From an uncultured bacterium (GTDB lineage Bacteria > Fidelibacterota > Marinisomatia > SCGC-AAA003-L08 > D37C17): 39,294 nt of DNA. Every line of letters begins with the position of its first letter. Position 1 is the stretch's first letter. Under the pieces are notes generated by a model. That model had not been told where the DNA came from. It did not search any database and was given only the letters and a program-made list of their open reading frames with translations. The translations under genes were made by a program, and so were the position numbers. Positions 1 to 39,294 of this stretch are shown piece by piece. The stretch spans positions 1 to 39,294 of the forward strand of contig CAZYFB010000002.1 of the NCBI GenBank assembly GCA_964646655.1, written 5' to 3'.

Positions 1-2
1 GG

Positions 3-1028
3 ATATATATTAATGATGTTGATATTTCAAAAGGTAATTTCCTTTGGGATATTCCAAATATAGTTAGCAAATCAAATCAATGTATGATCAAAATTGAAGC
101 TGAAGATGCAGAATTTGAGTATCAAGATAGTCTTAAATTATTTACAATTAATGCTGCTCCAATAATTGTTATTAATAATAATATTAGTGACACTGTTAAA
201 ACAAATATGCCCTTTACAATCAATACCTCAATTAAAAATGCAAATAACAATTTATTTAATTTATACTATTCTCTTTCAAATGGTATTAGCTGGACTTCTA
301 TTGAAGATAAAATGGAATCTAAAAATTATTTATGGAATGTTCCTTCAATTAAAGGATTTAAAAATATATTACTTAAAGCTGAATTGGTAAGTGATAATCA
401 AATTTATGATATAAAAAAATATAAAATTCTTGAACAAAGTATAAATCTAACGTTGCTAAATCCCAATGGTAATGAAAAGTATAAAGTTGGTGAAAGCATT
501 GATATCATATGGAGTATTAAAAAAATATATGACAAGACAATTGATATTTATTTTTCTACTGATGGAGGAAATAATTGGAAAATAATTAAAATAAATGCAC
601 CTAATTCCGGAAAATATAAATGGACTGTTAATGAAGATTTAAATTCTAGCACAAAATGTAAAGTAAAAGTTCAAAGTAATATAGATAAAAATATTTTTGA
701 TGTTAGTGATGGAATGTTTTCAATTGATGGAATAATTGAAACATTTAACATAATTACACCTAATGGTGGTGATTTAGTTTACTCTGGAACTTCTACTTTT
801 ATATATTGGGAAAATATAAAAAACCAAACAACTAAAGTTAATTTATTTTATAGTATTGATAATGGTAAAAATTGGAAATTAATAGAAAATGAAGTGGAAA
901 ATAATGGGGTATATAATTGGGTTGTTCCTCCATCAATTAATTTTAGTAATAAATGTTTAGTAAAAATAGTTTCAACTAAAAATTCTAAATTTATTGGAAT
1001 GTCAGATCAAGTTTTTACTATAAAATAA
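3..1028 (+). CDS. Secreted repeat protein, 5'-truncated by the window edge; tandem ~100-aa repeats each carrying an Asp-box-like SxDxGxxW motif
   Basis: The frame of ORF 84..1028 stays open back to nt 3 (IYINDVDISKGNFLWDIPNIVSKSNQCMIKIE). That upstream piece matches the repeat endings seen later (GKYKWTVNEDLNSSTKCKVKVQS; GVYNWVVPPSINFSNKCLVKIVS). The repeats contain YFSTDGGNNWKII, FYSIDNGKNWKLI and YYSLSNGISWTSI. Confidence 0.7.
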   Translation: MYINDVDISKGNFLWDIPNIVSKSNQCMIKIEAEDAEFEYQDSLKLFTINAAPIIVINNNISDTVKTNMPFTINTSIKNANNNLFNLYYSLSNGISWTSIEDKMESKNYLWNVPSIKGFKNILLKAELVSDNQIYDIKKYKILEQSINLTLLNPNGNEKYKVGESIDIIWSIKKIYDKTIDIYFSTDGGNNWKIIKINAPNSGKYKWTVNEDLNSSTKCKVKVQSNIDKNIFDVSDGMFSIDGIIETFNIITPNGGDLVYSGTSTFIYWENIKNQTTKVNLFYSIDNGKNWKLIENEVENNGVYNWVVPPSINFSNKCLVKIVSTKNSKFIGMSDQVFTIK

Positions 1029-1036
1029 AATTATTT

Positions 1037-1786
1037 ATGAAGAAAAATACACAGATAAATACACATTTAATTTTTGGCTTAAATAATTCAATAGAGATAT
1101 TTAAATCTGAAAAAGTAAATTTAGATTCTATTTATTTATTAAAAGATGGACAGGCTTCTAAAAATAAATTTATTTTAGATTGTATAAAAAAATATAGAAA
1201 CATATGTAAAACTTACGATAAAAACTCTTTCAAAAAACTGTTTCCTAATATGAGAACTCAAGGTATTGTAATTAAATTCCCTTATTCTCTTAAAAATCAA
1301 CTTCCTAGTTTTACTAAAAATAATACATGCTTGTTGCTTCCAGATTCAATTGAGGACCCACAAAATTTAGGGCAAATAATAAGAACATCAGAATGTGCTG
1401 GCATTGATGGAATTATGATTCCAAAAAATAGAAGTGTTGGTTTAACAAGTACTGTTTTACAGGTGAGTCAAGGTGCATTTTTAAATTTACCTCTTTATAA
1501 TATTGGCAATGTTAATCAAACTTTGAATTTTCTTAAAAAAGAAGGTTTTTGGATTGTTGGTGTTGAAAATGGTGTTAATGCATTGAATTGGTTTGATATA
1601 GATTATTCTGGAAAAATTGTTTTTGTTTTTGGTAGCGAAGGTAAAGGCATAAGAGAAAAAACATTAAAAAATTGTGATTCAATAGCAACGATTCCCATGC
1701 TTGGTTCAATAAATTCACTAAATGTTTCTGCTACTGTTAGTGCAATTTTATTTGAAAGAAATAGACAACTTCAAAATAATAAATAA
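1037..1786 (+). CDS. rlmB: SpoU/TrmH-family RNA 2'-O-ribose methyltransferase, RlmB-like (23S rRNA Gm2251-type)
   Basis: SpoU motifs are present: EDPQNLGQIIRTSECAGIDGI, VFGSEGKGIREKTLKNCD and IPMLGSINSLNVSATVSAILFE. The N-terminal substrate-binding-like region (LIFGLNNSIEIFKSE...IYLLKD) is typical of RlmB. Confidence 0.7.
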   Translation: MKKNTQINTHLIFGLNNSIEIFKSEKVNLDSIYLLKDGQASKNKFILDCIKKYRNICKTYDKNSFKKLFPNMRTQGIVIKFPYSLKNQLPSFTKNNTCLLLPDSIEDPQNLGQIIRTSECAGIDGIMIPKNRSVGLTSTVLQVSQGAFLNLPLYNIGNVNQTLNFLKKEGFWIVGVENGVNALNWFDIDYSGKIVFVFGSEGKGIREKTLKNCDSIATIPMLGSINSLNVSATVSAILFERNRQLQNNK

Positions 1787-1957
1787 GCAATTGTAGAATA
1801 TTTGTAGTAGATAACATTGTATAAATAGCTTATATATTTAAAAAATCATATTACAATATTTTACAAATTAACATAATTAATAATTTAATTATTAAGTAAT
1901 TAGCTTTATATTTGTCTGATACAATAATACTTAATAATTAAGGTTGGGAGTTTTTAT
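1787..1957 (+). promoter_or_regulatory. Largest intergenic gap in the window; probable promoter/leader of the pilus operon, with a GGGAG RBS about 8 nt before the ATG at 1958
   Basis: 171-bp non-coding AT-rich spacer upstream of the first pil gene. GGGAG lies at about 1946..1950. TATATTTG at 1907..1914 fits the Bacteroidetes-type -7 element TAnnTTTG, but I see no convincing -33 TTG partner. Confidence 0.3.
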
Positions 1958-2374
1958 ATGTTTAACAAATTTAAAGTAATCAAAAATAAAGCTACGCAAG
2001 GTTTTACCTTAGTAGAAATTTTAGTTGTACTGGTAATTGTAGCAATATTGGCTGGTTTAGCTTTTGTTTCCTACAGGGGTTATGTAGATAAAGGTTATGC
2101 TTCTGAAGCAGAATTATTGCTTAAAGAGGTATCTTCTGCTTCTGAGATGTATGAAGCTATGCATGGCGGACAACAAACAACGCTTGATGAGCTTGAATCT
2201 AAAGCTTTTATTGATGTAAGTGATGCTTTAAAAAGAAAATGGAAAGTAGAGATTTCTGGTGATATGTTTATAGCTACAAGTTCTGATGAAATGGATGGTG
2301 GTGCTGGAAAAGAGTTAAGATATGATAGAACTACTGGTGATTTTAGTGGATATGGATTTGAGGCTTCTGAATAA
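1958..2374 (+). CDS. pilA: Type IV (pseudo)pilin, probable major pilin; short and Cys-free
   Basis: Class III signal MFNKFKVIKNKATQG|FTLVEILVVLVIVAILAGLA (G-1, F+1, E+5) followed by a hydrophobic alpha1 helix. It is the first gene of the pil block. Confidence 0.8.
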   Translation: MFNKFKVIKNKATQGFTLVEILVVLVIVAILAGLAFVSYRGYVDKGYASEAELLLKEVSSASEMYEAMHGGQQTTLDELESKAFIDVSDALKRKWKVEISGDMFIATSSDEMDGGAGKELRYDRTTGDFSGYGFEASE

Positions 2375-3432
2375 TGTCTCCAAACATAAATGATTTGTTA
2401 AAATATGCTATAGAAGCAAAAGCTTCAGATTTGCATTTAAGTACAGGGTCAATTCCAATGGTGAGAATTGATGGAGTAATGCAAACATTACAACTTCCTG
2501 TTATGACAAAAGATCAAATGGTTAAAATCAGTGAAGAAATACTTAATAACAATCAAAGTAAAATATTATCAGATGATCTAGAGATAGATTTTTCTTATGA
2601 ATTAGAAAATTTTGGTAGGTTTAGAGTTAACTTTTTTAATCAAATAAATGGAATGGCTGCAGCATTTAGAATTATACCTTCTACTATTTTATCATCAGAG
2701 GAATTATCTATCCCTCCAATCATAAATCAATTAGCATTTCTTGATAAGGGTTTAGTTTTATTGACAGGTCCAACTGGTAGTGGTAAGTCTACAACTTTAG
2801 CAGCTATGATTAATCATATTAATGAAAATAAGAATAAACATATTATAACTATTGAAGATCCAGTCGAATATTACCATAGTTCAGTTAAATCATTAATTAA
2901 TCAAAGAGAGTTAGGTCATTCTACTCACTCTTTTTCAAAAGCGTTAAAGTCTGCTTTAAGAGAAGATCCTGATGTAATTCTTGTTGGAGAAATGAGAGAT
3001 TTAGAAACTATTCAGCTAGCCTTAACCGCAGCAGAAACAGGTCATTTAGTTTTATCTACACTTCATACATCAAATGCAGTGAAAACTATAGACAGAATTA
3101 TAGATGTTTACCCTTCTGGACAGAAAGATCAAATAAGATCAATGTTATCTGAGAGTCTTGAAGCAGTGATTGCTCAAAAGCTATTACCTAACAAATCAGG
3201 AAAAGGAAGAGTACCTGCGTCTGAAATACTTGTTGCTAATTCAGCCGTAAGAAATCTAATTAGAGAAGATAAGATTTATCAGATACCATCAATAATTCAA
3301 TCTGGCGCTCAAGAAGGAATGCAATCTTTAGATCAAGATTTACAAAGATTAGTTTCGCAAGGAATTATTGATAAAGAAGATGCAAAATATGTGGCTGACA
3401 ATCCAGAGATTTTTGAAAAAGCAATATTTTAG
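2374..3432 (+). CDS. pilT: Type IV pilus retraction ATPase PilT
   Basis: Walker A GPTGSGKSTT, Asp box EDPVEY, Walker B ILVGEMRD, His box GHLVLSTLHT, and the PilT-type AVRNLIRE motif. 352 aa. Its start overlaps the pilin stop (ATAATG). Confidence 0.9.
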   Translation: MSPNINDLLKYAIEAKASDLHLSTGSIPMVRIDGVMQTLQLPVMTKDQMVKISEEILNNNQSKILSDDLEIDFSYELENFGRFRVNFFNQINGMAAAFRIIPSTILSSEELSIPPIINQLAFLDKGLVLLTGPTGSGKSTTLAAMINHINENKNKHIITIEDPVEYYHSSVKSLINQRELGHSTHSFSKALKSALREDPDVILVGEMRDLETIQLALTAAETGHLVLSTLHTSNAVKTIDRIIDVYPSGQKDQIRSMLSESLEAVIAQKLLPNKSGKGRVPASEILVANSAVRNLIREDKIYQIPSIIQSGAQEGMQSLDQDLQRLVSQGIIDKEDAKYVADNPEIFEKAIF

Positions 3433-3434
3433 AA

Positions 3435-3896
3435 ATGGAAAAAATTGAATCAGGATTTACCTTAGTAGAGGTAGTTATTACAGCATTAATTATAGTTATG
3501 ATTACTGGTTCAATTATGTATGGAGTGGCAACTACTGATAATTCTTTAAGAAATGTAGAATTAAGGCATAGAGCATTTAATACCCTTGCAAATAAAATGG
3601 AGGAATTTAAAGCTCAAGTTGCATTAAACAGAATACAAAATTCTAGCGATAGAGATAGAAGGGTATGCATTGAATACAAAACAATTAGAGATATGGTTAA
3701 TCAGACTGGTGCTGGTACGGGGTGCCAAACAATAGGATATCTTTCTCATAATATTAGATCGAGAAAAACAGAAAGTAATCAGGCGCAGATTTTTGATATA
3801 GAAGGTAATTTAAGGTATAAGGTGATGTCAAGGTTTGGCAGAGCTGGTAAAGATACAATAATTACGCTTAATGTAAGTCAATTAGTATTTAATTAA
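3435..3896 (+). CDS. Minor (pseudo)pilin with prepilin-type N-terminal cleavage/methylation motif
   Basis: MEKIESG|FTLVEVVITALIIVMITG. Confidence 0.7.
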   Translation: MEKIESGFTLVEVVITALIIVMITGSIMYGVATTDNSLRNVELRHRAFNTLANKMEEFKAQVALNRIQNSSDRDRRVCIEYKTIRDMVNQTGAGTGCQTIGYLSHNIRSRKTESNQAQIFDIEGNLRYKVMSRFGRAGKDTIITLNVSQLVFN

Positions 3897-3903
3897 TTAC
3901 AGT

Positions 3904-4470
3904 ATGAAAAAGTTAAATGAAGGTTTTACAATTATTGAATTAATGATATCTATTATGATAGCGTCGGTTGTAGTTGGCGGTCTAGTTTATGTTGTAGGTG
4001 AATCAAATTTTTACTTGAGAAAACAAATGTATAGAGAAAATGTTAAAAAATATGCTGATAATGTATTAAATGATATTTTTTTAACAGCTATAAATGCTAA
4101 TGAAGTAAATATCGATAATGATGGTCAAATAATATGTGGATTTAGAACATCAAATGGCTCATCAGATTCATTAAAGGTATATGATTATAGAATTAATCAA
4201 GGAATATTAGTTGATGGAAGGCCTTTAGAATATGCCTTTTTTCATAATAAGGACAAAAATAAAAACTATTATATGCAAATTACAGAGTTCAAAGCAAAAA
4301 CTGCCTTTGATGGTATAGGTGTAGATCCAGAGTTAAGAGATGCGGTAGTTGATATTTTTTTGGGCATTCAACTAAATTATAACAGGGGTAGTAATAAGGT
4401 TAATGAAAGTTTTCCTTTTCAAAAAACAATCTTTACAAGAAAAGCAGCTGTTTATAGCGATAATAACTAA
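3904..4470 (+). CDS. Minor (pseudo)pilin with prepilin-type N-terminal cleavage/methylation motif
   Basis: MKKLNEG|FTIIELMISIMIASVVVGG. Confidence 0.7.
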   Translation: MKKLNEGFTIIELMISIMIASVVVGGLVYVVGESNFYLRKQMYRENVKKYADNVLNDIFLTAINANEVNIDNDGQIICGFRTSNGSSDSLKVYDYRINQGILVDGRPLEYAFFHNKDKNKNYYMQITEFKAKTAFDGIGVDPELRDAVVDIFLGIQLNYNRGSNKVNESFPFQKTIFTRKAAVYSDNN

Positions 4471-6449
4471 TGATGAAAAACAAAATAAATAAAGGCGGTA
4501 TTTTAGCATTCACTCTTCTTATTGGTATGACTGGAGTTTCATTTGTTTTAGGATTTTATGGATGGGCAATGAATCAAAATTATTACAACAATAGAAGAAT
4601 AGCAAAAATAAAAGCATTTTACAATGCAGAAACTGGAATGGCTAGAAAAGCATACGAATATTTGTGGAAAGTAGACTTTGTTGAGGGTTATGAAGGTCTT
4701 GATGGTGAGACTATTGATAAAAATATGGGTTATTATTTGCAACCTGAGTTTTCATTTGATAGATCGGGTAATAGAATTGCAGAAGTTTATGGTATTCATG
4801 AAGTCAGAACTAGATCAGGCGAAATGTATCCTTGTTCAGTCCTTGTTGCTATGCCAGCAAAGCCACAAACGCTTGGGATATATATGTATTTAACAGATTC
4901 TGAAGAAGCTGGTGGAGCACCATTTACATTTGATGGTCCAGGAGATCGAAGAGAAGTAAATTTTGGCAGTAATGATATTTTAGACGGCATTGTACAAAGT
5001 AATGGTCAATTAGTAGTAAGTGATTATGGGTGTCCAGATTTTGAAGATGCCACTGTTCATTTAACAAATAGCAATCCTATAGATTTAGGAGGCTGTTCAT
5101 CTTATCAAGAAATGTTTGGAGGCTGGGGATCAGATGTTGACACTTTATCTAAACCACCAGTTAAACTTCCACCCGCAGGCTATCAAACATTAAAAAATGT
5201 TGCCACTCATGTGATTGAGGCTGATAGAAAAATTTTTAATAACCCTCCAAATAAAGATACATTGATTATGACAGATATTGAATTTTTAGATAATGGAGAA
5301 TACAAAGTTAAACAGTGGTGGTATTTGATGCCTCCACATTTAAAGCCTTGTATTGATTCAGATGATGCAACATTTCCATTTTCAGATGATTTATATTTAA
5401 GGGATCAGGGTGAATATGTTGGGCAATGTGATCATGAAGATCATGCAGCAGATTTACGTTCATGCCCACAGTATACCGACTTTTTAGCATCATATCATGG
5501 AAAGTATGCTGAATCATTTTCATTATATCAAGATCAATTTTTGAATTCAACAATTTCTGGTCCAGCTGGTCTTCATCATTTTGATATGGATCGAATGTAT
5601 TATGACGAAGATGGTTTATGTAGTTGTTCTACACCTCCATGTGTTATTGAAACAGAAATACTTAACCAAACTTTTCCAGGAGGCAATGATAAGGTTATAT
5701 ATGTAAAGGGAGGTCCAGTAAGAGTTCATGGAGTTTATTCTGGAAGGTATACAGTAGTTACAGATGAATTTACTGAATATAGAAGGCATGCATGGACTGG
5801 TCCAAATATTCCAGTTGATACTATTTGGAATAATATTTGGATAACTAGTGATTTAATTAACAAGGATGCTATAGGTTACCCATCTGGAGCACCGGTTTAT
5901 GTGCAAAGTGGAAATATGTCTGAATGGCAACCAGGTGATGGTTGCGAAGGTGGTTCTGATAATATAATGGGTCTAGTCTCTGGAGCAAATATTTATATTG
6001 CAAATACATTTGATAATGGTCGTGCTAACCGTGGTGCTTTAGGAGATGTGGTAATAAATGCAGGTTTAGTTGCTTTAAATGAATCTTTCACTATTCAATA
6101 TTGGCAAAATACTACAAGTAGTATAACTTCATATATATATCCTCTTGGAACCCAGACTGCCCATGACCCACCATGGGGTGATGGTAGAGGTCTTAACTTT
6201 GGTAGTACTGGAGATAATGATTTGAGAGGTTATGTTTATTTATGGGGTGGTGTAGTTCAAAAATACAGAGGTTACATGAAAAGAAACCCAACAAGTCCGT
6301 ATAGCAATGCATCGGTTGGAATGGATAAGAGTTATCATTATGATGCAAATTTAGATTGTAATCCACCACCATTTTACCCAGCGATTGAGTTTGATGATGG
6401 AAGTGGTGAACTTGATATTAAAATTGTAGGATATAATAGTACTTTTTAA
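4470..6449 (+). CDS. Large pilus-associated protein with a PilX-N-like hydrophobic N-terminus; the rest is an orphan ~620-aa domain (candidate tip or adhesin component)
   Basis: N-terminus KGGILAFTLLIGMTGVSFVLGFYGW lacks the G|F..E pilin cleavage motif and resembles PilX N-terminal anchors. The gene sits directly after the minor pilins and its start overlaps the preceding stop. I recognise no family for the remainder. Confidence 0.45.
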   Translation: MMKNKINKGGILAFTLLIGMTGVSFVLGFYGWAMNQNYYNNRRIAKIKAFYNAETGMARKAYEYLWKVDFVEGYEGLDGETIDKNMGYYLQPEFSFDRSGNRIAEVYGIHEVRTRSGEMYPCSVLVAMPAKPQTLGIYMYLTDSEEAGGAPFTFDGPGDRREVNFGSNDILDGIVQSNGQLVVSDYGCPDFEDATVHLTNSNPIDLGGCSSYQEMFGGWGSDVDTLSKPPVKLPPAGYQTLKNVATHVIEADRKIFNNPPNKDTLIMTDIEFLDNGEYKVKQWWYLMPPHLKPCIDSDDATFPFSDDLYLRDQGEYVGQCDHEDHAADLRSCPQYTDFLASYHGKYAESFSLYQDQFLNSTISGPAGLHHFDMDRMYYDEDGLCSCSTPPCVIETEILNQTFPGGNDKVIYVKGGPVRVHGVYSGRYTVVTDEFTEYRRHAWTGPNIPVDTIWNNIWITSDLINKDAIGYPSGAPVYVQSGNMSEWQPGDGCEGGSDNIMGLVSGANIYIANTFDNGRANRGALGDVVINAGLVALNESFTIQYWQNTTSSITSYIYPLGTQTAHDPPWGDGRGLNFGSTGDNDLRGYVYLWGGVVQKYRGYMKRNPTSPYSNASVGMDKSYHYDANLDCNPPPFYPAIEFDDGSGELDIKIVGYNSTF

Positions 6450-6467
6450 AAATTAAATGAGAATTAA

Positions 6468-7505
6468 ATGAAAATAGGAATAGATTTTGGGCATTACTCT
6501 ATTAAAATAGTTGCCATGGATAATAATAAAGTTCAAATTATTGGAGAAAAAAGAATAGCTGAAGATATGGTTGGATTTGATTCAGATAAATTAGAATCAT
6601 CTCATTGGGTTTCGGCATTTAATAGCTTATGCGATGAATTAAATTTGAAGATAAAAAAAACTGATACTGTAGTTTCTTCAATAGCTGGCTCAAAGGTTAG
6701 CATTAAGCCAATGACAACTTTAGAAATGGAAGAATCTGAATTAGTTGATATACTAAATTTTGAAGCAAAAAAGCATGTTCCATTGGATGGTAGTGATCCA
6801 GTTGTTGATTATCATATATTAGGCCAAAATCCAAAAGAAATAGATAAAATAGATATGATTTTAGTTGCAACGACACAAAAAATTATTAAAGCACATAATT
6901 CAATTGTTAAGGGATGTGGTTTAAGAAATTCTATTTTTGATGCAGATCCTCTAGCTTTGCTGAATTGCTATAATTATAACTATGAATCATTAGAGAATAA
7001 TGTAGATGTTTTATTAAATATAGGCTTAATAAATACAACTATTATGGTTTTTGGTAAAAACCAAGAGATTTTCACAAGAGAAATATCTATTGCTGGTCAT
7101 CATATAACTACAGAATTAATGAAATTAAAAAAAATAGATTATAAAACATCTGAAAAAAATAAAATTGAAGAAGGTGTTGATGCTTTTACTTCTTTAAAAG
7201 ATGAAGATCAAGAGTCATCCATTCAAGTATCTCAGAGAAATATCCTTTCTGAATTATCTGATGAAATCAGAAAAACTCTGAGATATTATATGAAATCTAA
7301 AGTTGGAGTTTCATACAATAAATTTTATATATCAGGTGGAACAGCATTAATGAGAGGTTTAAAAAGCTTTTTAAATACTAGCTTAAATGTAGATTTCGTA
7401 ACTTTAGACCCATTTATTAAAACTGAATTTAATGAAGAGATAGATAATCCATCTAAATATTCTGTTTCTTTTGGGTTAGCTTTAAGAGATTTGGAAAAAG
7501 AATAA
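6468..7505 (+). CDS. pilM: Type IV pilus assembly protein PilM (actin-like ATPase fold)
   Basis: IGIDFGHYSIKIVAM ... LLNIGLINTTIMVFGKNQEIFTREISIAGHHITTELMK ... FYISGGTALMRGLKSFL; followed by PilN/O-like genes. Confidence 0.8.
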   Translation: MKIGIDFGHYSIKIVAMDNNKVQIIGEKRIAEDMVGFDSDKLESSHWVSAFNSLCDELNLKIKKTDTVVSSIAGSKVSIKPMTTLEMEESELVDILNFEAKKHVPLDGSDPVVDYHILGQNPKEIDKIDMILVATTQKIIKAHNSIVKGCGLRNSIFDADPLALLNCYNYNYESLENNVDVLLNIGLINTTIMVFGKNQEIFTREISIAGHHITTELMKLKKIDYKTSEKNKIEEGVDAFTSLKDEDQESSIQVSQRNILSELSDEIRKTLRYYMKSKVGVSYNKFYISGGTALMRGLKSFLNTSLNVDFVTLDPFIKTEFNEEIDNPSKYSVSFGLALRDLEKE

Positions 7506-7509
7506 TAAT

Positions 7510-8109
7510 ATGAATGATAAATTAATACAAATAAACCTAAATCAAACTGTTAGTCGCTTTGAACTTGCAGAAATTAAAAAAGAAAAAAATCGTTGGATTA
7601 TATTTGGATCATTTTCTTTTTTATTTATTTTACTTTTAGTGTTCAATTATTTCATTCTTAATCAGTATAACAATCTAATTTCATCAAGATTAACAGATGC
7701 TGATAAATTAATAGCCGACTCAAATTTAATTCGTAAAAACTATGAAAATTACAACAAAGGCTCTGGAGAAATTGATTTATCTATTAGTCAAGCTGATATT
7801 GATAGATTGTTTGAGGTAGAATCTGACAGGATAGCTCTAGCTAGAAAATTAGAATTATTAGCGTTTGATATTCCAGAGACTATGTCATTGCTTGATTTTG
7901 AGTATCATTATGACAAAAGAGAGGCAATTATCACATTAATATCTGAGGTTGATAAATATACTGATAATAAAGAGTTATTAATTGATAATATTACAAGGAA
8001 TTTTATGAGTCAAGGTGATTTCAATTCTTACGATATCAGACCAGAAAAAGACAATCATAAACAGCAAGAATACTATAAAGTAATTTTAACATTAACAAAT
8101 AAAAAATAA
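7510..8109 (+). CDS. PilN-like bitopic inner-membrane pilus alignment protein
   Basis: Single N-proximal TM (WIIFGSFSFLFILLLVFNYFIL) followed by a coiled-coil-like segment. Assignment rests on position between pilM and the pilO-like gene. The sequence is too divergent for me to recognise directly. Confidence 0.5.
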   Translation: MNDKLIQINLNQTVSRFELAEIKKEKNRWIIFGSFSFLFILLLVFNYFILNQYNNLISSRLTDADKLIADSNLIRKNYENYNKGSGEIDLSISQADIDRLFEVESDRIALARKLELLAFDIPETMSLLDFEYHYDKREAIITLISEVDKYTDNKELLIDNITRNFMSQGDFNSYDIRPEKDNHKQQEYYKVILTLTNKK

Positions 8110-8122
8110 CAATGGATTATTA

Positions 8123-8704
8123 ATGAATAGAAATATATTTTTTATATCATCACTATTAATATTTATGATATGCTCATATGCAATCAACAATTGGGTAAAA
8201 ATAATTGACGTTCCAAATGCTGAATCAGTTTATATGAGCAATAAAAAATCAAAAATTAGAAAAGTAAAAGTTTATCATAAAAAAGCTAAAGATAATTATA
8301 TTTTTTCAAAAATGATGGCAAATGATAAACAGTCTCTAATTGACGCGGTAATAACTAATCATCCTAAATTTTGGGAAGCTAATTCTGAAGCAGGTATTTA
8401 TGAAGGTTTTGACTCAAAGTTTGATAAGCTAGTTCAAAGCATAATTAAAAATGAAGACTTAGATATTGATTTTAAGAGAAGCATCAAGTTGGGCACTGCT
8501 CGCTATGCGAATAATATTAATAAACAATTATATCAATTAGAGTTTAGTTGTGAATATGATAATCTAGTAAAATTTGTATCTACACTTGAAAAAGATAATC
8601 GTATTTATAACATTGAAGAACTTAAAATTAAAAATCCGATACAAAAAAATTCACCAGGCGTTTATGTGCATATGAAAGTAAACGAAATTAATATAGGTAA
8701 ATAA
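8123..8704 (+). CDS. PilO-like bitopic pilus alignment protein
   Basis: N-terminal TM IFFISSLLIFMICSYAI. The C-terminal YQLEFSCEYDNLVKFVSTLEKDNRIYNIEELKIKN resembles the PilO ferredoxin-like core. Position also supports the call. Confidence 0.5.
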   Translation: MNRNIFFISSLLIFMICSYAINNWVKIIDVPNAESVYMSNKKSKIRKVKVYHKKAKDNYIFSKMMANDKQSLIDAVITNHPKFWEANSEAGIYEGFDSKFDKLVQSIIKNEDLDIDFKRSIKLGTARYANNINKQLYQLEFSCEYDNLVKFVSTLEKDNRIYNIEELKIKNPIQKNSPGVYVHMKVNEINIGK

Positions 8705-8707
8705 ATT

Positions 8708-9211
8708 ATGAATTTGAGACAACAGTTTTTTTGGAAGTTATTAATTGGTTTATCATCATTTATGATTCTTTTGACAATTTATAATTCATATTCAAAATTT
8801 TCTGAATTTGTAGATTATAAAAAAGAGTATAAAAAAGAATCAGAAGTTAAAGATAACAAAAATATGGAAAGAAAAACTGATTTTATATCTGAAGAACAAA
8901 ATATTAGAATTCAATATAAACCTGATCTTGTAAGCCTTATTGAAAAAACTATAACAGGACATACTAGAGCGGGTATCAAAACAGATTCAAAAACAGATTG
9001 GGAATCTAATGATCCAATTTTTAGAGGTGTTACAAATAATAGGGCAATGATAGACTATAGAACATCTAAGGGTAGTTTTTATAAAAAAGGTCAAAATATT
9101 GAGGGGACTGATATGATAATCGAGTCTTATTCTAGAGATTCTGTTATAATTAAATACCCTACTGGTTTAAGAGTTTTTTATGTTGAAAGTTATCAAGAAT
9201 TTAAAAAATAA
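8708..9211 (+). CDS. PilP-like small anchored protein (assigned by position only)
   Basis: N-terminal TM/anchor LLIGLSSFMILLTIY, small beta-rich C-terminus, immediately upstream of the secretin. Confidence 0.35.
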   Translation: MNLRQQFFWKLLIGLSSFMILLTIYNSYSKFSEFVDYKKEYKKESEVKDNKNMERKTDFISEEQNIRIQYKPDLVSLIEKTITGHTRAGIKTDSKTDWESNDPIFRGVTNNRAMIDYRTSKGSFYKKGQNIEGTDMIIESYSRDSVIIKYPTGLRVFYVESYQEFKK

Positions 9212-9218
9212 TAAATAT

Positions 9219-10703
9219 ATGGAAAATAAAATGCAAATATTAACATTTAGAATATTAACAATAACATTTCTTTTATTATCTAATTTGATAGGACAGGAAA
9301 TAAATGAAAATTTAGTTACGATACATGCTGAAGATGCTAACTTATCTACTATTCTTTCAATAATTGCTGAAGACAGTGATTATAATATAGTTACTGGTCC
9401 TACAGTATCACAGGATAAAAAACTGACTATCCATTTAGATGACACTCCAATCTTAGAGGCTCTTGATTTAATTATCAGAGCATCTGGTTTAAGTTATGAG
9501 GTCAAAGGGAATTCAATTCTAGTTGCTGAAGCTAGTAAACTAAATGAAGAGATTGGCTTAATGACTTACGTAATTGAGTTAAAGTATGCTAATGCAACAG
9601 ATGTAAAAGATTTATTAAAAAATATTACTCAAAATGTAACTATTGATAAATCAAGCAATAAATTATTAATAAAAGCTAGTCCTAAAAAAATTGCAGAAAT
9701 TGAAGATGTTATAGAATCAATTGATACGCCTGCAATACAAATTATGCTAGAAGCAAGATTGATTGAGATCTCATCAGCTGATGAGGAGAAGTTAGGAATT
9801 GATTGGTCTAAGTTAGCTCAACTTTCTACAGTTATTGCTGAAAATGCTGCACCAGTTAAAGTTGAAGGTGGTGGAATGACTGGATCATTGGTTCCAGGAA
9901 TGAGTTATACAATTAGCGATGCAGGAGAAATTATTGAAGCTTTTGAACCTCAAACTACTGGACAATTGCCCGGACAAATGTATTTTCAAAGAATGGATGG
10001 TAATAATAGTTTAGGTTTTAGTAGACAGATGACAGCATTTGATGTTACTCTTGATATGTTAATTAAAAATAATGAAGCAACTGTTCTTGCTAATTCTAAG
10101 GTTGTTACGATTAATGGCCATGAAGCAAGTATTTCTATGGTTGATGTTGTTCCTTATATCTTATCAAGTGGTGGAGTTGGAGGTCAGGTACAAGTTGCTA
10201 GAGAAGAAATTGGAATTAAGCTTGATATATTACCTACTGTAAATCAAGATGGTTTTATTACAACCCAAATAACACCTGAGGTTAGTTCAATTTATGATTT
10301 TATTGGACCTGATCAAAATATTCCTTGGGTTAAGAAAAGAGTCTCTAATACAACTATAAGAGTTCAAAATGAGGAATCAATAATTATTGCTGGATTACTT
10401 GGTACAGATAAAAGGTATGAAACAAATAGGGTTCCCTTTTTATGGAAACTTCCATATCTAGGTAAGAGATTTTTTACAACTACATCTGAAATTGAAAGAA
10501 AAACTGATTTAATTATACAGATTACTCCTAAAATTGTAGAAGATACTTATTCTGGTATTATTAAATCAGAATCTCATATTAAGGCAGAAGATTCAATTGA
10601 AGATGAGAATATTTACAGTGAAGATGAATTAAAGGAAATCGTAAAACAATCTATACAAAATTCTTTAGATAGTTTAGATGAAGAGGAGAATAAAGATGAA
10701 TAA
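9219..10703 (+). CDS. pilQ: Secretin, PilQ/GspD family
   Basis: Secretin C-terminal signatures NTTIRVQNEESIIIAGLL, VPFLWKLPYLGKRFF and TDLIIQITPKIV. N0-like domain VTIHAEDANLSTILSIIAEDSDYNIV. Signal-like ILTITFLLLSNLIG. The ATG at 9219 (or 9231) is preferred over 9180, which overlaps the upstream gene. The C-terminal tail is acidic (DSLDEEENKDE). Confidence 0.85.
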   Translation: MENKMQILTFRILTITFLLLSNLIGQEINENLVTIHAEDANLSTILSIIAEDSDYNIVTGPTVSQDKKLTIHLDDTPILEALDLIIRASGLSYEVKGNSILVAEASKLNEEIGLMTYVIELKYANATDVKDLLKNITQNVTIDKSSNKLLIKASPKKIAEIEDVIESIDTPAIQIMLEARLIEISSADEEKLGIDWSKLAQLSTVIAENAAPVKVEGGGMTGSLVPGMSYTISDAGEIIEAFEPQTTGQLPGQMYFQRMDGNNSLGFSRQMTAFDVTLDMLIKNNEATVLANSKVVTINGHEASISMVDVVPYILSSGGVGGQVQVAREEIGIKLDILPTVNQDGFITTQITPEVSSIYDFIGPDQNIPWVKKRVSNTTIRVQNEESIIIAGLLGTDKRYETNRVPFLWKLPYLGKRFFTTTSEIERKTDLIIQITPKIVEDTYSGIIKSESHIKAEDSIEDENIYSEDELKEIVKQSIQNSLDSLDEEENKDE

Positions 10704-13242
10704 TTTATTTAGATACTTAACTATAGTTTATTTATTTATATTTAGTTTATCATGTGATAGTCGATCACCAGTTGATGGAGAAGATGCGTCAGGAGCTGAC
10801 TTAAGTGCAGATGATTTAATGATAGATAATAATGGTACATTCACAATAGATGTAGTTGATTTAAATCAAGATGAGTCCGTTGATTTTGCGGTCACACCAA
10901 TTGATGAATATGGCGGACAAATCAATAATGGGTTAAGTATAAGGTTTGAGATTTTAGATGATTCTCCTGGATATTTATCATCAAGTAGTGTAGCTGCAGA
11001 TTCATCTGGTGCACAGCAAACTTTTTATATTAGCCCATCTTCAAATTTAGTTGATGGTGCATTTAATTTTAATTTAGTTACTAAGATTAGAGCTTTCGTA
11101 GAAGATGAACCAAGTGTCAATGATACAATAAATATCTTGTATGAAGATGGAAATCTTCAAACTGAAGATGAAACATTAAATATCCTAACAGCACTTCCTG
11201 ATACCATTTCAATTGGTGAAGAGTCTATTGTTACAGCATATTTAACTGGTACTTTGAATGGTCAATCTGGTGTAGGTATACCTGATCAATATGTGCGTTT
11301 TCAGAGTTTAATTCCTGAAGATGGTCCTGATGGTTCAGAAGATTTTGGTGAAATGAATCCAGAATATGTTAAAACAGATTCTATTGGAATGGTACAAAGT
11401 GTATTTACACCTTTGAGTGAAACAGGTTTTGGTAAAATAAGAGCAACCTATGATGATTTGGTTGATGAAACATTTATTGAAGTTCTTTCTGGTGAGGCGA
11501 TTAATGTTGAGATTGAAATACCAACAGAAAATAATTTACAAGTTACTGGAGGTGGTGGAATAGAATCAGTAACAATTAATGCGGTAATTAAAGATGGTGG
11601 AGGAAATGTGGTTAATGATTCTTATGCTGTGATTTTTTCTGTTCCATGCCCATACCCAATTGATGGTACATGCCCAGTTGGAGATGGTGATTTTAGTAAT
11701 GATATTATGCTAGATGGTATTCCATCTGATGGAACATCTCCATTTGTAGTTGCTGAAACTACTAATGGCGAGGCTAGTGTCACTTTAAATAGTGGAAACA
11801 GGCCAGGTATTGTTACCATGAGGGTTCAGCTATGTAAAATTGAAAATGTAAGTGATGAAGGTGTTTGTTCAGATGTAATTTATGAGGCTGATAGAATTGT
11901 AGCGGCAATAAGTACTGGTCCTGCAGCATATGGACAAGTAGTAGCTGGTTGGGCAGAAGCAGATAGTACAGGTGGTGGAGTATTTTCAATTCCAATTACT
12001 GCAACATTTTGGGATGAATGGACTAATCCAATTGCTGATTCAACTAGTGTTTATTGGTATATAAATCCTGAATATATTGCATCAGTTGATCCAGATTCAA
12101 AGATTGGTAATTGTGGTGCTGGCGAACCTGGTCAAGCGTGTACAAATGCTTACTATACTTCTGGTGAAATTTTTAGTACCGGTCAAATATGTGCAAAAGT
12201 TTCAGGACAAGTAGGTGGTGATGTCATAGCTTGTAGTGGCGGTGCAAGATGTGAAGATTTTTCTCAGTTTGATTGTGCATCTAATGAAGATCTTGGATGT
12301 ACATGGAATGAAGAGTTTGATGAATGCTATTTTATTACATCAGAGAGATATTGTAACACTCTTTTTACTCAAGAAGAATGTGAATCACCAGAAAATTCTG
12401 CACAGGCACCATACAATTGTGTATGGAATGAAACTGCAATTGCAACAATTCCAGAATGGCAGCCAAATATCGCTGATGGAGCTGGATGTCATTATGCACC
12501 TCTTGTAGATGGGCTTGATGAACAACAATTCTCATTTGATGGTGATGGCGATGGCATTGATGATCCATTTACAGGTGAATGGGAGGCAGCAGGAATTATA
12601 GCTCCTGATGACCCATTCTGTAATATTTCTGGTTTAAATTCAATTCAATATCAACAATATAGTGAAGATTGTGCATCTAAATCTATATGTTCTTGGGAAT
12701 TTATTGCTGGTGCTACAGGTTCTTCAGATGGAAGTATTGGAAGTTGTTTGTATAATGGTGGTGCAAGTAGTGGGTCTGGCACAGGTTATTTTAATCCTTG
12801 TGTGGATTGCGCTATTGAAATTATACCACTTTCACCAACCGTAACAGATTATTGTGCAACTGATGATGAGCCTCTTGATATTTTGGTTAGAGGAAGTTTG
12901 ACTGATGCGTATGGAGACCCTGTTTCATTAGGAACATTATTAATGGCTGTATTTGATGCTTCAGCATTTAATTTTGTATCAAGTGATGACACTGAAATTG
13001 ATGAAGAAATGGGTTATGAATTTGATCCACCAATTCCAGCTAGCGCAACACAAATTACAGATGCAAATGGAGAAGTGTACTGGATTGTACGAATACCTAA
13101 CGATAATTGTCAAAATACTAACCCTGATGATCCAGACGTATTTTCGTGCAATAATGTATATATGAGAGCATATTTATTGGATCCATTGAATGGTGAAAGT
13201 GCTGACTTAAATACCATCTTATATAAAAATTGTCAACCATAA
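10696..13242 (+). CDS. Large secreted/possibly lipidated surface protein with Ig-like (Big-type) segments and a Cys-rich C-terminal half; orphan gene embedded in the pil operon
   Basis: AGGAGAA RBS before the ATG at 10696, which overlaps the pilQ stop by 8 nt. N-terminus NNLFRYLTIVYLFIFSLSCDS (signal plus Cys). Big-like strings (IVTAYLTGTLNGQSGVGIPDQYVRFQS; GKIRATYDD; GIVTMRVQL). Many Cys after about aa 500. Confidence 0.6.
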   Translation: MNNLFRYLTIVYLFIFSLSCDSRSPVDGEDASGADLSADDLMIDNNGTFTIDVVDLNQDESVDFAVTPIDEYGGQINNGLSIRFEILDDSPGYLSSSSVAADSSGAQQTFYISPSSNLVDGAFNFNLVTKIRAFVEDEPSVNDTINILYEDGNLQTEDETLNILTALPDTISIGEESIVTAYLTGTLNGQSGVGIPDQYVRFQSLIPEDGPDGSEDFGEMNPEYVKTDSIGMVQSVFTPLSETGFGKIRATYDDLVDETFIEVLSGEAINVEIEIPTENNLQVTGGGGIESVTINAVIKDGGGNVVNDSYAVIFSVPCPYPIDGTCPVGDGDFSNDIMLDGIPSDGTSPFVVAETTNGEASVTLNSGNRPGIVTMRVQLCKIENVSDEGVCSDVIYEADRIVAAISTGPAAYGQVVAGWAEADSTGGGVFSIPITATFWDEWTNPIADSTSVYWYINPEYIASVDPDSKIGNCGAGEPGQACTNAYYTSGEIFSTGQICAKVSGQVGGDVIACSGGARCEDFSQFDCASNEDLGCTWNEEFDECYFITSERYCNTLFTQEECESPENSAQAPYNCVWNETAIATIPEWQPNIADGAGCHYAPLVDGLDEQQFSFDGDGDGIDDPFTGEWEAAGIIAPDDPFCNISGLNSIQYQQYSEDCASKSICSWEFIAGATGSSDGSIGSCLYNGGASSGSGTGYFNPCVDCAIEIIPLSPTVTDYCATDDEPLDILVRGSLTDAYGDPVSLGTLLMAVFDASAFNFVSSDDTEIDEEMGYEFDPPIPASATQITDANGEVYWIVRIPNDNCQNTNPDDPDVFSCNNVYMRAYLLDPLNGESADLNTILYKNCQP

Positions 13243-13272
13243 GAAAAAGATTAATTAGGAGTAATAATAATC

Positions 13273-14988
13273 ATGTCATTTAACCCTCAATTTCAAAAGG
13301 TAGGTGATATATTAGTATATCATAACATAATTACAGAAGATCAATTGCAAAAAGCCTTATCAGAGCAAAAAGAAACTAATGAAAAATTAGGTCAAATTTT
13401 AATTAATCAAGGCATTATTAATGAATCAGATTTAGTTAAAGCCTATTCTGAGCAAATGGGACACAAGCACGTATTGGAAAACGATTTATTAGCTTTATCA
13501 GAAGAAAATGTTGGTTTATTATCAGAAGAATTTGCTAGAGCAAACCATGTTATTGCAATGAATAAAACAGATTCAGGAATATTAGTTGCAATGGAAGATC
13601 CAGAAGATTTAGATGCAATTGATGGTATTAGAAAAATTACAGGTTTGAATCCTGAAATTGTTATTGCTGGAAGAACTGCTATTGAAAATGCAATTGGCAA
13701 GTTATATGGTACAATTAAACAATCAGATGAAATTGAAAGTGCTATTTCAAATATTAGCGTAATAAGTGGTGATGATGATGATAATGATGAAGTTGATTTA
13801 GCTGAAGAAAATGTATCAGCAGAAGATGCACCTTTTGTAAAGTTAGTAAACTTAATGTTAACTCAAGCAATCAAAGAAGGGTCAACTGATATCCATATTG
13901 AGCCAGGTAAAACTGAGGTTAATATCAGAATAAGAATCGATGGTGTTTTAACTAAAATAATGTCTCCTCCTATTACATCATTAAATGGTATGATTACAAG
14001 AATCAAAATTTTATCTAAATTAAATATTGCTGAACATAGACTTCCACAAGATGGTAGGATGAAATTAAAAATGGGATCTAAAGAAATTGATGTCCGTGTT
14101 TCAATTTTACCTACAGTTCATGGTGAAAAAGCCGTACTTAGATTGCTTGGTAGTGGAGATAAAGAGCTTAATTTATCTAATTTAGGTTTTCCAGATAACA
14201 AATTGACTAAATTTAAAAAGTGGATTAATCAACCTTATGGAATGATCATTATTTCAGGACCTACAGGTAGTGGTAAATCCACTACTTTATATGCTGCACT
14301 TCAAGAAATAAAGTCAGATACTATAAATATTACAACAGTTGAAGATCCAGTAGAATATCAAATTCCAGGAATCAATCAAATACAAGTTCATGATGCAATA
14401 GGTCTGTCTTTTGCAGCGGCATTAAGATCAATTCTTAGACAAGATCCAGATGTATTATTAATTGGTGAGATCAGAGATCAAGAAACGGCAGATATTGCTG
14501 TTAAATTTTCAATGACAGGTCACCTTGTTTTTAGTACAGTTCATGCAAATGATGCTCCATCAACAATTTCAAGATTACTTGATTTAGGTATTCCACCCTT
14601 TTTATTAGGATCTTCACTAAATCTAATTATGGCGCAAAGACTAGTTAGAACAATTGATTCAAATGAAAAAATTGAAGATACTCCATCAAATGATCAGCTT
14701 CAAAGATTAGGTATATCAGAGAATGCTAATCAAATGTCTTTTTATAAAGGAAATCCAACCCAGCAAAATCATAATACTGGATATAAGGGGCGTACGGCTA
14801 TTCATGAAATTCTTGAAGTAAATTCATCTATAAGAAAAATGATTTTTGAGGAAAAAAGTGAATTTGAAATTAAAAGCCAGGCAGTTAAAAATGGTATGAC
14901 TCCACTTAGAGAAGCTGGAATAGACAAAATTAAAGAGGGGGTAAGTACTGTAGAGGAAATATTAAGAGCTACAGTAGAAGATGTATAA
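13273..14988 (+). CDS. pilB: Type IV pilus extension ATPase PilB (GspE family) with tandem MshEN-like N-terminal motifs
   Basis: GPTGSGKSTT, EDPVEYQ, LLIGEIRD, GHLVFSTVHAND; 571 aa. N-terminal KVGDILVYHNIITEDQLQKALSEQ-KETNE-KLGQILINQGIINESDLVKAYSEQ. Confidence 0.9.
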   Translation: MSFNPQFQKVGDILVYHNIITEDQLQKALSEQKETNEKLGQILINQGIINESDLVKAYSEQMGHKHVLENDLLALSEENVGLLSEEFARANHVIAMNKTDSGILVAMEDPEDLDAIDGIRKITGLNPEIVIAGRTAIENAIGKLYGTIKQSDEIESAISNISVISGDDDDNDEVDLAEENVSAEDAPFVKLVNLMLTQAIKEGSTDIHIEPGKTEVNIRIRIDGVLTKIMSPPITSLNGMITRIKILSKLNIAEHRLPQDGRMKLKMGSKEIDVRVSILPTVHGEKAVLRLLGSGDKELNLSNLGFPDNKLTKFKKWINQPYGMIIISGPTGSGKSTTLYAALQEIKSDTINITTVEDPVEYQIPGINQIQVHDAIGLSFAAALRSILRQDPDVLLIGEIRDQETADIAVKFSMTGHLVFSTVHANDAPSTISRLLDLGIPPFLLGSSLNLIMAQRLVRTIDSNEKIEDTPSNDQLQRLGISENANQMSFYKGNPTQQNHNTGYKGRTAIHEILEVNSSIRKMIFEEKSEFEIKSQAVKNGMTPLREAGIDKIKEGVSTVEEILRATVEDV

Positions 14989-16223
14989 TGCCTGAGTTTT
15001 CATATATAGCAAGAACACAAGATGGTGTTCGTAAAGAAGATATAATATCAGCATCAAATATAAAAGAAGCTTCCGATCTTTTAGTTGCAGATAATTTATC
15101 TGTTGTTAAAATAAATGAAAGAGATACTTCTTTTGATTTTATGGGACCATTTATGGAAAGATTTAATCTTTCTTTAGATAAATTAAAAAATAGAATACCT
15201 CTTACTAGTTTAGTGTTCTTCACAAGGCAATTATCCACAATGTTTAATGCTGGATTGACTCTTGAAAAAGCAATTACTTTTTTATCAAAAGAAGAGAAAC
15301 ATAAAGGTTTTAAAAAAGTTATAAATGAGATTGAAAGCGATGTAAAGAAAGGTTTACTTTTATCTGATGCTTTAAATAGACATCCAGGAGTATTCAATAA
15401 TTTATATGTCTCATTGGTACGTGCAGGTGAGGTTAGTGGTAAATTAGCGGTAACATTAGAAGAGCTTTCTAAGTATTTAGAAGCAATGGAAGATACTCAA
15501 CGAAAAGTTAAATCAGCAATGTATTATCCAACTTTTATATTAATATTTTTAGGTATGGTTATGGTTGTTTTGTTTGCATTTATCATTCCTCAATTTACTT
15601 CTGTTTATGATCAGTTAAACGCAGATTTGCCAATTTATACGCAAATGCTACTAGATACTGGAGATTGGTTAAGTAATAATTTGTTTACTTTTTTTTCATT
15701 TATATTTTTTTCACTTTTAGGTATATGGTTAGTATTTTTAACTGATAGAGGAAGATTAGTAAGAGACAGAATGCTATTAAAGCTTCCTATTTTTGGATCA
15801 ATCTTTAATCAAAGTGTACTAAGTAAGTTTGGAAAAACATTTGGTATATTGGTTGGATCAGGAATATCTGTTATTGAAACTATGAATTTAGTAAAAAAAG
15901 TTGTTGATAATAGGGTTTATGAACTTGCTATTGAGAAAGCTGCAAAGCAAATAGAAAATGGTAGCAGTATATCAGATGCTTTAAAGTTAACTGAAATTTT
16001 TCCAGGTGTTTTAATTCAGTTAATGAATACAGGTGAAGAAACAGGTGAAATTGATAAATTAGCAATAAAAGTATCAGACTTTTATTCAAAACAAGTTGAT
16101 GCTATAGTTGATAGGTTAACATCAATCATAGAGCCTGCTTTAATTATTTTGATTGGAGTCATTATTGGTATTGTCTTAGTTGCAGTATATATGCCTATTT
16201 TTAAATTTGGAAACGCATTCTAA
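14988..16223 (+). CDS. pilC: Type IV pilus platform protein PilC (GspF family)
   Basis: Two GspF-type repeats (FTRQLSTMFNAGLTLEKAI ... ; FGKTFGILVGSGISVIETM ...), three TM segments, C-terminal PALIILIGVIIGIVLVAVYMPIF. Its start overlaps the pilB stop (TAATG). Confidence 0.9.
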   Translation: MPEFSYIARTQDGVRKEDIISASNIKEASDLLVADNLSVVKINERDTSFDFMGPFMERFNLSLDKLKNRIPLTSLVFFTRQLSTMFNAGLTLEKAITFLSKEEKHKGFKKVINEIESDVKKGLLLSDALNRHPGVFNNLYVSLVRAGEVSGKLAVTLEELSKYLEAMEDTQRKVKSAMYYPTFILIFLGMVMVVLFAFIIPQFTSVYDQLNADLPIYTQMLLDTGDWLSNNLFTFFSFIFFSLLGIWLVFLTDRGRLVRDRMLLKLPIFGSIFNQSVLSKFGKTFGILVGSGISVIETMNLVKKVVDNRVYELAIEKAAKQIENGSSISDALKLTEIFPGVLIQLMNTGEETGEIDKLAIKVSDFYSKQVDAIVDRLTSIIEPALIILIGVIIGIVLVAVYMPIFKFGNAF

Positions 16224-16229
16224 ATTAAT

Positions 16230-16982
16230 ATGATAGTTTTTTTATTTGCTATCTTAGGCTTAGTGTTTGGTAGTTTTTTAAATGTTATTATTCATAGGCT
16301 TCCAAAAGAAGAGTCTATAATTTACCCTCCGTCTCAATGTCCATATTGTAAAACTAATATAGAATGGTATCACAATATTCCAGTATTATCATTTATTAAA
16401 TTAAAGGGTAAGTCATTTTGCTGTAATCAGAAAATTTCATTAACATATCCAATTGTAGAGATTACTTCAATGTTATTATGGATATGGGCTTATAATTATA
16501 TGCATGGAACTACTAATCAAATTTTTTTTATTATTATTGCATCATGTCTTTTATCAATATTCTTTACAGATCTAAATCAATTTTTTATACCTTTAGAATT
16601 AAATATATTAATTTTTTTATGTGCATTATTAAATAATCTTTTAATTGATCAAATTGATTTGAAATTTCATTTTATTTCTATGATAAGTATTTCATTATAT
16701 TTTTTGATTATTATGCTATTAACCAGTTATTTACTTAAAAAAGATACAATGGGTTATGGTGATATTATTTTAATTTCATCAGTTTCATTTTGGGTTGGGT
16801 TTATAGATTCACTTTTAATTATTTTTTTTGCTTCTTTGTTTTCAATTATTCATTGGTTAATTTTGAGAGTTACAAGCAATAAGAAGGATATTATTTTACC
16901 TTTTGGATCTACTATTGCATTAGCAGCATTAATTATTTTTATTTTAAAAAATACATTACATATTGAAACAAATTTTTTTTAG
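16230..16982 (+). CDS. pilD: Prepilin peptidase / N-methyltransferase PilD (peptidase A24)
   Basis: N-terminal FGSFLNVIIHRLP, Cys cluster CPYCKTNI...CCNQKIS, and catalytic Asp contexts FFTDLNQFFIP and GYGDIILI. Confidence 0.85.
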   Translation: MIVFLFAILGLVFGSFLNVIIHRLPKEESIIYPPSQCPYCKTNIEWYHNIPVLSFIKLKGKSFCCNQKISLTYPIVEITSMLLWIWAYNYMHGTTNQIFFIIIASCLLSIFFTDLNQFFIPLELNILIFLCALLNNLLIDQIDLKFHFISMISISLYFLIIMLLTSYLLKKDTMGYGDIILISSVSFWVGFIDSLLIIFFASLFSIIHWLILRVTSNKKDIILPFGSTIALAALIIFILKNTLHIETNFF

Positions 16983-17034
16983 TTAAAAATTAATTAATAT
17001 TATAAAATAAATTTAGAAACAATGGGAGAACTAA

Positions 17035-20000
17035 ATGCTTTTTTTTACTAAACTTTTAATTTTTACTTCATTAATATTTTCTTCAAATATTTTTAATAAC
17101 TCAATGTTTCAAATTTATAAAGTTGACAATAAATCAACGGAAATCCTTTTTAATACTCCAGAAATTTCAATTACTAAAGATATTCATGGTTATTTAAAGT
17201 TTGAAAATAGTGAATTAGTAGGTTTAAGTGATCAAAATGAAGAATTTTCTTTCCCAGTTTTTTCATCCGCTTTTCAGATGAATCCAGGTTTTGATTATGA
17301 AATTGATTTTGAGGTTATTAATTCATACTTCATAGAAAATGTTAATCTTAAAAGTTTAAACGACAATAGTTATGATTTTTTACCTCAACAAAATATAAAT
17401 TTATCAGAACCTCAAATCATGAGAGGGTTAGTTTTAGGTCAAATTTCATTTACTCCCTATAAATATGATATTGATGAAAAAAGGTTAGAAGTATATGATG
17501 CTGTTCAAATAATTGTCACAGAAACAAATCAAATTAATTATGACTATTTCATTCCTGAAAAAAAATCTTATGTTTTTGATGAGTTATATAAAAATTTTGT
17601 GATTAATTTTTCCACTTCAGATAGATCTGATGATTATCAAACTCCATCAATATTATATATTTGTGGAGGTAGCTCAATAAATAATGCTTATTTTCAAGAT
17701 TTAGTTAATTGGAGACATAAACAAGGATATATAGTTACTGTAGTATCAACTAATGAAACAGGAAGTAGTGAAAATAATATTAATAACTATATTGCAAACG
17801 CATATCAAAATTGGGAAAATCCTCCTGAAATAGTTGGCTTAGTTGGCGATGTAGGTGGTTCATACAATATTGATTGCGATAGTTATGAATGGGGTGGTTA
17901 TTATGGTGCAAGTGATGTGAGGTATACATATATAGAAGGTGATGATTTATTGCCAGAAGTTATTATTGGTAGAATTTCTGCTAATGGTACTAGTGACCTT
18001 TATAATTTAGTAAACAAAACATTGGAATATGAAAAAGCTCAAGAACAAACAGATTTAAGTTGGTATGATAGAGCTGGATTAGTTGGTGATCCAACAACAT
18101 CAGGTTTATCATGTGCTATTACTAATCAATATATTGATCAAGTAATGGAAATTCATGGTTTTGATGACGTTGATATAGATATAAATGGTGGTGGAAATCA
18201 ATTGAATGAATTTTTAATTGATCAATTCAACAGAGGTATAATGTACTATAATTATAGAGGTTTTTACTATGGTGAAGGAAGCTATCCTCCAAGTTCAAAT
18301 GATTTAAATAATGGATACTATACCCCTTTTGTTTCTACAATAACCTGTGGAACTGGTGATTTTAATGGTACATCGTCTAGTGAAGGTTTCGTAAGGATGG
18401 GTTCTGTAAATGATCCTAAAGGAGCAGTTGCTGCAGTAGGGACATCTACTACTGGAACTCATACTGCCTACAATAATATTGTAAATATGGGTTTATATGA
18501 GGGTTTATTTTCAAATGGAATTTCTTTAGCTGGGTCAGCTGTGACAAATGGAAGGTTGGCTTTATATAAAACTTATCCATCAAATCCAGGTGATTGTGTT
18601 GGTGCTTTTGCCGCATGGACTAACTTAATAGGAGACCCTGCATTACATTTATGGACTGATGAACCTAGAGATTTTTCTATTGAATACCCCTCATCAATAG
18701 TTCTTGGAACAAATTATTTGGATTTAACAGTTCTTGATTCAAATGGCAATCCTATTAAAGATGCTAGGGTAACACTATTGATGAAAGATAATGGAGAATC
18801 AGAAGATGAAAGCAATACATTTACAGGGCAATATTACTCTAGTCCAGGAACAGGTGGATCACCAAGTTTTGGAGATTTAGTTTTAACCAGAGAAGATGAT
18901 GTTATTAATTTTGATTGGGGTAATGGAAGTCCTGACAACTCCATGCCTGATGATGATTATCAAATTAGATGGTCAACAACTTTAGAAGCTGAAACTGCAG
19001 GTACTTATAGTTTTAGAACTTATACTGATGATGGGTTGAGACTGTTTATAAACGATCAGATGGTAATAGATAATTGGATTGATCAAGCTCCAGCAAATAG
19101 AACTGGCAGTATATACTTAGATGAAGGTACTCATGATTGTGTGATGGAATATTATGAAAATGGTGGTGGAGCTGTTGCAAGTTTATTTTGGACACCACCC
19201 GGTCAAGCTGAATCATTGGTTCATGGAGATCAAGATCAAGATGTAATCGGAGATGCAATTTTCCTAACAAAATTAACTGATTCTAATGGTAAAATAGATT
19301 TTTCATGGGATGAATATCAAGAGGGAGATTTATATTTAACAGTTACAAAAAGAAATTATAGACCTTTAGAAGGTGTTATTCAAGTTAACTCAAGTGATGG
19401 TTATGCTATTGTTCCAGATTATGCAACCTTAGAAAATTACATTACTGATTTAAATGGTAATGATGATGGTAGTATAAATCCTGGTGAAACAATATCCTTT
19501 AATATTCCAATTTCAAATTTTGGTGACCAAAATATAAATAGCTTGGATGCCACTTTATCAAGCTCTTCTGATTATATAAATTTAATTGATGCAGAATCTG
19601 AATATATTAATCTAAACACTAATGAAATTGGAATTGGAGATGGTTTTATTTTTCAGCTTTCAAGTGATGCGGTTTTTGGAGATGATATAGAATTAATATT
19701 AAATATTGAAGCAGTTGATAATCAGTGGATATTTTATATTCCCATAAATATAAATTCACCTAAAATAAATATTTTAGACTATGTTATAATAAGTGGAGAA
19801 GATGAACCTGGCTCATCTGTAGTAGTATCATTAAATGTAGTCAATGATGGAAATTTACCGATCGAAAATTTAAATGTTAATGTAATATCACCAACAAATC
19901 AAATTCAAGTAATTGATGAAAACATTAATTTTGGTAATATTTTAAATGGTCAAGAGCTTTCTAGTAATTTAATTGGTGATAATATCACATTAAATTACAG

Positions 20001-21018
20001 TGAATCTATTTTTAAGGGTTCAGTTTTTCCAATGCAGTTAAATTTTACAAATAGTGAAGATTACAATAGAATAGAAACATTAAATTTAACTGTTGGAGAG
20101 ATTGATAGGTTTTCACCTGTGGGTCCTGATCTTCATGGTTATTACATATATGATATGGGTGATACTAATTATAATCTATCTCCAACATTTGATTGGATTG
20201 AAATAGATACACAATATGGTGGAGATGGAATTGATCTAAATATGAGTGATTCTGGAAATGGTAATGGTGCAGCTAATAGCACTAAAGCAATTGACTTACC
20301 ATTCACTTTTAATTTTTATGGACAGCCATATGATGTTGTTTCAGTCAGTACAAATGGATGGATTGCACTTGGCAGAACTAATCTTTTATCCTTCAGAAAT
20401 TATCCAATTCCAGGAGCTGGTGGTCCATCTCCAATGATAGCTGCTTTCTGGGATGATATGAAAACTACAAATGGTGGAGATGTGTTTTATAAAATAGTTG
20501 ATAATGGAGTAAATAACCCATCTATTATCATTCAGTGGTCAGATATGAGAACATATGACAATTCATCTGAAGAAGACTTTCAAGTAATTTTAACCCCAAA
20601 TTCTGAATCTGAAACAGGAGACGGAGATATAAAAATTCAATACAAAACTTTTAATAATACTTCAGACGGCTATTATCCTGAGGGCGGTACCCCAACTCAT
20701 GGTAGTTATGCTACTATTGGAATTGAAAATATGTATGGCAATGAAGGTCTTCAATATACATTTAATAATGAATATGCACCTGGCGCATCACCATTATTTA
20801 ATAATCGAGCAATATTAATAACAACAGAATTACCTAAATTTGGATCATTAGGTGACATTAATGAGGATGAATTAGTTAATGTTTTGGATATTGTATTGCT
20901 AGTAAATTTAGTTTTATCAGGAACTTATAATGAAAATGCAGATATAAACTCAGATTCAATATTAAATGTTCTTGATATTGTTTCTTTAGTTAATATTATT
21001 TTAGAATCTGGGATTTAA
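17035..21018 (+). CDS. Gingipain-like (peptidase C25 family) multidomain secreted protein: propeptide-like N-domain, C25-like core, PA14 insert, Ig-like domains, NIDO-like 'FxFNFYG...STNGW' module, C-terminal dockerin-type repeats
   Basis: GGGAGA RBS and signal peptide. FTPYKYDIDEKRLEVYD (C25 propeptide-like). C25 core with the Cys motif ITCGTGDF. PA14 string YQIRWSTTLEAETAGTYSFRTYTDDGLRLFINDQMVIDNW...MEYYENGGGAVASLFW. Dockerin repeats GDINEDELVNVLDIVLLVNLVL / ADINSDSILNVLDIVSLVNIIL. Confidence 0.75.
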   Translation: MLFFTKLLIFTSLIFSSNIFNNSMFQIYKVDNKSTEILFNTPEISITKDIHGYLKFENSELVGLSDQNEEFSFPVFSSAFQMNPGFDYEIDFEVINSYFIENVNLKSLNDNSYDFLPQQNINLSEPQIMRGLVLGQISFTPYKYDIDEKRLEVYDAVQIIVTETNQINYDYFIPEKKSYVFDELYKNFVINFSTSDRSDDYQTPSILYICGGSSINNAYFQDLVNWRHKQGYIVTVVSTNETGSSENNINNYIANAYQNWENPPEIVGLVGDVGGSYNIDCDSYEWGGYYGASDVRYTYIEGDDLLPEVIIGRISANGTSDLYNLVNKTLEYEKAQEQTDLSWYDRAGLVGDPTTSGLSCAITNQYIDQVMEIHGFDDVDIDINGGGNQLNEFLIDQFNRGIMYYNYRGFYYGEGSYPPSSNDLNNGYYTPFVSTITCGTGDFNGTSSSEGFVRMGSVNDPKGAVAAVGTSTTGTHTAYNNIVNMGLYEGLFSNGISLAGSAVTNGRLALYKTYPSNPGDCVGAFAAWTNLIGDPALHLWTDEPRDFSIEYPSSIVLGTNYLDLTVLDSNGNPIKDARVTLLMKDNGESEDESNTFTGQYYSSPGTGGSPSFGDLVLTREDDVINFDWGNGSPDNSMPDDDYQIRWSTTLEAETAGTYSFRTYTDDGLRLFINDQMVIDNWIDQAPANRTGSIYLDEGTHDCVMEYYENGGGAVASLFWTPPGQAESLVHGDQDQDVIGDAIFLTKLTDSNGKIDFSWDEYQEGDLYLTVTKRNYRPLEGVIQVNSSDGYAIVPDYATLENYITDLNGNDDGSINPGETISFNIPISNFGDQNINSLDATLSSSSDYINLIDAESEYINLNTNEIGIGDGFIFQLSSDAVFGDDIELILNIEAVDNQWIFYIPININSPKINILDYVIISGEDEPGSSVVVSLNVVNDGNLPIENLNVNVISPTNQIQVIDENINFGNILNGQELSSNLIGDNITLNYSESIFKGSVFPMQLNFTNSEDYNRIETLNLTVGEIDRFSPVGPDLHGYYIYDMGDTNYNLSPTFDWIEIDTQYGGDGIDLNMSDSGNGNGAANSTKAIDLPFTFNFYGQPYDVVSVSTNGWIALGRTNLLSFRNYPIPGAGGPSPMIAAFWDDMKTTNGGDVFYKIVDNGVNNPSIIIQWSDMRTYDNSSEEDFQVILTPNSESETGDGDIKIQYKTFNNTSDGYYPEGGTPTHGSYATIGIENMYGNEGLQYTFNNEYAPGASPLFNNRAILITTELPKFGSLGDINEDELVNVLDIVLLVNLVLSGTYNENADINSDSILNVLDIVSLVNIILESGI
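18784..19248 (+). other. 155-codon insert (PA14 domain core about 18820..19203) present in paralog 1 and absent from paralog 2
   Basis: Paralog 1 reads ARVTLLM-[KDNGESEDES...PA14...HGDQDQDVI]-GDAIFLTKLTDSNGKIDFSW. Paralog 2 reads ARVTLLM-GDDIIFESNYTDSNGNVSFDW. Confidence 0.75.
20851..21015 (+). other. Dockerin type I-like duplicated Ca-binding repeat (C-terminus of C25-like paralog 1)
   Basis: DINEDELVNVLDIVLLVNLVL ... DINSDSILNVLDIVSLVNIIL (DxNxDxxxNxxD followed by a helix, twice). Confidence 0.65.
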
Positions 21019-21104
21019 TTTACATTTTGAAACAAAATTTAATGCTGAATTTAAGTCTATAATTGTTATAATACATTTCGTAAAATATAGTTTATGCTAT
21101 TAAC

Positions 21105-24100
21105 ATGAAAGGTGTTTTAATGTTTAAAAATAAAATCATAATTTTATTCATACTAACTTTTACTTTAGGTTCTGAAAAATTATCTAAAATTAATAATTTT
21201 ACAATTTTAAATCATGAACAAGGTTTTACTTCAATTTTATTTGAAGCAAATGAAATAGAAATTAAATCTGAAGATGGAAAATCAAAATTTACTACAAATG
21301 ATTTAATAGGCTTAACAATGGAAGAAGGAAGGCCTCAGCTTCCTATTTATTCAACTCTATTTCAGGTTGATCCAAGTAAAAACTATGAATTCAATATTGA
21401 GATTTTAGAATCTTATACTATTGATAATATAGAATTTGAGAATTATAAAACAGATAGTGATATAAATTATACAGTTTATCCTGAGGAAAATTTATATGTA
21501 TCTGAAACACAAATTTGGCGAGATGTTGTATTAAATCAATTAGGTATTACTCCATACAAATATCATTCTGAATCAAAAAGTTTAGAAGTTTTCAAATCAA
21601 TAAAAATCAATATCAATGAAACTGGATTAAATAATAATCAATTTAATTTACCTTCAAAAAAATCAAGAGTATTTGAAGAATTTTATCAAACTGAAATTAT
21701 TAATTACCAACGTACTACAAGGTCTGAAGATTATCAAACACCTTCAATATTATATATTTGTGGTGGCTCATCATGTAATAATGGGTACTTTCAAGATTTA
21801 GTTGAATGGAGGCATAAGCAAGGTTATGAAGTTACTGTTGTTCCAACTTCTGAATCAGGTTCTAGTGAAAATGCTATTAATAATTTTATTAGTAATGCAT
21901 ACTATTTATGGGATAATCCTCCTGAAATTGTAGGTTTAGTTGGTGATGTAGGAGGATCATATAATATTGCTTGTGATTATTATGAGTGGGGTAGTGGATG
22001 GAATACTTATGAAGGTGCTAGTGACGTTAGGTATACTTATATAGATGGTGATGATTTTTTACCAGAGATTGTTATTGGAAGAATTTCAGCTGATAGTAGC
22101 AGTGATTTAAATAATATAATTAATAAAACTATTCAATATGAAAAAGCTACTTTACAAACAGATAGAGGGTGGTTTGATAGATCTGGTTTAATTGGTGATC
22201 CTACCCAATCTGGACTTTCATGTGCAATTACTAGCGAATGGATTAGAGAGCTTATGAATATTCATGGTCATAATGATGTTGATGCTGATTTGAATGGTGG
22301 TAGTGATAGTCAATTAGAAGATTATTTAGAAGATCAATTTAATCGAGGTATTATGTATTATAATTACAGAGGTATATATGGAAGTGGTGGTGCTTACATG
22401 CCAAGTAATGGTAATAATTTATCAAATGGATATTATACACCTTTTGCAACAGTCTTAACTTGTGGTACAGGTGATTTCAATTATGATGATGATAGCGAAG
22501 ATTTTATAAGAGTTGGATCATCAAGTAACCCAAAAGGTGCTGTTGGTTGCATTGGAATATCCACTACAGGAACACATACAGCATATAATAATATTTTAAA
22601 CATGGGTATTTATGAGGGTATTTATTCTAATGCAGTTTCATATGCTGGTAGTGCAACTACTAGTGGTAGATTAGCAATTTATAGAACTTATCCCTCAAAT
22701 CCAGGTGATTGCGTTGGTGCATTTAGTGCTTGGACAAATTTAATGGGAGATCCAGCATTACACTTATGGACTGATACACCAAAAGATTTCATTGTTGAGG
22801 GATTATCTACTCAAATGCAATTAGGGTCAAATCATTTGAATCTAACCATTTTAAATGAAGAAGGTGAATTAGTAGAAGATGCAAGGGTTACTCTTCTAAT
22901 GGGAGATGATATTATTTTTGAATCAAATTATACTGACAGCAATGGAAATGTATCTTTTGATTGGGATAATAATAATCAAACTGGCACTTTATTTGTAACA
23001 GTTACTAAGCAAAACTATAGACCTTCTGAAAATTCATTAAATATTGTTGGTGATTATGCAATTAATTATAGTATAAACGAATCATTAAATGCTAATTCAG
23101 GTTCAACTTTTAATTTACCTCAAATCTATTTACAGTCTATTGGTTCTGAATCAATTACTGAGATTACTGGAATATTGCAATCTTCTAGTGATCATATTAC
23201 AATTAATAATGCCGTCTCTAGTTGGGTGCTGTCTGGAGATAATGAATGGGCTCAAAATAATGAATATTTTAATGTATCATTGTCAGATGATGCAGTTTTT
23301 GGTGATGAAGTAAATTTTGTGTTAAATCTTTCAGATGGAAATAATCATAATTGGGAAATTTATTTACCATTAAGTATAAATTCTCCAAAAATTATTGTAA
23401 ATGATTTTTTAGCAACTGATTTTCCCGAACCAGGTCAAGCAACAGATGTATTTTTACAAGTTCAAAATGATGGTAATTTATTATCTTTAGGTACTACAGC
23501 AAGTATAATTTCAAATACAAATTTAATAAATATAGAAAATGATTTTGTTTCATTTGGTGATTTGGATGTTGGGCAAGTAGGAATAGCTGATATAACTCCT
23601 ACACTTATTTTTAGCCCAAACATTTTAAATGGTTCAGTTTTACCTATAGAAATTAAGTTTTCAGATCAAAATAATTATTCACGAAGTAATTTTGTTAATT
23701 TAACTGTAGGTACAGTTCAAAATACTGATCCACTAGGACCAAATGCTTATGGATATTATATCTATGATTCAGCTGATATTGAATATGAATTTGCTCCTAT
23801 TTATGAATGGATAGAAATTGATACAAATTATGGTGGCACTGGTCAAGATTTAAATTTAACAGATGGAGGTGATGGTAATAATGCTACAAATAGTACAGGT
23901 TATGTTCCTCTTCCATTTGATTTTAATTTTTATGGTGAAACATTTAGTGAGATTACTGTAAGCACTAATGGTTGGATTGTGCTTGGCAGGACAGACGTAT
24001 TATCATTTAGAAATTATCCTATTCCTGGTGCAGGAGGTCCTTCTCCAATGATTGCTGTTTTTTGGGATGATATGAAAACTAGTCAAGGTGGAGATGTATT

Positions 24101-24635
24101 TTATAAATCTTTCCCAGAAGGGTGTCAAGGTAATAGTTGTGAGTATCTTGTTGTTGAATGGTCTGATATGAGAACTCAAGATAACAATTCTGATGAAGAT
24201 TTCCAGATAATCTTATACAATGGTAATGATACTCCAACTGGTGATAGTGAATTTAAAATGCAGTATAAAACATTTAATAATACATCAAATGGTTATTATC
24301 CAGAAGGGGACAGACCTGATCATGGTTGCTATGTTACAATTGGTATAGAAAATAAATTTGGTAACGAAGGTTTGCAGTATACATTTAATAATGAATATCC
24401 ACCAGGTGCCACTAGACTAGCAGATGGTTCAGCTCTATTTGTGACGACACAATCACCATTTGTATTTTATGGAGATGTTAATAGTGATGATCTTTTAAAT
24501 GTATTAGATGTAGTTTTATTGCTTTCAATGATATTAGATCAGGTAGAGTCTGATTTTATTGGCGATATGAATCAGGATGGTGTTTTAAATATATTAGATG
24601 TTGTAATTCTTGTAAGTAATATTCTTGATAATTAA
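21105..24635 (+). CDS. Gingipain-like (C25 family) multidomain secreted protein; tandem paralog of 17035..21018 without the PA14 insert; C-terminal dockerin-type repeats
   Basis: Long collinear identity blocks with paralog 1 (DYQTPSILYICGGSS, WRHKQGY.VTVV, NPPEIVGLVGDVGGSYNI, YPSNPGDCVGAF.AWTNL.GDPALHLWTD, NYPIPGAGGPSPMIA.FWDDMKT). An alternative start ATG at 21120 is preceded by AGGTG. Confidence 0.75.
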   Translation: MKGVLMFKNKIIILFILTFTLGSEKLSKINNFTILNHEQGFTSILFEANEIEIKSEDGKSKFTTNDLIGLTMEEGRPQLPIYSTLFQVDPSKNYEFNIEILESYTIDNIEFENYKTDSDINYTVYPEENLYVSETQIWRDVVLNQLGITPYKYHSESKSLEVFKSIKININETGLNNNQFNLPSKKSRVFEEFYQTEIINYQRTTRSEDYQTPSILYICGGSSCNNGYFQDLVEWRHKQGYEVTVVPTSESGSSENAINNFISNAYYLWDNPPEIVGLVGDVGGSYNIACDYYEWGSGWNTYEGASDVRYTYIDGDDFLPEIVIGRISADSSSDLNNIINKTIQYEKATLQTDRGWFDRSGLIGDPTQSGLSCAITSEWIRELMNIHGHNDVDADLNGGSDSQLEDYLEDQFNRGIMYYNYRGIYGSGGAYMPSNGNNLSNGYYTPFATVLTCGTGDFNYDDDSEDFIRVGSSSNPKGAVGCIGISTTGTHTAYNNILNMGIYEGIYSNAVSYAGSATTSGRLAIYRTYPSNPGDCVGAFSAWTNLMGDPALHLWTDTPKDFIVEGLSTQMQLGSNHLNLTILNEEGELVEDARVTLLMGDDIIFESNYTDSNGNVSFDWDNNNQTGTLFVTVTKQNYRPSENSLNIVGDYAINYSINESLNANSGSTFNLPQIYLQSIGSESITEITGILQSSSDHITINNAVSSWVLSGDNEWAQNNEYFNVSLSDDAVFGDEVNFVLNLSDGNNHNWEIYLPLSINSPKIIVNDFLATDFPEPGQATDVFLQVQNDGNLLSLGTTASIISNTNLINIENDFVSFGDLDVGQVGIADITPTLIFSPNILNGSVLPIEIKFSDQNNYSRSNFVNLTVGTVQNTDPLGPNAYGYYIYDSADIEYEFAPIYEWIEIDTNYGGTGQDLNLTDGGDGNNATNSTGYVPLPFDFNFYGETFSEITVSTNGWIVLGRTDVLSFRNYPIPGAGGPSPMIAVFWDDMKTSQGGDVFYKSFPEGCQGNSCEYLVVEWSDMRTQDNNSDEDFQIILYNGNDTPTGDSEFKMQYKTFNNTSNGYYPEGDRPDHGCYVTIGIENKFGNEGLQYTFNNEYPPGATRLADGSALFVTTQSPFVFYGDVNSDDLLNVLDVVLLLSMILDQVESDFIGDMNQDGVLNILDVVILVSNILDN
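24471..24632 (+). other. Dockerin type I-like duplicated repeat (C-terminus of paralog 2)
   Basis: GDVNSDDLLNVLDVVLLLSMIL ... GDMNQDGVLNILDVVILVSNIL. Confidence 0.65.
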
Positions 24636-24668
24636 GTTCTAATAAATTTTATAAGGTAACATTAAGTA

Positions 24669-25832
24669 ATGGTACTAATTTTATCAATATTAGTGATAGT
24701 TATATTAGTTTTTGGCCTTATTGAATTTAAAATTCATAAAAACAGTTTATCTAAAATTCCAATTAGAATTCATGTTAATGGTTCTAGAGGCAAATCTAGT
24801 GTTGTTCGTTTAATTGCTGCAGGATTACGAGCAGGAGGAATTAAGGTTGTTGCCAAAACAACAGGAACATCTCCAAGAATAATTGATGAGTTTGGTAATG
24901 ATAAATATATTCATAGATTAAGATCAGCTTCCATTGGGGAGCAGATATCATTGATAAGACGATTTTCTAAAATAAAACCAGATGCATTAGTTATTGAATG
25001 TATGGCTGTTAACCCCCAATATCAATGGATTTCAGAGCATAAAATTGTAAAGTCAACCATTGGTGTTATGACAAATGTAAGGCCTGATCATCTAGATGAG
25101 ATGGGAATATCAATTAATCAAATAACAAAATCTATGGGTAATACTATACCATTTAATGGCACTTTAGTTACAGCTGAAGATAAGCAGGTTAATTTATTAG
25201 AGTCTATTTCTAAAAACAGAAAGTCTGAATTTTATTCAACTTCTGAAAATGATATTAAAAATGAGCATATATCAAATTTTGAGTATCTGGAGCATAAAGA
25301 AAATATTAGTTTAGCTATAAAGGTTTGTGAGTTATGTGGTATTAGTAAAGATCTTGCATTAAAAGAAATGAGTAAATGTACACCAGACCCTGGAGCATTG
25401 ACTATGTGGAAAATTCAATATAAAAGCAATAGTTTTGAATTTATTAATGCTTTTGCTGCTAATGATCCAGCTTCTACACTAAAAACATGGGAATTAATTA
25501 ATGATAGACTAAATAGGGAAAAATTTGCTATTTTTTTAAATACTAGATTAGATAGGCAGTATAGAACTGTTCAATTGATTGATTTAATTTTTAAAAAATT
25601 AAGACCTGAAGTACTAGTATTAAGAGGTGAAAATTTTCCTTCTGAGCTAAATGATCTATCTTCTAAAAATAAAAATATTAAAATTTATAAATTTCCCTAT
25701 TCTATTAAACAGTTAGATTTGATTAAATTCTTTGATGAATCATTATCTGATTTTGTAGTTTTAGGAATTGGTAACATTGTAGGGTGGGGTGAAATATTAA
25801 TGAAAAAAATGAAGGAATATAAAGTTGATTGA
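24669..25832 (+). CDS. pgsB: Poly-gamma-glutamate synthetase, ATP-dependent amide ligase subunit PgsB/CapB (Mur-ligase-like)
   Basis: N-terminal TM followed by the P-loop HVNGSRGKSSVVRLIAAGL. Further matches ...KTTGTSPRII..., ECMAVNPQYQW and VMTNVRPDHLDEMG. About 390 aa, followed by a pgsC-like gene. Confidence 0.8.
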   Translation: MVLILSILVIVILVFGLIEFKIHKNSLSKIPIRIHVNGSRGKSSVVRLIAAGLRAGGIKVVAKTTGTSPRIIDEFGNDKYIHRLRSASIGEQISLIRRFSKIKPDALVIECMAVNPQYQWISEHKIVKSTIGVMTNVRPDHLDEMGISINQITKSMGNTIPFNGTLVTAEDKQVNLLESISKNRKSEFYSTSENDIKNEHISNFEYLEHKENISLAIKVCELCGISKDLALKEMSKCTPDPGALTMWKIQYKSNSFEFINAFAANDPASTLKTWELINDRLNREKFAIFLNTRLDRQYRTVQLIDLIFKKLRPEVLVLRGENFPSELNDLSSKNKNIKIYKFPYSIKQLDLIKFFDESLSDFVVLGIGNIVGWGEILMKKMKEYKVD

Positions 25833-26295
25833 AAACGCACAATTTATAGGGATAGCAATAGGAATTGGTATGTGCCTAAGTTTGTTTTTGACTGAAACTT
25901 TAGGAGTTACAGCTGGTGGTGTAATTGTTCCAGGATATATTGCTCTTTACTTGCATGAGCCTTTTAAAATTGTTATCACATTTTCAATAGCAATCTTAGT
26001 TGTAATTATAATAAAAATTCTATCAAATTTTATATTTGTATACGGTAAAAGAAGGTTAGTGCTTAGCTTAATGTTAGGTTTTATATTTGGTTATATTTCA
26101 AAAATATACTTTAATCCAGAAATTTATACCTTTATGAGTTATGATATTTCATCTATTGGTAATATCATCCCCGGATTAATTGCAAGTTGGATGGATAGGC
26201 AGGGTGTATCAAAAACAATTAGTGTAATCCTTATAATTGCAATTTCAACTAGACTTATTATGATTATTATTAGCGGAGGTACTTTTTATGTTTAG
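25825..26295 (+). CDS. pgsC: Poly-gamma-glutamate synthetase membrane subunit PgsC/CapC
   Basis: About 150 aa, four TM segments. LTETLGVTAGGVIVPGYIALYL matches the PgsC N-terminal signature (..AEKTGIVPAGLVVPGYLGLVF in Bacillus). The TTG start overlaps the pgsB stop by 8 nt. Confidence 0.75.
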   Translation: MIENAQFIGIAIGIGMCLSLFLTETLGVTAGGVIVPGYIALYLHEPFKIVITFSIAILVVIIIKILSNFIFVYGKRRLVLSLMLGFIFGYISKIYFNPEIYTFMSYDISSIGNIIPGLIASWMDRQGVSKTISVILIIAISTRLIMIIISGGTFYV

Positions 26296-27658
26296 ACCTT
26301 CAATCCAAAAAACTAGAGTTTTAGTTATTTTAGCCTTGATTAATATTTTGATTTATTACTTTGTATCTACTTCAGTCGTTACTTTTAAATCAGTAGATTA
26401 TGAATTAAAAATAGATTCAGCTAAAAAAATGGAAAATGCACTTACTATTTTAAAAAAATATGGTAGAAAATACCCGTTTTTATCAAGAGACCCATTTGAT
26501 ACGCGATTAGTTTTTTTAAATACTGAAACTAGTCCTTTATTAACAGATATTGGTAAGTATGAAGCTAAATCAACCGTATTAAAACCTAATTTTTCAGCGC
26601 TGATTATTGATCATTTTTCTAGGGCAGGACTATCTAAAGGTGATACAATTGCTATTTCTATGACAGGTTCTATGCCTGGTGCTAATATTGCGGTTTTGAT
26701 GGCTTGTGAGGCTATGGAATTAGAATATGTGTCTATTTCTTCTCTTGGAGCATCTAGTTGGGGAGCTACAGATATGAATTTGTCTTGGCCAAAAATGGAA
26801 AAAATTCTATTTGATAACCAAATTATAGGAAAGGTAAGTGATAAATTTACATATGGTGGTGGAGCTGACTATTTAAAAAAAGGAACTAGGTATAGAAAAA
26901 TATATGGTGGTGATTTTAAAAGATTAAGGATTGACAGTTTAATGGTATCTCTATATCCAAATAAATCTATGGATGATTTATTTATATTGCATGGTCTATC
27001 AAAGGATAAAGTATTAAATGATTCTACAGGAATGATACTTAAAACAAGCATTAACCAAAGAATATCTTTTTATGAAAAGTCTTGTTCTGATGGTACATTG
27101 TCTTGCTTTGATGCTTACGTTAATGTTGGAGGGGGCGTTGCTAGCTTCGGGTACAAAGGAAAAAATAAACTTAAAGATAATTATGGATATGTTCAGGTAA
27201 AAGATGTTTTAGATGCACTTCCTTCTTTTGAAAAAAGAAATAGTGTTATGATAAAATTTGGAGAATCAAATATCCCACTTATTAATATTACTGAAATTGA
27301 AAAATTAATTAAGGGGTCAGATATAGGGTATTTTAATAGTTTTGTTATTGATGAACTCGATCAAGTTGGAAATGGAAAATGGGATAGAGATGGATTCAAA
27401 TGGAGTCAGAATTTAAGTGGTTCTCCAGAAATGTTTACGGATATAAACGAAAATGGAATATGGGATGATGGTGAAGAATTTACAGATCAAGATGGTCTTG
27501 TAGACATTGGAAAAGGTAACTTATATAACACACAGAAGTTTAACATGTTGATAGTATGGTTTGGTTTAATGATATGTTTAGGAAGTACTATATATATTGG
27601 ATTTATTAGTTATCAGCAAATTAGTAGACAAATGAGAAGTTATGATCCAAACAGTTAA
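26288..27658 (+). CDS. Bitopic (N- and C-terminal TM) periplasm-facing protein occupying the slot where PgsA/CapA normally sits; not CapA-like; possibly the 'poly-gamma-glutamate system protein' type
   Basis: The ATG overlaps the pgsC stop by 8 nt. TMs are VLVILALINILIYYFVSTSVV and LIVWFGLMICLGSTIYIGFISY. No CapA metallophosphatase motifs (GD.M.GR, NHA.D, GHH.H). An acidic NGxWDxGEEFxD segment lies near the C-terminus. Confidence 0.4.
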   Translation: MFRPSIQKTRVLVILALINILIYYFVSTSVVTFKSVDYELKIDSAKKMENALTILKKYGRKYPFLSRDPFDTRLVFLNTETSPLLTDIGKYEAKSTVLKPNFSALIIDHFSRAGLSKGDTIAISMTGSMPGANIAVLMACEAMELEYVSISSLGASSWGATDMNLSWPKMEKILFDNQIIGKVSDKFTYGGGADYLKKGTRYRKIYGGDFKRLRIDSLMVSLYPNKSMDDLFILHGLSKDKVLNDSTGMILKTSINQRISFYEKSCSDGTLSCFDAYVNVGGGVASFGYKGKNKLKDNYGYVQVKDVLDALPSFEKRNSVMIKFGESNIPLINITEIEKLIKGSDIGYFNSFVIDELDQVGNGKWDRDGFKWSQNLSGSPEMFTDINENGIWDDGEEFTDQDGLVDIGKGNLYNTQKFNMLIVWFGLMICLGSTIYIGFISYQQISRQMRSYDPNS

Positions 27659-28691
27659 TCTTGTTTTTATCCTTTTATTAACCATAACTTTTTCTAAAGA
27701 TATTCCAATTTCTTATAAGTACGAGCTTTCATTTGGATATGATGATAATTTTATGCGATTTTCAGATAATGAGCTAAATACCTTTCATAACACTGATGAA
27801 TCCAATAATGACTATCTTGGAGACTCAAAAACATATGATTCTGGTATAGTAGGCTCATCTTTACAGATTAAATTATCCCCCAAAATTAAAAATAAAATAA
27901 AATCTAATATAATTACTAAAATTAAGTACAATTATTATAGTAGTTCAAATCAAAAATCATATGGTTCTTTTTTATTTAGATATGAATTAAAATTAGCATC
28001 TTATAGATGGTTAAAGTTTTCGTACTCACTTCTACCGGATTATTATTTAAGAACATATATTGATAGAGATTTAACTCCTCTTGAAAGATTTCCATGTACA
28101 TTTTCAAATGAAACTATTTATTTATCCTACTCACATCAGTTTTTATTTAATAAAACCTGGATTGACTATCGTTTAGTATTAAATAACCAGTTTTATAATA
28201 AATATTTTACAGAGTTTGATAGTAAAATTTCAGGTTTAGAGGTTACTATTAAATCAAAGAAAGTTAAAAATTATTATGCTTCACTTGCGTTTTTATATTA
28301 CAAAGCTGAAAATATTTCATACAACCCTACAGAGATGTTAGAATCTTCAAAGATGGATCGTTCTTATCTAAGAAATGGAATAAAGATACACCTTAAAAGA
28401 ACTCTTAAAAAATCGTTTATTAATAGTTTGGGTTTAAAATTTTATTTTAATCAAAGATTTTATGATTTAAACTCGTGGTCTTATAATCAAGATAATTGGA
28501 AAACTTATTCTGATTTTGATATAAGATTTGAAATGTCTAAAAAACTATCATCAAATACTAGTTTGGATTTTTTATTTAGACATTTTAATAGATCTGTTGA
28601 TTCTTCTGATAGCAGTGAGATTGAATGGGTAGAAGATTATAAAAATCACAACAGAAATGAAATGTGGTTAAAATTTGTTTATATTTTTTAA
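27642..28691 (+). CDS. Predicted outer-membrane beta-barrel protein, translationally coupled to the pgs module
   Basis: Signal peptide MIQTVNLVFILLLTITFSKD. Alternating amphipathic strands (SLAFLYYKAE, GLKFYFNQRFY, DIRFEMSKKL, SLDFLFRHFN). C-terminal MWLKFVYIF ends in Phe (OMP beta-signal). The start overlaps the upstream gene by 17 nt. Confidence 0.55.
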   Translation: MIQTVNLVFILLLTITFSKDIPISYKYELSFGYDDNFMRFSDNELNTFHNTDESNNDYLGDSKTYDSGIVGSSLQIKLSPKIKNKIKSNIITKIKYNYYSSSNQKSYGSFLFRYELKLASYRWLKFSYSLLPDYYLRTYIDRDLTPLERFPCTFSNETIYLSYSHQFLFNKTWIDYRLVLNNQFYNKYFTEFDSKISGLEVTIKSKKVKNYYASLAFLYYKAENISYNPTEMLESSKMDRSYLRNGIKIHLKRTLKKSFINSLGLKFYFNQRFYDLNSWSYNQDNWKTYSDFDIRFEMSKKLSSNTSLDFLFRHFNRSVDSSDSSEIEWVEDYKNHNRNEMWLKFVYIF

Positions 28692-28709
28692 ATTTAGACT
28701 GAGGTAATT

Positions 28710-29951
28710 ATGAAAATTTACATATTATTAATATCTTTATTCTTTTTTGCATGTATTGAACAGGTTGATTCAGAACAAAACAATATTGCTCAATTGGTCA
28801 AATATATAGATACATATGGAGAAGCTATGGATTTAGATTTGACAGACACTCATATGGTGGTTGCTGCTAATTATCAAGGGTTCATTGTTTATGATATAAT
28901 TAGAGATAATTTAGGTAATGTTTCAGATCTTGATTCAGTTTTTAATGATTCAATTTTAGATGATTCTATGGGAGACAATCGAGCACAAGAGGTTGTTATA
29001 TCTAAAAATCATAACATTGCATTTATTACTGATATATATGATAGAATATGGTTATACAAGCTTGATGGAGGATCTAATCAATACGTAGATTCCTACCTGC
29101 AGGATTGTTATGGAGGAACTTGGTTAAGTACTACCATTGATGAACAGACTGATATGAATCAAATTAATGTATTCTCTCTAGTAAAACATTCTTCATCTGA
29201 GAGTGATGACGAAGGTACTGTTGGGGATTTTGATGAGTATTCTACATCTGTTGTATGGAAAGGTTTAATAGATATTAATTCAGGTGATTTATTTCCAGAA
29301 CAAAATTCAGCACCTGCATGTGAATTTTCTTATAATTTTGGTATTTTACCTGAAACAATACACTATAATAATGGTTTATTGGCTATAAGTAATGGTGAAT
29401 TAGGCATGAAAGTTTTATCACAAATAAATCAATCTTCATGCTTTGATAGTGACTCTTTTGATTTAATTGAAGATTTTAATCCATCAGGTAATATTGATAT
29501 AGATAGAATTGCTTGTGAAAATTCTATATTTGATTATTATAATCCAGGTTTTGGAGGAATTTTTGAGCCCAAAGGAGGATTTCATCCTCAAGTTTATTCA
29601 TCTTTTGATTTACCTGGAGAGGTTAATGCTGTTTATGTTAAGGATTTAGTTTTATTTTCAGGTTTATCAACTAGTAATGGTTGTTACATATCTTTACTAG
29701 GGGATAATGGGAATATATTAGAAAATTTATCAGTTGCTAATGGATACACTATCAATGGTATTAGTGAAGATAATGGTATTTTGGCGCTATCAGCAGGTAG
29801 AGATGGTGTTTTACTTTATCAATGGAATGGAGATTTGAACATTAGTTATATGGGTCAAATTGAAACGCCATATTCAAATAAAGTAAAAGTTGATGGAAAT
29901 AATATTCTAATTTCAACTGAAGATGGTGTTTATATATATATTTTAAATTAA
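28710..29951 (+). CDS. Secreted/possibly lipidated beta-propeller-like protein with LVIVD-like repeats
   Basis: GAGGT RBS. Signal ending in Cys: KIYILLISLFFFAC. Repeating strings THMVVAANYQGFIVYDI, HNIAFITDIYDRIWLYKL, NGLLAISNGELGMKVL, NGILALSAGRDGVLLYQW and NNILISTEDGVYIYIL. Confidence 0.4.
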   Translation: MKIYILLISLFFFACIEQVDSEQNNIAQLVKYIDTYGEAMDLDLTDTHMVVAANYQGFIVYDIIRDNLGNVSDLDSVFNDSILDDSMGDNRAQEVVISKNHNIAFITDIYDRIWLYKLDGGSNQYVDSYLQDCYGGTWLSTTIDEQTDMNQINVFSLVKHSSSESDDEGTVGDFDEYSTSVVWKGLIDINSGDLFPEQNSAPACEFSYNFGILPETIHYNNGLLAISNGELGMKVLSQINQSSCFDSDSFDLIEDFNPSGNIDIDRIACENSIFDYYNPGFGGIFEPKGGFHPQVYSSFDLPGEVNAVYVKDLVLFSGLSTSNGCYISLLGDNGNILENLSVANGYTINGISEDNGILALSAGRDGVLLYQWNGDLNISYMGQIETPYSNKVKVDGNNILISTEDGVYIYILN

Positions 29952-32900
29952 ATGGGAGTAATAATGGTATCTAGATTAATATTTATAATTTTGTTATTAA
30001 ATACAGTTTTTTCACAATTTGATTGGATAGATGGCGGAGCACCAATTCGTCAAGGTCAGCACATAGAATGGCAAAGAACTGCAGGTTCAGGTGATACAGG
30101 AGAAATAATTTTTGCATGGTCAGACACTAGAGATAGTATGAGAGATGTTTATGTTCAAAAAATTGATACTCAGGGAAATAAATTATGGGGTGAAAAAGGC
30201 ATAGCTGTAACAACAGCTTATGGTAGACAAGAAGATCCATTATTAGTTGGAGATGATAATGGAGGTGCTTTTATAATCTGGATAGATTATAGAAATGAAC
30301 CAGATACTAAAGGTGATGTATATGCTCAGCATGTATTGTCAGATGGTTCTTTAGTATGGTCACTTGAAGGACAACCTATTGTTGTTAAAGAAGGTTCCCA
30401 AAGGAATCCAAATATGTGTAAAGATGGTAATGGTGGTGCATATATTATATGGAAAGATTTTACAGTTGGTCAGTATGAGCATGTTTATGCAACTCATATT
30501 TCAGCTGATGACCAGATAATTAAACCTGGTGAAGGTGTTCCTATTATGACTAATGATTCTCATCATAATGGAATCAGTTTAGAAATTGCTGGACTTGGAG
30601 AAGCTGCTATGGCTTGGGTAGATGATAGAAATGGAAACCTAGATATTTTTGGGCAAAGAATGTTAGCAGACCATGAAAATGATACAATTAATACACTTTG
30701 GAGTACTGTGGAAGAGGGTGGAAAAGCTATTTGTGATGCTGAAGGTGATCAAAATTATGCAAAAATAACTTATGCTTCAGGATGTTGTGGGACAGAAGGT
30801 ATTACAGTTGCTACCTGGCAGGATGATAGGAATCAGAATTTTGATATTTATATGCAATATTTATGGGTTAATGGAGATTCATTTTTTCAATCTTACCCTC
30901 AGGGTTTACCACTTACTGACGGTTTAACCTCTTCACAAACAAAGCCTAGATTAAAGGCTGATGATTCTGGCGCATATGTAGTATGGTACAGCGACCAAAA
31001 TGGTAACAGCGACATATATGCTCAAAAAATATTAGCATCTCAAGATGATCCTATACAATGGAGTGAAAACGGTTTAGCAGTATGTACTGCTCAGGACGCC
31101 CAAACAGGAGCGCGTTTATCAGTTAGTGGTAATGGTGGAGTTTACTTTACATGGCAAGATGATAGAAATGGTGGTGATGAGGCAGATGTTTATATTCAGC
31201 ATGTTAGCTCTGATAATATATTAACATTACCTGATAATGGATTAGTAATATCAGATGAATCATTAATTCAAAAAAGTCCAGTGGTCAGAAATGATGGAAA
31301 TGGTAATGCTTTTGTATTATGGGAGGATGGAAGAAGAGGTAGTGGTGCAATTTTTACTCAACATTTAAATTCCAATGGACTATTAACTTTATCTGAAAAT
31401 GGTATGGAAATTTATTATGGCGTTGATGGTAAATCTGATAATATTAAGTCAGAAAAAATTAATGATACAGATGTTCTTTTATATTGGGAAGATCGTGAAA
31501 ATGGTGTTAATTCTACCTACAATTTTGGAAAAATAATTTCAAATGATTATGGGTATACTTATGAGAACGCTATTTCAGTGCCGAACGCTTCCTTAAGTGA
31601 AAATCCAGCTCAATTAAATGCAGAAGTAAAAAAAGTAGGAAACAATCTATTTATGGGGTTTTTACAAGACAATTTTCAAGCTGGTGTAGACCCTTTTGAA
31701 GGTTATTCTCAATATTTCCAAATACTTGATCTGCCAGATTTAAATCTTGCAGGTGATGTAAACGGTACTTGGTTAAATCCAACAGATTTTTTCCAATATG
31801 ATTTTATAAGTGAGTTTGGAAGAGATTTAGATTTACTAGTAAATGATGATAATACATTATTTTATTTTACTTCATTGAGTGAATTTTTTGCTGGCCCTGA
31901 TATCTATGTTAGAAAAGTTGGTATTGATGGTCAAATCTATTGGGATGCACCAAAAAATTTAACTAATGATCCAGCATCAGATAATTTTGTTAGAAATGTT
32001 TTCAATACTCCAGATGGTGGTGCATTTGTGGTTTTTGATAAAATAGGATCAGGGAATTATGGTAATATTACAATTATGAATCAAGAAGGTGAGAATTTAG
32101 AAGGTTTTCCAAAAAGAGTTTGTGATATTGACAGTAATCAATTTATTGAAGATGCTGTTGATGTTGGGATAGGTATTTTTATTATTTGGAGAGATAATAG
32201 GCAGGATGGTGGTTCTGATATATATGGTCAACTTTTTGATTATAGTGGAAATCCTCAAGGTGCTACAGATGGTATAGCAATTGCAGAATATGATAATGAT
32301 CAGACAAATTCTAATATTACATTTCATGACACTTTAAATGAAGTACTTGTATGTTGGGAGGATTATTTAAGTGGCACCGATTATGACTTAGCATGTAGCA
32401 CTGTCAATCTTTCCAATTTAGAAGTTAATAATTCACTTGGTTTTCCAACTTATACAATTGCTGAAGGTCAAGGCGACCAGATAAATGTTGATACATACAA
32501 AGCTGAAAATGGTAATTATATGATTGTATGGGAAGATTCAAGAAATAATAGCGATGAAAATCTTCAAACACATACAGATATATATTATCAAGAAATCAAT
32601 ATTCAAGGTGAATTTATTTATAATGATAACGGTATCGCTGTTTGCGATTCTTATCATATACAAACTGAACCACAGATTTCAATGTATTCAAAATCAGATT
32701 CGGAGCAGTCATATATTATTTATTGGACTGATTTAAGAAGTACAGGTAAAGATTTATTATACAATATTTATGCGCAATCAATTAGCCATGACTATCAATT
32801 AAGCATTGAGGATAGTTTCCCTGTAGAGCTCAGCCTTAATTCTATATATCCAAATCCATTTAATCCAGAAGTAAATATAAATTTTTATAATCCTAGATCT

Positions 32901-33086
32901 GAAAAAGTATCAATTAATATTTACGATTTAAATGGAAAGTTAATTGAAAAAATTTATGATAATCAGTTAAATAGTGGCAGTCATACATTTAGCTGGAATG
33001 CTCAAAAATTTTCTAGTGGTATTTATATTATAAGTCTTGAGTCTGATAATTCAGTTATAAGTTCTAAAGTATCTTTAATGAAATGA
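29952..33086 (+). CDS. Large secreted repeat (propeller-like) protein with about 14-16 'WxDxR...D(I/V)YxQ' units and a T9SS C-terminal sorting domain
   Basis: Repeat examples are listed in the findings. CTD: IYPNPFNPEVNINFYN...ISIYDLNGKLIEKI...SGIYIISLESDNSVISSKVSLMK. An alternative start ATG at 29964 is preceded by GGGAG. The gene ends in TGA (33084..33086). Confidence 0.7.
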   Translation: MGVIMVSRLIFIILLLNTVFSQFDWIDGGAPIRQGQHIEWQRTAGSGDTGEIIFAWSDTRDSMRDVYVQKIDTQGNKLWGEKGIAVTTAYGRQEDPLLVGDDNGGAFIIWIDYRNEPDTKGDVYAQHVLSDGSLVWSLEGQPIVVKEGSQRNPNMCKDGNGGAYIIWKDFTVGQYEHVYATHISADDQIIKPGEGVPIMTNDSHHNGISLEIAGLGEAAMAWVDDRNGNLDIFGQRMLADHENDTINTLWSTVEEGGKAICDAEGDQNYAKITYASGCCGTEGITVATWQDDRNQNFDIYMQYLWVNGDSFFQSYPQGLPLTDGLTSSQTKPRLKADDSGAYVVWYSDQNGNSDIYAQKILASQDDPIQWSENGLAVCTAQDAQTGARLSVSGNGGVYFTWQDDRNGGDEADVYIQHVSSDNILTLPDNGLVISDESLIQKSPVVRNDGNGNAFVLWEDGRRGSGAIFTQHLNSNGLLTLSENGMEIYYGVDGKSDNIKSEKINDTDVLLYWEDRENGVNSTYNFGKIISNDYGYTYENAISVPNASLSENPAQLNAEVKKVGNNLFMGFLQDNFQAGVDPFEGYSQYFQILDLPDLNLAGDVNGTWLNPTDFFQYDFISEFGRDLDLLVNDDNTLFYFTSLSEFFAGPDIYVRKVGIDGQIYWDAPKNLTNDPASDNFVRNVFNTPDGGAFVVFDKIGSGNYGNITIMNQEGENLEGFPKRVCDIDSNQFIEDAVDVGIGIFIIWRDNRQDGGSDIYGQLFDYSGNPQGATDGIAIAEYDNDQTNSNITFHDTLNEVLVCWEDYLSGTDYDLACSTVNLSNLEVNNSLGFPTYTIAEGQGDQINVDTYKAENGNYMIVWEDSRNNSDENLQTHTDIYYQEINIQGEFIYNDNGIAVCDSYHIQTEPQISMYSKSDSEQSYIIYWTDLRSTGKDLLYNIYAQSISHDYQLSIEDSFPVELSLNSIYPNPFNPEVNINFYNPRSEKVSINIYDLNGKLIEKIYDNQLNSGSHTFSWNAQKFSSGIYIISLESDNSVISSKVSLMK
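32830..33083 (+). other. T9SS (Por) C-terminal sorting domain
   Basis: YPNPFNP ... IYDLNG ... SGIYII motif set typical of TIGR04183-type CTDs. Confidence 0.7.
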
Positions 33087-35329
33087 TAATTTTAATTTTA
33101 CTTATTATAACCTCATTTGTTTTACCTTTATCAGAAAGATATCATACATTTTATGAAGTTGAGCAGCAACTTTTAGATTGGGATGAGCAATTTTCTAATG
33201 ATGATAATCCTTGGCCTGCACAGTACCCTGGTAGTGGTATCATTTATCAGTTATCACAAATTGGTGTATCTTCTCATGACAATTTACCTATATATGCAGT
33301 AAAATTATCTTATAATGCCAATGAAGATAACGATGAGGCGAGGGTTTTAATTTTAGGGCAATGCCATGCAGAAGAAATCTATGGTGTAGAGATTGCTATG
33401 GAAATGATTGATTGGTTACTTCATCCAAATGCATTTTATCCAGTTAATTATTTAGATAGAAAAATGGCATTAGAAAATACAGAGTTATGGATTATTCCAA
33501 CGCATAATCCGGAAGGTTTACTTACAGTTCATGGTGACACATTAAATGGAGAATGGATTCAAGATGAATGGTATAGAAAAAATAAAACAGATATTAATGC
33601 TAATGGTATCTTTGATTATGTTTATGGTCCTGGAAATGATTCAGATGGTGTTGATTTAAATAGGAATTATGATTTTAATTGGATATTCGGTGATGATAAG
33701 TATGAATTAGATTATGGCTGCGCTGGTAATCCATCATATATATCAAATTATGACTATTATAGAGGAGAAGAACCCTTTTCTGAGCTAGAAATTCAAGCTA
33801 TTAGAGATTTTGCTATAGAAAAGCAATTCTTATTATCTATAGCATATCATAGTTCTAGATCAGGTTGCGTTTCTGAAAAGGTAATATATCCATGGAAATG
33901 GACAGAAACCAAAGAGAGTCCAGATTTTGAGGTGATTGATAAGCTGGGTAGAGATATAGCTTCATTTATACCAACTCAAGATGGCATTACTACATATTTG
34001 CCATCAGGTAGTGTATCAAGAAGAGGTAATGCACATGATTGGTTTTATAGTCAAACTGGTTGTATTCAGTATTTAATAGAAGCTGGAACCTCAAATATTC
34101 AAACCAATGATGATCAAATTATAGAGGATACAATTGATAGAAATTTAATTGGTGCATTTCATTTAATAAATAGAGCATCTGGAAATAATTTTGGTGAAAT
34201 AGGTGCAGATAAATACCTTATAAATGGTTTAGTTATGGATTCTAATTCAAGTGAAATATTAAATGCAGAAGTTACTATATTAGAGATGGATGGGCCTATG
34301 TTAAAACCTAGAACTACTGATCAGTATGGCAGATATAGAAGATTGCTTTATCCTGGAACATTTACTTTGCAAGTTAAATCAAAAGGATATCAAACATATT
34401 TAGAATCAGATATTGTTCCAAGTGCATCTTCATTTATAGAAAAAGATATTTACTTAGAGTCATTACAAAGTCATGTAGTTGAATTTAATTTTGATTATCC
34501 TGATTATTATAACAATACAACCCCATTAATATTAACTTTAGAAAGTGAATGGGATGTAGAAGAGTTTGAAATATTTTCAAATAATTTTGAGTTAGATTTA
34601 TATGAGGGTTCTTATAATATTTCTATTGAAGGAAAAGAATCCAACCATATTGTACCTATTTTAGATAATTTTATTGTTACTGATAATGTAGAAAAAAATT
34701 ATTCCTTAGGATGGGCAAAGTTAATTTATTTAGGAATAAATTCTAATGATTGGATTATCGAATCAGGAGATTGGTATTTTAATAATGATTTATTTTCTCA
34801 GTCTTCATCATATTACAGTAGTGATTTTTTTGGAAGTATGTTTTTAGATTCATCTTTTACTGCTAGCAAGATTGTTGCTTCATTTGATATGAAATACGAA
34901 TACGAGTGGGATAATGATTATATTCAGCTTTCAATTTCTAGTGATAATGCTGATATTTCTAATGTTAAAACATTAACTGGTCACAATTACAAATCATTTC
35001 AGAAAGAAATGGTTGCTTATTCAAATAGTCAGGAGTTAAATGATTTATTGGTTAGTATTTCAATGAACACAGATGAATCATTATACTATAGAGGAAGTGT
35101 TATTAAAGATTTAAAAATAGTATCAGACTCAGGTAATCAAGCTTGTAATTTTGGAGATTCAAATTTTGATGGGCTAATTAACATTAATGATATTATGATA
35201 ATATTAAACTTCATTCTTCAAACTGATATAGCTGAGGGTTATTATAAGTGTGTTAGCGATTTGAATCAAGATAGTGGAATTAATATTTTAGATATTTCAA
35301 TTATGATAAACTTTATTTTAGGGGATTAA
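33083..35329 (+). CDS. M14-family zinc carboxypeptidase with CarboxypepD_reg-like beta-sandwich and C-terminal dockerin-type repeats
   Basis: Zn motif GQCHAEEIYG (HxxE at 33365..33376), IPTHNPEG, VDLNRNYDFNW, and SIAYHSSRSG (third Zn ligand context). LINGLVMDSNSSEILNAEVTIL...TTDQYGRYRRLLYPGTFTLQVKSKGYQ. Dockerin GDSNFDGLININDIMIILNFIL / SDLNQDSGINILDISIMINFIL. The ATGA start overlaps the upstream stop. Confidence 0.8.
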   Translation: MIILILLIITSFVLPLSERYHTFYEVEQQLLDWDEQFSNDDNPWPAQYPGSGIIYQLSQIGVSSHDNLPIYAVKLSYNANEDNDEARVLILGQCHAEEIYGVEIAMEMIDWLLHPNAFYPVNYLDRKMALENTELWIIPTHNPEGLLTVHGDTLNGEWIQDEWYRKNKTDINANGIFDYVYGPGNDSDGVDLNRNYDFNWIFGDDKYELDYGCAGNPSYISNYDYYRGEEPFSELEIQAIRDFAIEKQFLLSIAYHSSRSGCVSEKVIYPWKWTETKESPDFEVIDKLGRDIASFIPTQDGITTYLPSGSVSRRGNAHDWFYSQTGCIQYLIEAGTSNIQTNDDQIIEDTIDRNLIGAFHLINRASGNNFGEIGADKYLINGLVMDSNSSEILNAEVTILEMDGPMLKPRTTDQYGRYRRLLYPGTFTLQVKSKGYQTYLESDIVPSASSFIEKDIYLESLQSHVVEFNFDYPDYYNNTTPLILTLESEWDVEEFEIFSNNFELDLYEGSYNISIEGKESNHIVPILDNFIVTDNVEKNYSLGWAKLIYLGINSNDWIIESGDWYFNNDLFSQSSSYYSSDFFGSMFLDSSFTASKIVASFDMKYEYEWDNDYIQLSISSDNADISNVKTLTGHNYKSFQKEMVAYSNSQELNDLLVSISMNTDESLYYRGSVIKDLKIVSDSGNQACNFGDSNFDGLININDIMIILNFILQTDIAEGYYKCVSDLNQDSGINILDISIMINFILGD
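35153..35326 (+). other. Dockerin type I-like duplicated repeat (C-terminus of the M14 peptidase)
   Basis: DSNFDGLININDIMIILNFIL ... DLNQDSGINILDISIMINFIL. Confidence 0.6.
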
Positions 35330-35330
35330 T

Positions 35331-37913
35331 ATGTTTAAAAAACTTACATTATTATTTATTATGTCTTTACTGATTTCAGGTGATATGTTAAAATTACCTT
35401 TATCTCATAAAGGTATAGATAGTAGACCTGCTGAGTATGAAAGAGGAATATATTTAATTGTATTAGCTTCACAAAGCTTAGAGAATTGGTTAGGTGATCA
35501 ATCTAATGGTGAAGATTTTGTTAAATTTAAAAAAACCCAAGGATATGATGTTGATGTAATTTCCTTAGATGAGCTGGGTATTGATTCAAATATTTCTTTA
35601 AAAGGATATTTACAAACATATAAAAATAATAATCCAATGCTTGAGTACGTGCTACTTGTTGGAGATTGGAATGGAGCATATTCTGTTCCAACATTTACAA
35701 TTCCATCTTATAATGAAGAAGAATTAGATGTTACTGACTATACATATACTTACATTGGAGACAATGTTGAGAGTCCAAGATTTTTTATTGGTAGATGGCC
35801 AGTTAGGCAAATACAAGATATTTTAATATTAAAAGCTAAAACAATTGAGCATACAAAATTAGAACAAGGTACAAACTTAAATAGATTTGATGATGCGTTA
35901 ATTGTTGCTGGTAATTTTAAGGATGGTCAAGGTGTTCAACCTTGGGATTGGCCAGTTACTCCGAGGTGGACATCATTATGGCTTCAAGATGAGTTATATG
36001 GGTTTGGGTACGAAAATGTTGATACAGTTTTTTATCATGCTCAAAATTATGAAAATGGTGCTAGTAATCCTATGATAGCAAATTCATGGAATTCAGGGAT
36101 TGGAATAGTTAACTACAGAGGTTGGGGTGATGCAAACGGTTGGCATAAACCTTTATTTCATAGAGAGGAAGTTGAACAGTTGAATAATGGTTGGGATTTG
36201 CCAATTGTACTTAGTTTCGTATGTAATACAGGTGATTTTGGTAATGATTATTCGGGCGTTGGTTTAGATAAATGTTTTGGAGAAACTTTAGTCACTGCTG
36301 GTAGCACTACAAATCCAAAAGGTGCGGTTGCTATGGTTGGGCCATCAGATTTAGATACAGATACAAGATTTAATAATGTTATTTGTGGTGCTATGTGGGA
36401 TGATATATTAGAGTTAAGAAAAACTGAACTAGCACCAGCTCTACATACTGGAAAAGATTCTGTTAGAACTGAATTTAGTGGCTTGGTTATAAATAATACA
36501 AACATACCTGATTTTTACTATCATATTTATGGCGTATTAGGTGACCCAAGTATTCCGTTAAGATTAACCAATCCAACAAATTTGAATATTGAAGGTAATC
36601 TAGATCTAACTGAATCATATGTTTCACTTAAAGTTATGGATACATTTGGAAATTCAGTTAAAGATGTAGTTGCAGCTTTATTGTTTGGTGATCAATTAGT
36701 AGGTAAAGATTTATCAAATCAAAATGGTTGGATTGATATAGATTTAAATGTTGATGAGATACCTGTAGGCTCAGAATTGGTTTTATATTTAAATCACCCC
36801 AATCACTTTCAAGAAAAACTTGACATTGTTTTTGAAAGTGATGCAGGTTCAAATTTTGAAGAGCATGTTTATGAGGTGACACCAGAGCCTGTTGCTGATT
36901 ATATTTATAATATTTCTTTAGATGATGGTGTACCATGGGAAGAAGCTTCTGTATCAGGTACAAATTTATGTTTAACTGATGATACAGTTACTGAAATTGA
37001 CCTACCATTTACCTTTAACTTTTACGGAGAAGCATATAGCTCACTTACTGTTTCTTCAAATGGATGGGCATCATTTGAAAAATGTGATATACCATATTTT
37101 TGGAATTTTTCAATACCATTTCCATTGGGTCCATCTGCTATGTTAGCTCCTTTTATGGATGATTTAGATGATAATGGAAAGGAACCTTTTGATGATTTAA
37201 ATGGAAATTGTACTCATGATGAAGGAGAGTGGTTTCAGGACAGAAATGATAATGGTTATTGGGATCAAGGTGAAGATTTTGATGTATATTCCATGAATGA
37301 TATTAATAATGATAGATTTATAATTCAGTGGCAAAATGTATCTAATGGAGAAGATGACGAAAATTGCCCTGATTGTGTTAAAAATACATTTCAATTAATG
37401 CTTTATAATCAAGAGGTGCATCAAAACACAGTTAATCAGGGAGATATAGTTTTTGTGTATCAAGAAACTCATGATATTGATGAAAATGGAAATTTTTCAA
37501 CTATTGGCATAGAATCTCCTGATCAAAACTTTGGCTCTCAAGTTGTTTTTAGTGATGCTGAGTCAGATATAACGCCTGTTTTAAATGATGGATATTCTAT
37601 AAGATTTACTGCAAATAGTAACTCTCTAGATATTAATGAGAATCAGCCTATTGAACATTCTTTATTAAAAACTTATCCTAATCCATTTAATCCAAGCTTA
37701 AATATTGAGTATACAATGGAAAAAGCATCTAGTATAACCATATCAATTTATGATATTAATGGAAGATTAGTAGAGTCAATTTTAGATGCATACCAATCTG
37801 CAGGCACTCATAAAATTAAATGGAATGCACAAGAAATATCTACAGGAATTTATATTGTTAAATTAAAGCAAGATCAAAATATTTTAACGCAAAGAGTAGT
37901 TTTATTAAAGTAA
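35331..37913 (+). CDS. Third C25-like protein: no propeptide domain, NIDO-like module with an acidic insert, T9SS C-terminal sorting domain
   Basis: C25-like core (YVLLVGDWNG, FFIGRWPV, VNYRGWGDANGW, SFVCNTGDF, NPKGAVAMVGPS, GDPSIPL). IDLPFTFNFYGEAYSSLTVSSNGWASF. CTD YPNPFNPSLNIEYTM...ISIYDINGRLV...TGIYIVKLKQDQNILTQRVVLLK. Confidence 0.7.
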   Translation: MFKKLTLLFIMSLLISGDMLKLPLSHKGIDSRPAEYERGIYLIVLASQSLENWLGDQSNGEDFVKFKKTQGYDVDVISLDELGIDSNISLKGYLQTYKNNNPMLEYVLLVGDWNGAYSVPTFTIPSYNEEELDVTDYTYTYIGDNVESPRFFIGRWPVRQIQDILILKAKTIEHTKLEQGTNLNRFDDALIVAGNFKDGQGVQPWDWPVTPRWTSLWLQDELYGFGYENVDTVFYHAQNYENGASNPMIANSWNSGIGIVNYRGWGDANGWHKPLFHREEVEQLNNGWDLPIVLSFVCNTGDFGNDYSGVGLDKCFGETLVTAGSTTNPKGAVAMVGPSDLDTDTRFNNVICGAMWDDILELRKTELAPALHTGKDSVRTEFSGLVINNTNIPDFYYHIYGVLGDPSIPLRLTNPTNLNIEGNLDLTESYVSLKVMDTFGNSVKDVVAALLFGDQLVGKDLSNQNGWIDIDLNVDEIPVGSELVLYLNHPNHFQEKLDIVFESDAGSNFEEHVYEVTPEPVADYIYNISLDDGVPWEEASVSGTNLCLTDDTVTEIDLPFTFNFYGEAYSSLTVSSNGWASFEKCDIPYFWNFSIPFPLGPSAMLAPFMDDLDDNGKEPFDDLNGNCTHDEGEWFQDRNDNGYWDQGEDFDVYSMNDINNDRFIIQWQNVSNGEDDENCPDCVKNTFQLMLYNQEVHQNTVNQGDIVFVYQETHDIDENGNFSTIGIESPDQNFGSQVVFSDAESDITPVLNDGYSIRFTANSNSLDINENQPIEHSLLKTYPNPFNPSLNIEYTMEKASSITISIYDINGRLVESILDAYQSAGTHKIKWNAQEISTGIYIVKLKQDQNILTQRVVLLK
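37657..37910 (+). other. T9SS (Por) C-terminal sorting domain
   Basis: Same motif set as 32830..33083. Confidence 0.7.
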
Positions 37914-38252
37914 AAACTCTTTAATCAATTCGGGTGGCCTTGCGATTATAGCTTTATTTTCATTTATAATAATAGGTCTTTGAATTATTTTTGGGTGCAT
38001 AATTATAAGCTCTAAAAGTTTTTTGTGCTCATTAATATTTTTAAAGTCTGGATTATCTTTAAAAACTTTATCATTAAATCTAATAAAATCATGTGCTTTT
38101 AGGTTTAGTTTGATTGAAATATCTTTGAGCTCTTTTATTGTAAAACCTGTTTTCAAATATTCTATAATTTTGCAATCAATTTTCAATTCATTTAAAATCT
38201 CAACGGATTTTCTACTTTTACTTCATTGTGGGTTGTGGTACAATATAATCAT
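37905..38252 (-). CDS. ArsC-family (glutaredoxin-fold) reductase with in-frame TGA (38225..38223) at the catalytic Cys position; candidate selenoprotein (115 aa including Sec)
   Basis: AAGGA-N5-ATG (ATG at 38252..38250), then MIILYHNPQ-TGA-SKSRKSVEILNE, which continues in frame into track ORF 37905..38186. E. coli-type ArsC/YfgD proteins read (I/L)YHNPxC(G/S)(T/K)SR. The C-terminal HPKIIQRPIIINENKAIIARPPE aligns with ArsC HPILINRPIVVTPLGTRLCRPSE. Confidence 0.65.
38194..38211 (-). other. Candidate bacterial SECIS-like hairpin 11 nt 3' of the in-frame UGA
   Basis: The minus-strand RNA reads UGA-AGUAAAAGUAG-AAAAUC-CGUUGA-GAUUUU: a 6-bp stem with a 6-nt loop containing G and U. The AU-rich stem is weak, so this is only suggestive. 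Confidence 0.3.
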
Positions 38253-38342
38253 ATTTATCCTTATAATTAAAAAAATTAAGTTTAAAAGGTTTAAACATAA
38301 AAAAATAATTGTTTTTAATGTTTTAACTTAATAAAATAAGGT
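38253..38342. promoter_or_regulatory. Divergent intergenic region between the ArsC-family gene and the lrp-like gene; probable divergent promoters
   Basis: 90-bp AT-rich spacer between divergent starts. It contains the RBS for the minus-strand gene (AAGGA) and the palindrome GTTTAAAC. No specific promoter boxes are assigned. Confidence 0.3.
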
Positions 38343-38807
38343 ATGAATAAAAATATTAATTTTATTAAAATAGATAAAATAGATCAAAAAATAATATCAA
38401 TTTTAAAAGTTAATGCTAGAGAATCTGTAAGTAATATTTCTGAATCTGTTAATTTATCAATACCAGCTACTAGTGATAGAATTAAAAAATTAGAAGATTT
38501 TAAAATTATTAAAGGTTATTATGCAGATATTGATTCTAGAAAAATTGGATTAAACCTGTCTGCTTTAATAACTGTAATTTCTGAATCTTCTTCTAATTAT
38601 GAGAAGATTATTAAATTTGCAAATCAATCAAATGAAATTGTTGAATGTTACGCAACAACAGGTAGAGGCTCACATATTTTAATTATAGAAACAGAAAATA
38701 CAGAGAGTTTAGAAAAATTATTAAGAAAAATACAAACATGGCCCAATGTAATAAGAACAGAAACTCAAATTATATTATCTAATAATAAAACTTTATCGCA
38801 CTACTAA
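38343..38807 (+). CDS. Lrp/AsnC-family transcriptional regulator
   Basis: N-terminal HTH (IDKIDQKIISILKVNARESVSNISESVNLSIPATSDRIKKLEDFKIIKGY) followed by an AsnC/RAM-type ligand domain (LSALITVISE...ECYATTGRGSHILIIE...IRTETQIIL). 154 aa. Confidence 0.85.
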   Translation: MNKNINFIKIDKIDQKIISILKVNARESVSNISESVNLSIPATSDRIKKLEDFKIIKGYYADIDSRKIGLNLSALITVISESSSNYEKIIKFANQSNEIVECYATTGRGSHILIIETENTESLEKLLRKIQTWPNVIRTETQIILSNNKTLSHY

Positions 38808-38824
38808 TATATAAGGAGAAAACT

Positions 38825-39294
38825 ATGAAAAAAATAATGGTTGAATATATTTGGATTGATGGAAATCAGCCCACTGCAAAATTAAGAAGTAAAACTAAGG
38901 TTGTTGATCATGAAGTAAAATCACATTTAGATTTACCAGATTGGGGTTTTGATGGATCAAGTACAAGACAGGCTGAAGGTCATTTTAGTGACTGTTTATT
39001 AAAACCTATGCGTATTATCAAAGATCCAATTAGAGGTGGCGATAATTTATTGGTAATGTGTGAAGTATTTAATTCTGATGGATCTGTTCATAAGAGTAAC
39101 AAAAGAGCCAAGTTAAGGGAGTTAGCAGAAAAATTCAAAGATGAAGAATGTTGGTTTGGTATTGAACAAGAATATACCTTTTTTGATGGTATAAAACCAT
39201 TAGGTTGGCCTGATAATGGTTTTCCAGCTCCTCAAGGTGGTTATTATTGTGGAGTTGGTTCTGATGAAGTGTTTGGAAGGGATATTGTTGAAGA
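38825..39294 (+). CDS. glnII: Glutamine synthetase type II (eukaryote-like GSII), 3'-truncated by the window edge; not in the ORF track
   Basis: AAGGAGAA RBS, then ATG at 38825. My translation is MKKIMVEYIWIDGNQPTAKLRSKTKVV...LPDWGFDGSSTRQAEGHFSDCLLKP...CWFGIEQEYTFFDG..PLGWPDNGFPAPQGGYYCGVGSDEVFGRDIVE, which carries the hallmark GSII N-terminal motifs. The frame stays open to the end of the window. Confidence 0.85.
   Translation, partial: MKKIMVEYIWIDGNQPTAKLRSKTKVVDHEVKSHLDLPDWGFDGSSTRQAEGHFSDCLLKPMRIIKDPIRGGDNLLVMCEVFNSDGSVHKSNKRAKLRELAEKFKDEECWFGIEQEYTFFDGIKPLGWPDNGFPAPQGGYYCGVGSDEVFGRDIVE

What the first reader, a model, noticed from the sequence alone, without database searches (positions are those of the whole stretch)
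24669..28691. CapA-less poly-gamma-glutamate module: pgsB-pgsC translationally coupled to an orphan bitopic protein and an outer-membrane barrel (candidate diderm PGA synthesis/export system)
The PgsB (P-loop NGSRGKSS) and PgsC (GGVIVPGYIALY) assignments are clear. The characterised Bacillus system needs PgsA/CapA (and PgsE), and neither is present here. Instead, three successive start/stop overlaps (8, 8 and 17 nt) chain pgsB and pgsC to two more genes. The first is a 456-aa protein with TMs at both ends and a large non-cytoplasmic domain lacking the CapA metallophosphatase motifs. The second is a 349-aa signal-peptide protein with amphipathic strands and a C-terminal Phe, a typical OMP beta-signal. 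This four-gene arrangement looks like an envelope-spanning synthase, periplasmic adaptor and OM-channel set for a gamma-polyglutamate polymer in a two-membrane cell. From memory, a TIGRFAMs family named 'poly-gamma-glutamate system protein' accompanies pgsBC in some non-Bacillus genomes. I cannot verify membership from sequence alone, and I know of no characterised OM export component.
Basis: partly seen in the sequence, partly recalled or inferred. Interest (0 to 1): 0.7.

Follow-up and report, generated by a model that had tools for sequence, protein, structure and literature searches.

The report
Two-membrane polyglutamate synthesis and export operon
A marine SAR406 (Marinimicrobia) bacterium carries a conserved operon joining the two core poly-gamma-glutamate synthesis genes to a known alternative third subunit, an undescribed outer-membrane channel and a lipoprotein, which gives a testable candidate for how two-membrane bacteria get this polymer out of the cell.

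Summary
The four ORFs, their 8/8/17-nt overlaps, the PgsB P-loop and the PgsC motif are all present.

1. The 456-aa bitopic protein is not an orphan. It belongs to NCBIfam TIGR04332, "poly-gamma-glutamate system protein" (189 bits, cutoff 100). Francisella "CapA" carries the same name.
2. The unit is larger than four genes. A lipoprotein with beta-propeller signals (28710-29951) belongs to it. Most relatives also carry a sixth periplasmic gene ("ext") between sys and the barrel, which this lineage has lost.
3. The tight gene spacing is a property of the whole window. The real evidence is comparative.

The 349-aa protein models confidently as a 14-stranded barrel (pTM 0.80). It is closest to the channels CymA and OmpG, its inferred lumen is net positive, and it matches no Pfam, NCBIfam or PDB sequence.

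Its family follows pgsB-pgsC-sys in 61 of 65 genome loci. Starting from the barrel, 27 of 27 testable metagenome loci carry sys and pgsC. The same arrangement occurs in Ignavibacteria, Bacteroidota and Nitrospirota.

The best reading is an envelope-spanning synthase-plus-exporter for a gamma-glutamyl polymer. Neither the product nor export has been demonstrated. I rate it a new variant of a known kind.

The parts
24669..25832 (+). pgsB: membrane-anchored ATP-dependent gamma-glutamyl amide ligase (Mur-ligase superfamily)
   Evidence: TIGR04012 equivalog at 392 bits against a cutoff of 223, covering the full length. Pfam Mur_ligase_M. The sequence shows the P-loop NGSRGKSS and an N-terminal hydrophobic anchor.
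25825..26295 (+). pgsC: small polytopic inner-membrane subunit of the synthase
   Evidence: TIGR04011 at 124 bits against a cutoff of 96. Pfam Caps_synth_CapC at 9.5e-33. It overlaps pgsB by 8 nt, and gene calls in relatives show the same overlap.
26288..27658 (+). sys: TIGR04332 'poly-gamma-glutamate system protein'. Bitopic inner-membrane protein (TM helices at about residues 9-28 and 420-451) with a large alpha/beta domain, inferred to be periplasmic. It stands in place of PgsA/CapA.
   Evidence: TIGR04332 at 189 bits against a cutoff of 100. AF2 model pTM 0.72 with terminal helices and an alpha/beta core. No structural or sequence match in the PDB. Invariant MTGSMPGAN motif. K/R residues lie before TM1 and after TM2, which suggests an N-in/C-in topology (read from the sequence; inference).
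27642..28691 (+). omp: 14-stranded outer-membrane beta-barrel from an undescribed family. Candidate outer-membrane conduit.
   Evidence: AF2 pLDDT 82 and pTM 0.80, with 14 long strands. Foldseek best matches are CymA and OmpG at TM 0.53-0.64. No hit in Pfam, NCBIfam or PDB sequences. Lumen-facing strand positions carry 23.5 K/R against 11.4 D/E, with R137, R272, K287 and R317 conserved. The family follows pgsBC-sys in 61 of 65 genome loci and is never found without them in 27 of 27 testable metagenome loci. It is also present in Ignavibacteria, Bacteroidota and Nitrospirota.
28710..29951 (+). lipo5: lipoprotein with beta-propeller (LVIVD/WD40-like) signals.
   Evidence: A lipobox Cys is conserved across the family. 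Some members hit Pfam LVIVD (3.5e-8), and there are weak WD40 hits to Pfam and the PDB. It follows omp in 55 of 62 genome loci and 42 of 42 metagenome loci. It is also present in Ignavibacteria and Bacteroidota.
21105..24635 (+). C25 (gingipain-family) peptidase-like protein directly upstream. A looser, frequent neighbour, not part of the core.
   Evidence: Pfam Peptidase_C25 at 5.5e-44. A C25 ORF ends within 600 bp upstream of pgsB in 51 of 69 loci, and also in an Ignavibacteria locus. It is absent in the Bacteroidota and Nitrospirota loci.
33083..35329 (+). M14 zinc carboxypeptidase with a dockerin domain. A looser downstream neighbour, and a speculative polymer-trimming enzyme.
   Evidence: Pfam Peptidase_M14 at 2.3e-34 and Dockerin_1 at 5.4e-8. 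An M14 lies within 8 kb downstream in 39 of 57 loci. It is not present in the Ignavibacteria, Bacteroidota or Nitrospirota loci.

Best explanation
Genes 24669-29951 form one conserved module that makes a gamma-linked glutamate polymer at the inner membrane and carries it across a two-membrane envelope.

Proposed steps:
1. PgsB, an ATP-dependent amide ligase with its catalytic domain in the cytoplasm, works with the membrane subunit PgsC to polymerise glutamate and pass the chain through the inner membrane. This is inferred from equivalog-level homology to the Bacillus enzymes.
2. The TIGR04332 protein replaces PgsA/CapA. It is anchored by a helix at each end, and its alpha/beta domain (inferred periplasmic) receives or guides the nascent chain. 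This is inference.
3. The 14-stranded barrel, whose lumen is lined with conserved Arg and Lys, lets the polyanion through the outer membrane. It is assisted by, or docked to, the lipoprotein encoded by the next gene. This is inferred from the predicted fold, the charge pattern and strict gene linkage.

Most relatives have an extra periplasmic protein (ext) between sys and the barrel. This lineage lacks it, and its sys protein is longer, with Asp/Asn-rich inserts. In overall logic the system works like the synthase-dependent exopolysaccharide secretion systems (Pga, Alg, Bcs), applied to a polyamide.
For: - Family assignments are above the curated cutoffs.
- PgsBC alone is sufficient for PGA production in B. 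subtilis, so the third subunit can be exchanged (PMC6029982).
- The barrel model is confident and resembles a channel.
- The inferred lumen is about +12 net, with four basic positions conserved across a family as divergent as 17-33% identity.
- Forward linkage: omp is present in 61 of 65 genome loci, the lipoprotein in 55 of 62, and ext in 65 of 70.
- Reverse linkage from omp: 40 of 40, 27 of 27 and 42 of 42 testable loci.
- The most distant detectable barrel relatives are in the same context.
- The same gene order occurs in Ignavibacteria, Bacteroidota and Nitrospirota, with HMM E-values from 1e-22 to 1e-41 for ext, omp and the lipoprotein.
- Barrels in those phyla end in F or W.
- The barrel family is small: 249 representatives among 1.84 billion proteins. 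Every member whose neighbourhood I could examine lies next to these genes.
Against: - No polymer has been detected for any TIGR04332-type system that I could find. In Francisella the capBCA product is unknown, and the locus is not needed for the O-antigen capsule (PMC4688374).
- The closest structural matches, CymA and OmpG, are uptake channels, and the TM-scores are only 0.53-0.64.
- The lumen-charge estimate comes from strand alternation, not from coordinates.
- The sys fold has no solved relative, so its role is a guess.
- No TPR-type periplasmic scaffold was found.
- A WOR-3 locus has pgsC-sys-pgsB without a detectable barrel, and a few Marinimicrobia loci lack the barrel or the lipoprotein.
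- The loci sampled are mostly from one phylum. Only single loci were examined from each of the other phyla.
Confidence: 0.6

Rival explanations
1. The module is real, but the barrel and lipoprotein do not export the polymer. Instead they anchor, process or display it at the outer membrane. This would be a functional counterpart of CapD or PgdS, or a docking site for the dockerin-bearing C25 and M14 peptidases encoded nearby.
For: The most conserved part of the barrel is a 35-residue segment between strands 1 and 2 that is rich in invariant D, N, R and S residues. That could be a catalytic or binding site. C25 and M14 peptidases are frequent neighbours, in 51 of 69 and 39 of 57 loci. Several of them carry dockerin domains.
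Against: The Foldseek matches are channels, not enzyme barrels. The C25 and M14 neighbours are missing in the Bacteroidota and Nitrospirota loci, which still keep the barrel. A polymer made at the inner membrane would still need some route through the outer membrane.
Confidence: 0.15
2. The product is not a free PGA capsule or slime. PgsBC-sys may instead make a short or carrier-linked gamma-glutamyl compound, or modify an envelope component, as may be the case in Francisella. The barrel and lipoprotein would then handle that product.
For: Francisella capBCA is required for virulence, yet no PGA has been attributed to it and capB/capC are dispensable for the capsule (PMC4688374). TIGR04332 is a different protein from PgsA, with an unrelated and unsolved fold.
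Against: PgsB and PgsC score as equivalogs of the Bacillus enzymes. PgsBC alone make high-molecular-weight PGA. F. nucleatum, a diderm, does make PGA (Candela 2009, as cited in PMC3815933), although I could not check which type of third subunit it has.
Confidence: 0.15
3. The barrel is an uptake channel that supplies substrate (glutamate or peptides) to the synthase. Or the barrel and lipoprotein are unrelated neighbours kept by phylogenetic inertia.
For: The nearest folds, CymA and OmpG, are nutrient-uptake channels. The genome is tightly packed and co-directional, so adjacency in this window means little by itself.
Against: Gene order is retained across four phyla, with protein identities down to about 20-30%. 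The barrel was never seen away from pgsBC-sys, in 27 of 27 testable loci. Chance or inertia does not explain that. Biosynthetic operons seldom encode a dedicated uptake porin. Glutamate is small enough for general porins.
Confidence: 0.07

Closest known systems
Bacillus PgsBCA(E) / CapBCA(E) poly-gamma-glutamate synthase
   Same: PgsB and PgsC are equivalog-level homologues. They have the same gene order (B then C), the same overlapping starts, and a third membrane protein encoded immediately downstream.
   Different: There is no PgsA/CapA (PGA_cap) domain. The third protein is TIGR04332, which has an unrelated fold. The host has two membranes. Two or three further envelope genes (ext, omp, lipoprotein) are attached. 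No CapD or PgdS homologue was identified.
Francisella tularensis capBCA locus
   Same: It is a diderm locus with capB, capC and a third gene whose product is annotated 'poly-gamma-glutamate system protein', the TIGR04332 name (PMC5362203).
   Different: The papers I read describe the Francisella locus as three genes. I could not inspect its flanks, so I do not know whether an omp, ext or lipoprotein homologue is present. Its product is also unknown. I did not align the Francisella protein with the window protein; the link rests on the annotation name.
Synthase-dependent exopolysaccharide secretion systems (PgaABCD for PNAG, Alg8/44-AlgK-AlgE for alginate, BcsABC for cellulose)
   Same: The architecture is the same: an inner-membrane polymerase, a periplasm-spanning partner, an outer-membrane beta-barrel, and an outer-membrane lipoprotein. 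The electropositive pore would parallel AlgE for the polyanion alginate (from established knowledge). PgaA appears among the fold matches at rank 38.
   Different: None of the components is homologous. The polymer is a polyamide, not a polysaccharide. The barrel has 14 strands, against 16-18 in those systems. No TPR scaffold was found. This is a functional analogy only.
CymA (Klebsiella oxytoca) and OmpG (E. coli) 14-stranded monomeric channels
   Same: These are the best structural matches (E 1.7e-9, TM 0.53-0.64), with the same strand number.
   Different: Sequence identity is only 7-10%. They are uptake channels for cyclodextrins and oligosaccharides. There is no profile-level sequence match, and the genomic context differs.

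Membership tests
PgsB (TIGR04012) | Full-length HMM match above the curated equivalog cutoff | tested here: met
   392.1 bits against a cutoff of 222.7. Residues 3-380 match profile positions 1-379 of 380.
PgsB (TIGR04012) | Mur-ligase-type ATP-binding P-loop and central domain | tested here: met
   The sequence shows NGSRGKSS. Pfam Mur_ligase_M at 1.6e-10.
PgsB (TIGR04012) | ATP-dependent gamma-glutamyl polymerising activity | not testable with these tools
   This needs an enzyme assay or detection of the polymer.
PgsC (TIGR04011 / PF14102) | HMM match above cutoff, and a gene adjacent to pgsB | tested here: met
   124 bits against a cutoff of 96.45. PF14102 at 9.5e-33. The gene overlaps pgsB by 8 nt.
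TIGR04332 poly-gamma-glutamate system protein | HMM match above the curated cutoff | tested here: met
   188.9 bits against a cutoff of 100, in two stretches because of lineage-specific inserts. Relatives carry this name in NCBI and JGI annotation.
TIGR04332 poly-gamma-glutamate system protein | Encoded next to pgsB/pgsC in genomes or loci without PgsA/CapA | tested here: met
   The gene lies immediately downstream of pgsC. 75 of 78 genome loci with sys have pgsC adjacent. No PGA_cap hit in any scanned ORF of the window.
Bacillus-type PgsBCA(E) complex | PgsA/CapA subunit (Pfam PGA_cap, metallophosphatase-like) | tested here: not met
   The 456-aa protein and every other scanned ORF of the window lack a PGA_cap hit. 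The sys model has no significant PDB fold match at all.
Bacillus-type PgsBCA(E) complex | PgsE/CapE small peptide (about 50 aa) | not tested
   ORFs shorter than 80-100 aa were not examined.
Outer-membrane beta-barrel protein (general) | Signal peptide, even-numbered antiparallel amphipathic strands closing a barrel, and an aromatic C-terminal residue | tested here: met
   Hydrophobic N-terminus. 14 strands, pTM 0.80. Lipid-facing positions are hydrophobic and uncharged. The C-terminus is F here, and F or W in other phyla, although some close relatives have 2-5 residues after the Phe.
CymA/OmpG-type 14-stranded channels | Detectable sequence or profile homology | tested here: not met
   The profile search of PDB sequences finds nothing relevant. 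Identity in the structural alignments is 7-10%. The resemblance is in fold only.
Synthase-dependent exopolymer secretion systems (Pga/Alg/Bcs) | Outer-membrane barrel plus lipoprotein encoded in the same operon as the inner-membrane polymerase | tested here: met
   Gene order pgsB-pgsC-sys-(ext)-omp-lipoprotein is conserved across phyla.
Synthase-dependent exopolymer secretion systems (Pga/Alg/Bcs) | Homologous components (GT2 synthase, TPR scaffold, PgaA/AlgE/BcsC barrel) | tested here: not met
   No Pfam hits to these families. This is analogy, not membership.
Synthase-dependent exopolymer secretion systems (Pga/Alg/Bcs) | Polymer actually translocated through the barrel | not testable with these tools
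   This needs genetics, electrophysiology or structural work.

The most novel reading that the evidence does not exclude
ext, omp and the lipoprotein, together with TIGR04332, form a previously unrecognised and widespread outer-envelope export apparatus for a polyamide. It would be a new class of synthase-dependent secretion system built from unrelated parts. It would be present in Marinimicrobia, Ignavibacteria, Bacteroidota and Nitrospirota. It would make SAR406, one of the most abundant deep-ocean lineages, a producer of extracellular poly-gamma-glutamate. The adjacent dockerin-bearing C25 and M14 peptidases might be organised on, or might act on, that polymer.
Probability: 0.4. Interest if true: 0.8.

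Novelty: new variant of a known kind. Interest (0 to 1): 0.66.

Why it matters
How poly-gamma-glutamate, or whatever the Francisella capBCA virulence locus makes, crosses the outer membrane of two-membrane bacteria is unknown. No outer-membrane component appears in the literature I could search.

This locus names specific candidate proteins: a 14-stranded cationic barrel, a lipoprotein with beta-propeller signals, and in most lineages a periplasmic "ext" protein. They are strictly linked to pgsBC-TIGR04332 across several phyla. That turns the question into direct experiments: heterologous expression, knockouts, and channel recordings with oligo-gamma-Glu.

It also predicts that abundant uncultured marine Marinimicrobia release or wear an anionic, metal-binding polyamide. 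This would bear on marine dissolved organic nitrogen, D/L-glutamate pools and particle aggregation.

Finally, three protein families currently lack any Pfam or NCBIfam model. With this context they could be annotated.

Tried and rejected
- **Lipid A deacylase or another enzyme barrel, for the 349-aa protein.** Rejected. The Foldseek hits are channels and porins.
- **CapA-like fold for the 456-aa protein.** Rejected. There is no PGA_cap hit and no significant PDB fold match, with best E 0.025 and TM below 0.2.
- **The sys inserts in this clade as a fused copy of the lost ext gene.** No support. The ext HMM does not hit the long sys proteins, and BLASTP gives E 1.8.
- **Promoter and terminator scan to define operon ends.** Uninformative. 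Counts equal the shuffled expectation.
- **Translational coupling as evidence of a unit.** Down-weighted, because the whole window is co-directional and tightly packed.
- **Failed or limited steps.**
I repeated it with a narrower alignment.
  - Su et al. 2011 on Francisella capBCA is not held in the library.
- **Literature searches** for Marinimicrobia with PGA, for TIGR04332, and for outer-membrane PGA export found no prior description. The library is incomplete, so this is not proof of absence.
- **A Gemmatimonadota sys-like gene (L076)** is not next to pgsBC, so I did not use it as evidence either way.

Full report
**Observation**

The four ORFs are exactly where the finding places them: 24669-25832 (387 aa), 25825-26295 (156 aa), 26288-27658 (456 aa) and 27642-28691 (349 aa). 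The overlaps are 8, 8 and 17 nt. NCBIfam identifies the first three far above the curated cutoffs: PgsB TIGR04012 at 392 bits (cutoff 223), PgsC TIGR04011 at 124 bits (cutoff 96), and TIGR04332 "poly-gamma-glutamate system protein" at 189 bits (cutoff 100). Pfam adds Mur_ligase_M and Caps_synth_CapC. No scanned ORF of the window has a CapA/PGA_cap domain. A Francisella paper lists capA as a "poly-gamma-glutamate system protein", the name of this family (PMC5362203). I did not align the two proteins.

One caveat applies to the observation. 28 of the 30 ORFs of at least 100 aa in the window are on the + strand and tightly packed, and GC skew is positive throughout. The promoter and terminator scans are at chance level. 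Overlapping starts are therefore not specific evidence for a four-gene unit.

**Source organism**

Close relatives of these proteins come from marine metagenomes and from genomes labelled Candidatus Neomarinimicrobiota, also known as Marinimicrobia or SAR406. T9SS sorting tails on neighbouring genes fit an FCB-group diderm.

**The 349-aa protein (omp)**

- It has no Pfam, NCBIfam or PDB-sequence match, whether searched alone or as a family profile.
- An AF2 model built on 35 homologues is confident (pLDDT 82, pTM 0.80) and has 14 long strands.
- Foldseek against the PDB returns the 14-stranded monomeric channels CymA and OmpG first (E 1.7e-9, TM 0.53-0.64). General porins follow, and the PNAG exporter PgaA is at rank 38. 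No lipid A deacylase-type barrel appears.
- I assigned strand positions to the lipid or lumen side from the hydrophobicity alternation. The lumen-facing set carries about 23.5 K/R against 11.4 D/E. Arg137, Arg272, Lys287 and Arg317 are conserved across a family that falls to 17-33% identity. The lipid-facing set is nearly uncharged. This is what a polyanion conduit would need. It is an estimate without coordinates, and ordinary porins are also charged inside.
- The most conserved segment lies between strands 1 and 2 (residues 32-67, GYDDNFMRFS...DYLGDSKTYDS). It contains a short helix and has lower pLDDT. I infer that it is a loop folded into the barrel.

**The 456-aa protein (sys)**

The model (pTM 0.72) shows one long helix at each end and an alpha/beta core around an invariant MTGSMPGAN motif. 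Low-confidence Asp/Asn/Gly-rich inserts are present. Basic residues flank the cytoplasmic sides of both helices, which suggests an N-in/C-in topology with the large domain in the periplasm. This is inference from the sequence. It has no significant structural or sequence relative in the PDB, so its mechanism cannot be read from a known fold.

**Extent of the unit**

- The gene 18 nt downstream (28710-29951) encodes a protein with a conserved lipobox cysteine. Its family gives LVIVD and WD40-like beta-propeller signals.
- In more distant Marinimicrobia, the barrel and this lipoprotein are again present (27-29% identity to the window barrel, E 1e-28 to 1e-32). An additional signal-peptide protein of about 290 aa ("ext") lies between sys and the barrel.
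- The window's clade lacks ext and has a longer sys of 456-632 aa. The ext HMM does not match those long sys proteins.

**Linkage statistics**

I built HMMs by iteration on the fetched loci.

| Direction | Feature tested | Result |
|---|---|---|
| Forward, 80 genome loci found with sys | Barrel present, at least 2.5 kb downstream available | 61 of 65 |
| Forward | Lipoprotein present, at least 4 kb downstream available | 55 of 62 |
| Forward | ext present | 65 of 70 |
| Reverse, 80 metagenome loci found with the barrel | pgs, sys or ext genes upstream | 40 of 40 testable |
| Reverse | Both sys and pgsC, at least 3.5 kb upstream available | 27 of 27 |
| Reverse | Lipoprotein downstream | 42 of 42 |

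Forward counts are, and reverse counts. An exhaustive profile search finds only 249 representatives of the barrel family among 1.84 billion proteins. The three weakest members whose contigs I could look up are in the same context.

**Beyond Marinimicrobia**

TIGR04332 proteins are named in Nitrospirota, Methylomirabilia, Bacteroidota, Ignavibacteria and Sphingobacteriia. The neighbourhoods I retrieved are as follows (HMM E-values).

| Phylum (locus) | Gene order | HMM E-values |
|---|---|---|
| Ignavibacteria (L095) | C25, pgsB, pgsC, sys, ext, omp, LVIVD lipoprotein | ext 4e-41, omp 1e-37, lipoprotein 7e-26 |
| Bacteroidota (L096) | pgsB, pgsC, sys, ext, omp, lipoprotein | ext 6e-35, omp 5e-37, lipoprotein 2e-28 |
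| Nitrospirota (L094) | pgsB, pgsC, sys, ext, omp (no lipoprotein) | ext 3e-22, omp 2e-22 |
| Methylomirabilia (L097) | pgsB, pgsC, sys, ext, then the contig ends | ext 9e-24 |

The Nitrospirota barrel also gives a weak Pfam OMP_b-brl hit.

There are exceptions. A WOR-3 locus has pgsC-sys-pgsB and a propeller protein but no clear barrel. A Gemmatimonadota sys-like gene is not next to pgsBC at all. Only one locus per outside phylum was examined.

**Mechanism**

In B. subtilis, PgsBC alone produce 26 g/L of PGA, and PgsA changes the D/L ratio (PMC6029982). The catalytic core is therefore B+C, and the third subunit is accessory. F. nucleatum shows that a diderm can make PGA (Candela 2009, as cited in PMC3815933). 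In Francisella, capBCA is needed for virulence but its product is unknown (PMC4688374).

The best-supported reading, at about 0.6 confidence, is an envelope-spanning system with four steps:
1. PgsBC polymerise and translocate the chain at the inner membrane (by homology).
2. The sys domain handles the chain in the periplasm (inference).
3. The cationic 14-stranded barrel passes it through the outer membrane (inferred from fold, charge and linkage).
4. The lipoprotein partners the barrel (inferred from linkage).

This works like the Pga, Alg and Bcs synthase-dependent secretion systems but shares no homologous parts with them.

The rivals are that the barrel and lipoprotein anchor or process the polymer instead of exporting it, that the product is a non-PGA gamma-glutamyl compound, that the barrel is an uptake channel, or that the genes are merely neighbours. 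The last is hard to reconcile with the cross-phylum and reverse-direction linkage.

**Looser neighbours**

C25 (gingipain-family) genes lie directly upstream in 51 of 69 loci, and M14 carboxypeptidases lie downstream in 39 of 57. Several of these proteins carry dockerin domains or T9SS tails. They are absent from the Bacteroidota and Nitrospirota loci, so I do not count them as core.

**Novelty**

PGA synthesis genes, TIGR04332 and diderm cap loci are all known. The outer-membrane barrel, its lipoprotein partner and ext have no family models, and the held literature does not mention them. I rate the finding a new variant of a known kind, with moderately high interest. It makes the question of how a polyamide crosses an outer membrane directly testable, and it predicts PGA production by abundant marine SAR406.

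Noticed in passing
window 1958-16982: A roughly 15-kb type IV pilus / T2SS-like cluster: N_methyl pilins, a PilT-like ATPase, PilM, a secretin at 9180-10703, GspE/PilB, GspF/PilC and a prepilin peptidase. It lies between the SpoU methylase (1037-1786) and the C25 genes. In relatives L001-L004, SpoU is followed directly by C25, so this is an insertion/deletion difference between close lineages. Two large ORFs inside the cluster (4470-6449 and 10678-13242) have no Pfam hit.
   Followed up: partly
window 17035-21018, 21105-24635, 33083-35329: Dockerin type I domains sit at the C-termini of two C25 peptidase-like proteins (one of the hits is weak) and of an M14 carboxypeptidase, in a marine non-cellulolytic lineage. 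No cohesin partner was seen in the window. The C25 proteins also give Nidogen-like (NIDO) and PA14 hits.
   Followed up: no
window 27320-27525 (sys residues ~345-412): An Asp/Asn/Gly-rich repeat insert (for example DINENGIWDDGEEFTDQDG) resembles calcium-binding loops. Its copy number varies between close relatives, and P0112 has extra copies. pLDDT is low in the model. In the loci examined, the insert occurs only in the clade that lacks the ext gene.
   Followed up: partly
L007 6448-7323; L009 9149-9595; 76 loci in all: The 'ext' family is a signal-peptide protein of about 290 aa (about 148-178 aa in some lineages) with no Pfam hit. It is encoded between sys and omp in most lineages, including Ignavibacteria, Bacteroidota, Nitrospirota and Methylomirabilia, but is missing from the window's clade.
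   Followed up: partly
window 21105-24635 and 33083-37913; loci L011-L090: Secreted peptidase genes are recurrent neighbours of the pgs module. A C25 gene lies immediately upstream in 51 of 69 loci, and also in Ignavibacteria locus L095. An M14 lies within 8 kb downstream in 39 of 57 loci, and a C25 within 10 kb downstream in 48 of 57. It is unknown whether these enzymes act on, or are organised by, the polymer.
   Followed up: partly
L076 1331-5227: A Gemmatimonadota sys-like gene (33% identity over residues 5-363) is not preceded by pgsB/pgsC. It is followed by an ABC substrate-binding protein and a methyl-accepting chemotaxis protein. The sys fold may therefore be used outside PGA systems.
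   Followed up: partly
L086 9543-14846: A WOR-3 locus has a rearranged order: pgsC, sys, a 587-aa protein with only weak ext/omp similarity, pgsB, then an SGL/NHL/BamB-like propeller protein. No clear member of the barrel family is present.
   Followed up: partly
window 1-39294: 28 of the 30 ORFs of at least 100 aa are on the + strand. GC skew is positive in every 1-kb bin, and G+C is only 23-38%. This is a strongly strand-biased, compact genome segment.
   Followed up: no
window 27735-27842 (omp residues 32-67): The most conserved stretch of the barrel family is not a strand. It is the segment between strands 1 and 2 (GYDDNFMRFS...DYLGDSKTYDS), which contains a short helix and has lower model confidence. 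It may be an in-barrel constriction or a binding or catalytic loop.
   Followed up: no

What the first reader, a model, noticed from the sequence alone, without database searches (positions are those of the whole stretch)
37905..38252. In-frame TGA exactly at the catalytic-Cys position of an ArsC-family reductase: candidate selenoprotein missed by the ORF track
The ORF track begins this minus-strand gene at a TTG (38186), which gives a 93-aa protein without the ArsC N-terminus. Reading the same frame further 5' gives an AAGGA RBS, 5 nt, an ATG (38252..38250) and then M-I-I-L-Y-H-N-P-Q-[TGA 38225..38223]-S-K-S-R-K-S-V-E-I-L-N-E, which joins the called ORF.

E. coli-type ArsC/YfgD proteins start ...(I/L)YHNPxC(G/S)(T/K)SR..., and that Cys (Cys12 of R773 ArsC) is the catalytic nucleophile. 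The TGA therefore substitutes precisely for the redox Cys codon, the classic Cys/Sec exchange seen in thiol oxidoreductases.

TGA is a real stop elsewhere in this window (pgsB 25830..25832; 33084..33086), which argues against genome-wide recoding. Eleven nt 3' of the UGA lies a hairpin, AAAAUC-CGUUGA-GAUUUU (38211..38194), with G/U in the loop. This is roughly where bacterial SECIS elements sit, but the stem is short and AU-rich.

I recall that marine-metagenome surveys predicted ArsC-like Sec proteins. I cannot verify that here, so novelty is uncertain. The annotation correction itself is solid.
Basis: partly seen in the sequence, partly recalled or inferred. Interest (0 to 1): 0.75.

Follow-up and report, generated by a model that had tools for sequence, protein, structure and literature searches.

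The report
Selenocysteine arsenate reductase gene, mis-called short
This is a small arsenate-reductase-type gene from an uncultured marine bacterium whose catalytic cysteine codon is replaced by a UGA that almost certainly encodes selenocysteine; the gene family was already predicted from ocean metagenomes in 2005, so the find is real but not new.

Summary
On the minus strand an AAGGA ribosome-binding site, an ATG (38252) and nine codons lead to an in-frame TGA (38225..38223). The frame then runs on through the called 93-aa ORF, giving a 115-codon ArsC-family gene.

The TGA sits exactly at Cys12 of R773 ArsC, and the three catalytic arginines are kept.

- **TGA conserved:** it is present in 65 distinct marine metagenome versions (37-100% protein identity) and in six independent assemblies of this same gene.
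- **Cys counterparts:** more distant homologs, and two syntenic orthologs, carry TGT/TGC instead.
- **Hairpin constrained:** Its stem codons are nevertheless frozen at synonymous sites in all Sec forms (GAG 65/65 against 15.5% elsewhere). That constraint is gone in the Cys orthologs.
- **No reassignment:** the window shows no sign of genome-wide TGA recoding.

The host is a SAR406/Marinimicrobia-type bacterium. Sec machinery could not be checked.

The family ("arsenate reductase, UxxS") was published from the Sargasso Sea (2005) and GOS (2008) and is listed in current reviews. Verdict: a solid annotation correction and a member of a known predicted selenoprotein family.

The parts
37905..38252 (-). 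Full arsC-type coding sequence: 115 codons plus TAA stop (37907..37905), with Sec-UGA as codon 10. It replaces the 93-aa ORF called from TTG 38186.
   Evidence: sequence and translation; Pfam ArsC, residues 5-113; ungapped alignment to R773 ArsC 1I9D. dN/dS is about 0.17 downstream of the hairpin among 430 homolog pairs.
38258..38262 (-). Shine-Dalgarno-like AAGGA, 5 nt before the ATG at 38252..38250.
   Evidence: A similar AAAGGAG lies before the ATG in the 57%-identical homolog L081.
38223..38225 (-). In-frame TGA, predicted selenocysteine codon (U10), at the position of catalytic Cys12 of R773 ArsC. It is the first residue of the UxxS motif (U-S-K-S).
   Evidence: TGA in 65/65 distinct homologous genes. 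The gene is identical in 6 independent assemblies. TGT/TGC is found in syntenic orthologs L160/L161 and in 66 genome homologs.
38212..38222 (-). 11-nt purine-rich spacer AGUAAAAGUAG between the UGA and the hairpin. The Ser codons here are always AGY in Sec forms.
   Evidence: Ser13 is AGY in 65/65 genes and every Ser at codon 11 is AGY (53 of 65 genes; the other 12 have Gly), although TCN makes up 63% of Ser codons elsewhere in the same genes.
38194..38211 (-). Putative minimal bacterial SECIS hairpin: 6-bp stem AAAAUC/GAUUUU with a 6-nt loop NGUKGA (CGUUGA here).
   Evidence: The RNAalifold consensus of 64 sequences is exactly this hairpin. Stem codons are invariant at synonymous sites (AGA 63/65, AAA 65/65, GAG 65/65, ATT 65/65, TTA 64/65). 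The only variable sites are loop nucleotides 1 and 4. The constraint is absent in Cys forms.
38343..38807 (+). Divergently transcribed Lrp/AsnC-type regulator, a conserved neighbour of the Sec-arsC gene.
   Evidence: Pfam. A homolog lies upstream and divergent in 45/45 metagenome loci that have at least 500 nt of upstream sequence.
35331..37913 (+). Convergent C25-family peptidase with a T9SS sorting tail. Its 3' end overlaps the arsC 3' end by 9 nt. It is a conserved neighbour and probably unrelated in function.

Best explanation
The locus encodes a 115-residue glutaredoxin-type (R773/YfgD-like) ArsC-family reductase. Its nucleophilic active-site residue is selenocysteine, encoded by UGA at codon 10.

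Inferred mechanism:
1. Translation starts at ATG 38252.
2. At the UGA, a SelB·GTP·Sec-tRNASec complex is recruited by an 18-nt hairpin. The hairpin starts 11 nt downstream, inside the coding sequence for R-K-S-V-E-I-L, and has GU in its loop.
3. Sec is inserted and translation continues to TAA 37905.

The selenolate would play the role of Cys12 in arsenate (or a related oxyanion or thiol substrate) reduction, helped by the conserved Arg58/Arg92/Arg105 triad.

The gene belongs to a SAR406/Marinimicrobia-type marine bacterium. It is a member of the already described, computationally predicted selenoprotein family 'arsenate reductase, UxxS'.

Shown here:
- the reading frame and family membership;
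- the Sec/Cys column and conservation of the TGA;
- purifying selection on both sides of the TGA;
- RNA-level constraint on the hairpin.

Inferred only:
- Sec (rather than another residue) is inserted;
- SelB binds this hairpin;
- arsenate is the substrate.
For: 1. **Frame and family.** Pfam ArsC E 6.9e-14. TIGR00014 arsC scores 102 bits. PDB hits are 3RDW/3F0I (E 5e-17 / 4e-16). The alignment to R773 ArsC 1I9D is ungapped and puts U10 on Cys12, with R58/R92/R105 on R60/R94/R107. Those arginines are invariant or nearly so in 42 homologs.

2. **Conserved TGA.** A protein search with Cys in the query returned dozens of 113-116-aa homologs (98% down to about 50% identity) with 'W' at residue 10. 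Their DNA has TGA there; 'W' is a code-4 gene-caller artefact. A metagenome scan found 68 contigs. All have a single in-frame TGA followed by an intact ORF of about 105 codons.

3. **Cys counterparts.** Homologs below about 50% identity have YHNPxC(S/G/R)KSR. The closest Cys forms, L160/L161, share the AsnC-arsC-C25 synteny, so they are orthologs.

4. **Both sides are translated.** dN/dS is about 0.17 downstream, with pS of 0.67. Upstream codons 4-8 keep the amino acid while the codon varies: TAC/TAT 33/32, CAC/CAT 33/32, and I/L/V at codon 4, which the search pattern did not constrain.

5. **Hairpin.**
   - Codon 18 is GAG in 65/65 genes, although GAG is only 15.5% of Glu codons elsewhere in the same genes.
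   - ATT is 65/65 (49.6% elsewhere) and TTA is 64/65 (48.9% elsewhere).
   - In 27 other conserved columns the commonest codon reaches only 0.46-0.91.
   - The 65 genes form 16 clusters at 70% identity.
   - Syntenic Cys orthologs have GAA, ATT in place of GTK, and CGG AAG in one case. This breaks the C-G pair and removes the loop GU.

6. **Not an error, not a reassignment.** The gene is 348/348 nt identical in six assemblies from different samples. No other window gene has an in-frame TGA, two genes end in TGA, and the large ORFs use TGG for Trp 163 times.

7. **Literature.** 'Arsenate reductase, UXXS' had 14 sequences in the Sargasso Sea, with a predicted SECIS (PMC1088965). 'ArsC 1, pfam03960, UxxS' had 77 sequences in GOS (PMC2398784). 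Reviews PMC9312934 and PMC13188914 list the family under TIGR00014/COG1393.
Against: - No selA, selB, selD or tRNA-Sec was seen in the window, in about 59 kb of the same 141.6-kb contig, or in about 347 kb of related contigs. This is uninformative, but it is still an absence of positive evidence.
- Three SAR406 single-cell genomes were classed as 'orphan SelD', meaning no SelA/SelB or selenoprotein genes were detected (PMC5029168).
- The hairpin is short and AU-rich: -1.3 kcal/mol for the 18 nt and -2.4 from the UGA at 37 C.
- Its fold is not better than shuffles in the single sequence, and it matches no Rfam family.
- The stem never varies, so there is no covariation support.
- TIGR00014 scores just under its trusted cut-off (102 against 106.05).
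- No ars operon genes are nearby, so arsenate as the substrate is an inference from homology.
- No member of this selenoprotein family has been verified experimentally (PMC13188914 lists it among the computational predictions).
Confidence: 0.87

Rival explanations
1. The conserved UGA is decoded, with the hairpin as stimulator, but not by the canonical SelA/SelB/tRNA-Sec route. Possibilities are insertion of Cys or another residue by a UGA-reading tRNA, or programmed read-through, in a lineage that has only an 'orphan' SelD.
For: SAR406 single-cell genomes were reported with SelD but no SelA/SelB or selenoprotein genes (PMC5029168). The hairpin is unusually small, AU-rich and invariant in sequence. 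No Sec machinery was seen in any DNA held here.
Against: Single-cell genomes are incomplete, and SelD itself signals selenium use. The 11-nt spacing, the GU in the loop and the replacement of a redox Cys are the classic bacterial Sec signature. The same family was accepted as a selenoprotein by the specialist groups (PMC1088965, PMC2398784). The syntenic Cys form loses the hairpin. That fits a costly Sec system better than simple read-through.
Confidence: 0.06
2. The gene is a pseudogene, or the TGA is a sequencing or assembly error for TGT/TGC.
For: A single in-frame stop in one sequence is what a nonsense mutation or an error looks like. The ORF finder truncates the gene.
Against: The gene, including the TGA, is identical in six independent assemblies. 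The TGA is kept in 65 distinct genes that have no other frame disruption. There is strong purifying selection on both sides.
Confidence: 0.01
3. The organism reads TGA as a sense codon genome-wide (code 4 Trp or code 25 Gly). The residue would then be Trp or Gly, as many database entries show ('W').
For: Dozens of catalogue proteins carry W at this position. The genome is 29.7% G+C, and TGA is the rarest stop codon (2 of 28).
Against: No other in-frame TGA occurs in about 13,000 codons of tightly packed genes, while TGG is used 163 times for Trp in the large ORFs. Two genes terminate at TGA, one of them 4 residues after a C-terminal T9SS sorting domain. Trp or Gly at the catalytic nucleophile position would inactivate the enzyme, yet the gene is under purifying selection.
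Confidence: 0.01
4. Only the downstream ORF is made, from TTG 38186 or another internal start. The product would be an N-terminally truncated ArsC-like protein without the nucleophile, and the upstream nine codons would be untranslated leader.
For: This is the mechanical ORF call and the form deposited in several catalogues (P0145, P0146, P0148).
Against: The ATG, the RBS and codons 4-8 upstream of the TGA are conserved as protein with free synonymous change. No Shine-Dalgarno sequence precedes TTG 38186, and that codon is not conserved as a start in homologs (codon 23 varies). A truncated protein would lack the His6, Asn7, Cys/Sec10 and Ser13 active-site loop.
Confidence: 0.02

Closest known systems
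Predicted selenoprotein family 'Arsenate reductase (ArsC 1), UxxS motif' (Zhang, Fomenko & Gladyshev 2005, PMC1088965; Zhang & Gladyshev 2008, PMC2398784; listed in PMC9312934 and PMC13188914 with representative MBT3519430.1)
   Same: Same Pfam/COG/TIGR family (pfam03960, COG1393, TIGR00014). Same U-x-x-S motif (U-S-K-S), with Sec at the catalytic Cys position. Same habitat (open-ocean metagenomes). A SECIS-like stem-loop lies just downstream with G in the apical loop. Cys homologs are widespread.
   Different: Nothing essential. This report adds three points:
- These sequences form one syntenic lineage of SAR406/Marinimicrobia type (AsnC-arsC-C25 peptidase).
- The SECIS is an 18-nt hairpin whose sequence does not vary.
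- Syntenic Cys orthologs have lost the hairpin.

I could not compare directly with the published representative sequences.
Glutaredoxin-coupled arsenate reductase ArsC of plasmid R773 / E. coli (PDB 1I9D, 1J9B) and YfgD-like 'putative arsenate reductases' (PDB 3RDW, 3F0I)
   Same: Same fold family. The alignment is ungapped. The YHNPxC(G/S)xSR active-site loop is present, and Arg60/Arg94/Arg107 equivalents are conserved.
   Different: Sec replaces Cys12. Identity is only about 25-40%. There is no ars operon context (no arsR, arsB or ACR3 nearby). The score is just below the TIGR00014 equivalog cut-off. The physiological substrate is untested.
E. coli fdhF-type bacterial SECIS (SelB-binding hairpin)
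   Same: It lies inside the coding region immediately 3' of the UGA. The minimal hairpin starts 11 nt after the UGA. G-U is conserved in the apical loop. (The spacing and the GU requirement in E. coli are recalled from the literature, not tested here.)
   Different: The stem is only 6 bp, five of them A-U/U-A. There is no bulged U. The loop is 6 nt. Predicted stability is very low at 37 C (-1.3 kcal/mol). No Rfam model matches.
'Arsenate reductase-like protein / ArsC 2', UxxC selenoprotein (cd03032, NF041106; PMC2398784, PMC13188914)
   Same: Also an ArsC/Spx-superfamily selenoprotein from marine metagenomes.
   Different: That family has a UxxC motif and is Spx-like. The window protein has UxxS and gave no NF041106 hit.

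Membership tests
ArsC/Spx superfamily (Pfam PF03960) | Significant match to the family profile over the whole domain | tested here: met
   PF03960 E 6.9e-14, 52.4 bits against a cut-off of 24, residues 5-113, profile positions 1-79 of 79.
Glutaredoxin-coupled arsenate reductase (R773 ArsC type, TIGR00014) | Nucleophile at the Cys12 position in the YHNPxC loop | tested here: met
   Ungapped alignment to 1I9D with a +2 offset. Codon 10 (TGA) aligns with Cys12 and is read as Sec.
Glutaredoxin-coupled arsenate reductase (R773 ArsC type, TIGR00014) | Arg60, Arg94 and Arg107 oxyanion-binding triad (roles of these residues recalled from the R773 ArsC literature) | tested here: met
   R58 and R92 are invariant and R105 is at least 90% conserved in 42 homologs. 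They align to R60/R94/R107.
Glutaredoxin-coupled arsenate reductase (R773 ArsC type, TIGR00014) | Score above the curated equivalog cut-off | tested here: not met
   102 bits against a cut-off of 106.05, with U replaced by C. This is a narrow miss, so the protein is ArsC-type but equivalog status is not certified.
Glutaredoxin-coupled arsenate reductase (R773 ArsC type, TIGR00014) | Arsenate reduction activity or an ars operon context | tested here: not met
   No arsR, arsB or ACR3 in the window or its flanks. The neighbours are an AsnC regulator, glutamine synthetase and a C25 peptidase. Enzyme activity cannot be tested here.
Predicted selenoprotein family 'arsenate reductase, UxxS' | In-frame TGA aligned with a conserved Cys of homologs (Sec/Cys pair) | tested here: met
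Predicted selenoprotein family 'arsenate reductase, UxxS' | [quoted passage not shown] | tested here: met
   65 distinct genes, 16 clusters at 70% identity. dN/dS is about 0.17 downstream, and upstream codons are conserved as protein.
Predicted selenoprotein family 'arsenate reductase, UxxS' | UxxS motif | tested here: met
   U10-S11-K12-S13. S13 is invariant.
Predicted selenoprotein family 'arsenate reductase, UxxS' | Sec-decoding machinery (selA, selB, selC, selD) in the same genome | not testable with these tools
   Only about 59 kb of the source contig could be read, and no sel genes or tRNAs lie there. The literature gives SelD only for SAR406 single-cell genomes (PMC5029168).
Predicted selenoprotein family 'arsenate reductase, UxxS' | Selenium actually incorporated at the UGA | not testable with these tools
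   Needs 75Se labelling or mass spectrometry.
Bacterial SECIS element | Stem-loop immediately 3' of the UGA, with the apical loop about 16-37 nt from the UGA and G in the first two loop positions (criteria recalled from the Zhang & Gladyshev bSECIS model) | tested here: met
   The hairpin starts 11 nt after the UGA and the loop 17 nt after it. The loop is NGUKGA with invariant G2 and U3.
Bacterial SECIS element | Thermodynamically stable structure, better than background | tested here: not met
   -1.3 kcal/mol (18 nt) and -2.4 kcal/mol (from the UGA) at 37 C. The z-score against shuffles is +1.0. Stability is better at ocean temperatures (-5.3 and -7.05 kcal/mol at 20 and 10 C for the stretch from the UGA).
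Bacterial SECIS element | Evolutionary support for the pairing | tested here: inconclusive
   No covariation is possible because the stem never varies. There is, however, strong synonymous-site constraint confined to the stem and to loop positions 2, 3, 5 and 6. That constraint is lost in Cys orthologs.
Bacterial SECIS element | Match to a curated RNA family | tested here: not met
   No Rfam hit at gathering threshold, and only chance-level hits at E up to 10.
Genome-wide TGA reassignment (codes 4 / 25) | In-frame TGA frequent in ordinary genes, and TGA not used as a stop | tested here: not met
   One in-frame TGA in the whole window. Two genes end in TGA. TGG is used for Trp throughout.

The most novel reading that the evidence does not exclude
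SAR406/Marinimicrobia genomes, previously classed as 'orphan SelD' organisms without selenoproteins, carry a lineage-wide Sec-type arsC. Its recoding signal is an unusually small, AU-rich, 18-nt hairpin that does not vary in sequence.

The most novel reading still open has two forms. Either this lineage decodes the UGA with a divergent or non-canonical apparatus (a SelB that recognises sequence rather than a stable helix, or a SelA/SelB-independent route using SelD). Or the hairpin defines a distinct minimal SECIS class.
Probability: 0.07. Interest if true: 0.7.

Novelty: already known. Interest (0 to 1): 0.25.

Why it matters
**Annotation.** The gene should be 115 codons with Sec at position 10. 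It is neither a 93-aa fragment nor a protein with Trp at residue 10. The same error affects dozens of entries in public protein catalogues.

**Biology.**
- The result ties a long-known but uncharacterised ocean selenoprotein family to the abundant, uncultured SAR406 lineage.
- It supplies a natural Sec/Cys ortholog pair, with and without the hairpin.
- It defines a very compact candidate SECIS that could be tested directly in a reporter.
- It suggests that the 'orphan SelD' label for SAR406 needs re-examination.

None of this changes current understanding of selenoproteins.

Tried and rejected
- **Genome-collection scan** with the Sec-clade alignment.
- **Single-sequence folding** of 38150..38230. 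Not distinguishable from shuffles, so on its own it gives no support.
- **Rfam**, at gathering and permissive thresholds. No SECIS or other family matched.
- **tRNA-Sec search** with ARAGORN on the window and 74 related loci. No tRNA of any kind was found.
- **Motif scan** for SelD, SelA and SelB hallmarks in about 347 kb of related contigs. Nothing was found; this is uninformative.
- **Reading outward along the 141.6-kb contig**. I found a DsbD-like gene and a redoxin with an ordinary WCGPC motif. There were no sel genes and no second TGA-interrupted gene.
- **Promoter and terminator scan**. Not informative in DNA of 30% G+C.
- **Explanations considered and rejected:** pseudogene or sequencing error, genome-wide TGA reassignment, and a downstream-start truncated protein (see rival explanations).


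Full report
**1. The observation**

Read on the minus strand, the region contains AAGGA (38262..38258), five bases, then ATG (38252..38250). The codons for M-I-I-L-Y-H-N-P-Q follow, then TGA (38225..38223). S-K-S-R-K-S-V-E-I-L-N-E comes next, in the frame of the 93-aa ORF that the mechanical ORF list starts at TTG 38186. That ORF ends at TAA 37907..37905.

The hairpin AAAAUC-CGUUGA-GAUUUU lies at 38211..38194, 11 nt after the UGA. The window has 29.7% G+C.

One of those TGA-terminated ORFs ends four residues after a T9SS C-terminal sorting domain, so TGA does terminate translation in this organism. No other gene in the tightly packed window has an in-frame TGA, and the large ORFs use TGG for Trp 163 times.

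**2. What the protein is**

With the TGA read as Cys, the 115-aa product matches several references:
- Pfam ArsC (PF03960, E 6.9e-14).
- NCBIfam TIGR00014, 'arsenate reductase (glutaredoxin)', at 102 bits. This is just under the 106.05 cut-off.
- The YfgD-like putative arsenate reductases 3RDW and 3F0I among solved structures (E 5e-17 and 4e-16).
- R773 ArsC (1I9D). The alignment is ungapped with an offset of two residues.

The offset puts codon 10 on catalytic Cys12, and Arg58, Arg92 and Arg105 on Arg60, Arg94 and Arg107. These arginines, His6, Asn7 and Ser13 are invariant or nearly so in 42 homologs.

**3. Is the TGA conserved?**

A database search used Cys in the query and so could not favour TGA. 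It returned dozens of full-length 113-116-aa homologs, from 98% down to about 50% identity, that all show 'W' at residue 10. It also returned a few versions truncated to 87-99 aa.

Fetching the DNA shows that 'W' is TGA translated under code 4 by metagenome gene callers. Homologs below about 50% identity, such as those of Legionella and Flavobacteriia, have Cys in YHNPxC(S/G/R)KSR.

A metagenome scan used a degenerate pattern containing the TGA. It found 68 marine contigs (Tara, JGI and others). Every one has a single in-frame TGA followed by an intact ArsC ORF of about 105 codons.

Together with the window these give 65 distinct complete genes. They share 37-100% pairwise protein identity and form 16 clusters at 70%.

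The window's own gene, TGA included, is 348/348 nt identical in six assemblies from different samples. This excludes a sequencing error.

**4. Are both sides translated?**

Among 430 pairs of 60-92% protein identity, the region downstream of codon 21 has pN 0.23, pS 0.67 and dN/dS about 0.17.

Upstream of the TGA the amino acids stay constant while the codons change:
- TAC/TAT 33/32.
- CAC/CAT 33/32.
- Four Pro codons.
- Codon 4, which the search pattern did not constrain, is I/L/V encoded seven ways.

The ATG and a Shine-Dalgarno sequence are also kept in a 57%-identical homolog. So the ribosome reads through the UGA in frame. The pseudogene and downstream-start readings fail.

**5. The hairpin**

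On the single sequence the fold is unconvincing: -4.1 kcal/mol for 81 nt, z = +1.0. For the 18-nt hairpin alone it is -1.3 kcal/mol at 37 C.

The comparative picture is different.
- RNAalifold on 64 distinct sequences returns exactly this hairpin and nothing else.
- The seven codons that contain it are almost frozen at the DNA level: AGA 63/65, AAA 65/65, TCN 65/65, GTK 65/65, GAG 65/65, ATT 65/65, TTA 64/65.
- In the rest of the same genes, GAG is only 15.5% of Glu codons, ATT 49.6% of Ile and TTA 48.9% of Leu.
- In 27 other columns with a conserved amino acid, the commonest codon reaches only 0.46-0.91.
- The only variable sites within the element are the third positions of codons 16 and 17, which are loop nucleotides 1 and 4.
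- The loop therefore reads NGUKGA with invariant G-U.

Cys-type homologs vary freely here in both amino acids and codons.

The best control comes from L160 and L161, the closest Cys forms. They have the same divergent AsnC regulator and convergent C25 peptidase, so they are orthologs. They carry TGT/TGC. Their hairpin codons have changed: GAA for GAG, ATT for GTK, and CGG AAG in one of them. This breaks the C-G pair and removes the loop GU.

This is strong evidence for an RNA element that is needed only when the codon is UGA. Because the stem never varies, there is no covariation evidence. The 11-nt spacer is also constrained: its Ser codons are always AGY. I cannot explain that.

**6. Organism and context**

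- PilB homologs at about 70% identity are named Candidatus Marinimicrobia.
- T9SS tails, C25 peptidases and about 30% G+C fit SAR406.
- All 45 metagenome loci with enough upstream sequence have the divergent AsnC homolog, and most have the C25 peptidase downstream. The Sec-arsC sequences retrieved here are therefore one vertically inherited, syntenic lineage.
- The window also carries a type IV pilus cluster, PgsB/CapC and an M14 peptidase.
- No ars operon genes are present, so arsenate as the substrate is inferred from homology only.

**7. Sec machinery**

This could not be tested. None of the following contains a tRNA or a recognisable sel gene:
- the window;
- about 59 kb of the same 141.6-kb contig;
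- about 347 kb of related contigs.

That is expected by chance.

The literature lists three SAR406 single-cell genomes as 'orphan SelD', meaning SelD was found without other selenium-trait genes or selenoprotein genes (PMC5029168). Those genomes are partial. The present locus shows that SAR406-type genomes do carry a Sec-type gene.

**8. Comparison with what is known**

- Zhang, Fomenko and Gladyshev (2005) described 'arsenate reductase' as a new selenoprotein family from the Sargasso Sea. It had 14 sequences, COG1393, a UXXS motif and a predicted SECIS with a conserved loop G (PMC1088965).
- Zhang and Gladyshev (2008) found 77 'ArsC 1, pfam03960, UxxS' sequences in GOS, and a separate UxxC 'ArsC 2' (PMC2398784).
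- The 2022 and 2026 reviews list the family under COG1393/TIGR00014 among computationally predicted selenoproteins whose functions are uncharacterised.

The window gene has U-S-K-S and the same family assignments, and it gave no hit to the UxxC model. It is therefore a member of the published UxxS family.

**9. Verdict**

The finding is a known kind of selenoprotein gene. I put Sec decoding through a minimal SECIS at about 0.87.

The remaining doubt is whether the decoding route is canonical in this lineage. The residual novel reading is a non-canonical or divergent decoding apparatus, or a distinct minimal SECIS class, in SAR406. I give it about 0.07.

Interest is low to moderate. The additions here are:
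- the assignment to a SAR406-type lineage;
- the conserved synteny;
- the sequence-invariant 18-nt hairpin;
- the natural Sec/Cys ortholog control;
- the widespread 'W' artefact in protein catalogues.

Noticed in passing
window 38223..38225 (-); proteins P0001-P0058 and others: Dozens of public catalogue proteins of this family carry a spurious Trp ('W') at residue 10, because metagenome gene callers applied code 4 to these AT-rich contigs. Other entries are truncated to 87-99 aa. Both are systematic mis-annotations of a Sec codon.
   Followed up: yes
window 38343..38807 (+) and 35331..37913 (+); loci L081-L153: The arrangement is conserved in 45/45 related metagenome loci with enough flank: divergent Lrp/AsnC regulator, then arsC(Sec), then a convergent C25 peptidase. 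The arsC and peptidase 3' ends overlap by 9 nt (37905..37913). In the flanks of the same contig, glutamine synthetase and a CitMHS-type symporter follow the regulator (L154).
   Followed up: partly
window 38212..38222 (-): The 11-nt spacer between the UGA and the hairpin (AGY AAA AGY AG) is also constrained. Ser codons at positions 11 and 13 are always AGY and never TCN in the 65 Sec genes. Cys-type homologs mix AGY and TCN at these positions. The reason is unknown.
   Followed up: partly
L160:522-875 and L161:457-804: Syntenic Cys-type (TGT/TGC) orthologs from similar AT-rich marine contigs keep nearly the same peptide (CSKSRKSIEIL) but have lost the hairpin-forming codons. They form a natural Sec-to-Cys (or Cys-to-Sec) switch pair.
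   Followed up: yes
literature (PMC5029168, Table 1) against this locus: SAR406 single-cell genomes are listed as 'orphan SelD' organisms without selenoprotein genes. This SAR406-type contig and its relatives carry a conserved Sec-type arsC. The orphan status may therefore reflect incomplete genomes and missed TGA genes.
   Followed up: partly
window 1958..16982 (+): A complete-looking type IV pilus / type II secretion-like cluster: pilins with N-methylation motifs, a PilT-like ATPase, PilM, a secretin, a PilB-like ATPase, PilC and a prepilin peptidase. Inside it, ORF 10678..13242 (854 aa) has no Pfam match and 27 Cys codons.
   Followed up: no
window 17035..24635, 29952..37913 (+): Three large C25 (gingipain-family) peptidases, an M14 carboxypeptidase with a dockerin domain, and several T9SS C-terminal sorting domains. 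This is a dense set of secreted proteases, consistent with a protein-degrading lifestyle.
   Followed up: no
window 24669..26295 (+): A PgsB-like Mur-ligase-domain protein followed by CapC (poly-gamma-glutamate synthesis), overlapping by 8 nt at a TGA stop. Three ORFs without Pfam matches follow (26288..29951).
   Followed up: no
L164:4447-7014 (left flank of the same 141.6-kb contig): A DsbD-like membrane thiol-disulfide transporter is immediately followed, in the same frame after a TAG, by a secreted redoxin with an ordinary WCGPC motif. These are thiol-redox genes of the kind that are often selenoproteins, but here they are Cys forms.
   Followed up: yes
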